This document shows, piece by piece, positions 1 to 64,000 of a stretch of DNA of 64,000 bases. The stretch's first letter is position 1; the number at the start of each line of letters is the position of its first letter. Origin of the DNA: Callorhinchus milii (Eukaryota); NCBI RefSeq assembly GCF_018977255.1, contig NW_024704743.1, forward strand, positions 6,636,001 to 6,700,000, given 5' to 3'. The notes beneath the pieces are model-generated. The model did not search any database. It was not told the DNA's origin and saw only the letters and a program-made list of their open reading frames with translations. Position numbers and translations under genes: made by a program.

Positions 1-762
1 TTTACATACATACGAACATACAGATGAACAAGAATATGTGATATATGCCTCAACTGTAGGCATAAATGTGAATTAATATCTTGGAAATTCATCACTGTTT
101 TAGGAAATTTCGTGTTTTAGTGCTCTGAGATGCTCCCTCCCCAGCATGAAAGGCGCTATATGAATGTAAGTTGTTGATTCAAATGGAGACTAAAAATCAG
201 AAGCTGCAGCTACTAGCTTGTCACTATAAATTAATATCTCAAAGACGTGATAAGGCGCTAATATCAAATGCAAGGATTATTATTATTATTCAGTGTGTAG
301 TGATTTTTGGTTAGCTCTTAATCATAAATAGTACCTTTCTACAATTCAAAATCTGAGTAACTGCATACTTTTACTTCCTAAAGTTCACAATCCCTATTAT
401 TTAACTTCAATACGGATATCTAGATGTTGACTGAGCCAAACTCCCCTCAAATTGATTAATTATGTTATATCAATTCCTAATGTTTATGTAATTAAGGAAA
501 CATAATAACTAATACAGATAAATATCATTATCTAATAATGGATTTTTCCCTCAGGAACAATTTAACAAAAAACTCTCTTTCTCATATTAATCTAATTGTC
601 CTCATTTAACTAGCCACAATCGTTTTGACAAGAAAACCATATTATGATACACATAATCTGATTATTACAATCATATTATATTTATTATTATTATAATTTA
701 ATGTTGGTTTATACCTATGCAAACAAATACCTTCAAGCTAGATGTGTGCTTCACTAGATTTC

Positions 763-1128
763 ATAATAATCATCCTTGCATTTGATATATCACGTCTTCT
801 AGATGTCTCAAAACGCTTCACAGATTATACTGTAAAGTGAATTGACTGTATATTTTGTGGGTGAAACATGGCAGACAATTGCGCACAGGAGTGTCCCACA
901 AACAGTCGGGTTTAAGTGACCGAATTATTATTATTTTATTTATTTATACATATTTTCTTTAAAGGATTATTACTCCCAGAAAAGCGATCGGCAATCAACG
1001 GACAACCAGGGTCCTTCTTACTGCAAGGTAAACAAAAGCGTGTGGAGTAAAGAAACTTGACCAACGTTTCGCCCTGCCTGGGGATCGAATCCAGGTCCTC
1101 TCGCTTGCGAGGCGAGAGCTCTAACCAC
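763..1128 (-). mobile_element. tRNA-Ala DeuSINE, long subfamily
   Basis: Reverse complement of the 22556 family with an extra central segment. Confidence 0.88.
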
Positions 1129-1257
1129 ATTAATGCTTTTGTGCCCTATTCACACATTTATGACCTATAGTTTAGTTTGATAGGTGAATGATTTAAAAAT
1201 GTTGGTGGAGCCACATAAGCAAAGGCTAACACAAAGGTTGATATAATGATAAATAAT

Positions 1258-1505
1258 ATAATAATCCTTGCGTATCACATCTTATCATGTCTTTGAGATG
1301 TCTCAAAATGAATTGACTGTATATTTTGTGGGCGAAACGTACCAACCAATTGCACACAGCAGTGTCCCACGAACAGTCGTGGATTGAGTGACCAAATTAT
1401 TTTTGGCATGTGGAGTAAGAAAACTTGCCCAACATTTCGCCTTGCCAGGAATCGAACCCAGGTCCTCTCGATTGCAAGGCGAGTGCTCTAAGCTACAGGA
1501 CTCCG
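1258..1505 (-). mobile_element. tRNA-Ala DeuSINE
   Basis: Same family, with internal deletions. Confidence 0.88.
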
Positions 1506-1920
1506 TGTAACTTGGCAGTGAGTGAGTTGGCTCAGGGTTGCTACCACTCCAACCTCTAAAATAGTTATGGTCTGAATCAATGATTCTCAGTGCAGGTAAA
1601 TCAGTGCAGCTTTTCCATTTTCTTATAGTATTTTGTTTTGACTACACTATAGAGTACAAGTAAGTACTGCTTTCATTTTGAATATTCTGTGCACATGATT
1701 GAAAGCTGAAGAGCTGAATGAAGCCAACAGACATATGCTAAGCACAGGAAGAATGAAGCCCAAAAGAGCGCATAGGCACGTGAACTGCCATTTATTCTGC
1801 TTGACTCTGGAACAAGAAACGCTCATCTATGCAACTGTTGCTGTTCTAAAGTAAATTCATATCATATTTTAACAATATACATATATCTTACCGTATTATT
1901 ATTATACATCCTCATTTATG

Positions 1921-2280
1921 AGCTCAAAGCCTAAGTTGAAGTCCAGTGCAGCATTGGAGGAATGCTGTATTGTCTAAGGTGCAATCTTTCAGATGAGATG
2001 TTAAATCAAAGTTCCATCTGCCTATTCTTCAGGTGGATATTAAAGGTCCCAGGATACTATTCAAAAAGAGAGGTCCCAGGATACTATTCAAAAAGAGAAG
2101 AAAATTTCTCCCAGTGTCCTAGCCAATAATCCTGATTAATTGGTCACACACCGTGTGGCTGATTGTGAGACATTACTGTGTGCAAAACAGCTGCCCAGTT
2201 TGCCTACAAAAACAGTCACTACATTACTTGATAGTAATTAATATGAAGCAGCTAGGAGACATTTCAACGGTTCGGTATAT
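1921..2280 (+). mobile_element. Old DeuSINE (SacSINE1/AmnSINE1-like) with a 27-bp tandem duplication at 2044-2097
   Basis: TCTTTCAGATGAGATGTTAAA...CAGGTGGATATTAAA...CAGTGTCCTAGCCAA resembles the recalled Deu domain. Confidence 0.75.
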
Positions 2281-2369
2281 TAAAATGATTTTTCATTGGC
2301 ATCGAACGCAGCTGCTTTTGAAATGTACATATTACCACCCACCAATCCCTCAAACAGCTTCACTATGAA

Positions 2370-3066
2370 ACCCCACCCTACTCTGTAACCTTACCTACAT
2401 ACTAACTCCACCTCTTCCGCTCGGTGAGCCTGCTTCATGTCCCCCGCCCTACTTGCCCCACCATTGGTCAGGCTTTCAGTTTATCTGCCCCCACTTTCTG
2501 GAACTCTATCCAGCAGTCCCTATGACTCACCCCTTTCCTTGCCTCCTTCAACGTCCACCTCAAGATCTTTCTCTTTGACCATGACCGCCCTACCATCGGT
2601 GGTCGGGCCTTCAGCCTCTCAGCCCCCAGGCTCTGGAACTCCATCCCCCAGTGCCTTCGCCGCTTCCTCCCTTTCCTCCTTCAAGGCCGGTCTCAAAACC
2701 TTTCTCTTTGACCGTGCCTTCAGCTCCCCTCTCGACTCTCTTCCCCCTCCTCGCTCCCTCCCTTCCCTCCCCTCACCCTGACCATTTCCCCCCTCCTCTC
2801 TCCCTCCCTTCCCTCCCCTCACCCTGACCATTTCCCCCCTGCTCGGGTCATGACCCAACTGTGCAGCGCCTTGGGACGTCCTCCTGACGTGAAAGGCGCT
2901 TTATAAATGGAATCTTGTTGTTGTTGTTGTTGTTGATGACCTTTCACCCCCTCCACCCTCCTCGGCTCCCACCCCTAGCTTGGGTAGTACAAGCCCTGGA
3001 CTTTCCAGTGCCTTGGGACATCTTCCCGGCCTGAAAGGCCCTATATAAATGTAAATTTGTTGTTGT
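2370..3066 (+). mobile_element. Nested L2 LINE 3' ends
   Basis: SFKAGLKTFLFDRAF C-terminus, C-rich UTR and GGGACGTCCTCCTGACGTGAAAGGCGC...(GTT)n tail. Confidence 0.88.
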
Positions 3067-3220
3067 ATATCAAGTAGGAATCTTCCTTTATTTCTCTCTC
3101 TCTCTGTTTCTTTCGTTCCTTCTTTCTTTTATCCCGGTTTCCTTTTGTAGATCTATGGTACATCTGTGACATACTGAAATAGTGTCGAATAAAAAGCTAT
3201 ATTTTTTCTGATCACTTCTA

Positions 3221-4472
3221 CAGTTCTGATCACTTCTACAGCTACTGGTGTTCCATAGACAGCTTTCAATCTTTATGCGCAATATTCTTTTGATATATAG
3301 TTTTAATTTCACTCTCTGCATTTAGTTTTAATAAATGCAGTAACGAGCACAAATTGTGCTCCAGCAGTTACATTGCTGATATTGAACACCCATGGTTTGT
3401 GAAATTTCATAAACTGCAAGATGTATTAAGTGTGCTTTAACAAATTGAAGGAGCCTATATCTTACAACACAATCATCATAAAACTGTGGCTGTGACTACC
3501 TTTAAGAACACAAAATGTCTCGGCCCACTTGAATTGTGTTTTTGTAAGAAACATTGGAATGACATTCTTGCTGCTAAAAATTGGCACTTGTTCAAAGTAA
3601 TAATAAATCAAATGAGCACCTTCATACCTAAATCATAGTAGTCAATATTATAATGAGTTCATTATGATCCTTTATTATTGTAATTGGTCTAGAGCTTTGC
3701 ATATCACTACTGCAAACCATCTTGCAGATGTTCACTGAATAGCAAAGTCAGGCAGTCAGACAAGAACCTCTGCAGTTACAGGTGAGTCTTGATCGTCGTC
3801 TCTTGTCCTTCTATTCACCAGATTGTCTGATTAATTGATGAATTTCCCAGGTCCTTAATAAATGAGTGAATTCTCATAAAGCCAATTGGAAAGGTTTGTC
3901 TCCTATGGATGTGTTCCAAATGCCCCAAAAGTGTTCTTTGTGTTCATATCAGATAGCATGCAGCCCTGCCTGAAATCAATATGATGAAGGACTGATTCTT
4001 GAACACACAACATAAATGGATCCAGTTCTGATCACTTCTACAGCTACTGGTGTTCCATAGACAGCTTTCAATCTTTATGCGTAATATTCATTTGATATAT
4101 ATTTTTAACTTCACTCTCTGCATTCAGTTTTAATAAATGCAGTAACGAGCACAAATTGTGCTCCAGCAGTTACATTGCTGATATTGAACACCCATAGTTT
4201 GTGGAATTTCATAAACTGCAAGATGTATTAAGTGTGCTTTAACAAATTGAAGGAGCCTATATCTTACAACACAATCATCATAAAACTGTGGCTGTGACTA
4301 CCTTTAAGAACACAAAATGTCTCGGCCCACTTGAATTGTGTTTTTGTAAGAAACATTGGAATGACATTCTTGCTGCTAAAAATTGGCACTTGTTCAAAGT
4401 AATAATAAATCAAATGAGCACCTTCATACCTAAATCATAGTAGTCAATATTATAATGAGTTAATTATGATCC
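3221..4472. repeat. 450-bp direct repeat pair (3221-3670 and 4023-4472)
   Basis: Copies offset by 802 bp; 8 substitutions counted by eye. Confidence 0.95.
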
Positions 4473-4681
4473 AACCTAAATTAGGAAGCCCTAGCAGGGT
4501 AGATGAGCAAATAGTTCAAGGGTGGGTTAAGTCCGTAGATCCATGCAGAAAATTGTCAATGAGATGCTGGGATTTATTATAGGAAGAGTGGAATATAAAC
4601 GGATGTGCTGCTCCAGTTCAGACCTCAATTGGCATATTGTGTTCAGTTTTGAACATCCAATGTTAAGAAGGATATATAATA

Positions 4682-4991
4682 AATAATAATTCTTGCATTT
4701 GCTGTCGCGCTTTTCACGACTTCTAGACGTCTCAAAGCGCTTCACAGAATAATCTGTAAAGTGAATTGACTATATATTTGTGGGTGAAACATGGCAGTCA
4801 ATTGCGCACAGCAGAGTCCCACAAACAATCATGGATTGAAGAGACCAATTTATTATTGTTTTTTTTCTTGAGGGATTATTATCAGGCGTGTGGAGTAGGG
4901 AAACTTGCCAAAGTTTTGCCCTGCCAGGAATTGAACCCAGGTCTCTCGCTTGCAAGGCGAGTGCTCTAACCACTGAGCTACAGGACTCCAC
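4682..4991 (-). mobile_element. Full-length tRNA-Ala DeuSINE inserted in an old CR1 fragment (about 4490-5300)
   Basis: Family match; flanks carry CR1 RPQLxYCVQF-like sequence. Confidence 0.9.
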
Positions 4992-5382
4992 ATACTGTAA
5001 TAGACCTGGAAGGTGTCCAGTTATGGTTCACTGGATTAACACTTAGGCTAAAGGGCCTTAACCATAATAAGAGCCTGGGTAGTCTGGGGTTATATTTCTG
5101 TAAAGTGGACAAATCCATTGGTAGAGGAATTCTGGAGCTAGGCCTTTGTGGTCCTCAATATTTCAGAGCACTGCTGATCAAATGGCACGACACTGGGATT
5201 AAAACATCTAATAATAATGATCCTTGCATTTGATAAACTGATCGAATAGGTTTGATGAACTGAAATGGCCTCCTCCGGTTTCTGTTTTCCTACATTCCTA
5301 TGCACTGTGTTCAGCTTATTTGATACTTTATGATAGCCTTCCTACAACAGAGAATTCTTTGAAAAACTAATATCTTTGTTAA

Positions 5383-5610
5383 CAAAACGCAAAATACTGC
5401 AAATGCTGGAAATATGAAACAAAAACAGAAGTAGCTGGGAACGCTCAGCCGGTCAGGCAGCATCTATGGAGGAAGGAAAGTGAGTCAACATTTTGGGTCC
5501 TCGAAGGGTTCTGACGAAAGGTCATGGACCCAAAACGTTCACTCACTTTCCTTTCTCCATAGATGCTGCCTGACATGCTGAGTGTTCCCACCGACTTCTG
5601 TCTTTGTTTT
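5383..5610. mobile_element. Penelope-type palindromic element with 15-bp TSD
   Basis: Inverted arms 5417-5500 and 5526-5610. TAATATCTTTGTTAA at both 5368-5382 and 5611-5625. Sequence resembles the recalled shark Penelope terminal palindrome. Confidence 0.8.
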
Positions 5611-7614
5611 TAATATCTTTGTTAATATTATTTACTTTGCCTCTGGACGTTAACAATCCACCCCATCCCATTGTGTTGTATATAGATTCGTATTCTGATT
5701 AGTCAAGGATTAAACCAATAACAATAATAATAGTAAACCTTACATTTAATATCATGTCTTTTGCGATAAGAGTACATTTCAAAGCATTTCACAGGATTTA
5801 CTGTAAAGTGCATTGACTGTATTTTGTAGGGGAATGTTTAGTCTGATCCAACTTAAAACAATGTACAGCATTTCATCTATTGTAATTTGTTATACTTTAT
5901 CTTCATTTTCTCCTGTTTCACCATTAAGACTCCCTCCCCTACTCTTCCCAATACATCTACACATTTACTCCCTAGTATAACCATAGATATTTCTGGGGTA
6001 TCATGGAGGGCTACAGAACCCAATTCATGTATTTAAATTGTCACAACCTAGATCAAATTAAATAATGTTGAAATTTTTTTTNAAATCAATGATACTCGGG
6101 ATTCTGCTCCAAATTAACAAGCAAGGGAAGATGTTGCTTTTTGCTTTTAAGCCTTGTAATCTCACACTTAAACAGCCTAAATTTTTGATCTATAGAAAAC
6201 CAATTTATTCTAATTATTTTGCCATGAACATATATGATAATAAAGTTATGAAATAAAATAGAGAAAGCTATTGAAACAATTGGTATAAATATTTTCATAA
6301 GAAGTTTGGAGAAAGAAAAAAATGAGAGATTGGTATTCAGATGAAGTTGAGATAATTAAAAAAAAGCGATGGACATTTTGAGCCAAATTTTGCTGTGAAT
6401 TTTCCTGTGCTCCTAATCTACTTCACACTAACATTCATATAAAGGATTTGTGACATGGAAAAAAAACTCATAAATCTGGAATTTGCATACATGTGAGATG
6501 CATACAAGTAGGCTTAACTGTACTAAAATAAGCCTATTGGTCTCTAAATTACACCATGACTAATTCTGGGAAAATATTTCCAACCAGGCTCCATTTCACT
6601 TGCTGGAGGGATTTTAAGAATCTTAAACATCTCAACATTCATATTCACCTCATGTCAGACTACAAATTTCAAAAGTTCGATCCGTTAATGAAATCTGTAA
6701 TTTATTTATCAAATAAATGACTGACCAAATGCTATACTATCAAACAGGTTTTTCCACACACTAATGTAGGTTTTGTATTACTACAGATGTTTGAATCCTT
6801 TCATCCAAAATTCCTGGATGACTAGGTAACACAGTCTAGAATACTTCCTCTGAAGACTCAGCCTGAACTTTTGTCTACTGCACAATATTCACATATGAAA
6901 AATCATACATCAGTGTGAAGATATGATACTTTCATCCATAAGCAAGTACATACAAAATGAAAATGGTCAAACTATGCATTCTTTTAAGAACAAGAAATTG
7001 GAATTTGCATTAATATGATGCTTGTGCAAATTTTTACACATATATATTCAATGTCATAACTGGGCAAAGACATACAAAGGTAAATAAATGAAAAAGGTGT
7101 TGAGAAACCTGGCCAAAGGCATACAGCCCAAGAACTGCTAAGATAAATATCCTCTTTGGATTTAACTGCGTAGAAGCATGAAAGATATCCATTTGGCAAA
7201 TGGTGTGACTTAAATTGACAAGAGTCAAATTTGTTTTCACCTGTTAGTATATACTGAGAAAGTTTTAGTCAACAATAAATATGCTAAAAATGTCAATCTT
7301 GATTTCTCAACACCAAATTATGAAAACAAGGGAACATTACATCACCATTTAAATGTTCACATATCTGCTGTTCTTTCCACAAACCAGTAGTACATGTTAA
7401 AAAAAAATTGCTGATACATTTTGTAGTTATAAAACCACTGTGACTAATATTGTCTTGTATCAACAAAATAAAGATGTTATTGAGTAGCTATTGAATAATC
7501 TCCCTGTACTATTGCATAATAAATTACAGGCTATAAATCACAAATATTCAATCCAGAAAAACCTGGAAACACACCACCACACATATTACCTAGACTAGTT
7601 TGAATTTTCGGGGA

Positions 7615-7667
7615 GCAACTTCTTGATGGCCACTTCCGGCCCGCGGGCTATGGGTTGGCCACCACTG
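7615..7667 (+). mobile_element. hAT/Charlie-like terminal fragment
   Basis: CCGGCCCGCGGGCTATGGGTTGGCCACCACTG followed by ATATAG resembles recalled Charlie-type ends. Confidence 0.5.
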
Positions 7668-8004
7668 ATATAGGCATTCAGATGTTAAATAATTTCTATG
7701 TCAGGCTGATTCAGGTGGACACACAGGTGCAGTACTGGGGTGTGCTGCATTATTTGAGACAATGTCCTTTGGTTGAGGTCCTGTCTACCTGTTCAGGTGT
7801 ATATTTAAGACCCCATGCCGTACTCCCTCCCCTACCCTTCCAATCCCCTCTTCCACATGTGAAGTTCTAGCTTCCTCTTGAATGCATCTACACTATCTGA
7901 TTCAATCATCGCTTCAGGCAGCATGTTCCACAATCTCACTAACCTCTGTATAAAGTAGTTCTTGCTAAATTCTCTTTTAGATTCCGTATTCACCATGTTA
8001 TAAA

Positions 8005-8371
8005 AATAATAATCCTCGCATTTGATACAGTGCCTTATCGCGTCTCAAAGTGTTTGACAGAATATACTGTAAAGTGAATTGACTGTATATTTTGTGGGCA
8101 AAATGCGGCAACCAATTGCGCACAGCAGTGTCCCACAAACAGTCATGGATTGAGTGACCAAATTATTATTTTACATATTTTTTTGAGGGGATTATTACCC
8201 CTGGAAAAGTGATCTGCCAATTGACGATAACAACCGGGTTCCTACTTACTGCTAGGTGAACAGAGGCGGGTGGAGTAAGGAAATTTGCCCAACGTTTCGC
8301 CTGCTGGGAATAGAATCCAGGTCCTCTTGCTTGCGAGGGAGGGCCCTAACCACTAAGCTACAGGACTCCAC
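8005..8371 (-). mobile_element. Full-length tRNA-Ala DeuSINE, long subfamily
   Basis: Family match. Confidence 0.9.
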
Positions 8372-8404
8372 TGTTATACATGTGTCCCCTGATTACGGAC
8401 TCCC

Positions 8405-8910
8405 CAACCAACAACAACACGTTACATTGAGATGCGGGCAAGGATGTGGTGTGATAGGGTCACAGAGCCTGGTGCGGGAGAGGACATGGCCTGCAGAGTT
8501 CTAGATGATCTGCAGCCTGTGGAGGGAGGAGTTGGGGAGGCTGACAAACTGTGGGCAGCACGGAAACCAAATTAAAGAGGTTCGTAGAAGGAATGACAGG
8601 AGAGGAAAGAGTGAAGCTGGGATGCGACGACTCGTTCCAGTGCCTTGGAGAAGAAAGGGAGGTGTGAGATGGGGCAATAGCTGGAGAGTAGTGATGGGTT
8701 TAGGGAAATTTTTTTGAGAATGGAGGTAATGACAGTTGTTTTTAGGGGGGTGGGAACAGTGCCAGTGGATAAGGAGAAGTTGATGATGTCGGTTAAAAGA
8801 AGGGCCAGGAGGTAGAGATGCGAGCTAAGGAGAGGGGTGGGGATGGGGTTGAGGGAGCAGGTGGTGGGCTTTATTTTTGAGATGATGGAGGTAAGGGAAG
8901 AGGGACCTAT
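8405..8910 (-). mobile_element. L2 LINE fragments
   Basis: Minus-strand LHRLQIIxNSAGHVL-like coding sequence. Confidence 0.75.
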
Positions 8911-9094
8911 GAAAATCAGCCCTAACCAGTGAAAACAACAACAACAAATTGCATTTATATAACAAACAGACCTATTTATGCAAATGTTTTATCCCTTTTT
9001 TAAATTTGAATCACCTCTACCTCTATATCAAACGCAAGGATTCTTCTCATTATTATTATTGAAGAAAATATTAAAAATACAAAGCCATTCCTTC

Positions 9095-9460
9095 AAACCT
9101 TTAAATCCCTCAATGGTCTTGCTCCACCGTGCCTCCATGACCTCCTCAAACCCTACCAACCCAGTTGCTCCCTCCGCTCAGCAGCCTTCTTCATGCTCAC
9201 CGCCCTACCATCAGCGATCAGGCTTTCAGCATATCTGCCCGCACTCTCTGGAACTCCATCCCAGAGTTCTTTTGACTTTCCCCTCCCCTCATCTCCTTCA
9301 AGGTCCACCTCAAGATCTTTCTCTTTGACTACTCTTTTGGCCACCTTCCTCTCCCTCCACACCCAGCTCCGATGCAAACCTTAAACTGTGCGATGCCTTG
9401 GGACATCTTCCCAATGTGAAAGGCGCTTTATAATTGTAAATTTGTATTGTATTGTATTGA
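9095..9460 (+). mobile_element. L2 LINE 3' end
   Basis: Same tail as the 2370 cluster. Confidence 0.85.
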
Positions 9461-12343
9461 CTTAGAATTAAATACTAATCCTATAGCTTGGGGAGCTTTT
9501 GTAACATTCCTGAACAAAATCTACAAGTATACTAGCCAGGAATTTTGTGAAGTGCTTCGAGACATATCAATTTTACGGGTGCTATAACAAATTATTGTGT
9601 CAATACAAAAAATTGCTTGTCATTTGATAGGTGATCCGAGCCTCAACTGTAGCCTTCATCTTCTCTCCATTTCAACCTTTCTTGTCATCCTATTTTACCG
9701 ATACTCCTACAGTCTTTGCTGTTTTGAACTTTTCTTAATTGTTCCAAATATGTTACTCTAAAAAATGTTCTCCTTCTTGTATCCGAACTATGTTGAAATA
9801 AAAACTTACCATTGTACAGTGAAATTGACATTTATACGTAAATTACACAACTGAATGAAATGTTCAGGCCAGTTCAATGGCTGCCACAAATGGCTGTGTG
9901 TCAAACTGTTTTCACAAAATTGAGGTTAATTGGTTATCAACCAGTTAAGCACAACAATGTGATAAAAATGTGATGACAATCACCAGTGATAATTATGAGA
10001 ATGTTGTCATTTTCACAACACAGTTTTAAAGGACAGGTTCCCATGCTCTGCACAACACAATATACATCATCAGACAGGAACCAGAAATGAGACAAGGGAG
10101 TAAATGGTATACTCTTTGTACATGTTTAACTGCAATGTATTTGTAATTTGTTGGGATACTGCAAATCAAATAAAACATTAGAAACATGTGATGAATGGAG
10201 GGCTGTGTACGTATACCAAAAGCATTTAATTGGCTGCCGTGGTTCACCCACAAAATATGTAGACAATTCATTTGACAGTATATTCTGTGAAGTGCTTTGA
10301 GATGTCTCGAAGACTTGATAAGGCACTAAATCAAATGCAAGGATTATTATTATTATCCATTCGCCATAACAGTAATTAATAAATAAATATAACTAAATAA
10401 ACATTAGTAAATAACTATAGTATTGGTTCTGGACACTGCATGTAGAAATCTTTGACCCACATCAAAAGAAGAGCACACAAGTACATTTCAAAGCCTGAAT
10501 ATATTCGGTCTCAAATTAAAAGAAAATCTTTGTTTTCATATTATGGTCAGATTTTTCAATCTGATAAAGACTATAATTATTCCCTGTTGAATTCTAAAAC
10601 AAACCAGAGACCAGGCTTTTGGTATCCTTCCAGAAAGTCTTTGCAAACATCTGCAGACCACATCATTGCTGCAAACCTGTTTTTTGTAATATTTTATTTA
10701 GCTGCTGTGCTCCCCAGCTGTTCAGCTCCAGGAGTTCTGACTGCCTGTCTTGTTATTCAGTAAATATAGCATGCTCATTAGTTCACTGAATCTGCATTAA
10801 AATAGTTTTACCTAATCAACACATAATCTCTGAATTTCTTTGAAAACTATTAATTTTCTTGCCAATTACAAGTGATATTGCCGAATTAGGCAATTGGCAT
10901 TTTGCTTGTAAAACAAACGTCTTGTGGTTAACCAGATCTTGACTCTATTCAGGCACCAAGAAACTACAACCCTAAATATTTTACATTAAACGATTATTAT
11001 GCAGGTGTGCAACATATGCAGCAGAAATGACTTTAGTGGTGACATACTGCATGATACATATTCCTAGAGCACAAAGGCATAGCTTTAAACTTTTGTTAAC
11101 TTAAAGAAACAAAGTGCTTCATGCTCACATTCTTAAAACTGAACTCAATTTCTGTTACTAAAACATATGTTGTTATATGAGTATATTGTGTAATTCAAAT
11201 ACCAGATTATTTTCCTGCGATGGTGTATTGTTGTACTGAACGCTAAATAATTTCAGTTAATAATTACGGGAAAATAAGTTTTAATTCATATGTCTTGATT
11301 TAAATTTTGTCTTGATTTGAATTGGACATTTATTGATACTTGTCAGATTCATTTCCATAATGGTATATTCTTAACTGTAATACATTATAGGCTATGTGGA
11401 TATTAAGCGCATCAAGAATAAACAAATACGAGTTGTTGATCAATTCTTAATCATTTCTGGTGGTCAGCTATCAACTGCACATGCATTGTTGCATATATTT
11501 TGTATCACTTCCACTTCACAAGGTCATAAGTGAGCTTCAGATAATTGAGCTTCAGGCCCTTTTTGTCTATTTGATCTCTTTCTTCCAGAACACTCAGCTA
11601 CTGGTGCTATATCAAATTATTATTTGATCTAGAGAGGTTATTCTAGATCGCGCTTTCAGTCATCTTTCCCCTGCCCACCCCTTTGGCTTCCACCCAAAGC
11701 TTGGGTGCCGTGCTGGCATTGTCAAGTAGTTTGAGATGCCTTCCTGACATAAAAGACTCACTTGGAGTCACAAATTTATGGAGGAATATTATTATTTTAT
11801 TGTGATGTTGTTCATTACTTTGTCCAAGTTGCTATTCTTCACGTGTGTACCTGAATAATGGTTATTTGTAGACTGTTTACTGTTGAAGGGATTCAAAATT
11901 TAACTTGACTTTTATAGTTCCATCAGAAGTTACTGATAAGTGTATACGTGTAAATTGCATTGTAAAATTGTGTTGCATCTGAACAGGCAGACAGGGTACT
12001 TCAATTTAAACTTATCTAAAGAACAGCACTTGCAACAATGCAGTACAACCCCAGCACTGCGTTAGAGTGCCAGCCTTGTGTTGGAAGACTGAACTGTGAG
12101 TTCACCTGCAGAATGAAGCTGTGATGTCAAAGTCTGAATGTGGGGCTTGAATCCACAATCTTGTGACTCAGAGTCGTCAGTGCGAGCTGTCAGCTAAGCC
12201 AGGCTGACACCTAATATGGGAGCGTTGTCCGATAAACTTGTAATTATCAGGTTTTGATGGAAATATCAGTACTTAACACAAAAAAGAAACTGAAGATCTG
12301 AGAAATGGGTTTAACAATGAAGAAACTCTGGACATGTCCTTAC

Positions 12344-12488
12344 CTTGAGGTATTTAACCAACTTCTGCATCTGCCAGTACTCAGAAGGCAAATCAGTGTT
12401 GGATTCATGAGATCTATCAATTTGTTCTTCCTCTTCATCACTCTCTGAAGAAGTTTCACTTAACTCTTCGGACCATCCAATAGAAGTG
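12344..12488 (-). CDS. ODAD2: ODAD2 coding exon 9 (last exon found; armadillo-repeat exons lie beyond the window start)
   Basis: gttgtag acceptor, gtaagg donor, 145 nt. [48 protein letters not shown] matches recalled SSSESEEDEE...[17 protein letters not shown]. Phase 2 to 0. Confidence 0.96.
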
Positions 12489-12740
12489 CTACAACAATAT
12501 ATTGGTCCAAAAACAAATAAACATGTAAATTGGTCACTATCAGTATACTAATCGTATCTGTAGATTATTATTTAATGTTAAAATAGATATGCCATATTGA
12601 TACATTACAATAAACGGTATTGCACAGATTTGAGGTACTTGCATCAATCTATTTTCAGCCTCTACTGCCGATTAAACAGAAACACAATTAAGATTTAGAA
12701 GCTGAAAGTTAGAACTATTGATTTAAAAGTTAATACTCAC

Positions 12741-12884
12741 GATTTGTTTGCTGAATACTTTCTAATAAATAGTGATCCATGTAAACTTGACCTTTTTCTC
12801 AAATGTTCAATTGTCTTGGTCCCCTCACTTCCTTTATCCTGCTTCATCTTGGTATTGCTCTGACCCTTCATTTGTAGATTTGGT
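12741..12884 (-). CDS. ODAD2: ODAD2 coding exon 8 (divergent linker)
   Basis: Poly-T...gaaaag acceptor, gtgagt donor, 144 nt open frame PNLQMKGQSNTKMKQDKGSEGTKTIEHLRKRSSLHGSLFIRKYSANKS. Phase 2 to 2. Confidence 0.8.
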
Positions 12885-14929
12885 CTTTTCAAAAAAAAAA
12901 TCATTAGATTTGAATATACGTATAAATATGTAACATTAACTCTAACAAATTACAGAACAAATAATCAAAGCAGTTACAGGTTTCACTGTTCACTAAGGTG
13001 ATGCTTAGATCAATTTTTGGCATTCTGAACAGGAACACTTTGATTTCTTGACACATTTCACTTGAGACCTAGCATTTTTGGGTTTTCACTCAAAACTCAC
13101 TCAGGCTACAATTGTAATTTGTTAAGTAAAATTTGCCCCAGACTATTGGTTGTTATACTATAACTTTTTTCAACTTACACAATGAGGTGTAATTTGTGTT
13201 ATACACAAAAGAGGCAGGAAGTGGTTATTTGAGCCTCCTGTAGCAGCCAGAGAGATTAGATTAGAGTTGGTGATTTGTGCTAAAGTCTGAAAAAGTAGGC
13301 TTCTGAACAAAACGGAAAGGTGTAGAAAGATGTTATTTTGTTCTGTGATATTTTCTTACATTGGCAGCTTTGAGATATCACCTACACTTATCTGACCTCT
13401 CAGGTTGAGGATCAAAGCACAATTTCCCATCCATTTTGTGAATACAACAAATTAGGCCCTGGTGCTTCTTTTTAAGATGTTTAATTTTGGAAAACTACTA
13501 CTTTTTAAAAGGAATATAATCAACTATCCAGAAAAAAATGATCATCTTAGATACAATTATCCACACTGATTCTTCAGTCACTTCACCACTATTCCTGACA
13601 CAATTAGAATTTCTCTCTCTGTCATTGCTTCCTGTATGCAATGTAATTGCTCATATTATTTTGACGTCTTGCCCACTTAAGAGCTGTTATCAATATTTCC
13701 CCATGATATTCCCAGTTAGTATTCTTGTGATTGAATTTCCTTCATCATTTCCTGAGCTGGCACACTCCATATTAATAGCAGACATATTGTATAAGGATTC
13801 TGCATTCTACTCCTAAACCTCAGCTATTTTCAAGAAGCTAAACTGTCTCCTTCAGGTACCTCAAGCAATCTAACATCATTTTCTTTTTAGCATTCTTTAT
13901 ATATCTTAAGATTGTGATTCAGTATTACCTTATATGTAAATACCAAACCTTTCAGGACATAAGACTTTATATTCAAACTTGATGCACTGAACAAAAAACT
14001 CCCTTTAGCAGAAAGATCCAAAGAGTGAGTTAAATGTACGAGGAGGACAATTGTATTAGCCATAAAGTAGGGCTGATGGAGTAAAGGGGTATGGCCACAG
14101 TAATTGTAAATTTAGTTGCTTTTGATCATCTTATATACAATTATCCACACTGATTCTTCAGCCGCTTCACCACTATTCAAGTAAGCCAAGGTATAAAATT
14201 CCTTAACATGACTGTAAAGTTTCTGCCAGGTTCAAAGTTATATGTTCCCAGTATAGCCAATGGGAAGCAGGTCTCAGAATTGAAACAAGAGTTTCACCAA
14301 ACACAATATGGTGACTATTGGGCCCTGTGTGTATCTGGAACATATTGACGCTAATTTGAAAGAGAATCGTTATTGCAATCATGTCTGGACAAGGAGATGA
14401 AAAAAGGACTTCCTAAAGAAAGGCAAATTTCAGCCACGAATCCCATGTAGTGTTGGAGGAGAATGTAACGGAACTGAAGAACTCTGGTGGTCTTGGTTAC
14501 AATGTTAGGCCCAAAACCTGACGGTAGCTTGGCAACACAGCAAACTCACCAATGCAGAATGCAATCAGTGCCACCCAGAGGATGTTTTTGGAGCAAAGAA
14601 AATGTTAAAAAAAAACACAAGAGGAATACAAAGATAATGTGCATTTCACATGTATTGGAAGTAAAGTTGGTAGTAAATTTGGCTGCATCATTAAAGGGTC
14701 TTGGTATTTGTTTGTTTCATTATAAGACGTTTCCACGAGGGGCAAAGGCTTCCAAGATATCATTAATGCAGTAAGGAGCATTGGAATAGAGGACGAGTGA
14801 TTATCTCTTCTTCAGTGAAAGATTAATAACAATGCAGCAAGGAGAATGAAGACTGGTGGCAGCAATTGCAAAAAGCAGAAGCTCTCTGAGGCAGATGAGA
14901 TAATTCTCCTCTTATAAATTAGTTGATTA

Positions 14930-16990
14930 CGTGATTGGAGGCCAACAAAGTGGACAAGGTAAAGAAGTGAATGGAAGGTAGCTTGTACATTGATGAAGAC
15001 ACAGTGGCAGCGTGTATATGAAATTGGCTGGGAGACAGAAAACAGAGGGTGGTGGTGAATATTTGTTTTTCATACTGGAGGGAAGTATACAGTAGTGTCT
15101 CCCAAGGGTCAGCATTAGGTCCTCCAGTCTGAAAAACAACTATTCACCACTACCCTCTGTTTTCTGTCTCCCAACTAATTTTGTATCCATGCTGCCACTG
15201 TCCCTTTTATCCCATGGGCTTCAATTTTGCTAACTAGTCTATTATGTGGCACCTTATCAAACACGTTCTGAAAGTTCATATACACTACATCAACTTCACT
15301 ACCCTCATCTTGGTATAAAGAGGAAATTTTCAAGTTTGCAATGACACAATGAGGTGATGCATTTTGGGAGGAAGAATAAGGAGAGGCAATATACAACAAC
15401 AACAACAAAATTACATTTGTATAGCACCTTTTACGATGGGAGGACGTCCCAAGGCACTGGATAGTCAAAGTTTCGGACCCAAGCTGGGCGTCGGAATTGG
15501 GGAGGGTGGAGGGTAGGGGGGAAGCAGGGTGATCGAAAGCATGGACAAAGAGGAGGGTCTTGAGATGGGTCTTGAAGAAGGCAAGGGAGAGGGCGAGGCA
15601 GAGGGATTGCGGGATGGAGTTTCAGAGGGTAGGAGCAGAGTGGCAGAAGGCCGCCCACCGATGGTGGGTGGGAGGGGCAACGCGGAGGACGTGAAGCAGG
15701 CCAGAGCCTGTTGAGCGGAAGGAGCGAGCAGGACGATAGGGGGTTAGGAGGTTGCAGAGGTAGGGGGGAGCAAGCCCATGGAGGGCTTTGAAGGTGATGA
15801 CCAGGATCTTGAACCGTATCCTCTGTGTGATGGGAAACCAGTTGGGTGTGGATGGGGGCAATAGGGTGACGGAGCCTGGTGTGGGAGAGGACACAGGCTG
15901 CAGAATTCTGGATGATCTACAGCCTATGGAGGACTATAAATGGTACAGTTTTAAAGGGAGTTCAAGTGCAGAGAGACCTGGGGGTTCACATGCACAGGTA
16001 TATGATGGCGGCAGGACAGGTTAATAGATCTGTAAAGCATATGGGATCCTTGGCTTTATAAATAGAGGCATAGAGTACAAAAGCAAGGAAGTTCTGCTAA
16101 ATATTTATAAGTCATTTTGAGGGGATTCGACAGGGTGAACAAAGAGAAACCATTTCCACTGGCGGGCGGGTCGGTAACCCAAGGGCACCGATTTAAAATA
16201 GTTGTTAAAAGAAACAGAGGGGAGGTGAGGAGAATTTTTGTTCACACAGCAAGTTGTTCGGATCTGGAATGCATTGCCTGAAAGGGTGATGGAAGCCGAT
16301 TCAATAACAGCTTTTAAGAGAGAAGTAATAATAATAATAAACGTTGCATTTGATATAGCGCTTTTCATGTCTTCTAGACATCTCAAAGCACTTCACAGAA
16401 TATGTTGTAAAGTGAATTGACCGTCCCTCAACCTCTGGAATTCCATCCCCGAGTCACTCCACCTCGCTCCCTCCTTAGCCTCCTTCAAATCCCGCTTCAA
16501 GACCGTCCTCTTCGACCATGCCATCAGCCACCCCCCTTCCACTCCCCTCCCTTACCCCCCCCAACCCCAGCTCAGGTCTGAAATGCTGTACTCTGTCCAG
16601 CGCCTTGGGACGTCCTCCCGACATGAAAGGTGCTATACAAATGTAATCTTGTTGTTGTTGTATATTTGTGGGCGAAACGCGGCAGCAAATTACGCACAGT
16701 AGTGTGCCACAAACAGTCGTGAATTGAAAATTACCAATTTATTGCTGTTTTGGAGGAATTATTATGTAAGGAGGCACATGGTCAAGATGCCTGCCTTGAC
16801 GTTACTTCCTGCCCAGGAAATGAAGTTAAGAACAACAAGTTAAGTAGATAATTATTTGGGGAGGACACGTTTGCAGGGCTATGGGGACAGAGCGGGGGAG
16901 TGGGGTTGAATTCGATAGCTCTTTTCAAACAGCCGGCACAGACACGATGGGCTGAGTGGCCTCCTTCTGTGCTGTATAATTCTATGATTC
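14930..16990 (+). mobile_element. CR1 LINE with internal inverted duplication and nested L2 (15394-15932 -), SINE (16325-16765 -) and L2 (16423-16660 +)
   Basis: CR1 RT motifs (VVYMNFQNVFDKVPH, ERDLGV-like, WNALPE) and an ATTCTATG tail, interrupted at the stated points. Confidence 0.85.
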
Positions 16991-17374
16991 TGGAGTCAAA
17001 GACAGAGGGAATAGCAGAGAGAGAGAGAGACAGAGAGAAGGGCTTCAGAATTTGGTAGTACAGTGAACGTAATACACCTGATGGAAGATTGTATTGGTTA
17101 AAACCGTAATCAATTTGTATTTCGCGTCGTGACCAATTATCCACACTTTTTCCTTGTACACAATGGAGCCAGTCCCAATTAGTGTGAGTGTTAGGCTCTT
17201 GGTTTTCATTACCTGTCTATTAATTTTCCATTTTATTTAGCTTACCAGCAAGTCAGATTTGTTACGTTTTCTCCAAATTGCATTTATTTGAAAAAGAAAA
17301 CAGTTCATAAGATAGTAAATATTATTGAATTGTTGCAATATTCCAATATTAACATTCCAATATAGGTCACTTAC

Positions 17375-17556
17375 GGATGTTGAAAGGCATCTGATTTCTT
17401 GCTCTGAGCTAGCTGTCCTATTTGGGGGATTGATTCTCTTGAAGTGTAAGCTTTTTTTNCCTGCTGATCAATTAATCTTTCAGGGTAGTCACCATTCAAA
17501 TTGATAATTTGTGAGCTCTTGTGATTAATTGGAGTTTCCTTCTGAAATGGAAAATT
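17375..17556 (-). CDS. ODAD2: ODAD2 coding exon 7 (divergent linker)
   Basis: ctcttttag acceptor, gtaagt donor, 182 nt open frame NFPFQKETPINHKSSQ...SKKSDAFQHP. Phase 0 to 2 fits both neighbours. Little recognisable protein similarity; contains an N at 17459. Confidence 0.75.
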
Positions 17557-19199
17557 CTAAAAGAGAAATTTAAAATAAATATTCCATTAAAATTAAATCA
17601 GAATCTATTGAAACTAGCACATTTTCTTTACAAAATCAAGTAAATTCTTACACCATCAATACATTTTTCACTTAATTTTGTGCTTCAAAAGTTCAACACA
17701 AGGCTATGGGTAAGAGTGGGCAAATGGGACTAGTTGGACAACTCTGTCAAAGAACCAGCACAAGCACAATGGGCCGATTGGCCACCTTCTGCTCTGTAAG
17801 ATTCTATGATTCAATTAGAGAGAGCATTTTATGAAAAATTCATGACCGGGCTCATCTTCTTCCTGATTTGGGGGGGTCATCAATAACCATTACTTCTTTC
17901 TCATGTTCATGTAGCACATTCTTGAAGTACGTCTTTTGTATTTTCTTCTTGCACAATGTAAAAGTCTGAAATTAGTATTGACCTGTTAGCTTCAGAAGTT
18001 CTCTGTGAGCTTACGAAAAAATGTTTACTTTGGGTCAGCTATGAAATGGTCAAGTGCATTTGGTGAAAGACACTCAAAATTGTCCTGTCAGCATAACATT
18101 TGACAATCAGCTGTTTGTAGCACTTTGCAAAAAGACTAATAAAATATTGGAGTAGGCACAATGCAGACTAGATTGCTCCTATGTTCCAATAATATTTAGC
18201 AATTAAAAGGACAATGATCACAGAAAGCCTTTTTTAAAGAGAGCATTTAGTTTTAAACTCCATTTTAATGAATGTTAAGGAGAGGTTTACCTAGGATGGA
18301 ATTTCTAATCTAGACTCTCCCTTCCCATTGCTAGAATATGATTCCAGTATTGGCTGGCATGTGTGTTTTTCTTATATAAAGACTGCTTTTCTACTTTGCG
18401 TGTGACAAAGGGGCAGAGGGAGAGCACAGTCATATAACCACTGGTTTTGATTATCAATCTGTGATTAGTCGATTGGCAGATCACTTTTCTGGGGGTAATA
18501 ATCCCTTCAAAAAGTAAATAAATAAATAATAATTTAGTTACTCAAATCACAACTATTTGTGAGACACTGCTGTGCGCAATTAGCTGATGAGCTTTGCCCA
18601 CAAAATAAACAGTCAATTCACTTAACAGTATATCCTGTGAAGCACTTTGAGACATCTCAAAGACGGGATAAGACACTATATCAAATGCAAGGATTATTAT
18701 TATTATTATAATTCTGCTTGAACCCCTATCAACTGAAACCCCACCAGGTGGAGGTAGTCACTGAATGTCTTGCTGATGATCAGAACAACTGCAATGAGAT
18801 TATTTGATCTGAACAAATTGCTTACATTGAAAACTTATGCTGAATTGGTAATAAGATTCCCACTCTGATACGTCATAAAACAGTAGGCCTGGTCACTGGA
18901 AAGGATATGGGATAAAGGATAGAATACATGGCGCTTGAAGCACATTTTAAACTTGTAAGGGATTTAACCAAGCAATTTGAAGTTAGATGCATCTCAAGAT
19001 GGTTGCTGAAAACTCAAATAAAAAATTTACAAGTTAAACTTGTGTAATTCAGACAAACATTGTTGACATTTCTTTTTATATTACAAAAAATGGCAATTAT
19101 TTTTGTCCTACAATAAGATAACACAACAAAATTACTACCAATAAAATGAACAATCAAAATTGAGGTTAATGCTTGGAAGGATCACATAATAAAAATAAT

Positions 19200-19645
19200 A
19201 ATCATTGATAAAGCACCACATCTCATCATCAAACCATCTCAAAGTGCTTCATAGGATATAGTGTAAATGGATTGACTAATTCGTGGGCAAAGTGAGGCAG
19301 CCAGTTTGTGCACAGCAGTTTGCATGGAGGCATGAGGTGAGTGACCAATTTTTTATTTGGGGGGATTTGTTGGCCAGGACACTGGGAGAAACTCCCTTCT
19401 CTTTTTAAATATAGCCATCAAATCTTTAACAGATCTTTATCTAAACAGGCAGATGGTACTCCGGTTTAACATCTCATCCCAAGGATGGCACCTCCAACAA
19501 TGCAACATTCCCCCAGCACTGTATTGGTGTGTCATCTTAGACTATGTGATTCTAAGTCTTGACGTGGAGCTTGAACCCACAATCTTCTGACTCAGAGGCG
19601 AGAGTGCTACCACTGCACCCAGCTGACACTGCACCAGGCTGACAC
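19200..19645 (-). mobile_element. Old full-length DeuSINE
   Basis: tRNA head (CTTGAACCCACAATCTTCTGACTCAGAGG on plus), Deu domain and tail. Related pieces at about 11980-12210, 43170-43430, 43520-43800 and 52265-52550. Confidence 0.8.
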
Positions 19646-21269
19646 AAGGGATATATAATTATATATCAAAACATTTCCTAGCATGGGTGATAGCAAATGC
19701 TGTGCATAGTCAGGTCAAATTTGATGGATTTCATAATACATTTCTCATGATACTTCACTCCCCTTCCTTCAAATGTCCATCTCTTTATCTTCTCAGTATT
19801 GTGGAACCATCTTGGATTTTCATACAGTGAGGTCTTGACCCATTTGTTATCCGCAAGACAGAATTTGAGTCCAGCAGAAGAGGAAACTGACAATTCAGTT
19901 GTTTTCCTCTTCTGCTGAACTCAAATGGCATTTTTAAGCACAGGGATTCTCTCAACCAACAGAGAGGCTGAAGTGAAGTGGTCTTTCTCCATCCACATAA
20001 CAAGGACAAGATTGAGAGTTTTGAAGAGCAAATGAGAATATTTCTCGTCTTTCACATCTCAAGTTCACATCTTGAGCCCAAACCAATAAACAAATTGGAA
20101 ATGAGCACTTTTACAAAATGTAATTCTCTATAAAATTCAACCCAGTGATATTGCACAGGAATTTAAGGAATACAGTCAACATATATGTTAGCTTCTGCAA
20201 AACCCTTCAAATAAGCACGAGCTGAAGGATCGTACTTACATTATTATGCTGCCCTGGGGCAATATTGTGCCCTCCACAAGTGTCAATGCAATATGCAACT
20301 TAAACCCGGCTGAAACAATAGACTACTCTGGTCTTACTATCTGTGAACAAAACTGTTGCTCTTCATTATGATGTAATAATCAATTGAGATACGTGTATAT
20401 AAACGTACAAGACAATGACACATACATTATGCATCAGCGCACAATAATATACAGTCAATTCATTTTACAGTATATTTTGTGAAGCGCTTTCAGATGCCTC
20501 AAAGATGTGATAAGGCACTATGTCAAATATAAGGATTATTATGATTAGGTCCGCAAATCCTAATAATAATTATAATCCTTGAATCTGATATGGAACACGT
20601 TGTCGAGACGTCCCAATGTGCTTCACAGGATATACTGTAAAGTGGTGTGACTGGATATTTTACACCTTATTATTCTTTTGTGATTGTGTATTACTTGCCA
20701 TTGAGGGACATTCTCTAAAGTAATGAGAATACCAATCTTCTCTCCTGCCCCTTGATTCTGTTGCTGTGCTTAACTAACCGAAGCAACCCCTTGAACACTG
20801 CTTAATGCTAATACTCCTGCTGCCCCATTCGTCATTATGATTGGCTTCTTTATAGTGTTTATTATCATCTTTAGATATCCTTTTAGGAATAATGCTTGCA
20901 TCTGACAGTATCCGCCCAAAAAATCAGCATTTTTCCACTTACACTCTCTATACATTATGGAATTTCAGACTGCAACGACATTCTTAAAACTTTTTTTTTA
21001 ATTTAGCACAAATGCGCCATGCCATAGTCTGCAAAGGTGTGTGACACAATGAGACACAGACAGGTAAGAGCCATATGAAAATTATTGGGTCCTGTTGCAA
21101 GGCAATTTGTAAAAAATTGCTTGCACAAAGAGGACACATTTTTGAATTTCTTTCTGTTTTACTAACTGAGCCACAGTTTAAGATGCAGTCCATCAACTCC
21201 ATTTAAGTAATATCTGAACAGCTTTTTGTAAGGCAAACTAGATGCTGGGTTGTAATTAAAAAAACAATG

Positions 21270-21830
21270 TTGAGCTGAAATAGGGGGGTAATCATGTCAC
21301 TTTGTAAATCATTGGAGAGACCGTACTTGAAATACTGTGTGCAGTTCTGGTCGCTGATGTACAGAAAGGATATTGCAGTGATGGAGAGAATACAGAAGAG
21401 GGCAACCAGAATTATTGAGAGGATGGTGGGATTGGATTACGAGGAGCGATTAAGTAAACTGGGGTTATTCACGCTGGGAAAGGGAAGGTTGAGATGATAG
21501 GGTTTTTTAGGATTGGACTGGGACTGGATAATGTAAGGCCATGATATGGTCTGCGATTGAAGGGACGTAAATTCAAAACGAATTCTGCGGAAACACTATT
21601 TCAGTGAGCGAGAAAGAAATATATGGAACAGGCTTCCTAGGTAGACGGTGGAAGCAGAAAGTATTGATTCTTTCAAAAGCAAATTAGATAAGATTTCTTT
21701 TAAGCAATAATATCTTGAGATATATAGTTTGGGACATGACATGTGCATATGACTGCCAGGGTGGTGGAAGACGAACTTGATGGACTTTGGTCTACTTTTG
21801 TCTAACCAATTCTTATGTTCTTATGTTTTG
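21270..21830 (+). mobile_element. CR1 LINE 3' fragment
   Basis: SLERPYLKYCVQFWS...RIQKRATR...YEERLSKLGLF, plus a TTCTTATG tail. Confidence 0.9.
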
Positions 21831-22555
21831 CAGAGGTGAGCAATGATATGATTAAGATGTCCTAATTTGGAAAGTTAACCAAAACAATGGGTTAATTTTA
21901 TATGCAAAATTCATGTGGTTTTACTGCCTTTTTTTGATATACAGCACCTGCAGTCAGCCCACTGAAATATGCACAGATATCCATGTGTTTAGGTGGTTTC
22001 TTTCTTTATCAGAAAGTCTGCATTAGCTGTCAGAGCAAGCCTTTCTTTCAATCCCATTTGCCCTGCCCCATCGCCATACCCTTCAAGTCTCTAACCTCCA
22101 TCTACATGTCTACTTCCCTCTTGAAACCCACAATTGGCTCGGCTTTACTACCTTATTTGGCAGGGTATTCCACATCCCAACAACACCTTTTTAAGGGAAT
22201 AGAATCCCCAATGACTGTTATACTGACTGCTCTTACTTGCATGTGAACATAGTTCACCAAGCCAATACTCTGGGAAATACATCAATCGCATAATAGTGTT
22301 GCTATGCGGTCAGGTAGTTGGCTACACCTCAAGAAATAAACTTCCACAACGGTGTATACACTGTCTGCATAGGGACAAGGTTTCTGCTAATATCAACAAA
22401 AGTATCTCCTGATAAAACTCAAGCTAACCCATTGCCATTTGTTGATGGTTAACAAGCCTGCCTTATTTTTCAGTGAAATGTAGAGATGCAGACTTGTTTT
22501 CACTCCAGCAAACCAATGGTCTAACAGGTAAAGCAATCCTAGATACCTACATACC

Positions 22556-22879
22556 GTGGAGTCCTGTAGCTCAGTGGTTAGAGCACTCGCTTTGCAAGCG
22601 AGAGACCTGAGTTCAATTCCAGGCAGAGGGCGAAACCTTGGGCAAGTTTCCTTACTCCACACAGAGCCTAATAATAATCCCTCCAAAAAAAANTCAATAA
22701 TAAATTGGTCATTTTCAATCTACGACTGTTTGTGGGACATTGCTGTGCGCAATTGGCTGCTGCGTTCGCCCACAAATATACAGTCAATTCACTTTACAGT
22801 GAGTTCTGTGAAGCGCTTTGGGACGTCCTCCCGACGTGAAAAGCGCTATATCAAATGCAAGGATCATTATTATTATTAT
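22556..22879 (+). mobile_element. Full-length young tRNA-Ala-derived DeuSINE (short subfamily)
   Basis: A-box TAGCTCAGTGG, anticodon arm CTCGC-TTTGCAA-GCGAG, B-box GTTCAATTCC, Deu-like GTGGGACATTGCTGTGCGCAATTGGCTG, L2-like tail and (ATT)n. Confidence 0.92.
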
Positions 22880-23049
22880 ACAATGATAATTATTACTTCT
22901 TACAAATAGCGTGTATGGCTACCATTATCCGTACTGGGAATACATTGATTATATTCTTGATTTTAATGAATATGCTACATCTGTCAATTTGGGGGAAAAT
23001 TTAGGGAATAAATTTGAATTATAGGATGTAGTCCTTACGAGAAGTGCTC

Positions 23050-25100
23050 CACAATAATAATTTGCATTGTTCACACTGGGTAGCATCCCAGAGCACTTCA
23101 AACTGTTGGAGCCGGGGGGAGGTTAGGGTTAGGTACCGTGGAAGAGAAAGATCCTCAGGTGCGTCCGATGGTGGAACGGAGGGCACAAGGGACATGCAGA
23201 AGACTGGAGCCAGTGGCGCACAGTGGGTTGGGAAGTAAACAGGTCGGAGAGGTAGGGAGGTGCCAGGGCATGAAGGGATTTGAAGACGAGTGTGAGGATC
23301 TTGAAATCAATCCATTCAGCGATAGGGAGCCAAGCTGGAACTGGTGTGATGGCAGTATGAAGTTTAATACGGGTAAGTATGTGGGCAGTGGAGTTTTGGA
23401 TCAGCTGGATTTTGTGGCGTGGTGGAGCTGGGGAGACCGGGGAGGAGGGCACCTGAATAGTCAAGCCGAGGTGACGAATGCATGGATAAGTGTTTTGGCT
23501 GTGTCTGGGGTAAGGTACGGTCAACAACAACAGCAACAACAAGATTACATTTGTAAAGTGACTTTCATGGCGGGAGAACGTCCCAAGGCGCTGGACATAG
23601 TACAGCATTTCAGACCCGAGTTGGGGTTGGGCGGGTAAGGGAGTGGAGGGGAGGGGAAGGGGGGTGGCCGATGGCATGGTCGAAGAGAAGGGTCTTGAGG
23701 TGGGACTTGAAGGAGGTTAAGGAGGGGGCGAGGCGGAGTGACTGGGGAATGGAATTGGGGGCAGTGGCTGAAGGCTCTCCCGCCAATGGTGGGGCGGGTG
23801 GGTCGGGGGACGTGGAACCGGCTGAGTGGAGGGGATGGGCGGGTTGGTTGGGGGTTACGAGGTCACAGAGGTAGGGTGGGGCGAGGCCACGGAGGACTTT
23901 GTATGTGAGGACCAGGATCTTGAACTGGATCTCTGAAGGATAGGGAGCTAATAGAGTCGGGCGAGAGTGGAGAGATGGGGTCACGGAGTTTGGTGCAGGA
24001 GAGGACACAGGCTGCAGAGTTCTGGATTATCTGCAGCCTGTGGAGGGAGGAGTTGGGAAGGCTGACAAGCAGGGAGTTTGCATAGTCGAGCCTGGAGGTG
24101 ATGAAGCATAAACAAGAGTTTCAGCGGCCTGAGGGGTGAGGTAGTGGCAGGGTTGTGCGATGTTACGGAGGTGAGGGAAGGCAGAGCGGGTCATGACTTG
24201 AATGTGGGGGAGAAAAGACAGTTGAGGGTCGAACAAGACACCTCGGTTCCTGACTGGCTGGTGAGTTGTAGTGTGCAACCATGGAGGTTGATGTTACCAG
24301 AGCTTGAGGTGCTGAGGCACTGGCTCGAGCCAATCAGGAGGGCCTCAGTCTTATTCACATTCAACTGTAGGAAATTTGCCCACATCCAGGACTTGATGTC
24401 CGACAGGCAGTCTGTCAGGACAGCACTGGACCTGGAGTTGAGGGTGGAGGCAGAAAGATAGAGTTGGGTGTCATCCGCATACATGTGGAAGTTGACCCCC
24501 ATGTCTGCGGATGATGTCACCAAGGGGGAGCATGTAGATATTAAAGAGGAGAGGACCAAGGACAGAGCCCTGGGGGACGCCAGATGTGACAGTGCAGGGG
24601 CTGGAGGAGAAACCGTTAGAGGCAAGGAAGTGGAGACATTGAGAGAGACAGGAATCAAATCAGGCAAGGGCAGATCCGTGAAGATTGAGTAAAGCGGAGA
24701 GGCGGTGTATGAGGATGGAGTGGTCGACAGTGTCGAAGGCAGCAGAGAGGTCGAGAAGGACAAGGAGGCAGAGGGAGCCCTGATCACAGATGTTAAGAAT
24801 ATCATTAGTGACTTTGACCAGGGCTGTTTTGGAGGGGATTGGAGGGGTTCAAAGAGGGAATGGCAAGAGAGAAAGAAGTTTAGTATGGGTAAGTATGTGG
24901 GCAGTGGAGTTTTGGATCAGCTGGATTTTGTGGCGTGGTGGAGCTGGGGAGACTGGGGAGGAGGGCACCTGAATAATCAAGGCGAGAGGTGACGAACCCG
25001 TGGATGAGTGTTTTGGCTGTGTCTGGGGTAAGGTACGGTCATTAGTGACTTTGACCAGGGCTGTTTTGGAGGGGATTGGAGGCAATGTGGCGGAGGTGGA
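23050..25100 (-). mobile_element. Young L2 (about 23522-24845, RT with MYADDTQLY) inserted in an older L2 3' end, with a complex junction
   Basis: ORFs 24191-24805, 23610-24008 and 23129-23677 are L2 ORF2 pieces. Confidence 0.92.
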
Positions 25101-26085
25101 GGAAGGTGTTCCTGGTCAGGGACCGGATGTGGGGTACTGTAGCACCCATAGATCATTTGTAAATTTTTAACAAAGATGGAAGAAATAGACAAGATAGCCC
25201 TCTACTGGTCTTTGAGGAATGGAAATACGGAATAACCAGAACAATTATATCACAGCGGCGTTATGCAATATTCACAAACAGCAAGTTGCTGCATTAATAG
25301 CAACTTCTGTTCTGTTAATGAAATTACAAAATCTCAATGACACTCAATACAAAATCAGCAAAACAATTCAGAAGATTTCCAATCCACGACTGTTTGTGGG
25401 ACTGCTGTGCGCAATTGGCTACCACATTTCGACGGCAAAATATACAGTCACTACACTTTACAGTATATTCTGTGAAGCACTTTGAGATATCTCAAAGATA
25501 TGATAAGGCGCTATATCAAATGCAAGGATCATTATTATTATCTTGTTTTGCAGTTGGTGATTTACTTTCTGATCTTTTGTCAGAGATTTGGGGTCTTGGT
25601 CACAAAATAGCCTAAGAACAAAAAGCCAGCCACAAACCTGCGTTCTCCATCATATTATTAAAGGCCCTTTAGTTTTTGTAGTCACTCTTCATGCATTGAA
25701 TAATTAAGGATTTGTGCCCAATGCAAATGTTAATGCCAGGGGTTGGCATGGGCCAGGTTGGTTATTTGGACCAGTCAAAGTGCATTATAGCAAGGCACCA
25801 ATTAAATAGCTTTGGTTAAAACCAGCTCTCGGACGTTTTACAGAATATCCACAAAAGAAACTTAAATTTGGAATTGTTAAAAGACAGTTTCCTTTCTATT
25901 TACTCAAAAGAGATGTCAGTAGAAATGTAAACGTTTACCAGAGTCGTTAGGATGTGAAATGCTCTGCCAGATGTGATGGTCAAGGAAGGATCTAATTAGC
26001 TATCAATAGGGAACTAGATAGATATCTAGGAAGGGCTACGGGGAAAAGGCTAATAAATGGGACTGAAATGTGTCCTCTCCCGTAC

Positions 26086-26555
26086 CAAACTCCGTGACTC
26101 CACCTCCCCCATTCTCGCCCGACTCCATTGGCTGCCTATCCTTCAGAGGATCCAGTTCAAGAGCCTGATCCTCACATACAAAGCCCTCCATGGCCTCGCC
26201 CCACCCTACTTCTGCGACCTCCTAACCCCCTACCAACCCGCCCGCTCCCTCCGCTCAGCCGGCTCCGGCCTGCTACACATCCCCCGACCCACCCGCCCCA
26301 CCACTGGCGGGAGAGCCTTCAGCCACTCTGCCCCCAACCTCAATCACTCCACTTCACCCCTTCCTTAGCCTTCTTCAAGTCCCGCCTCAAGACCCTCCTC
26401 TTCTACCATGCCATTGGTCACCCCCCTTCCTCTCCCTTCTCCCCCCCGACCCCAGCTCGGGTCTGAAATGCTGTACACTGTCCAGCGCCTTGGGATGTCC
26501 TCCCGACGTGAAAGGCGCTACACAAATGTAATCTTGTTGTTGTTATTGTTGTTGA
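26086..26555 (+). mobile_element. Young L2 3' end
   Basis: LHWLPILQRIQFK...YKALHGLAPPY. Confidence 0.92.
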
Positions 26556-26604
26556 AAGAGCCAGGACAGAAATGAAAGAGCAATCTGGCAGGGCATTCCA
26601 CATC

Positions 26605-27440
26605 CTAAAACCATAGAAATTTAAAGCACATAAAGCCATTCAGCCCATCATGTCTGTGCTGGCTCTTTTAAAGAGGAATCCTTTCAATCCCATTTTCCTG
26701 CACTTTTCCCAAACCCTGTCATTTACTCCTTTTTGCAAAATCTATTCAATTCCATTGTGATAGCTAATATGGATTCTGCTTCAACTGCTGCTCCCAGCAG
26801 TGCATTCCATACCCTAACCACTTTGTGAATGAAACAAATTCTCCTGGCCTCCTTATTTGCTGTTTTCAAGCTATCTTAAATTGATGCCCTCCAGTCAATG
26901 ACTCACCAACCAACACTCCTAACAACTCTAGCAAAACAAATCCCCCGAAGCTCCCCATTTCCTCCCCTGCAAACCATCTCAAATTGATGCCCTCCAGTCA
27001 TGAGCGAAAATAATTTTTCCCTCTCCACTCTATCTAAATCCCTCATTATATTGAAGACCTATATCTGGTCTCTTATTAACCCTCTCTGTTCTCTCTAACT
27101 TCTCTAAGACATCCTTTCTAAAGTGGGGCAACCAAACCTAACATCATATTCAATTGTGGTCCAAATAACAATTCAAAACCTCTTTGGTTTTATTTTCCAC
27201 GCTGCTATTTATAAAACCTATGATTCCATCAGCCCTATCCTACCTTCAAAGATACGTTTAACCCCTAGATCTCTGTTGTCTTACTTCTGCTATTTAAAAT
27301 GATAACATTTAGCATATATGAGCTATACCTATTCCTCCCAAAATATATAATCTCACATTTTTCTAAATCAAAATCATCTGCCATCTATCTGTCCAATCTA
27401 CTAATCTGATTATGTCCTCCTTTAGCTTCTTGCAATGCTC
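26605..27440 (-). mobile_element. Old CR1 LINE fragment
   Basis: Reverse-complement CR1 3' end (CATAGAA...GCCATTCAGCCCATC) followed by decayed ORF2. Confidence 0.75.
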
Positions 27441-27759
27441 TTCTAGAAATTTTAGAGATGTACTTTATAAACTACTATGTTGTTACTTTATAAACTACTA
27501 TGCTTCTAATCCTGTAATTCCATCCCTCTACCCATCTGCCTCGCGCTCCTCCCCCCATGGTTGTTTTGGCTGAGGTAAAATAAACACTTTATAATTTTTA
27601 TTTGGCATGCGGATCGATAAAAATAATGCTTGTGATGTAGTATGTATAGATTTTCAGAAATCTTTTGATAAGATGGTGGATGTATAAGAGGCTTGTTAAA
27701 ATAATTAAGGGCTATAGTTTTAATGGAAATGAATCCACCTTGATTGGTATGCAAAGATA

Positions 27760-28610
27760 AGCAGATACTGCTCAAGCTCCGCACCCCCAACTGGTGGAAT
27801 CATTGCTCAATGGAATAGGATGTGTATGTGAGCTGTGGGCAGGAGGATGGTGGCAATGCGACTAGGCATTTTTCATGCTGAGCTGCGTTGCTTGCCAGGA
27901 AGTTTGCAGGTTACCTGGTATCCATTTAGTGAGCGCAAAAATCTGTGCTTTTGGGATATAAAGTGACCAACTTGTTGCCAACTGGTTTGAGAGGAAGGTA
28001 AGCAAGGTTTCCTTGGAGCTTTGTTTGCTCCAAAATGACATGCATGGCAACAGAATGTCGGAATCAAGTCAACCCTTTGTGACATTCTCAGTAGTCCAGT
28101 TCCTGAGTCAAGTGAGTCCACTGTACTCAAAAATACTGTTGATGACAGACCAGCCAGGTGGCCCATCGGTGGGACTTGGAGGAACACAGCAGTCATGAGG
28201 AGCAGGGATTCTAACCCATTTGGCTTCAGTTAATCCTACAAGCCAAAGCCCTAGCGGGTAGGATGGTCCTAGCTGAACAAGTAGCGGGAAACAGTTGTCT
28301 CAATTGCAAGCTATGTAGTTTTTGCTAGTTGAACACTATCGGTGGTCCAATGAATATTCTGGAACTCCCAAACCTGGCCTCTCCTCAACCTGCACTCTAG
28401 AATTAGGTAAACAGAGGGTGTCCCTCCCAGAAGAGAGTATCAAATCCATTCCAGACACAGGGAAATTTCCATGTGTAATAGAATTCTCAGTCTGGTTCAG
28501 ATACTTTTAACTATACCAATGGGCACGTGTCAGACACCTAGCTGACCACAAAACTATTTCAAGAAGCCATCTGGTCGAGGGCCCCAGGTTTTGGATGGCA
28601 TGGTCAGAGA
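27760..28610 (-). mobile_element. Unclassified ancient interspersed repeat (copy 1 of about 7)
   Basis: Colinear with 34270-35260 and the inverse of 59040-59745. Strand taken from the tentative coding frame. Confidence 0.7.
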
Positions 28611-28626
28611 TAAGTCTTAAGGTGGG

Positions 28627-28952
28627 TAATAATAATAATAATAATAATAATGATAATCCTTGGCATTTGATATTGCACCTTATCACTTCGTCAAGATGTC
28701 TCAAAGTGCTTCAGAGAATATACTGTAAAGTGAATTGACCGTATATTTTGTGGGCAAAATACAGCAGCCAATTGAGCACAGCAGTGTCCCACAATCTTAT
28801 TTTTTTAGGAGTTATTACTCCTGGAAAGCTATCTGCCAATTGAATAACAACCGGGTTCCAACTTACCCAAAGTTTCACTCTGCCCTGGAATTGAACCCGG
28901 GTCCTCTTACTTGCGAGGCGAGTGCTCTAACCAATACACTACAAGACTCCAC
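28627..28952 (-). mobile_element. tRNA-Ala DeuSINE, long subfamily
   Basis: Family match. Confidence 0.88.
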
Positions 28953-29044
28953 AATTATTGAAGGGTATTATTGAAGGTAGGGAGGAAGGTGGCAAGAGAG
29001 GAATGGAGATTCAGAGAGAGGGGAAAAAACGTCTGAAAGTTCGT

Positions 29045-29870
29045 CCACTGATGGAGCTCACTTCCACCTCAATGGTTCTGTCCTTACCTGGTTCCAATCC
29101 TACCTTTCCCACTGTCTGCTCTTTGTGTCCAATGGGTTCTACTCTAGTTCCCGCACTGTCATGTGTAGAGTCCCTCAGGGCTCCTCGGTCCCCTTCTCCT
29201 CAATCTACACATGCTCCCGCTCAGTGATCTCATCCGCAGCCAAGGGGTCAATTTCCACTTGTATGCGGATGTCACCCAACTCTAACTCGCCACCCCCTCC
29301 ACCCTCCACTCCAGGTTCACTTAGCTTGGTGCCCTGGCTAATTGTCTGTCAGACATCAAATCCTGGATGAGAGCCAACTTTATCCAGCTCAATGTTGGCA
29401 AGACAGAGGCCATCCTGCTTGCTTGGCTCCGGGCCGCACCTCCTCATCGCAGCCACTGACGTTATCACTATTCATGACTGCACTTTTCATCTCACTGAGC
29501 CAATGCAAAATCTCAGGGTCCTTTCGATCCTCAGCTATCCTTCAAACCCCACATTCATGCAGTGACCCATTCGCCTTTCCCCATCTTCACAACATTGCCC
29601 GCCTCCGCCACTGCTTATCACCGCAGGACACCGAGACCCTGAACCACGCTTTCATCACGTCCTGGCTTGACTACGCCAACTGCCTGCTCGCTGGGCTTTC
29701 CAACTCTTCCCTCCACAAGTTGCAGATTATTCAGAACTCTGCAGGTCATGTCATCTCCTGCACCAAGTTTGGTGAACCTATCACCCTCAATCTCACCCGC
29801 CTCCACTGGCTCCCTATTCTCCAGAGGAGAGAGTTCAAAATCCTCTCTTTCAAAGCACTCCATGGCGTTA
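29045..29870 (+). mobile_element. L2 RT fragment
   Basis: VPQGS...LYAD...HAFITSWLDYAN...LHWLP. Confidence 0.88.
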
Positions 29871-31229
29871 TGCTTCTGCACTTATAATGGGAAATACCAT
29901 TATCCATGCAGATTGTCAGTGTGCTAAATTTACCCAATTGATGTAATCAATCCCATGTTTAAACTGAAATCAATGCTAAATAATTTGTATGAAGTGCTAT
30001 GGGATTACATTAATATATACACACTAAAAGTAGCTGATATTTCTTTTTAGAAACTTTGCCTAAAACCTCAAATTATCAAAACCATACATTTGCAAGTAAT
30101 TTCCCACATCAATGTTTAAAGATTAACACAAATTCATCTTGTTCTAAATTCTGAGAAACAAACTCAAGCATATCCCTCAGGTCTATTTACTGAAAATATT
30201 CAGTAAATTCAGACCATGCTGTGAGATCTTGACTTATACAGATATGTTTCTTGTACAAAGAAATCCATAATTTCAATTGCCTTGAGCTACATCATGCGAA
30301 CTGAAGACAGAATAACTGTTTAACTTGGAAATAATTTAAAATTTATAAACTCTTATCCTATTGGGCTGGGAGCTAGTCCATCTGCAACCTATCATTATTG
30401 ATAACATCTTTTAGTCTTAGTTACGGACATGTTATTCAGTGATGCAAATAGGAAATATACTTTGAACAGAATCTCATTGTTCAAGACTCCATGTTCAAAC
30501 AGAAATTCCTTTTTACAAATCTTATAGTATAAAATACTAACAAAGAATATCATAAACATCTGAATATCTTTGTTTACTCAGGAATGAAAACAATTGCCGT
30601 TCAAATTACCATCTCCATTCAGCAACCGCCCTCTGTCGACAACTACCCTGGAACAGCCCCTCCGGTGTGCGTTTATATACCAATGAACCCTTACTCAGAG
30701 GCCACCCTTATATAAAGGCCACTTTGGCCCAGTCCCCTGAGAGGAACATGCTGCAAACCTGAGTTAAGTTGAACGAAGAGAGTAAGCAAGGGAGTGAAGC
30801 TGGAAAAGGTCCCAGTAGTGGGAATTTGTAGGAAAGAATGAGGAATAGTGGTGAAGGCAAGCAATGCTTATTCCTGGTAAGGATATGAAATGATTTTTGG
30901 ATAGAACTGGGGTTGCTAGCAAGGAGGTAAGCTGGCTTCAGGGCCATTACTTTCAAGGTGATATGCATGACAATGGAAAATTGGAATTGAGTCGATTCTC
31001 TGTAGTATTACCGGCTGTCCAATTCCTGAGCCAGGCACTTTCACAGCACAACATGGCACTGCTGCTGCTGACTTGTTGGAGGACTTGGAAGAGAAAACCA
31101 ATCAATCAGGGCTGGGTTTCTTCTCACTGAATTCCTGGTAAAAAGGAAATCCAAAGCACTAACTGGTAAGATGTCCCAGCTAGTAAAAAAAGGGACAGAG
31201 GTTTACAGTTGCAAAGGGCAATTTCATAC

Positions 31230-31539
31230 TAATAATAATAATAATCCTTACATTTGATATAGTGCTTTTTCACGTCTTCTAGATGTCTCAAAGCGCTTCA
31301 CAGAATAGACTATAAAGTGAATTGACTGTATATTTGTGGGCAAAACGGGACAGCCAATTGCGCACAGCAGTGTCCCACAAACAGTTGTGGATTGAAGTGA
31401 CCAATTTTATTATTTTTTTTTGAAGGATTATTATCAGGCGGTGGAGTAAGGAAACTTGCCCAAGGTTTCGCCTTGGCGAACCCAGGTCTCTCGCTTGCTT
31501 GCTTGCAAGTGCTCTAACCACTGAGCTACAAGACTCCAC
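31230..31539 (-). mobile_element. tRNA-Ala DeuSINE
   Basis: Family match. Confidence 0.9.
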
Positions 31540-32074
31540 AAGGACTTCATGATGGACACCAATAAGCATTTCTTTATCCAGAGAGCAATTGACAATAGGT
31601 TGTCATAAAAGGTGGCTAAGGCCAGGATGCTGGATTCAACAATAAAAATAAATTACATTTCACATCGGGACATCCCAAGGTGCTGGACAGTCAAGGGTTT
31701 GCATCCGAGCTAGGAGTTGGGACCAAGAGGGGTGGAGGGAGGTTGGGGGTAGGAGGGTAGGGAGGGTGGAGGTAGGAGGATGACTGAAGGTGAGGTCAAA
31801 GAGGGGCTTGAGATGGGCCTTGAAGGAGGCAAGGGAGGGAGCAAGATGAAAGGACTGTGGAATGGAGTTCTAAAGGGTGGAGGCAGAAAGGCTTTTCTTT
31901 TGAAGGGATTCAAAAGCGATCCACCAATCGACTAATAACCGACTCCTACTTACTGCTAGTTATACAGACGTGTGTGGAGTAAGGAAACTTGCCCGACGTT
32001 TCGCCCTGCCTGGGAATCAAACCTCTTGCTTGTGAGGCGAGTACTCTAACCAATACACTACAGGACTCCACTAA

Positions 32075-33475
32075 ACGTGAATCCTGATTACATGGATACA
32101 AAATTAGCTGGGAGACAGAAAGCAGAGAGTAGTGGTGAATGGTTGTTTTTCAGACTGGAGGATAGTATACAATGGTGTCCCCCCAGGGGTCGGTATTAGG
32201 TCCACTACACTTTTTGATATATGTGAATGACTTGGATATAAAGAGCAAAATTTTAAAGATGACACAAAACTTGAGAACGTGGTAAACCGTGGATGGCAGG
32301 AGAATATGGACAGAATAGTGATATGGGCAGACACATGCAGATGAAGTTTATTGCAGAGAAGTGTGAGGTGATGTATTTTGGGAGGAAGAATGAAGAGAGG
32401 TAATATACAATAAATGGTACCGTTTAAAAGGGGATACAAGAGCAAAGAGACCTGGGGGTTAACATACACAGGTCTTTGTAGGTGGTAGGACAGATAGAGC
32501 TTTTAAAAAAGCATATGGGATCCTTGGCTTTATAAATAGAGGCATAATAATTTAATCCTTGCATTTGATATAGCGCTTTTCACGTCGGGAGGACATCCCA
32601 AAGCGCTTCACAGACCACACTGTAAAGTGAATTGACTGTATATTTGTGGGCGAACGCGGCAGCCAATTGCGCACAGCAATGTCCCACAAACAGTCGTAGA
32701 TTGAAAATGACCAATTTATTATTGTTTTGTTTTGGAGAGATTATTATTAGGCGTGTGGAGTAAGGAAACTTGCCCAAGGTTTCGCCCTGACCTGCCTGGA
32801 ATTGAACTCAGGTCTATCGCTTGCAAAGCGAGTGCTCTACCCACTGAGCTACAGGACTCCACGTACTCCATAGAGTACAAAAGCAAGAAAGTTCAGCTGA
32901 ACCTTTATAAATCATTGATTAGGCCTCAGCTGGAGTATTGTGTCCAATTCTGGGCACAGCATTTTAGGAAAGATATCAAGGCCTTGGAGAGGGTGCAGAG
33001 GAGATTTACCAGAATGGTACCAGTGATGAGGGACTTTAGTTAAGTGGAGATACTGGAGAAGCTGGGATTGTTCCCCTTAGAGCAGAGAAGGTTAAGGGGA
33101 GATTTAATAGCGACGTTCAAAATTATGAGGGGTTTTGATAGAGTAGATGGGGGGAAACTGTTTCCACTGGCCGGTGGGTCAGTAACCAGGCCACATAGAT
33201 TCAAGATAATTGGCAAAAGAACCAGAGTTGTATGTAACTGTGTAATTTTTTTTACACAGTGTTGTTAACAGTGTGGAATGCACTGCCTGAAAGGGTAGTG
33301 GTAACAGATTCAATCACAACTTTCCAAAGGGAATTAGATAGGTACTTGAAAAAGAAAAGTTTTGCCGAGGTATGGGAAAAGAGCAGGGGAGTGGGACTGA
33401 TTGGGTAGCTCTTTCAAAGAGCTGACAGATACGATGGGCCGAATGGCCTCTTTCTGTGCTGTAATATTCTATGAT
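32075..33475 (+). mobile_element. CR1 LINE 3' part interrupted by a full-length young SINE (32544-32862, minus)
   Basis: LYKSLIRPQLEYCVQFW...LERVQRRFTRM; CR1 sequence resumes across the SINE (AATAGAGGCATA...CATAGAGTACAA). Confidence 0.92.
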
Positions 33476-34269
33476 ACAATGTTGTAGGTTTTGCTTTGGC
33501 TTCTTAATCGAAAGGTATTGAATGAGTAACCATAACTTACACATCTGGGACCATTCAACATGCTAAATGTTGAATGGTCTGCTAAACTGAGCCCATTAAT
33601 GAGAAAATTCCATTAGACTAACACGTTGTCAAACTGTACTAAAAGTACTAACACATCGCTAACATACAAGGTTGCCTATAAATACACACAATCCATAATG
33701 CCCATCTTTTATGGAACACAGAGATATTGAGAGGAAATCAAGTTTGGTGAAAATCTAGTTATGAGTTGGTTACGAGCTGTTAGTTGGAACTATTTTTTGT
33801 GGTTACAGAACATGTGGACTGATTTTTAAGCAAATTTAAGGCCATCAAGTGTAAATGGAATAGAGAAAATGGACAAATGGCAAATTCAGAAAGCTGATCT
33901 GTAAACGAGATTCATAAATACTTGTGAGCATAATGATGAAGGGATGAAAGCATAATTTGGATGGAAAAAACTGCCCCACTCCCCCTACCCCCACAAATGT
34001 GATTGGACACCTGTCAGGAAGTGCCAGTTAAAGAAGGTCCGGTAGAAACTGCATGATAAAAAAAAATTGAATTTGCCTGAAAATTATGGAAAGCTAAAAA
34101 ATTTAAGTGGTTTGTAAACCTGTACTGAAATTCCAGTAATATAAATGAAACAAGCTATGACTGAAGAGGTAATGGACAACATGAAATATTTTTCACGAGG
34201 ATCTGGATTAGACAGCTGGTGCTAGAGAACATTAAGTGCCTGCTGTCCTGTAAAGTTCCTTCCACCACA

Positions 34270-35260
34270 CTGAAGGCAGATGTCCGTCTGATAGCTGATG
34301 AAACTCTGGGGCTTGGGGCCACAATTGCTGGAAGGCACTACCTGGAGCCTGAGTTAGTTAACACATGTTCGAACATCCACAGCTTGGAATCCACCTTCAC
34401 TGGTTGCAGAGGTAAGCAGCGGCTGCTCAAGCTCCACTCTAACTGGTGGAAGCATCACTCAATGGGAAGGGATGTGTGTTTGAGCTCTGGTCAGCAAGAT
34501 TGTGGCAATGCTCTCACACATTTCATGCTGAGCTGAGCTCACAAGGACTTCCTATTACCTGCCATCCACCTAGCAAACTCAAACCCACGCTGGTCAGACG
34601 TCAAATCACCAACTCGTGATGATCCTCCATGGGGAGAGGGGCAAGGTAAGTGGTGTTTTCGTGGAGCAGAACTGGCTCCAAGGTGACATATTTGGCAACA
34701 GAATATCACAATCAAGTCCAACCTCTTTGGCAGTCTCAGTGATCAGGTTCTTGAGCCAGGCGGATCCACAATATTCCAGGGCACTGCTGTTGACAGTCCA
34801 GCCTGGTTCATTGGTAGGACTTGGAAGGGCAGACCAGTCACTGGGGGCAAGGACTCTTCCCACTCAGATCTCATTAACCCTGGAAGCCAAAGTCCTAACG
34901 GGTAGTGTGGTCCTAGCTGGATAAGCAGCAGCAAAACCTTGACAGACAATGCTCTCAATGGCAATCTATGTGGTTTTAGCTGGTTGGACTATAACAGTAT
35001 CTCAACACACAATCCGTGGTCTCCAAGACCTGGCTCTTGTCAATGTGAGCAAATATTTTACAGAATTAGGTAACCAGGGAAGTAGTGCGCATTCCATTCC
35101 AATAAAGATCTCTGAAATTTCCATGTTTAGGTGGGATGCATGGAATTCTCAGTTTGGTTTGAATACTCCTAAGCACAGTGATGGGTTTCTGGATGTGTCA
35201 GATATCCGGCTGACCAAAAGAATTCATTTGCAAAATCACAGCGTCTCAATTACTATTGCT
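34270..35260 (-). mobile_element. Unclassified ancient interspersed repeat (longest copy)
   Basis: Colinear with 27760-28610 and the inverse of 59040-59745. Confidence 0.7.
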
Positions 35261-35504
35261 ACTTTGTTCAACGAAAAATTGGTTGATAACAGAATGTTTC
35301 AAAGAGCAAAAGAGATAGATTCCCAAATCTGAAACAATAGTGGATTTGTTCTGGAGGGAAGCCTTGGAAAATATTGGGGAATGTGAACCGTGGATTTAAA
35401 GGAAAACATTAATGGTATGTACCAGCTTCATATCAACTGAAATATATGCTCCAAGAACAAATATGTTCACACAGATGCATATGGGTCAATTCTATTATAC
35501 AAAA

Positions 35505-36110
35505 GAAAATAGAATTATAAAATTATAAAGTACAGAAGAAGGCCATTCGGCCCAACGTGCCCGTGCCGGCTCTTTGAGAGAGCTATCCAAATTAATCTTA
35601 CTCCCCCGCTCTCTCCCTATAGCTTTAAAAGTTTGTCCTCCCCAAATATCTATCAACTTCTCTCTTGAAAGTTGTTATTGATTCTCACCCCTCTTTCAGG
35701 AAGTGCATTCAGGATCCAACAATTCGCTATGTGAAAAAATTACTCCTCATCGCCACTCTGGTTCTTCGAACAACTATCTTAAATCTGTGTCCTCTGGGAA
35801 GGGGAACAGTAACTGAAGGTGCGGTCAAAGAAGGTCTTGGAATTGGCCTACTGACCAACCTGCCAGTGGAAACAGTTTCTCCATATTCACTCTTATCAAA
35901 TCCCATCATAATTTTGAACACCTCTATTAAATCCCCCCCTTAACCTTCTATGCTCCTAGGAGAACAATCTTCTCTCATCTCTCCACATAACTCAAGTGCC
36001 TCATTCCCGGTATTATGCTGGTAAATCTCCTTTGCACCCTTTCCAAGGCCTTGACATCCTTCCTAAAATGTGGTGCCCAGAACACAGTACTTTAGCTGAG
36101 GCCTAACCAG
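35505..36110 (-). mobile_element. CR1 LINE 3' end
   Basis: Minus strand FKIMMGFDK...RGHRFKI...NFFT and a CR1 tail. Confidence 0.88.
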
Positions 36111-39100
36111 TTTTAATAGGCCAATTATAACCAGTATAGATATAAAAAATATAAATCCTACCAACCCGTTGCTCTCTTTGCTCAGTGAAGTCTGCTTCAT
36201 ATCCCCCACCTCACCATCAGAGGTCAAGTTTGGAGCCTATCTGCCCCCACTCTCAAACTGCATTCCATTGACTAGCTCCCTCCCACAACTCTTTCAAAGC
36301 CAATTCCAAGACCTTCTTCTTTGTCCGCACCTTCAGTTACAGTTCCCCTCCTTCAGCGCTGTAAATTTCTATGTTTCTATGATTCATTGTGCATTGTAAT
36401 GACAATACTGCAGATATGTGAGAATAAAACAACAGCACAATGCAGTACCCACATTAATTTATATGTATTGGAACTGAAAACGTACTATCTGCTCCGATGA
36501 TCATTGGGGACCTTCTCTGCCAGAGATAATACAGTTCTAGTGGTAAACGCTCCATGCCAGTCGTTGTGGACCAGGTCGCACCTGTTAGTCACAGCTTTCC
36601 TGGTGAGTCTCACCCTCATCATACTGCTCCTCTGTTGTACAATAGTCCTGCTGCCTCGAGTAGTAACTGCTATAGACACTATAGTAATTAATTCATTGTC
36701 TTTGTGTTCTGTGTCCCAAATTCAGTCTCTCATTCATCAATGGCTGCTAAACTCATTCTCTTTAAGAGAAAATTCTTCTACACTAACTCACTTACTTATT
36801 CTGTGGTGATACTTTGAAATATTCCCCTTTGTTTTGTTCACTAACACTAAATCTTACCTGGAATTAAATCATTTTTAATTTGCTTTCTTTGATGCCTGAG
36901 TTCCTCCTTAATGATCTTTCACAATATCCTACCGATCTAAATTACCCGTTATTCTCTCCTTTTTGGTAACTGTTCAGTTTCTTGGAGTAAATATACCTTG
37001 TGTAAAACTATACCGTATGGAAAATTCACCACTTGTTGGCATCATCTCTCAACATTCAGCGTCTGTTGGCACATCTCTACATTTTTGCTAACATTAACAA
37101 ACAGTTGGATCCCCATTTGTCTGATAAGGAGAAACATTTATGAATGTCTGGTAAAGTGTATTTATATTGTTCAGACAGCGATAGTGTCCTTGGACAGATA
37201 GATAAACATTTTAATTAAACAAATTGAGTAAAGGAAAATATTCTAGCCTAATAACAGATTACTGAGCAAAAGAGGATTGAAGTAAGTCATAGTAGTTCTA
37301 ATCAAATACCAGAATAAGGTATTAATCAGATCAACTGCAATAAGTAAATCTAGCCCTGTATATTTCTTTGATGGCTGAGAAGGTAAATGCACCACATAGT
37401 GAGGTACTAAAACATAGAGATTAGGATGATCCTTAGCTCGATTCATGATCTGTAATTAGTCAATAGAGCCAGGCAACAGTAAGATTGCTATCATTGGTTT
37501 AGCATCCTCTGGCTAGTCCCACTTTTGATAGCTATTCAGTGACCTCTGATGGAACTATAAAAGTAAAAAGTTGAGTTCAATTTGAATCCCTTCAACAGTA
37601 AACACCCAACGAACAACCATTATTCAGGCTCAGACATGAAGAATAGCAAGGTGGGCAACGTTATGAATGGCATCAAAATAAAAGGAGCATATTCCTCCAT
37701 AATCTGTGACTCCAGAAAAGGAAGGGCGAGTGGAGAAATTCTGGGGTGGGGGTGGATTTAAAAGGACAAAAATATTTAACATTAGCAACAGATTATACCA
37801 GTCAATTTTTAATTTACCCTCAAAGTTTAGCTATCCCTCAACCAGATTATGATATGAATTTGTTAGTCACTTATATCTCACATTTTATCTATGCTTATTT
37901 GAAGCAATAGGGAGACAAAACTGGTAAGATCATATATGCTTTAATCACAGTTCCATCCTCTCTCAACATTGCAAAATCACCAAGTTTTCAAGTGTAAGAT
38001 TTCTGTGGAAAAACAAACAAATCTATTAGCCAATATAAAATGTATTACTTTGCAAAGTAATACAACTTAGCCTTTTATAATTCAGCTTGATTTGAAACTC
38101 TCAATTAGTTATTTTCTTTTCCATTTTTATAAATCTGTGCCCTTTAAAGTAAGGAATGTTAGAAAATTGAGTATTTTCTCATTACAGGCATCAAAAGTTG
38201 GCAACAAGCATTCAAGTGTTGGGTATAGTTGAATACAGAGTGACGTGTGCTCCATTCTACCCCATATGTTTTAGCTTCAAACTCAGAATACCTCCTGTGG
38301 CACCAATATGACATTTATCACTTCCCACACCAGCTGCACCGCTACAGCCACCAGGAATTGGACTGTCACTGGCCGAACTCATTTTACTTTAGATATTTAT
38401 AGACAACAAAATAGAAAATACTTTCTATCCAAATATATCTTATACAGACCTTTAAACTAGTCAACAGATAGAAGAGATTTTCATCCCATCACTCTGAAGT
38501 GTACTCAAACCAAGGTCAAGAGGATAAAGAACAATGTCTAACTCAGTGTGCCATTCACAATGGCCATACATAAATTCTGATAATACGTAACAAATTATTG
38601 GACAAATCACGTTGCTAAAAGTAACCTCTTAAAATAAATTACAGCAAGCGAATGTGACCAATTAACAGAACCATGTGTGTCCAATTATTCTGCATCAGTA
38701 AAAAAAAGTGAACAGGGATATCAATAGTTTATTATATGGAGTAATGTAATTGAAATTGCTTATTTTATTTGACGATTATGTTTAGACTTCGCACCCTCTA
38801 ATTTTCTTCCCTCCTCTCCTGAAGGAACTAAATCATGCTGGGGCATGATACCAATGAGTATTTTCCTATATGCAAGCCCCCACTGATATCAGAGAGCTAA
38901 TTGACTGCAGGAAGCAACACATCTGCGTTCAATCCTGTCTTTAACCAACATCCGCACACAATCACTTTATAGCAGGAGGTACTGCATAGTGATCAGGAGC
39001 AGTAACCCTGGCTGATTCTTTTTCTCTCACTCGAACAATGACCACTTAATACGGATTGGGAATAAAAATATCTATTACCCCACATGATAAATATAGCGTT

Positions 39101-39410
39101 TATACCCTTTTCACGATTTGTAGTTTCTTGAGGATTATTTATTTCTTCAAAACAAAAGAAAAACTGCCACAGCAATTTGCTTCTGGATTAACATAGGAAC
39201 TGGAGTAGGTCAATCAGCCCCTCAAGCCTGTTCCGCCATTCCATCAGATCATGGCTGATCTGCACCTCAACTCCAAATACTCGCTTTTGCCCCATTAATA
39301 CTGTAATTCTGCAAATCTTGAGAACTCTGAATTAAATTAAACTGTGGTACCATAATACAAATCAGAAATGGTCTTTTTAAGTGTAATCAAAACTATTTAA
39401 CAAGTTTTAC

Positions 39411-39533
39411 CTGATGAGCTTGAGCAAGATTTTCCACAAATTTGGCAGATTTTCCTGTTAAAAATGAAACTAGATCCTTGAAAATCTCACTTTTTCTTTC
39501 ATAGTCTATTTCTTTAGTTTTCTTAATTATACC
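39411..39533 (-). CDS. ODAD2: ODAD2 coding exon 6
   Basis: ttttag acceptor, gtaaaa donor, 123 nt. GIIKKTKEIDYERKSEIFKDLVSFLTGKSAKFVENLAQAHQ resembles recalled [26 protein letters not shown]. Phase 0 to 0. Confidence 0.93.
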
Positions 39534-39663
39534 CTAAAAAAANCAAAATTCATATTATAATGAACTGATTTTTTAAATGTAAAATACAAACAGTAATTAA
39601 TAAATAAAATGGGTGAATTATGAAAAAAATCAAAAAATCAACCTTACTTCAATTGTTCCTTAC

Positions 39664-39800
39664 CCCATTTAAGAAAATTCCAGCTGTGCTACAGGTGACG
39701 AACAGGGGTTCAGTGTCATGAGGGACAATTATCAAGTAGCAGATATCCCCATGAACCTGTCTCCAAGGTGGAGCTCTACAGCCATTGGAAAATTCATAAT
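39664..39800 (-). CDS. ODAD2: ODAD2 coding exon 5
   Basis: cctacag acceptor, gtaagg donor, 137 nt. DYEFSNGCRAPPWRQVHGDICYLIIVPHDTEPLFVTCSTAGIFLNG carries the diagnostic ARMC4 motif DYEFSNGCRAPPWRQ. Phase 1 to 0. Confidence 0.97.
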
Positions 39801-39923
39801 CTGTAGGAAAATCAAATTCAGATATAACTGTCACAATCATAAGTTAGGTGATGCTCCTTGGTAATTAATTTTATTACTGAGTGCACAACGCATCCATTGC
39901 ATGATGATTCTCAATGTTAATAC

Positions 39924-40030
39924 CTGATGTGTAGTTGATAGATATTAAAACAGTCTTCTTGTCTTCACCAGAGAAAGATTTAAGCAGTTCCACATCACGC
40001 TTTACAGCTGAAGGGCTTAGACGTACTTCT
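39924..40030 (-). CDS. ODAD2: ODAD2 coding exon 4
   Basis: ccttttag acceptor, gtatta donor, 107 nt. KEVRLSPSAVKRDVELLKSFSGEDKKTVLISINYTS. Phase 2 to 1. Confidence 0.93.
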
Positions 40031-40315
40031 CTAAAAGGAAGTTAAAAAGACCTCTAAAATTATTCAAATTGCTTCTCTTTAATTTTAACATTCTTTTATT
40101 CATTCCAGTTCTTGTTTTCCATGCATGGAATCATAACCAATAAGCAATCTCCTTAAAAAATTATATTCCCTCAACATCATCTGGAAAAGCAAGTATATCA
40201 GCTAGTTGAAGAAGCCAGATATTAGTAAGGTCTGTAAAATATGATTCTGCCACAGCTTCGCAAGCTGTGCCAGAACCTAAATATGCAGACTGTTCACATA
40301 GTCTCCTGAAGTTAA

Positions 40316-40845
40316 ATATAATAATCCTCAAAGCGCTTCACAGAATATACACGCCTAATAATAATCCCTCCAAAACCAAAAACAATAATAAATTGGTCAT
40401 TTTCAATCTGCGACTGCTTGTGGGACATTGCTGTGCGCAATTGGCTGCCGCGTTCGCCCACAAAAAATACAGTCAATTCACTTTACAGTGTGTTCTGTGA
40501 AGCGCTTTGGGACGTCCTCCCGACGTGAAAAGTGCTATATCAAATGCAAGGATTATTATTATTATTATACTGTAAAATGAATTGACTATATTTTGTAGGC
40601 AAAAAGCGGCAGTCAATTGTGCACAGAAGTGTCCCACAAACAATTGTGGATTGAGTGATCAAATTATTTATTTTGTAGGAATTATTACCCCGGAAAAGCG
40701 ATCCGCCAATCGACTACTTACTGCTAGGTATACAGAGGAGTATGGAGTAAGGAAACTTGCCCAGCGTTTCACCTTGCCAGGAATCAAACCCATTTCCTTT
40801 TGCTTGCAAAGTAAGTGATCTAACCACTAAGGTACAGGATTCCAC
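40316..40845. mobile_element. Short-subfamily SINE (+, about 40351-40567) nested in a long-subfamily SINE (-)
   Basis: Host sequence CACAGAATATAC|TGTAAA is split, with TATAC on both sides. Confidence 0.85.
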
Positions 40846-40999
40846 TCCATGATATTTACTACACATTGCATGATATTTACAGTAATATATTTCAAATTTA
40901 TTTTTTTAAAAAGCACGTCAATCACGTAAAGAACAAGAAGAGCTGAATTGCCTTGTTCTGTGCTGAAAATTTCTGTTTCTATATTTAAAGAAACATTCC

Positions 41000-42778
41000 A
41001 CTACCCATCATCTTGTGCAAGCCCCCTCTCAAGCACCTTTGATCCTCACTTTTGATGTCAAGTGCGAAGAGGTCCAGGACTTTTTTTATCTCTAAGATAG
41101 ATAACATCCGTCTGGCTGCCTCATCCTCCTCCGCCCCAATGTCGCCTACCACCTCCTTGCTATATCTCCTTCATCACCCTCTCCACCTACCACAGCCGCT
41201 ACCCTACACTCCTTTGCACCCATCTCTCCCTCCTTGCTTTCGTCCAACATCACCCTGATGAAGTCCATCATCTGCTGCCTCGACCCCCTTCCCACCCCGC
41301 TTCTGGACACTCAACACCCCCTCCTCTGCCCACTGCTGTCTGACACAATCAACCAGACCCTCTCCTCAGGCACTGTCCCACTCCCCCTCAAAAACACCAT
41401 CATCAGTCCTCTTTGTTAAAAAACCCACCCTCGAACCTTCCAACCTCACAAACTTCAGACCCATTTCAAACCTGCCCTTCCTGGCCAAAGTTATGGAACT
41501 TGTCGTTGCAAATCAACTTCACTCACACCTCTCCCTCCACTTCCTACTCAAAACCCTCTTGTCCAGTTTTCGCCCTTCCCACAGCACAGAGATAGCACTC
41601 GTCAAAAGTAACAAATTACATACTCTCACTCTGCCTCCTCATTCTCCTTGATCAGTCTGCCGCATTCGACACAGTCGATCATGCCATCCTCCTCCACCAC
41701 CTCTCCTCCCTCATCCGCCTTAGTGGGACCGCACTTGCATGGCTTGAGTCCTACTTAACAAACTGCCAACAATACATCTCGGCAAATGGTTTTTCCTCCC
41801 TCCCCCGCCCAGTCACCTGTGGTGTATCGCAAAGCTCCATCCTTGGCCCCCTAAGGTACTTTTTCTCATCTACATGCTCCCTCTCGGTGATGTCATCCGC
41901 AGACATGGGGTCAACTTCCACATGTATACGGATGACACGCTTCTCTTCCTGCAGCTAAATGTCGGCAAGACAGAAGCCATAATCTTTGGCTCCCATCTTC
42001 TCCCCTGCAGGTCTTAACTCCTCAACCTCCCCAGGCTTTCTCTTAGACTGACCAAACCCGGGTCAGATTCGCCCCCCAGCTTTTCTTTCTTTCTATCCCA
42101 CATCTGTTCCCTGACCAGGACCGCTTTTTCCACCTCTGCCACATTACCCGTCTCTATCTGTATCTCACAAGCAATGCAGCTGAAACCCTCGTCCACACCT
42201 TCGTCACTTCCTGGCTGGACTATGCCAATGCCCTCCTTGCTGGCCTCCCCAGCTCCACCATAGACAAAATCTAATTAGTTCAAAACTCCGCCACCCAGAT
42301 ACACAACCACACAAAACTCCGTACCCCATCACACCAGTCCTTGCCAGGCTCCACTGGCTCCCAATTACCAAATGCATCAATTTCAAGATCCAATTCCCCG
42401 TTTTCAAATCCTTTCATGCCCTCGCACCTCTCTACCTATCCGACCTGCTTACCCCCAACTCTCCCACCCACTGTCACCGCTCGGCTGGCTCCAGCCTCCT
42501 ATTTGTCCCTCATCCCCTCTGATCCACCATCAGTAGCCATGCCTTCAGTCATTACGGCCCGAAACTCTGGAACTCTATCCTTCAATCCTTTTGCCTTACC
42601 CCCTTCCTCCCCACCTTCAAAGCCTGCCTAAAGACCTTCCTTTTTGATCATGCTTATAGTCACCTCGCCCCTCCCTCTCGCTCTGGCTCACTGTCAGACT
42701 CCGCCACTGTCAAGCGCTCCGGGATGCTACCCCATGTAAAGGGGGCTATATAAGTGCAAATTGTTGTTGTTGTTGTTG
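41000..42778 (+). mobile_element. L2 LINE 3' 1.8 kb (decayed RT)
   Basis: [28 protein letters not shown] and LHWLP motifs; (GTT)n tail. Confidence 0.92.
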
Positions 42779-43869
42779 TAAAGAGATTTTTAAAATAGTT
42801 TCAGATTTTATATTTCTTGTGACAGTTCAATAGATTCTCTCTCCATCAAGGGGAGACAGTTCAGTCATATTCCCTGTCCTGTTAGTAAGCACTATGAAAA
42901 TAAAGATAAATACTGTCACCCTTCCTTAAAGATCAAAATGCACCTACCTCCAGCTTGTGCACAAGTACAAAGCAAAAACAACTTGCTAAACTAGAATTAA
43001 AATCCTATTTTCCCAAGTGATGCCTGTGGTGGTTTACAAAACCAATATATTATTTTACAATTTGTTTTATCAGGTTGTTAGAGGCACACATTCAAATGAA
43101 CAGTACAGTAATAAAAAAGCATGTTGATAAGTCACAAGTAATTACTGTCAAGTGCAGTGACTACTTTTAATGGGCAAGCACAGATCGTTGTCCAAGACAC
43201 TGGGAAAAAACAACCTAACTTTTCAAACAAAAGTGTCAAGGGATCTTTTTAACATCAACCTGAACAGACAAATGGGTCCTCTGTCTAACATCTCATCCAA
43301 AGAACAACATCTTCAATATTGCAGTATTTCCCAGCAATACATTGGAGGAACAACCTAAATGATGAACTTATGTCTTGAACCCATTATCATCTGACTCAGA
43401 GGCAAGAGCGAGACGAATTGAACCAAGCTTCATACAGAAATGAGGCAAAATCATCAGTGATACTGAATTAATGTTAACTATCAAAAATGCAGTCAAAAGT
43501 TTTCAATATCATTGGTATCAGACTGATACACGTCTTTCAGATGAGACGCTAAACTGAAGTCCCATCTGCCTGTTCAGGTGGGTGTTAAAGATCCCTATTC
43601 GAAATGAGAAGGGAGTTCCAGTGTCTTGGCCAATCCCTCCAAAATAAAATTGGTCACTCACTCCATGGCTTTTTATGGGACATTGCAATGCTGCCATGTT
43701 TTGTCCCCAAAATATACACTTAAACCACTTTACAGTAGCACTTTGAGATGTCTCAGCAAAATGATAAGGGTTTATATCAAAGGCAAGGATTATTATTATA
43801 ATAACCACTCCCTCATGATAATTATTGACTGTTTTTCCCACATTTTTCATTCATGTAATAATTGTAAAT

Positions 43870-44711
43870 GGTTGAAGACAAGACCAAGGCCCTCCTGCTT
43901 GGCTCCCATCAGCACCTCTATACTTCTGGCGCTGACAGTCACCCTTCATGGATGCACTCTACACCTCACAGAGCCAATATGGAACCTCGGTGTCCTGTTC
44001 GACCCTCAACTGTCCTTCATAGCCCATATCCGTCTCATGACCAGCTTCATTTTTCCCCACCTCCGCAACATTGCCCAGCTCCGTCAATGTCTCTTACTCC
44101 AGGCCGCCGAGACCCTCCATCCACGTGTTCATCACATCCAGGCTCAACTATGCAAACTCCCTGCTTGTCGGCCTCCCCAACTCCTCCCTCCACCGACTGC
44201 AGATCATTCAGAACTCTGCAGCCTGTGTCCTCTGCCACACCAGGCTCCGCGACCCTATCACTTCCATCCTCACCTGACTCCAGTGGCTCCCCATCACTCA
44301 AATTCGAGATCCTGGTCCTCACCCTAAAAGCACTCCATGATCGCTCCTCCCTACCTCTGTGACCTTCTAACCCCCTACCAACCTATCTGCTCCCTCCACT
44401 CAGTGGGCTCCGGCGTGCTTCACGTCCCCCACCTTCCCCACTTCACCACTAGTAGTTGTGCCTTCAGCCTCTTTGCCCCCACCCTCTGGAACTCCATCCC
44501 ACAGTCCCTCCACCTTGCCCCTTCCTTGCCTCCTATAAGACCCATCTCAAGACCCTCCTCTTCGACCATGCCTTTGATCACCTTCCTACCCCTAACCTCC
44601 CCGCCCTCAACCCCTCCTAATCCCAACCAGCAGCTCAGGTGCAGATCCCTCATCATCCAGCACCTCAAGACATCCTCCTGGCGTGAAAGGCGCTAAACAA
44701 ATGTCATTTGT
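43870..44711 (+). mobile_element. L2 LINE 3' end
   Basis: NLGVLFDPQLSF...HVFITSRLNYANSLL. Confidence 0.9.
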
Positions 44712-45010
44712 TCCTGTAGCTCAGTGGTTAGAGCACTCGTCTTGCAAGTGAGACAACCTGGGTTCAATTCCAGGCAGGGCAAAACCTTGGTCAGGTTTCC
44801 TTACTCCACACGCCCAATAATAATCCCTTCAAAAAACAAAACAATAATAAATTGGTCATTTTCAATTCACGACTGTCTGTGGGACGCTGCTGTGCGCAAT
44901 TGGCTGCCGCGTTTCGCCAATAAATATACGGTCAATTCTCTTTACAGCATGTTCTGTGAAGTGCTTTGAGACGTCTAGAAGATGTGAAAAGCGCTATATC
45001 AAATGCAAGG

Positions 45011-45046
<36 letters not shown>
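44712..45046 (+). mobile_element. tRNA-Ala DeuSINE inserted in the L2 (GTT)n tail
   Basis: Family match; TTTGTT precedes it and TTTGTTGTTGTTG follows it. Confidence 0.9.
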
Positions 45047-45954
45047 TGTTGTTGTTGTTGGGTTATATCACATGCTGCAATTTTGACCTGCATACACATT
45101 CTTTCCACAGAAAAGGAGTTAGACTGGCAGTGAACAAAAGAGTGGATTGGGCTCAATAACTAGATTGATCAGAAAGAGGTGGTATTGACAAAAGGACACT
45201 GGGAGAAATGGTGAACACCAACAAAGAATTTACATTTGTTGAGAGGGGACCTAATTGAGGTGTACAAATTTATGAGGACTTTTGCAAGGTAAATTGGGAG
45301 GAACTATTTCCACTGGTAGGGGTTCTATCATCAAGGGACATAGTTATAAGATAATCACGAAGAGTGAAAGTAGAGTTTAGGAATATTTGTTTTCACTCAG
45401 AGAGTTGTTGGGATGTGGAAAGCCCTGCTAAGTAGGTGGTAAAGACAGAGTCCCTTGTGGGTGTTAAGAGGGAAGCAGACAGATATATGAAAGATAGAGG
45501 CTTGAGGGGGAGGACAAAGCAGGCCAGTGGGATTGAAATGAATGCCAGCTCTGAGAGTCAGTGGAGATTCGATGGGCTGAATAGCCCCCTCTGAGTTGTA
45601 AATTTCTATGCGAGGGGAAAAAAGCTGAGAATGGGAAGGGAGGGAGGAGAAAGATGGTTTCCGGAGAGTGAGGTGAGAAGGTTTGAAGGCCTTCCCAATG
45701 ATGCAAGCGGGTTACATGACAAAAGTCTTGCTGAGGGGAGGAAGTAGGGTTGCACAAGGTCACAGAGGAAGGGTGGAGTGAGGCCATGTATTTAACAAGA
45801 CTTTTGACTTCAATCAGATTGGGGATAGGGAGCCACAAACAGATAATCAGACACACACACACAGAAGATGCAGGTCTATTCACGTATATACTGGAGACTA
45901 GAGACAAACAAATATACAAGAAAGTAGAACAATAATGGGAGAAACTCATAGGGG

Positions 45955-47420
45955 ACAACAACAAATTACATTCGTACAGCGCCTTTCATGTCAGGACATT
46001 CCAAGGGACACAGAACAATACAACTTACATTTCAAGTCAGGATCCCAAGGCACTGGACAGTGTAGGTTTGCACCAGAACTGGGGGTGGGGTCGAGGGACA
46101 GTGGTCAAATGCGCACTCAAAAAGGAAGGCTTGAGACAGACCTTGAAGGAGGCGAGAAACAGGGTGAGAGTAGGGGTAGATAAGTAGATGGCAAGGTGAG
46201 TGATGTGAAGCAGGCCAGGCCCACTGAGTGGAGGAAGCAGCCAGGTTGGTAGAGTTGAGGAAGTTGCAGAGGTAGGATGGGACAAAACCATGGAGAGATT
46301 TAAAGGATAGGCTTATGGTGTCTCTGCTGACTCTTTTCAGAGCAATCCTTTCAGTCCAATTTGAACTTCCCAGTAGGTTACACAACAACAACTTGCATTT
46401 ATATAGCGCCCTTCAAGCAGGGCAGCGTCCCGGAGCGCTTCATAGTGAAGTCACCGAGCCATGGGGAGAACGAGGTGGGAGATAACCGTAAGCACAATCA
46501 AAAAGGATGGTCTTTAGGCAAGATTTGAAGGTGGGGAGGGAGAGGGCAAGGCAGAGGGATTGAGGGAGAGAATTCCAGGGTTTCGGGAGCAGTGGCTGAA
46601 GGCACGGCCACCAATGGTAAAACGAAGGGCACAAGGGACAATCAGGAGGCCAGAGCCAGCTGAGCGGAGAATGGGGGGGTAAGAAGGTCGGATAGGTAGG
46701 GAGTTGTGAGGGCATGAAAGGATCTGAAATCGAGTGAGAGGAGCTTGAAATCGATTCGTTCGGTGATTGGGAGCCAGTCGTGCGGGTGAGTGTTCAGGCG
46801 GCAGAGTGTTTAATCAATTGGATTTTGTGTATGATGGAGTTGGAGAGATCAACGAGGAGGGCATTGGAATAGTCCAGCCGGGAAGTGACGAAGGCGTGGA
46901 TGAAGGTTTCAGCTGTGTTGGTTGTGAGGTTTGGACCGAGTCAGGCAATGTGACGGAGGTGGACAAAGCGGTCCTAGCCAGGAAATGGATGTGGGGTAGG
47001 AAGGAAAGCTGGGGATCGAACCCGATTCCTAAGTTGCGCATGGGTTCGGAGAGTCTGAGGGAGAGCCCGGGGAGGTTGAGGAGTTCAGACCCACAGGAGA
47101 GAAGACGTTGATTAGTATGGGTCTTGAATCTACAACCTTCTGACTCAGAGAGAGGGGTAAGTGCAACCAAGTGAACAAGGCTGACAACAATCATGTGAGC
47201 ATGACAATTTGTTTTTGTCATGACAAAATAGAGGGATATACACAATATGATTGGATTTCACAGCCAAGACATAGATAGCATGCATTACATTGTAGAACAA
47301 TCAATTAGCAGCAGTAACAACAACTTGCATTTATATAGCGCGTCTCGGAGCACTTAACAGTGGTGGAGCCTGACACCGAGCTGGAGGGAGGAGATGACCG
47401 TAAGCACGATCGAAAAGCAA
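45955..47420 (-). mobile_element. Cluster of L2 3' ends
   Basis: Repeated CAACAACTTGCATTTATATAGCGC starts and L2 ORF2 fragments. Confidence 0.85.
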
Positions 47421-47934
47421 GACACCAATTAAACCACAGATACTTACAACAAAAATTAAAATAAAGTGATTCAGGATTCTTATCTTGATTAATTCATTAA
47501 GTTTGCACCACAATAAAAAATCAATGGAATTTAGTATGTGTTTTAACAAAATATATCTTACATTTTTCCTCCAAATTCATGACTTGCAAATTATTTTGTT
47601 GGTAGAAAACACATGCAAGGAATGTTTATGTGAAATGATAAAAATTTATCTAGGCAAAGAAAAATGGTAAAAGTGTCCTAAAGTTACAATCCCTCCCACT
47701 TCATCCCCATGTTTAGGGAAATTATTTTACTCTCTTTTGAATGACGAACACAGTGCCTTTATTCCTATCTGTAGGATCAGTTCACCCTTGCTTTACTAGA
47801 TTCTGGCTTAGTTAGTCAATTATAATTAATACATCACCTAAAACAGTTTCCCTATGATGAAATTTCATTTGAAAATACACAAAATGGTTACAATTACCAC
47901 CATTTCAAAAGTAAGAATAATACTGAAAACTTAC

Positions 47935-48133
47935 TTTGACATTACTTTTAAAGAATTATTCAGAAGTTGCAAGTCCAGTTGATTAAGGAGAATAAGTAAC
48001 TTCATTGCAATCTCTGTATTAATGTCATCAGTGTTTGTCTTGACCTTTTCCAGCAAACGCAGCATGGCTGTGTCTTCTTCTTCCACTGTAGCAAAGCCTG
48101 GGCCAAGTATATTTACTATTGGATCTCTATTTC
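47935..48133 (-). CDS. ODAD2: ODAD2 coding exon 3
   Basis: cttcag acceptor, gtaagt donor, 199 nt. GNRDPIVNILGPGF...EIAMKLLILLNQLDLQLLNNSLKVMS resembles recalled ANRDPIVKILG...LLKQLDLHLLNHSLK. Phase 1 to 2. Confidence 0.95.
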
Positions 48134-48563
48134 CTGAAGTGAAAAAAAACATTTTTTAAAATTGCAAATAGGAGTAAATCAATCTGTTTCACTCGTACCT
48201 AGGAAGCAGACAAAACACAATTCTCCACGATATGAAACATCAGTAACGCTAAAATCTTCAAGCAGTCTTAGTCTCAAAGCTGGGGACTACACAACAGTGA
48301 TACAAGGTAGAGCACTTTTTAAATCCTACTGTCCTATTGGTCTTAATAGAAGTAAGATAATCATTCTCAAAATTTTAAATTTGCACTAGATTTAGCATTA
48401 AGCCTTCTCAGAAACTCATTTTAATGAAGTGTTCCTAAACTGGGAGTCCGTAGCTTTAATTACGTTAAAAATATATAATGATCATCCAGCTAAATCATGA
48501 AAACATAAAAAACTTGGCAACTGAATATCTTTTACTAAAGCAAAGCTATTGAATGAAACTGAC

Positions 48564-48724
48564 CTTCAAGACAAGCCCGTGTTTCTTTTAGTTTACCATT
48601 CCCAGCTAGAGCCAGCAGTTTGTTCAGCTGAGCAAATGTGTGCACTTTAATGATTTCAGTGGAGATAGAAAATGACAACAATGCAACTCGATTCTTAATT
48701 TCTTTTGATTTCACTGTAGCTCCA
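48564..48724 (-). CDS. ODAD2: ODAD2 coding exon 2
   Basis: tttacag acceptor, gtcagt donor, 161 nt. (D)GATVKSKEIKNRVALLSFSISTEIIKVHTFAQLNKLLALAGNGKLKETRACLE resembles recalled TVKSEE...[25 protein letters not shown]. Phase 2 to 1. Confidence 0.93.
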
Positions 48725-50681
48725 CTGTAAATTAAAACAAAAAATTAATAAAACAATTTTAAACATTAATTTATTATGGGCTTTTACAAGATTGTATACA
48801 AATTTAAAGCTTCCTTGGTGAAAGTGACTAAGAGCTCTATAAAGGCCTATTCTAGGGTACCTGCTATTCATATTATTTATTGACAGATTTAGAGGATCTT
48901 GTAATTATTATTATTATAGTTGCTGAATTTTTTATCAGCGCTGAAGATTGCTCTCTGATGATGAATTATTTTGAATATTTGTGAGGTATTTCTTGATTTA
49001 CTTTACTCCTGAATGTCATATTATTTATCGTGAACAAAACAATTTACAAAATGTGGCTATTGGCAAAACAAATCATTAAATGTTCACGTTCGTTATAAAT
49101 ATCATAAGTTTTGTTTGCAATAAATGGTCGAGTATAAGTAGCTATTTTTTGGGGGGGACATATTTAATCACTTGCAGCTCAGGACATCTCAAAGACGTGA
49201 TAAGGCGCTATACCAAATGCAACGATCAGTATTATTATTATAATGTCTCAGCCTCAGCAATCTTCTTTGCAGCTCCTTACATCTCTCGCTTCTAGCATGA
49301 ATTAAAATATAAAATGCCACAAGTTATTCTGATTAAAATATATAGCCACACTGTGCTAATTAGGAAAAATCTTGAACGGGGCTGGGGAACATAGAATTCA
49401 CACTTCTTTCCCAGATAATGATGGCCTAAATATAATTTTAAAAATAAAATGTTAAAAAACTATTCTCCATTATTCTGGCAGTTAGAATTCAAAAATAAAA
49501 AATGACATTAAGTTACAAAAAGGAAGTAAATCAGTTTTTAATCAATCTGAGCGAGAAACCATTCTCCAGAAGTGGAATAAGTTATTCTAATATGTTTAGA
49601 AAATTAATTAAGCTACATTAGAAATATGTTGTGCAGTTTGGGGCATCCCAATATTGAGAGGACATTGAAGAATAGTATTGGAAAGAGCTCAGCAAAGAGC
49701 TACAAGCAGGATTCTAGTACTTAAGAGGTTCAAATTCCAAAGAAGCAGGTTCAATATGAATTTGTAATATTCATATATATTCTTGTAATTTTCATTAGGT
49801 TATTACTCCTATTCTACTTATATTAACTCTTTATTTGCACTTCATTTATTTTCTCTGCTAAAAAAATGTTCACATAATATATTCTTTGCATGTACGTTTC
49901 TATAAATCAGCCCCCAAATTTAATCCACTATTTCTATACTCTTGGCAGTGATTCACCACTAATAATAAATAGATAACACATATCTTACAGGAGCCGGGTT
50001 TCAGGAACAATACGATTTCCAACCATGCAGTATATATAAATGTGTAAAGTATGAATCTCATTGGGCTTGCTTTCTTAAAATAATGTTAAAGTTTAATATT
50101 ATTAAACTAATGCTAAAAATAAACATCTGATTTTAGTGTTTTGCACATATTCCGAAGCATGTGTGTGCAGAACATCAAAATTGAGTGTTTGTATTTTTTC
50201 GGGCTCCAATTGAATGTGTTATAGAACAGGAAGTATTGGGAGGAAATTTGAGGCATTTCCTAACATGTTATCATGCATTACTAAAAACAGAATTTTCTTC
50301 TCAAACCCATGGTCGAATGGTAAAAAGAGTAAGATACAAGGGAAACCTACTCTGAAACTCATTTTCAGGTCAAATAATGTCTTTTGAATACTACAGATCA
50401 AGAAATTCAAGTTGATTCCTCCATTTTTTTGATTGAAATTTATCTTGATTGTGGCAGATTGGAGCACAGCTTCACAGAAAACAAATCAAGATAGCAGCCA
50501 GCCATTACGAAATGCGACAAATGTCACCCCTTAGTTGCAGAGTGACAAATATGAATTTGGCTTCCTGCTCTATGTTAAAAAATAACTGAAGCAGCTTGCT
50601 CCCAACAGTATAATTCCAACATTAATCTTTTTGTGATACATATTAAATACTAAGCACAAAACAAGCCGTTCTATAACTTAC

Positions 50682-50905
50682 TCAAAAGTATAATCTGATC
50701 CAAAATTGTTCCTTTTCAATGTTGTTTTCCATTGAAGAGGTTGTTTAAATATGTAGGACGCTTCCTGTGGATGTCTGGAGTTCAAATTCTCTACAAATTC
50801 AATAATGTTGTTCAGCAGAGATTCATTCAAAGGAGTAAATTCTAATTTGCCAAGTCCCGAGCCAGCAGATGTCCATCGAGCCGCTCGTGTTAAAGCTGTT
50901 CCCAT
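50682..50905 (-). CDS. ODAD2: ODAD2/ARMC4 first coding exon (exon extends 5' to 50936 as UTR)
   Basis: Translates MGTALTRAARWTSAGSGLGKLEFTPLNESLLNNIIEFVENLNSRHPQEASYIFKQPLQWKTTLKRNNFGSDYTF, matching the recalled ARMC4 N-terminus ([28 protein letters not shown]...HPQEA). Acceptor cacatag at 50937-50938; donor gtaagt at 50681. 224 coding nt, ends phase 2. Confidence 0.95.
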
Positions 50906-51959
50906 GTTCGTAAGTGACCAAACAGAGCCGCAGTACCTATGTGTGAAAGATATTACTGTGATTATAGGAAAACATAACAAGTTGCTGACAATTTTTTTCC
51001 TTTAATTCAAAATTTACGATTTTTAAGCTTTGCGATAGATTCAAGATTAAGTTGAGTTATTTAGACCTGTCCCTCAACCCAACTTACTACCTTCCTAATG
51101 CTCTAATAATTGTTATGGTTTGCCCTCCTTTTCTAAAATACACAGGAGTTAAATTGGTATTACTTTGTTGAGAGACATTGATAAATTCTTACCATTTGAT
51201 AATTGACACCAAACTTAGTGAACCCATCGATCCTGTCTTACCTTCCATTTATGTGGCCCCATTTCAGAAATCCAACATAATGACATTAATTTGGAAATTT
51301 GGGTGGAGCAGAAGAATCAATTCAGTTGGTATCCTTCTCTGTTCCAGTGAAAGGAGTAGTGTGTCATCATGGGAGTCCCTCAAAATAGATTGCAAAGATG
51401 TGTATGTGTGGGTGGGGGGGGGGGGTTGTCAGGAGGTTCTGACTACCTTCCCACCTGCTGTGCAGCCCCACATAAATCAGATACTTATTGCTTTTTGGTT
51501 TACAAATTTTAAGTCCTAGTAATCTCCTAAAATGAAACAACTGAAGCATTTTGTTTTGGTCAGGGGAACTTCCTGGTGAGCAGCGTTGCTCAAAGTGAAA
51601 TGCACGAGAGCATTGCCACCATCTTCCAGCCCATAGTTTGGACACACATTCTTACCCATTATGCAATGTTTCCGCTTCTGCAAAACTTGAGCAGCAGCAG
51701 CAGCTGCTAACCTGTCAGATCTCCTCAAACCCTACTAATTTGGCTGCTCCTTTCACTTAGCGAGCACCAGCCCCTGCTTTATGTCATCTACTTTACTTGC
51801 TCCACCACTGGCAGGTAAAGCAGGTTCGGCCTTTCCGCCCCCACTCTCTATAATTCCATCCTGATTAACCTGCAATGGAACCTTGCTGTCCTTCAGAGAG
51901 CCAAGAAAGACCAGAGTGCCCTTCGCCCTTTGTAGCACAGTGCTGAAGGACAGTATCCA

Positions 51960-52235
51960 AGAAAAAATTGGGTGTTCATCACAACCCCGAGATACAAACA
52001 GAATCGACATTTGGGACTGATGCACCTTATATCTTCAAATCAATACCCTTCAAATCTCCTCTCGAACCTTGATTCTACGTTTGAGGGCATTCACCATCAT
52101 GCGCCAGAGAGTAACCGAGTTCAAGATGGTGAGTGCAGCGCACAAATTGTGCCTGTCAGCAGCATAATATTGTCTGCAAACAGAAGTACAACAATTCTGC
52201 CAGCAATACCTGACACATACAATCAGTGCATCCTC
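51960..52235 (-). mobile_element. Ancient non-LTR retrotransposon RT fragment
   Basis: Minus-strand VVLLFADNIMLL (LLFADN at 52169-52186), then WRMMVNALK and LYLGVVM (YLG at 51986-51994), in RT motif order with frameshifts. Confidence 0.6.
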
Positions 52236-53674
52236 CTCAATGCCATACAATATATAATAGAAATAATCCTTGCATTTGGTATAGTGCCTTTCATGTCAGG
52301 AGGACGTCCCAAAGTTCATCACAGGATATACAGTGCAGTGGAGTGACTGTGTTTTGTGAGCAAATTTAACATCCACTTGAACAAACATCCAAGGTCTTGG
52401 TTTAACATCTCATCCGAAGGCTGGCACCTCAACAATGCTACATTTGAGTATCAGTTTAGATTATATGAGTTCCAAGTCTCGATGTGGGGCTTGAACCCAC
52501 AACCTTCTGACTCAGAGACAATAATTCTACCAACTGAGCAAGACTGACACATCATAGATAACTACGTTGAATAATAAAACAAATCTTACCCATTCCCCTC
52601 TCTAAGAGTAATATGAAAAGTATATACTGTAAAAATCCTCCTTCTCCAAAACTCTTAACATTCATTTTCAGCAAGTATTTATCCAATTCCCTGAAAGACA
52701 CTACAATTAACTCAATTTCAGCAGACACTGTAATATAGCAATCCAGACTATCATCCTTCTGTGTGTAAAATAAATTATCTACCTCCCTCTTTTTTCTTCT
52801 GGCAATGATTCTCATCCTTGGCAGAGTCTCTTTGGAGCTGAGTTAGCTCCAAAATGCACACCTGCAAATGGAAGATTGAAATCAAGTTCATCTTCTACAG
52901 GACTCAAGGGAACAGTGTTGATGGCAGATCAGTCAGCTTAGCTCATCAGTAGGATTCGGAAAAGACCAGTCATTGGGAGTTTTGAATCTTTCACTTGGCT
53001 CCCAATAACCCTACAAGCCAAATATTCCTAAAGAATATGGTGGTCTTAACTGGGCAAGCAGAGTTTACGGGTTTTCTGCATTATTAGGCTGCATGATTAA
53101 ACGCCAAGAGTATACCTGATCCATATTTTGGATCCCAAACCCTTGGCTCTTGTCGTTCTACACCTAAATTTCCCAGATTTATTCCTCTGAGAAGAGAGTA
53201 CCCACTCCATACCATACACATGTTGAACTCTCAATAGTTTTATTTGGAGACTCTAAAGCATTGTGGTAGGTTTCTATATGCGTAGAGATACTTGACTGCC
53301 CTAAGGAAACGTTCATGCATTACTCAACTCTTCGCAGTAGAAAGTATGAGTGTGAGTTTAAATCTACATCTTTCATCATATTATGCAGCTTAACCTCTTC
53401 TATTTTCCAGTGAAAATGTTTCAGCTATTAAATGAGAGCTCAAAATCTCCAACTTAATTATTTTCCTTTAATTAACACTCTGACATTTCAATTCTCCTTT
53501 GAAGAGAGGCATGGCATAATCTCACATCCCTTCCCATAAACCATCAAAATAATAAATAAATAATAAATCTGAGAACCTTAACCTGTTTAAAACCCCTAAT
53601 ATGTGCAGAGAAGGAAAAAAATGTTCTCAATAAAGAGGCGTTTTGAACTTAATCTCGCAGGAAGTTAAGTACTC

Positions 53675-55118
53675 GTGGTGCATGGAGGAAGGACCAGTGG
53701 TGCAGGGAACAACGGTGTGGCACAGTGAGCAGAGGTCAGTGGTGCAGCCATCAGGGCCCAGTGGCGCAGGGACCAATAGTGCAGTGGACAAGAGCCATTG
53801 GTGCAGGACATGGGGGCCAGAGGAGCAGGGGCCAGAGGAACAAGGGCAAGTGGCGCAGGGAGCAAGGGACAGTAGTAACGGAACAGGGCCCAGTAGGGCA
53901 AGGGGGATAGGCCAGTAGTACAGAGAGCAGGGTCTGGTGCCAATGAGAGGAGAAGCTTCTGGCACAGGTTATAATTGTGCAGGATTGTGTAGGGAGCAAA
54001 GGCCAGAGGTGCAGGGAGCAGGTGCCAGTGGTGTAGGGATACAGGGACCATTGTTATATGGACTGGGTACCAGTCGTGCAGGGAGCTGGGCCAGTGGGAG
54101 AGGGGCAAGTGGTGCTTGGAGCAGCAGATAGGGGCATAGATGGCAGGGGCCAATGGTGCAGGGGGCAGGAATTAGTGGCGCTGGAAAGAGAGGCCTCTGA
54201 CACAGATGCTGGTTGTGCAGGATGTGCAGGGAGCAAGGGCCAGAGATGTAGGGAGAAGGTGCGGTGGAGCAAGTCCAAGGGCATAGGGAGTGGGTGCTGG
54301 TGACACAAGGAACCAGTGGTGCAGGGAATGGACACAAGTAGCGCTGGAAGCGGGTGCCACTGGTGTCGAAAGGATGGTCAGTGGCACAGCCACAGGGAAT
54401 AGTGTTGCAGGGAGCAGGTGCCAGTGTTGAAGGGAGCAGGGGCTAGTGACATTGGGGCCAGTGGCACAGACAGCAGGGATCAGGGTTTCAGGAAACAGCG
54501 ATGCAGGAAGCAGTGGCTGATGGCACAAGGAGAAGAGGCTGGGGGCATGGGGATAAGCAGCCTGTGGCGCACGGAGAAGGGGTCTGTGGCATTAGGAGGA
54601 AAGGCCCCCTGGCACAGATGCTTTTTGTGTTGGATTGTGCCAGTTGCACAGTGCAGCAAGTACTAGAGTATAGGCAGTGAGTGCTAGTGACACAAGGAAC
54701 AGGTACAGTGCCAATGGTACAGGGAGTGGAATCCACAGACGCAGGAAGGATGGTAAAGCTGTAAAGAGAGTGGGTACCAGTGGGGTAGGAAGCAAATGCC
54801 AGAGCGCAGCGGAGTGGGTTCTCGTAGCTTAGGAAGCGGATGCTAGTGGCACAGGGAGCACGGCCCCTAGTACTAGGAGCAGAGGGCCAGTGATGCCTAG
54901 GGAGCAGTGCCAGTGCTGCAGCAGAGCTCCTCCCAGTGGCAAAGGGCCTCCCAATGGTGAAAGGAGCTGGTGGTAGTGACTGGGGTGCCAGTGGTGCACA
55001 GGAAGCTGCTGCTACTGGTGTACACGGGTTGGCACAGACAGCAAAGATCAGGAACATAGACCGCGGCACCAGTGGCACAGGGACTGGATACCAGTGAAAC
55101 AGATCTCGGTGGTTCCAG
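53675..55118. repeat. Degenerate tandem repeat (CAGTGGYRCAGGGAGC-like) continuous with the minisatellite
   Basis: Recurring ccagtggtgcaggga / agtggcacaggga motifs. Confidence 0.85.
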
Positions 55119-56046
55119 GAGCGGGTGGCAGCGAGCGGGTGGCAGGGAGTGGGTGGCAGGGAATGGGTGGCAGTGGCAGGGAGTGGGTGGCAGGGAATGG
55201 GTGGCAGTGGCAGGGAGTGGTTGGCAGGGAATGGGTGGCAGGGAGCAGGTAGCAGTGGCAGGGGATGGGTGGCAAGGAGTGGGTGGCAGGGATCGGGTGA
55301 CAGAAAGCGGGTGGCAGGGAGCGAGTAGCAGTGGCAGGGGATGGGTGGCAAGGAATGGGTGGCAGGGAGCGGGTAGCAGTGGCAGGGAATGGGTGGCAAG
55401 GAGTGGGCGGCAGGGCGCGGGTAGCAGAGAGCGGGTGGCAGGGAGCGGGTGGCAGGGAGCGGGTGGCAGAGAGCGGGTGGCAGGGAGCGGGTGGCAGAGA
55501 GCGGGTGGCAGAGAGCGGGTGGCAGGGAGCGGGTGGCAGGGAGCGGGTGGCAGGGAGCGTGTGGCAGGGAGGGAGCGGGTGGCAGGGAGCGGGTGGCAGG
55601 GAGCGGGTGACAGAGAGCGGGTGACAGAGAGCGGGTGGCAGGGAGCGGGTGGCAGGGAGGGAGCGGTGGCAGGGAGCGGGTGGCAGGGAGCGGGTGGCAG
55701 GGAGGGAGCGGGTGGTAGGGAGCGGGTGGCAGGGAGCGGGTGGCAGGGAGCGGGTGGCAGGGAGGGAGCGGGTGGCAGGGAGCGGGTGGCAGGGAGCGGG
55801 TGGCAGAGAGCGGGTGGCAGGGAGCGGGTGGCAGGGAGCGGGTGGCAGGGAGCGCGGGTGGCAGGGAGCGGGTGGCAGGGAGGGAGCGGGTGGCAGGGAG
55901 CGGGTGGCAGGGAGGGAGCGGGTGGCAGGGAGGGAGCGGGTGGCAGGGAGCGGGTGACAGAGAGCGGGTGACAGAGAACGGGTGGCAGGGAGCGGGTGAC
56001 AGAGAGCGGGTGACAGAGAGCGGGTGGCAGGGAGCGCGGGTGGCAG
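55119..56046. repeat. G-rich minisatellite, 14-bp unit GGGAGCGGGTGGCA with variants
   Basis: Directly visible tandem array. Variants include GAGAGCGGGTGGCA, GAGAGCGGGTGACA and 18-bp GGGAGGGAGCGGGTGGCA. Confidence 0.97.
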
Positions 56047-56327
56047 TGGCGGCGAGTGCCAACGAGTGAGGCGAGGCCGCGGCTGGGTAAGCTGCCAGCT
56101 CCCCCCCCCCTCTCCACCCCCCCACCCCCCCCATCAAACCCCCTCTGACAAGAGACGCGTCGTTGTGAGGTGGCGCCCGGCGCGGGGCGCAGGAGCCCCC
56201 ACCCCCTCCCCCCTCCCCACCCCCACCGGCTGTGTTACTCGGTGCATTCATCACAAGCCCTTTTACCGTTACTCTCTCCGAGCTCCGAGGCGACGGGCGG
56301 CCCAGACTCCACGGCGGGTTGTGACCG

Positions 56328-56342
56328 GTTGCCCAGGGAGAC
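56328..56342. promoter_or_regulatory. RFX X-box
   Basis: GTTGCC-CAG-GGAGAC (minus strand GTCTCC-CTG-GGCAAC). Confidence 0.65.
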
Positions 56343-56360
56343 GCGCGCCTGCGCCTGCGC
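56343..56360. promoter_or_regulatory. NRF1-type site between the X-boxes
   Basis: GCGCGCCTGCGCCTGCGC contains overlapping GCGCCTGCGC motifs. Confidence 0.55.
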
Positions 56361-56380
56361 CCCAACGGCCAGCCCCCTCG

Positions 56381-56394
56381 GTTGCTTAGGTTAC
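56381..56394. promoter_or_regulatory. RFX X-box
   Basis: GTTGCTTAGGTTAC; minus strand GTAACC-TA-AGCAAC fits GTNRCC-n-RGYAAC exactly. Expected at a motile-cilia gene. Confidence 0.8.
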
Positions 56395-56869
56395 CGTTTC
56401 AAACGCCTCGCGCCTCGGCCCTGGGCCGGCGCGGTCCCCCAGCGGTGAGGGGAGGCGACCGGCACAAGTGACCGGTCCGGGGCAGAAGGAGCCCCAGCGA
56501 GTTCCCTCGCCGCTCTTTCCCTGAGCGGACTCCAGCTCGCTGTTGGGTGGTTGGGTTGGGTTTTTTTTTTTGGTGACTGACACGTGTCTGAACCCCACCC
56601 TACACCCCCCAACCCCCCCCCCACCCCAAACCCCCCACCCCCCCCAACCCCCACCCCACCCCCCCCCCACCCTTCACCAAGGCTGAGGAGTCTCCAAACC
56701 CGGCTGCGCATCTTGTTTTTGCCGTCTGCCACCCACAGTGTCCCGGCCGCCCGCCCGCCCGCCCGCGCTCTCCCGCCGCCCGTTGAAAAAGCGTCGGGGT
56801 GCGGGTTTACGGGTGGTACGGGGAAAAACGGACCGGCCATTCGCACACCCACTTCCCCCCCCCCCCCGC

Positions 56870-57356
56870 CCACCCACCCCGCGCGCACCCCGATCGCCCC
56901 GGTCCTCGCCAGACTGCGCCGGCTGCCCGTCCCCAGAGAGAGGATCGATTCGAAAGATCCTCACCCTTGTACTCAAGTCCCTCCACTCCTCTGCACCCCC
57001 CCCCCCCCCCACCACCCCTCAACCTCTCTGACCTCCTCTCTCTTCAAAGCAGTGCCCGGTCGCCTTCGTTCCTCCGGGTCTGGCCTCCTCCTCGTCCCCC
57101 GAGTCCTCCGCTCCACCTTCGGAGGCCGTGCCTTCAGCCACTACCTCCCGAGTCTCCGGAACGCCCTTCCTCACCCCCTTCGCCTCGCCCCCTCCCTTCC
57201 CATTTTCAGGTCTCTGCTGAAGACCTTTCATTTCGACAGCGCCTTTGGTCACCTTACCCCCCCCCCTCCGGCTCGGCCCGGGGATCCGTTACTGTGAAGC
57301 GCTCTGAGACACCATTCAGCGTGGAGGGCGCTATATAAATCCAAGTTGTTGTTGTT
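56870..57356 (+). mobile_element. CpG-rich L2 3' end at the edge of the CpG island
   Basis: PIAPVLARLRRLP...FGGRAFSHY...LKTFHFD and a (GTT)n tail. Confidence 0.9.
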
Positions 57357-57995
57357 GACACTCTACACTCTACACATCCTTGCATTTGATTTAGCTGCCT
57401 TATCACGTGGTTGAGAACGTCTCAAAGTGCTTCACAGGATTCACCGGAAAGCGGATTGACCCTGTATTTTCTGGGCCAAAACGAACGTACCCACAACTTG
57501 AATTTATATAGCGCAATTCAGGCTTGAACACTCAACAGAAGCCTTCTACTCTGCGCTCCTATACCTCTCTATTTCCCTTCTCCCTCATGTATGCGTTGGT
57601 AAGAGCTAAGGACCCCAGAGTATGCATAAAGGATACTGCTGGAATTTAACCAGCAAAAAACTTCATAGCACTGTCCATTGTGAGCACTGTCTGACAAGCT
57701 TCCTGCCACTTGCCCAGCTAGGACCACTCACTGGGGCTTTGGCTCCTGCCATCCATGACTGTTTTGCTCCTCCAAGCGCGGCTGTCTAGCCACATTTGTC
57801 ATCAACAATGCCTTTGGAGTACTGTAGATCTGCCTAGATCATTAACTGCTCGACTGAGATTGCTGTAGAGGATATGTTTCGAATTTCTTTGAACTAAACT
57901 GCATTATTTTTGGATCGTCAAATTTATACTCGAAGTCTACCCATTCATTTTTTTTTACTGTACATATCACCTTGAAAGAACGTGGACTCGGCTAC

Positions 57996-58010
57996 GTTGC
58001 CTGGGGAGAC
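57996..58010. promoter_or_regulatory. Distal RFX X-box
   Basis: GTTGCC-TGG-GGAGAC; both half sites identical to the box at 56328. Confidence 0.55.
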
Positions 58011-59039
58011 ACCAAGGAAATGAGAGGCTCATCTTCACTGGAAAGGGTGGGGAGAAATTGAGAGACGGTTCTCCTCGATCACCTGGTGCACCACCAGGTA
58101 ACTTCTGTATCGAGCAATTCAGGCAGAGAATTGGGTAAAAATAATCATCCTTTATTACATGGCACCGATGAGGGTGAAAAAGAAATATGAAAAAATCTGG
58201 TGAGGAAGAGTTAAAGTTATCCTCCACAGTTTTACAATTTCTCACACTCAATGGTAAATAGACTGACACCACCTCAAGACAACTTTTTTTTAATTGAGCT
58301 GCAAGTCTTTTTATGTTGGACTTATATTTAGAAAAGTATAATTTTCATCTTGGCACCAAGAATATGTTTCCAAGGTCTTTTCAGTTATGTTACATAATCC
58401 TTTTCAATGTGGTCTGTTGACAATTCCAGTCACCCCACTGTTCACCGGAAATTTATAACGCCCAAAAATTCTTCAAGCTAATATTTTGCTTTTTCCCAAA
58501 CTAATGTCAAAATGACAGAGGTATTGAACTTGAACTAGAAGGATTTTTAATTGCTAGTGCAAACTGTTATGCTTCACTTGTTTTCTTTTGGTAGAGTTAA
58601 ATAAAATACTGTATGGTAATCCATAATTATTATAAATGTCACCCTCCATTCCAAAATACTTCTCTGTGTTGCTCACTTTGAGACCAAACGTATATTCCAT
58701 GTATTTTAACTAACTGATACAGCTTAGGGAAGTAACCTACAGGGATTTGAATGTTTCAAAAAGGCCAGAAAAAGAAAGGCAGGGGTTGAGTGGCATTGTT
58801 CATTAGGGAGGGATTAAGTGTAACTGAGGAAAATAATGTTGAATCAGCACTGAATCTCTTTGATAGGAAGTAAAATACAGTAAGGGAAAAGGTCGGGATA
58901 GGAATATGGCCACAAACAATCAGAAGGAGATGGTTGTATTGCTACGGCAGGTCATAAAACAGATGATTGTTCAGTTTCAGCGCTCTGAGACGCGACCGTG
59001 AGTGAAGGGCAAAATTCAAGTAGCTGTTGTAATTGTTGG

Positions 59040-59745
59040 TCAACCTGGAGGGATGCATATCTAATTCTAGAAACTTATTAGACAGAGATTGGTGAAAACC
59101 AAGGTTTGGGGCACCCAGACTGTGCATTCGGGTACTTCTGGAGTTCAGCCATCTAAAATCGCAGAGCTTACCATCGAGAGCACTGTCTGGCAAGCTTTCC
59201 GCTGCTTGGCGACCTAGGACTACCCTACCTGGTAGGGCTTTGGCTTGCACATTAATAGTAGCTAAGTGGAAATAATCCCTGCTCCCAAAGTCTGGTCTGC
59301 CACTCCAAGATCTGCTGCTGAAACAGGTTGGCTGGCCTTTCCTCAACAGCGCCCTGGAGTACTACAGACCCACATGTCTCATTAATTGGACAACTGAGCC
59401 TGCCAGAGGATTGATTCGATTCCAATATTCTGTTGCCAAGCACATTACCTTGGAGGCAGCTCAACTCTAAGGAGACCCTCTCACTTTCTTTTGAAGGAGG
59501 ATAATCACTAGTTCGTTATTTGACCACTGACATGTGAAAATTTGAGCCTTCACGAGGTGGATGGCAGGGGCAAGCACCAGGGAATTCATGCAATCTTTCC
59601 AGTGACTAGAACAGCTCACAGCATCAAATATGTGAGAGCAGTGTCAACATCTCCTGCCTGCAATTCGGACATGCATTTCTATCCATTGAGTGATGGTTCT
59701 ACCAGTTGGAGGTAAGTGATGTGAGTGAGTGGAGCTTGAGTGATA
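59040..59745 (+). mobile_element. Unclassified ancient interspersed repeat
   Basis: Inverse of 34400-35080. Confidence 0.7.
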
Positions 59746-60010
59746 TTAACTGGAAAGGATAAGTTTAAAACTCAAATTTCCTTGGTTCAGGTTGCCCTCA
59801 CTGGTTTCTCTACAATAAATGTGTTCATTGGCTTGTAGTTTCTTAGGTTATCTCTTTGTCCTTCATTATACATTGCCATTATGTTCTTTCTCCAATCTTC
59901 AGGCACTACTCCTGTTTCCAATGAATCCCCAAACATACCTACCAAAAATAGTTAATTTCATATAAGCACTTGATCCAGTCCGAGTGCCTTGCTCTCCTTT
60001 AGTGCCTTTA

Positions 60011-60322
60011 TAATAATAATAATCCTTGCATTTGAGATAGCGCCTTATCACATCTTCTAGATATCTCAAAGCACTTCACAGATTATACTGTAAAGTGAAT
60101 TGACCGTTTATTTGTGGGTGAAAAGTGGCAGCCGTTTGCGCACAGCAGTGTTCCACAAACAGTCGTGGATTGAAGTGACCAATTTATTATTGGTTTTTTT
60201 CTTGAGGGATTATTATTAGGCATGTGGACTAAGGAAACTTGCCCATAATTTTGCCCTGCCATGAATTGAACCCAGATCTGTCACTTGCGAGGCAAGTACT
60301 CTAACCACTGAGCTACAGGACA
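60011..60322 (-). mobile_element. tRNA-Ala DeuSINE
   Basis: Family match. Confidence 0.9.
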
Positions 60323-60752
60323 CTGTCATAATTTTTCCATCATTTCATTCGTTATTCCTATTATTCCAGCAGAGAATAAAATCCACTAGCTTGCCAAAGC
60401 CAGAAAATTTACTAAGAAGAGGAATATTTTCCCCTGAGAGACAAGTACAAAATATAGCAGTATTCAATTATAACCCGTTTCACTATAACATAGGTTCATT
60501 TATAGTCCAATTGGGCTGTGGACCCCAACATTTACATACCAAAACATCCTAATTGCAGACAGAAAGTCTTCCAGCTAATCAACTTTTTGAAGCAAGCTGT
60601 TTTTCTATGCTTGCTTCAAAATATACATGGTGAATGTAAATGTTGATTTCTCCAAATCCTTTTGTCAAATGTGGCATGCCGTTTTTACCATCAACATCCC
60701 AAAACAACAGAGGTCGGAGGAAATTAATTTAATTAGGGATGAATGATGGTCA

Positions 60753-61050
60753 GAACAACAACAACTTGCATTTATATAGCACCCCTCATGCAGGGTAGTG
60801 TCCCAGAACACTTGACAGTGGTGGAGCACAATGCCGGTGGGAGGGGAGGTGACTGTAGGCAGGATCAAATAGGAATGTCTTCAGGTGCAACCTGAAGGTG
60901 GGGAAGAAAGTGGCAAGATAGAGGGATAGAGGAAAAATATTCCAGAGTTTTGGGGAGTAGTGCCTGAAAGTACAGCCACCAATCATGGAACGGAGGGCAT
61001 GAGTGGCATGCAGAAGGCTGGTGCCAGTCAAGCAGAGGACGCGGGTTGTG
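60753..61050 (-). mobile_element. L2 3' end
   Basis: IGGCTFRHYSPKLWN...LKTFLFD. Confidence 0.85.
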
Positions 61051-61944
61051 GAACACGTTAGATTTCTACTGGAAAATAAATGGAAATTTCCAAAATTAAG
61101 GAGAGTGGAAAATAAGACAAAGAAAGAGGGGAAGAAAGTAAAAATGTCAACAAAAATTAAAGGCAGAGAGATGGGGAGCTTAGATCCAGAACAGCAGCCC
61201 ATGCACAAACACAAAGAGGCTTAGCCAATAGTTAATGATGTCAACTATTGATTAACGGTATTACTGATGTTGCCTGTCTAATATCATCTGTCTTAGCATA
61301 AACTGAAAATTGAATCTCGGACCTTAAGGTCTGTAAGGCTCAATTGTATTTCAGGCAGTGGCTTTACTAGCTGAGCCATCAGGCAGAAGAAGACAGGCAG
61401 GTTGAAACTAATGGTCTTTTCCTGCTCTCAAAATTTCTTACATTCTCATTAGAATAAGGTGCCAAATGGAGGCTAGGCACTATCCCACAGGCAAGTGAAG
61501 ACAAATTGGAAAGTGAATGCCCTGAGCCAACTTTTCTTGAACACGTATTAAAAACTGGTTACAGAGCAGAAAAGGCCTTGGAGCAGACTACTGTATTTGG
61601 CTAATATTTCAGACAGCACAAGACTTGGAAGAGGGAGGAACTAACTGAATGAGAATTGTTTTAATGGACCAAACATTCAAGCAATAATCTACTTCATAAA
61701 CATAGAAAATTTAAGCTTGGCAGCTCTAAGTACAGTACATTTCTATAGTTTTAAATATGGCATACAACAACCACAATAAATTACATTTCATTTTGGGAGA
61801 ACGTCAGCTATTTCTAAAGTTTTTTTCAAATATATATATATATATAGAGAGAGAGATGTTTTGTGAATTATTGTTCATTTGACTGCATGGTACCTGAGGA
61901 AGAGTATAGTTCCACCATCCACAAGGTAAGGTTAATCCAAAATG

Positions 61945-62612
61945 CGTACTCCACTCCTCTGCTTGCTCCCTCTACTTAGCTAACAGAGGTCTGCTGCCCA
62001 TGTCCTTTCCCCTCCGCTCCACCATTAATGGTTGAGCCTTCAGTCACTATGAAGGCTCATAATAATCCCTCCAAAACAAGAAAACAAAAATAAATTGGTC
62101 ATTTTCAATCTACGACTGTTTGTGGGACATTGCTGTGCGCAATTGGCTGCCGCGTTCGCCCACAAATATACAGTCAATTCACTTTACAGTGTGTTCTGTG
62201 AAGCGCTTTGGGACATCCTTCCGACGTGAAAAGCGCTATATCAAATGCAAGGATTATTATTATTATTATTATTGCTGTGCGCAATTGGCTGCCGTGTTCG
62301 CCCACAAATATAGTCAATTCACTTTACAGTATATTCTGTGAAGCGCTTTGGGACATCTAGCAGACGTGAAAAGCGCTATATCAAATGCAAGGATTATTAT
62401 TATTATGTTTCTCACCTCTGAAACTCCTTGCCTCTATCCCTCCATTTTGCCCCCTTTCTTGCTGTCTTTAAACCCCTCTTAAAGCCTGCCTCTTCAATCA
62501 CATCTATAATCATCTCCCCTCCCTCTTCTCCCTTGATTAGTATCAACCCACACAGTGAAGTGTTCTGAGACACTATCCTATGTGAAGAACACTATATAAA
62601 TGCAAATTGCTG
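61945..62612 (+). mobile_element. Old L2 3' end interrupted by tandem SINE 3' halves (62059-62405)
   Basis: Two SINE tails in tandem inside the L2. Confidence 0.85.
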
Positions 62613-63120
62613 TATATTTATGTATTCAATTTGTTGCTGTGATAGTACACACTCTGGGAGCAATGTGTATTTAAGGATTGAAGAAAATTAACCTGTTCTC
62701 CAATCATCGTCATGACTAGTTACTATTGAGTGATATTCAAATTAGCTTTCACCATCAGGTTTCAATTACCCATTCTTACCAATGGGAAACTGACAGTGAC
62801 CCACAGCAAATATTCTTCCTGCTTGACAACTGAGTAATGTCTTGCAGGAAATTTGGGTCTGCCTCATTTACTTGGCATTTGGATCGAAAAGAGGTAACGC
62901 AGCGATTTAAGTTATATAAATAGAGAAGGGCTACCATATTGGAATTAATTTAATTAAAAAATTATCCATTAGTAAAATTCTGCTTAGAGAAGACAGATGT
63001 CAGCCTAAGCAAAGTCAAAAAGATATCACTGTACCACACATTAGACTTTTAATTATATTTTTAATTATAGTAATAATATAATTAAAATATATACTGGACT
63101 AATGGATATACTACAGGACT

Positions 63121-63537
63121 GTGGAACCCTGTAGCATATTGGTTAGAGCACTCGCCTCGCAAATGAGAAGACCTGGGTTTGATTCTCGGGCGGGGCGAAA
63201 CCTAAGGCAAGCTTCCTTAATCCACACCTAGCAGTAATTAGGAAATAGATTGCTAGTCGATTGGTGGATTGCTTTTCGGGGGGAATAATCCCTTCAAAAA
63301 AAAATTTAAAAAATAATAATTTGTTTATTTAATTATAGTAATAATAATATAATTAAAATATATACTGGACTAATGGATATGCTACAGGACTGTGGGACAC
63401 TGTTGTGCCCAATTGGCTGCCGTATTTCGCCCACAAAATATAGTCAATTAATTTTACAATATATTCTGTGAAGCGCTTTGAGACGTCTCGAAGAAGTGAT
63501 AAGGCGCTATATCAAATCCAAGGATTATTATATTATT
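63121..63537 (+). mobile_element. tRNA-Ala DeuSINE, long subfamily, with an internal copy of its own 5' flank
   Basis: Family match; 63060-63124 is repeated at 63328-63395. Confidence 0.85.
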
Positions 63538-64000
63538 CCAGCACTTTCTCCTACTTTGACTAATCAGAACAATGTTTCTGTACTGGAAAATGTTTATATC
63601 TAGTACTACTTTTCTTTGTACATCTATATTACATAAGAATTGAGCTCCTTTAAATAATAATGAATAATAATAATAATCCTTGCATTTAATATAGCTCCTA
63701 TCACATCGTTGAGACGTCTCAAAGCACTTCACAGATGCTGATCATAAACTGCAAGTTGTACATCCAAAAATTCCATCTGGATCATCAGTGCCCTGTTTCT
63801 TGGTATAGAAATCATCCTAGTGCACATTCGAGTCATTGTATCATCACTTAGGAATTGACTTACTTTGATCATTTAAAAATACTATTGCCAGCTCCTGGTA
63901 AACACGCAACAATCTAAACCATTTTGATTAAAGAATTCCATTGCACTAAATGACTTCCTGATCGTTCTTATTATACGGAATTCCTTATCTAGTCTTAAAA

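What the first reader, a model, noticed from the sequence alone, without database searches (positions are those of the whole stretch)
22810..22862. SINE 3' stem-loop keeps its stem but changes its loop; youngest copies match the young L2 LINE
Seen: SINE tails fold as AGCGCTTT..ACGTC-[5 nt]-GACGT..AAAGCGCT. The stem is shared, apart from CpG decay in single copies, while the loop differs: TCGAA/TCAAA in long or older copies (63480, 18655, 25490), TAGAA in others (44970, 31270), and CTCCC in the near-identical young copies (22825, 32585, 40515). Young L2 ends carry the same hairpin with CTCCC/CTCCT (2876, 16610, 26495). Established: SINEs borrow the RT of a partner LINE through a shared 3' tail, and in eel UnaL2 the 3' stem-loop is the recognition element. 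Inference: the SINE updated its loop to track the currently active L2, leaving a readable record of SINE-LINE coevolution.
Basis: partly seen in the sequence, partly recalled or inferred. Interest (0 to 1): 0.7.

Follow-up and report, generated by a model that had tools for sequence, protein, structure and literature searches.

The report
Young SINE borrowed a LINE loop
The youngest copies of a parasitic short repeat carry a five-base RNA loop that matches an older, stable LINE family and was probably copied from it as a tiny patch, a small twist on the known way such repeats borrow their copying enzyme.

Summary
The hairpin is real. The SINE loop classes are age-ordered: CpG decay is 41/58 in long-body copies (mostly TCGAA/TCAAA), 14/32 in TAGAA copies and 4/40 in CTCCC copies. 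The element is most likely CmiSINE (SINE2-1_CM type) with an L2-2_CM-like partner, a known elephant-shark pair.

The 'tracking' reading is only half right. The L2 loop did not change: L2-A copies up to about 30% apart carry CTCCC, CTCCT or TTCCC. The youngest three are as decayed as TAGAA SINEs (14/33). Nested insertions put these L2s both before and after TAGAA SINEs. No L2 with a TCGAA or TAGAA loop was found.

Young SINEs match L2-A over 24 internal bases but keep the SINE stem pair and (ATT)n end, so this is a patch, not a tail swap. In public contigs the CTCCC SINE signature is 9.9% in organism A and under 0.2% in two relatives, which hold deep L2-A tails.

Best reading: the loop drifted by single steps, then was captured en bloc from a long-standing partner. 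A benefit to mobilisation is inferred, not shown. Earlier scan notes cover this family, not its loops.

The parts
22558..22879 (+). Full-length young SINE copy (CTCCC class), short body form, (ATT)n tail
22561..22631 (+). tRNA-Ala-derived head
   Evidence: ARAGORN; Rfam RF00005 43.5 bits
22812..22847 (+). 3' stem-loop: 8-bp lower stem, 3x2 internal loop, 5-bp upper stem, 5-nt loop
22818..22841 (+). 24-nt tract identical to the L2-A hairpin consensus; bounded by the SINE-type T-A stem pair at 22817/22842 (C-G in L2-A)
22828..22832 (+). Loop CTCCC (TAGAA in the parent class)
32555..32863 (-). Second full-length young CTCCC SINE
40353..40569 (+). 5'-truncated young CTCCC SINE inserted into an older long-body SINE on the minus strand
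62053..62270 (+). 5'-truncated young SINE, loop CTTCC (one private change)
62271..62406 (+). Intermediate SINE: two young-type body changes and GGG, but loop TAGCA
44712..45045 (+). TAGAA-class SINE inserted into the (TTG)n tail of an older CTCCT L2-A copy (43880-44712)
16334..16765 (-). TAGAA-class SINE split by an L2-A1 insertion
16425..16660 (+). L2-A1 3' end, loop CTCCC, (TTG)n tail, inserted into the TAGAA SINE
23524..24886 (-). L2-A1 copy with broken ORF2 (RT fragment) and decayed CTCCC hairpin, flanked by a 153-nt duplication of an older L2 (23371-23523 and 24887-25041)
26065..26550 (+). L2-A1 copy, loop CTCCC
2590..2935 (+). Older L2-A 3' end, loop CTCCT, about 20% from the L2-A1 copies
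52255..52560 (-). Old copy of a second SINE family (different head and body) whose hairpin is L2-A-like (GGG, CTCCT, GAAAGGC) but whose end is SINE-type
63121..63531 (+). Long-body SINE, loop TCGAA, stem GATAAGGC
46385..46670 (-). Example of the second L2 lineage (L2-B): same lower stem with compensatory changes, different upper stem and loop

Best explanation
A tRNA-Ala SINE (CmiSINE type) is mobilised in trans by an L2 ORF2 protein that binds the 3' stem-loop (established for this class). Its likely partner is the L2-A lineage, whose upper stem it has shared throughout (inferred). L2-A kept a CTCCC/CTCCT/TTCCC loop through its history in this window (shown). The SINE loop meanwhile moved by single-base steps (TCGAC/TCAAC, TCGAA, TCAAA, TAGAA), and the SINE lost the extra T and gained the GGG internal loop. 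That left perfect 10-nt and 9-nt arms around the loop (sequence shown, order inferred). One master copy then took the L2-A loop as a 5- to 24-nt internal patch, by a double reverse-transcriptase template switch or a short gene conversion (inferred). This lineage produced the youngest burst, in organism A only. The cognate loop probably raised mobilisation (inferred, untested).
For: Young versus TAGAA classes: 6 fixed differences in 12 nt (22821, 22828-22832), all to the L2-A letter, against about 7 in the other ~160 nt. Inner hairpin identity to L2-A is 20/20 (young), 14/20 (TAGAA) and 13/21 (long); outside it is unchanged at 21/32, 21/32 and 22/32. The longest exact match to three L2-A copies is 14-18 nt for the young copy and 6 nt for a TAGAA copy. 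The SINE-type T-A pair, 3' end and (ATT)n are kept, so a single tail switch is excluded. L2-A loop constancy and age. Nesting in both orders. Copy 62271-62406 has GGG and young body changes with a TAG-type loop. The old copy near 52293 shares 18 exact nt with the older L2-A at 2876, suggesting a second capture. In contigs, SINE-type A at 16598 in front of a CTCCC-fitting hairpin is 9.9% of depth in organism A against 0.16% and 0.18% in B and C, while L2-A tails are deep in all three. Loop swaps block zebrafish L2 mobilisation (PMC4176376).
Against: Only 64 kb were read: 4 young copies, 1 intermediate and 8 L2-A hairpins. The intermediate's loop TAGCA already has the C of position 4, as a stepwise path would predict. 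The SINE tree is unresolved, with 0 starred branches. If recognition is as strict as in ZfL2-1 and ZfL2-2, purine-loop SINEs could hardly have reached high copy number on a CTCCC L2, which favours an unseen partner. Outside the inner hairpin the SINE is slightly closer to L2-B (23/32) than to L2-A (21/32), and its (ATT)n end matches neither. The duplication flanking L2 23570 is only 7/153 diverged (4.6%, CI 1.9-9.2), and the L2-A1-specific 3' UTR is deep in organism A only (7.5% of hairpin depth against 0.16-0.2%). The 52293 copy is a single copy.
Confidence: 0.5

Rival explanations
1. One reading: the SINE followed successive L2 partners, each with its own loop. TCGAA and TAGAA L2s exist elsewhere in the genome, and CTCCC marks a switch to the L2 active last.
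For: Strict loop specificity in ZfL2-1 and ZfL2-2 (PMC4176376). The SINE's (ATT)n end matches no L2 tail in the window. The L2-A1 subfamily, like the CTCCC SINE, is enriched in organism A. The flanking duplication of L2 23570 is as little diverged as young SINE pairs.
Against: 0 of 13 aligned L2 tails have a purine loop. CTCC-type L2s are older than and contemporary with TAGAA SINEs. In organism A only one C>G place passed 6% (16597), so G at loop position 3 of the L2 site is under 6%, although purine-loop tails would tend to be laid on the SINE site instead. A genome-wide study named one partner, L2-2_CM, for all these SINEs (PMC5499810). The older loops are linked by single-base steps.
Confidence: 0.2
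2. Stepwise convergence: the SINE reached CTCCC by successive point mutations, each selected for better binding to the L2-A protein, with no transfer of sequence.
For: Earlier hairpin changes came one at a time and two moved toward L2-A (loss of the extra T; GAG to GGG). The intermediate copy has TAGCA.
Against: All 4 young copies carry the whole change (CTCCC x3, CTTCC), and no copy with 2-4 of the 5 changes is among 25 loops. Five adjacent neutral changes to the L2 letters have a chance near 1e-7 by a rough estimate with a hand-set rate, so every step would need selection.
Confidence: 0.15
3. The patch was captured but is a passenger: the L2-A protein reads stem shape and tolerates many loops, and the young burst reflects a well-placed or well-transcribed master copy.
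For: Purine-loop SINEs are the majority (20 of 25 loops) and are deep in organisms B and C without the CTCCC class. Loop sequences of zebrafish L2-clade elements are described as highly variable (PMC1636434). The young class also differs in its head and body.
Against: The capture covers exactly the part shown to give specificity in zebrafish L2s, and may have happened twice.
Confidence: 0.15

Closest known systems
CmiSINEs (SINE2-1_CM, SINE2B-1_CM), SacSINE1-CM and LINE L2-2_CM of Callorhinchus milii (PMC5499810; parts 1-4 of 6 read, supplement not readable)
   Same: tRNA-Ala head; two close forms; a second, older SINE family sharing only the 3' part; tail similar to an L2 (78.6% in the paper).
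   Different: The main text never mentions loop, stem or hairpin and resolves no CTCCC subfamily. It rules out recombination with the L2 for the origin of the 160-bp end; the patch described here is a later, internal event.
Major SINE/LINE pair of the elephant-shark survey (PMC1845163; passages read)
   Same: Reports 41 of 46 identical 3' bases. The young copy gives 41/46 against three L2-A copies and a TAGAA copy 33-34/46. I chose the 46-nt span knowing that number, so this is not an independent test.
   Different: No structure, loop classes or ages given in the passages seen.
Stringent L2 pairs: eel UnaL2/UnaSINE1-2 and zebrafish ZfL2-1/ZfL2-2 (PMC1636434 part 1 and passages; PMC4176376 parts 1-4 of 5)
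   Same: Two stems around a hinge, short loop, terminal short repeat; the loop gives specificity through the variable tail-binding region.
   Different: Their loop is GGAUA (UnaL2). Here most SINE copies have a loop unlike any L2 seen, and the terminal repeats of SINE and LINE differ.
SINE module exchange and tail switching by template switch or recombination (passages of PMC4824008, PMC4758252, PMC2653535)
   Same: A SINE gains LINE-matching 3' sequence and so keeps a partner.
   Different: Those cases replace the whole tail. Here only 5-24 internal bases change, which needs two crossovers.

Membership tests
CmiSINE (SINE2-1_CM / SINE2B-1_CM) | tRNA-Ala-derived head | tested here: met
   6 tRNA-Ala calls in SINE heads, Rfam tRNA
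CmiSINE (SINE2-1_CM / SINE2B-1_CM) | 3' part (~160 bp) shared with a second, older SINE family with another head and body | tested here: met
   Copy 19200-19620 aligns with the tRNA-Ala SINEs only over its last 120-160 nt, 71-77% on the longer matches. The label Deu for that family is recalled, not from a call.
CmiSINE (SINE2-1_CM / SINE2B-1_CM) | CORE-like body | not testable with these tools
   No CORE consensus was available from any call
CmiSINE (SINE2-1_CM / SINE2B-1_CM) | Two forms about 5% apart | tested here: inconclusive
   15 differing columns in about 310 outside the ~60-nt insert, from small consensus sets
CmiSINE (SINE2-1_CM / SINE2B-1_CM) | Sequence identity to the Repbase consensus | not testable with these tools
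   Supplement of PMC5499810 not readable; no repeat library on hand
Stringent L2 SINE/LINE pair | Shared 3' stem-loop with compensatory changes | tested here: met
   86.6% of cells paired; covariation 0.244 against 0.195 shuffled (0/500) and at most 0.162 slid; lower-stem pairs UG/UA/CG and UA/CG. Relatedness inflates the shuffle test; upper-stem double changes look like CpG decay.
Stringent L2 SINE/LINE pair | Terminal short tandem repeat | tested here: met
   (ATT)n in the SINE, (TTG)n in both L2 lineages; the units differ
Stringent L2 SINE/LINE pair | Loop-dependent mobilisation in trans | not testable with these tools
   Needs a retrotransposition or binding assay
L2-clade LINE (L2-2_CM) | RT domain placing it in the L2 clade | tested here: inconclusive
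   RVT_1 hit in 1 of 5 frames scanned, E 3.9e-5, below the curated cut-off; homologue search timed out; no phylogeny against named L2s

The most novel reading that the evidence does not exclude
SINEs can re-tune to a partner by capturing just the recognition loop from the LINE RNA through a double template switch at the protein-bound hairpin. This happened at least twice here (young CmiSINE lineage; old second-family copy) and set off a lineage-specific burst, giving a natural, datable loop-swap experiment with sister genomes as controls.
Probability: 0.3. Interest if true: 0.65.

Novelty: new variant of a known kind. Interest (0 to 1): 0.42.

Why it matters
Loop-specific recognition by L2 proteins has been shown with engineered swaps in two zebrafish LINEs. 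This family offers natural alleles of one SINE tail that differ almost only in the loop, with an age order, nested insertions, and relatives that lack the newest allele. It makes two questions directly testable: how strict loop recognition is for a SINE, and whether SINEs can change specificity by a micro-patch instead of a whole new tail. The SINE/LINE pair itself is known.

Tried and rejected
No whole genome was held, so the genome-wide census was not possible.

Metagenome scans: 0 hits for the hairpin pattern; 8 loci for a looser pattern, which match the window over 18-26 nt only and were dropped as chance.

Read laying showed only 40 of 117 letter rows and 15 of 1034 joints. The loop columns 16372-16376 and 16615-16618 were not among them, so loop shares could not be read directly. 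No RNA holder was listed. The 33% figure for run X5 is not used, because RNA is a guess and contigs do not show level.

The protein homologue search timed out. The PDB search found 0. The SINE tree had no starred branch, and 5 of 25 rows, including the 52293 copy, were left out as too short. One search used a misplaced bracket and is replaced.

TCAAA as mere CpG decay of TCGAA is doubtful: 6 TCAAA against 0 TTGAA, p 0.03. Whole-tail replacement is rejected (SINE end kept). An alternative pairing of the bases before the upper stem with the loop was noticed by eye but not tested.

Literature: searches found no paper on loop classes in these SINEs or on loop-only capture. The library lacks most subscription papers, the original DeuSINE paper was not held, and the unread supplement of PMC5499810 aligns the tails and may show the loop.

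Full report
What is there. Position 22558-22879 is a full-length SINE with a tRNA-Ala head, a 3' hairpin at 22812-22847 and an (ATT)n tail. About 30 pieces of this family lie in the window. The hairpin folds as an 8-bp lower stem, a 3x2 internal loop, a 5-bp upper stem and a 5-nt loop. The motif occurs 23 times against 0.21 expected. On 33 aligned SINE and L2 tails, 86.6% of cells pair and the lower stem shows compensatory types. The anatomy fits CmiSINE, SacSINE1-CM and L2-2_CM of the elephant shark (PMC5499810). I could not compare against the published consensus, so species and family are inferences. Earlier scan notes on this genome say the same, which is not independent evidence.

Loop classes and age. 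Of 36 tail-anchor hits, 25 give a usable loop: 20 purine-type and 5 CT-type. Pairwise differences are 3.6-4.6% among the four young copies, 7.4-15.5% among six TAGAA copies, and 10.4-20.7% among six copies of the long type. CpG decay is 4/40 (4 young copies), 14/32 (4 of the 6 TAGAA copies) and 41/58 (7 long-type copies, one with TAGAA and one with the loop deleted). A young copy sits inside a long-body copy. The classes differ in more than the loop: long copies have GAG and GATAAGGC, most TAGAA copies GAG and GAAAAGC, young copies GGG and GAAAAGC. Intermediates exist: a long body with TAGAA (766-1128), a short body with TAGAA and the old stem (hairpin near 60050), and a copy with GGG, two young body changes and TAGCA (62271-62406). 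The older loops TCGAC, TCAAC, TCGAA, TCAAA and TAGAA are joined by single-base steps; TAGAA to CTCCC is five changes at once.

The L2 side. Two L2 lineages are present and separate on a tree of 3' regions without the hairpin (support 94/95). L2-A has the SINE's upper stem and a CTCCC, CTCCT or TTCCC loop in all 8 aligned copies. L2-B (5 copies) has another upper stem and loop. L2-A is not young. Its closest trio (16610, 23570, 26495; here L2-A1) is 10.4-12.4% apart, and the rest are 18-32% apart. CpG decay in the trio is 14/33, the same as in TAGAA SINEs (p 1.0) and more than in young SINEs (p 0.002); other L2-A copies show 57/74. An L2-A1 copy interrupts a TAGAA SINE, and a TAGAA SINE interrupts the tail of an older CTCCT L2. 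So CTCC-loop L2s were inserting before and after TAGAA SINEs. One result points the other way: the 153-nt duplication around L2 23570 differs at only 7 sites (4.6%, CI 1.9-9.2%), which would make that insertion about as recent as the young SINEs.

A patch, not a new tail. Between TAGAA and young classes, 6 fixed changes fall in 12 nt and all give the L2-A letter; about 7 fall in the other ~160 nt. Identity to L2-A over the inner hairpin goes from 14/20 to 20/20, while the flanks stay at 21/32. The shared tract is 22818-22841. Just outside it the SINE keeps its own T-A stem pair (C-G in L2-A), its own end and (ATT)n. Reverse transcription starts at the terminal repeat (PMC1636434), so one template switch would have brought the LINE's end with it; two crossovers are needed. 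Once GGG was in place, the loop had perfect arms of 10 and 9 nt, which suits a double switch or a short conversion (inference). An old copy of the second SINE family, 21-30% from all others, carries an L2-A-type inner hairpin with 18 exact bases shared with the older L2 at 2876, and again a SINE-type end. This may be a second capture, but it is one copy.

Outside the window. I laid contigs of 4 of 24 listed runs on 16300-16800, which holds a TAGAA SINE hairpin and an L2-A1 hairpin. At 16598 an A marks SINE-type sequence in front of a hairpin that fits the CTCCC site. Its share of depth is 9.9% in organism A and 0.16% and 0.18% in organisms B and C. Depth through the TAGAA hairpin falls to 0.62 of its flanks in A but 0.91 and 0.89 in B and C. 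The L2 hairpin bin is deep in all three (4.4, 7.8 and 9.5 million), with (TTG)n loose ends. This fits a CTCCC SINE class that arose after A split from B and C, on an L2-A tail that is older than the split. The L2-A1-specific 3' UTR is also deep in A only, which may mean a lineage-specific L2 subfamily or just divergence past the 80% limit. Limits: contig depth is not copy number, some differences were not counted, and the loop columns were not among the 40 of 117 rows shown.

How it most likely works. Established: L2 ORF2p binds the 3' stem-loop, and in ZfL2-1 and ZfL2-2 the loop decides specificity while stems can be swapped (PMC4176376). Shown here: the classes, their order, the constant L2-A loop and the internal tract. 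Inferred: L2-A was the partner throughout and tolerated purine loops; the loop was captured en bloc; the capture helped the last burst (0.5 overall). The weak point is the middle step. Strict recognition is hard to square with 20 of 25 SINE loops matching no L2 seen, so either recognition here is looser than in zebrafish or a partner was missed in 64 kb.

Relation to what is known. The pair is known. A 41-of-46 3' match was reported in the survey paper (PMC1845163); the young class gives that figure on a span I chose knowing it. Whole-tail exchange is a standard idea. The main text of PMC5499810 has no word on loop, stem or hairpin. Searches found no report of loop classes in these SINEs or of loop-only capture. 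Most subscription papers, Repbase and that paper's supplement were not seen. Also read as passages: PMC3747384 and PMC13343379; neither addresses the loops. The label Deu for the second family is recalled.

Verdict. Observation partly confirmed, interpretation partly supported. A new variant of a known kind: a readable series of hairpin alleles ending in a probable micro-capture from a stable partner, not shown to be step-for-step coevolution. Interest 0.42.

Noticed in passing
window 23371-23523 and 24887-25041: An L2-A1 copy sits inside an older L2 and is flanked by a 153-nt direct duplication (7 differences): an unusually long target-site duplication, or a later local duplication.
   Followed up: partly
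window 62030-62590: Two SINEs in tandem (young, then intermediate) inside an L2-B copy; the second starts right after the first one's (ATT)n.
   Followed up: partly
window 3221-3520 and 4023-4322: A 300-nt direct duplication, 98% identical, 802 nt apart, in non-repeat-looking DNA.
   Followed up: no
window 55100-56000: A 14-nt minisatellite array in a GC-rich region, which accounts for several long spurious ORFs.
   Followed up: no
window 2420-3085: Stacked L2-A 3' ends with internal duplications; two hairpins 142 nt apart.
   Followed up: no
window 18637-18692, 25472-25527 and other long-type hairpins: The bases before the upper stem and the loop form an inverted repeat around ACGT in TCAAA/TCGAA copies, and GGG pairs with CCC in CTCCC copies; an alternative fold is possible (seen for 16590-16655).
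   Followed up: no
window 1925-2250, 11977-12183, 19200-19620, 43187-43408, 43500-43800, 47118-47186: Further decayed copies of the second, older SINE family.
   Followed up: partly
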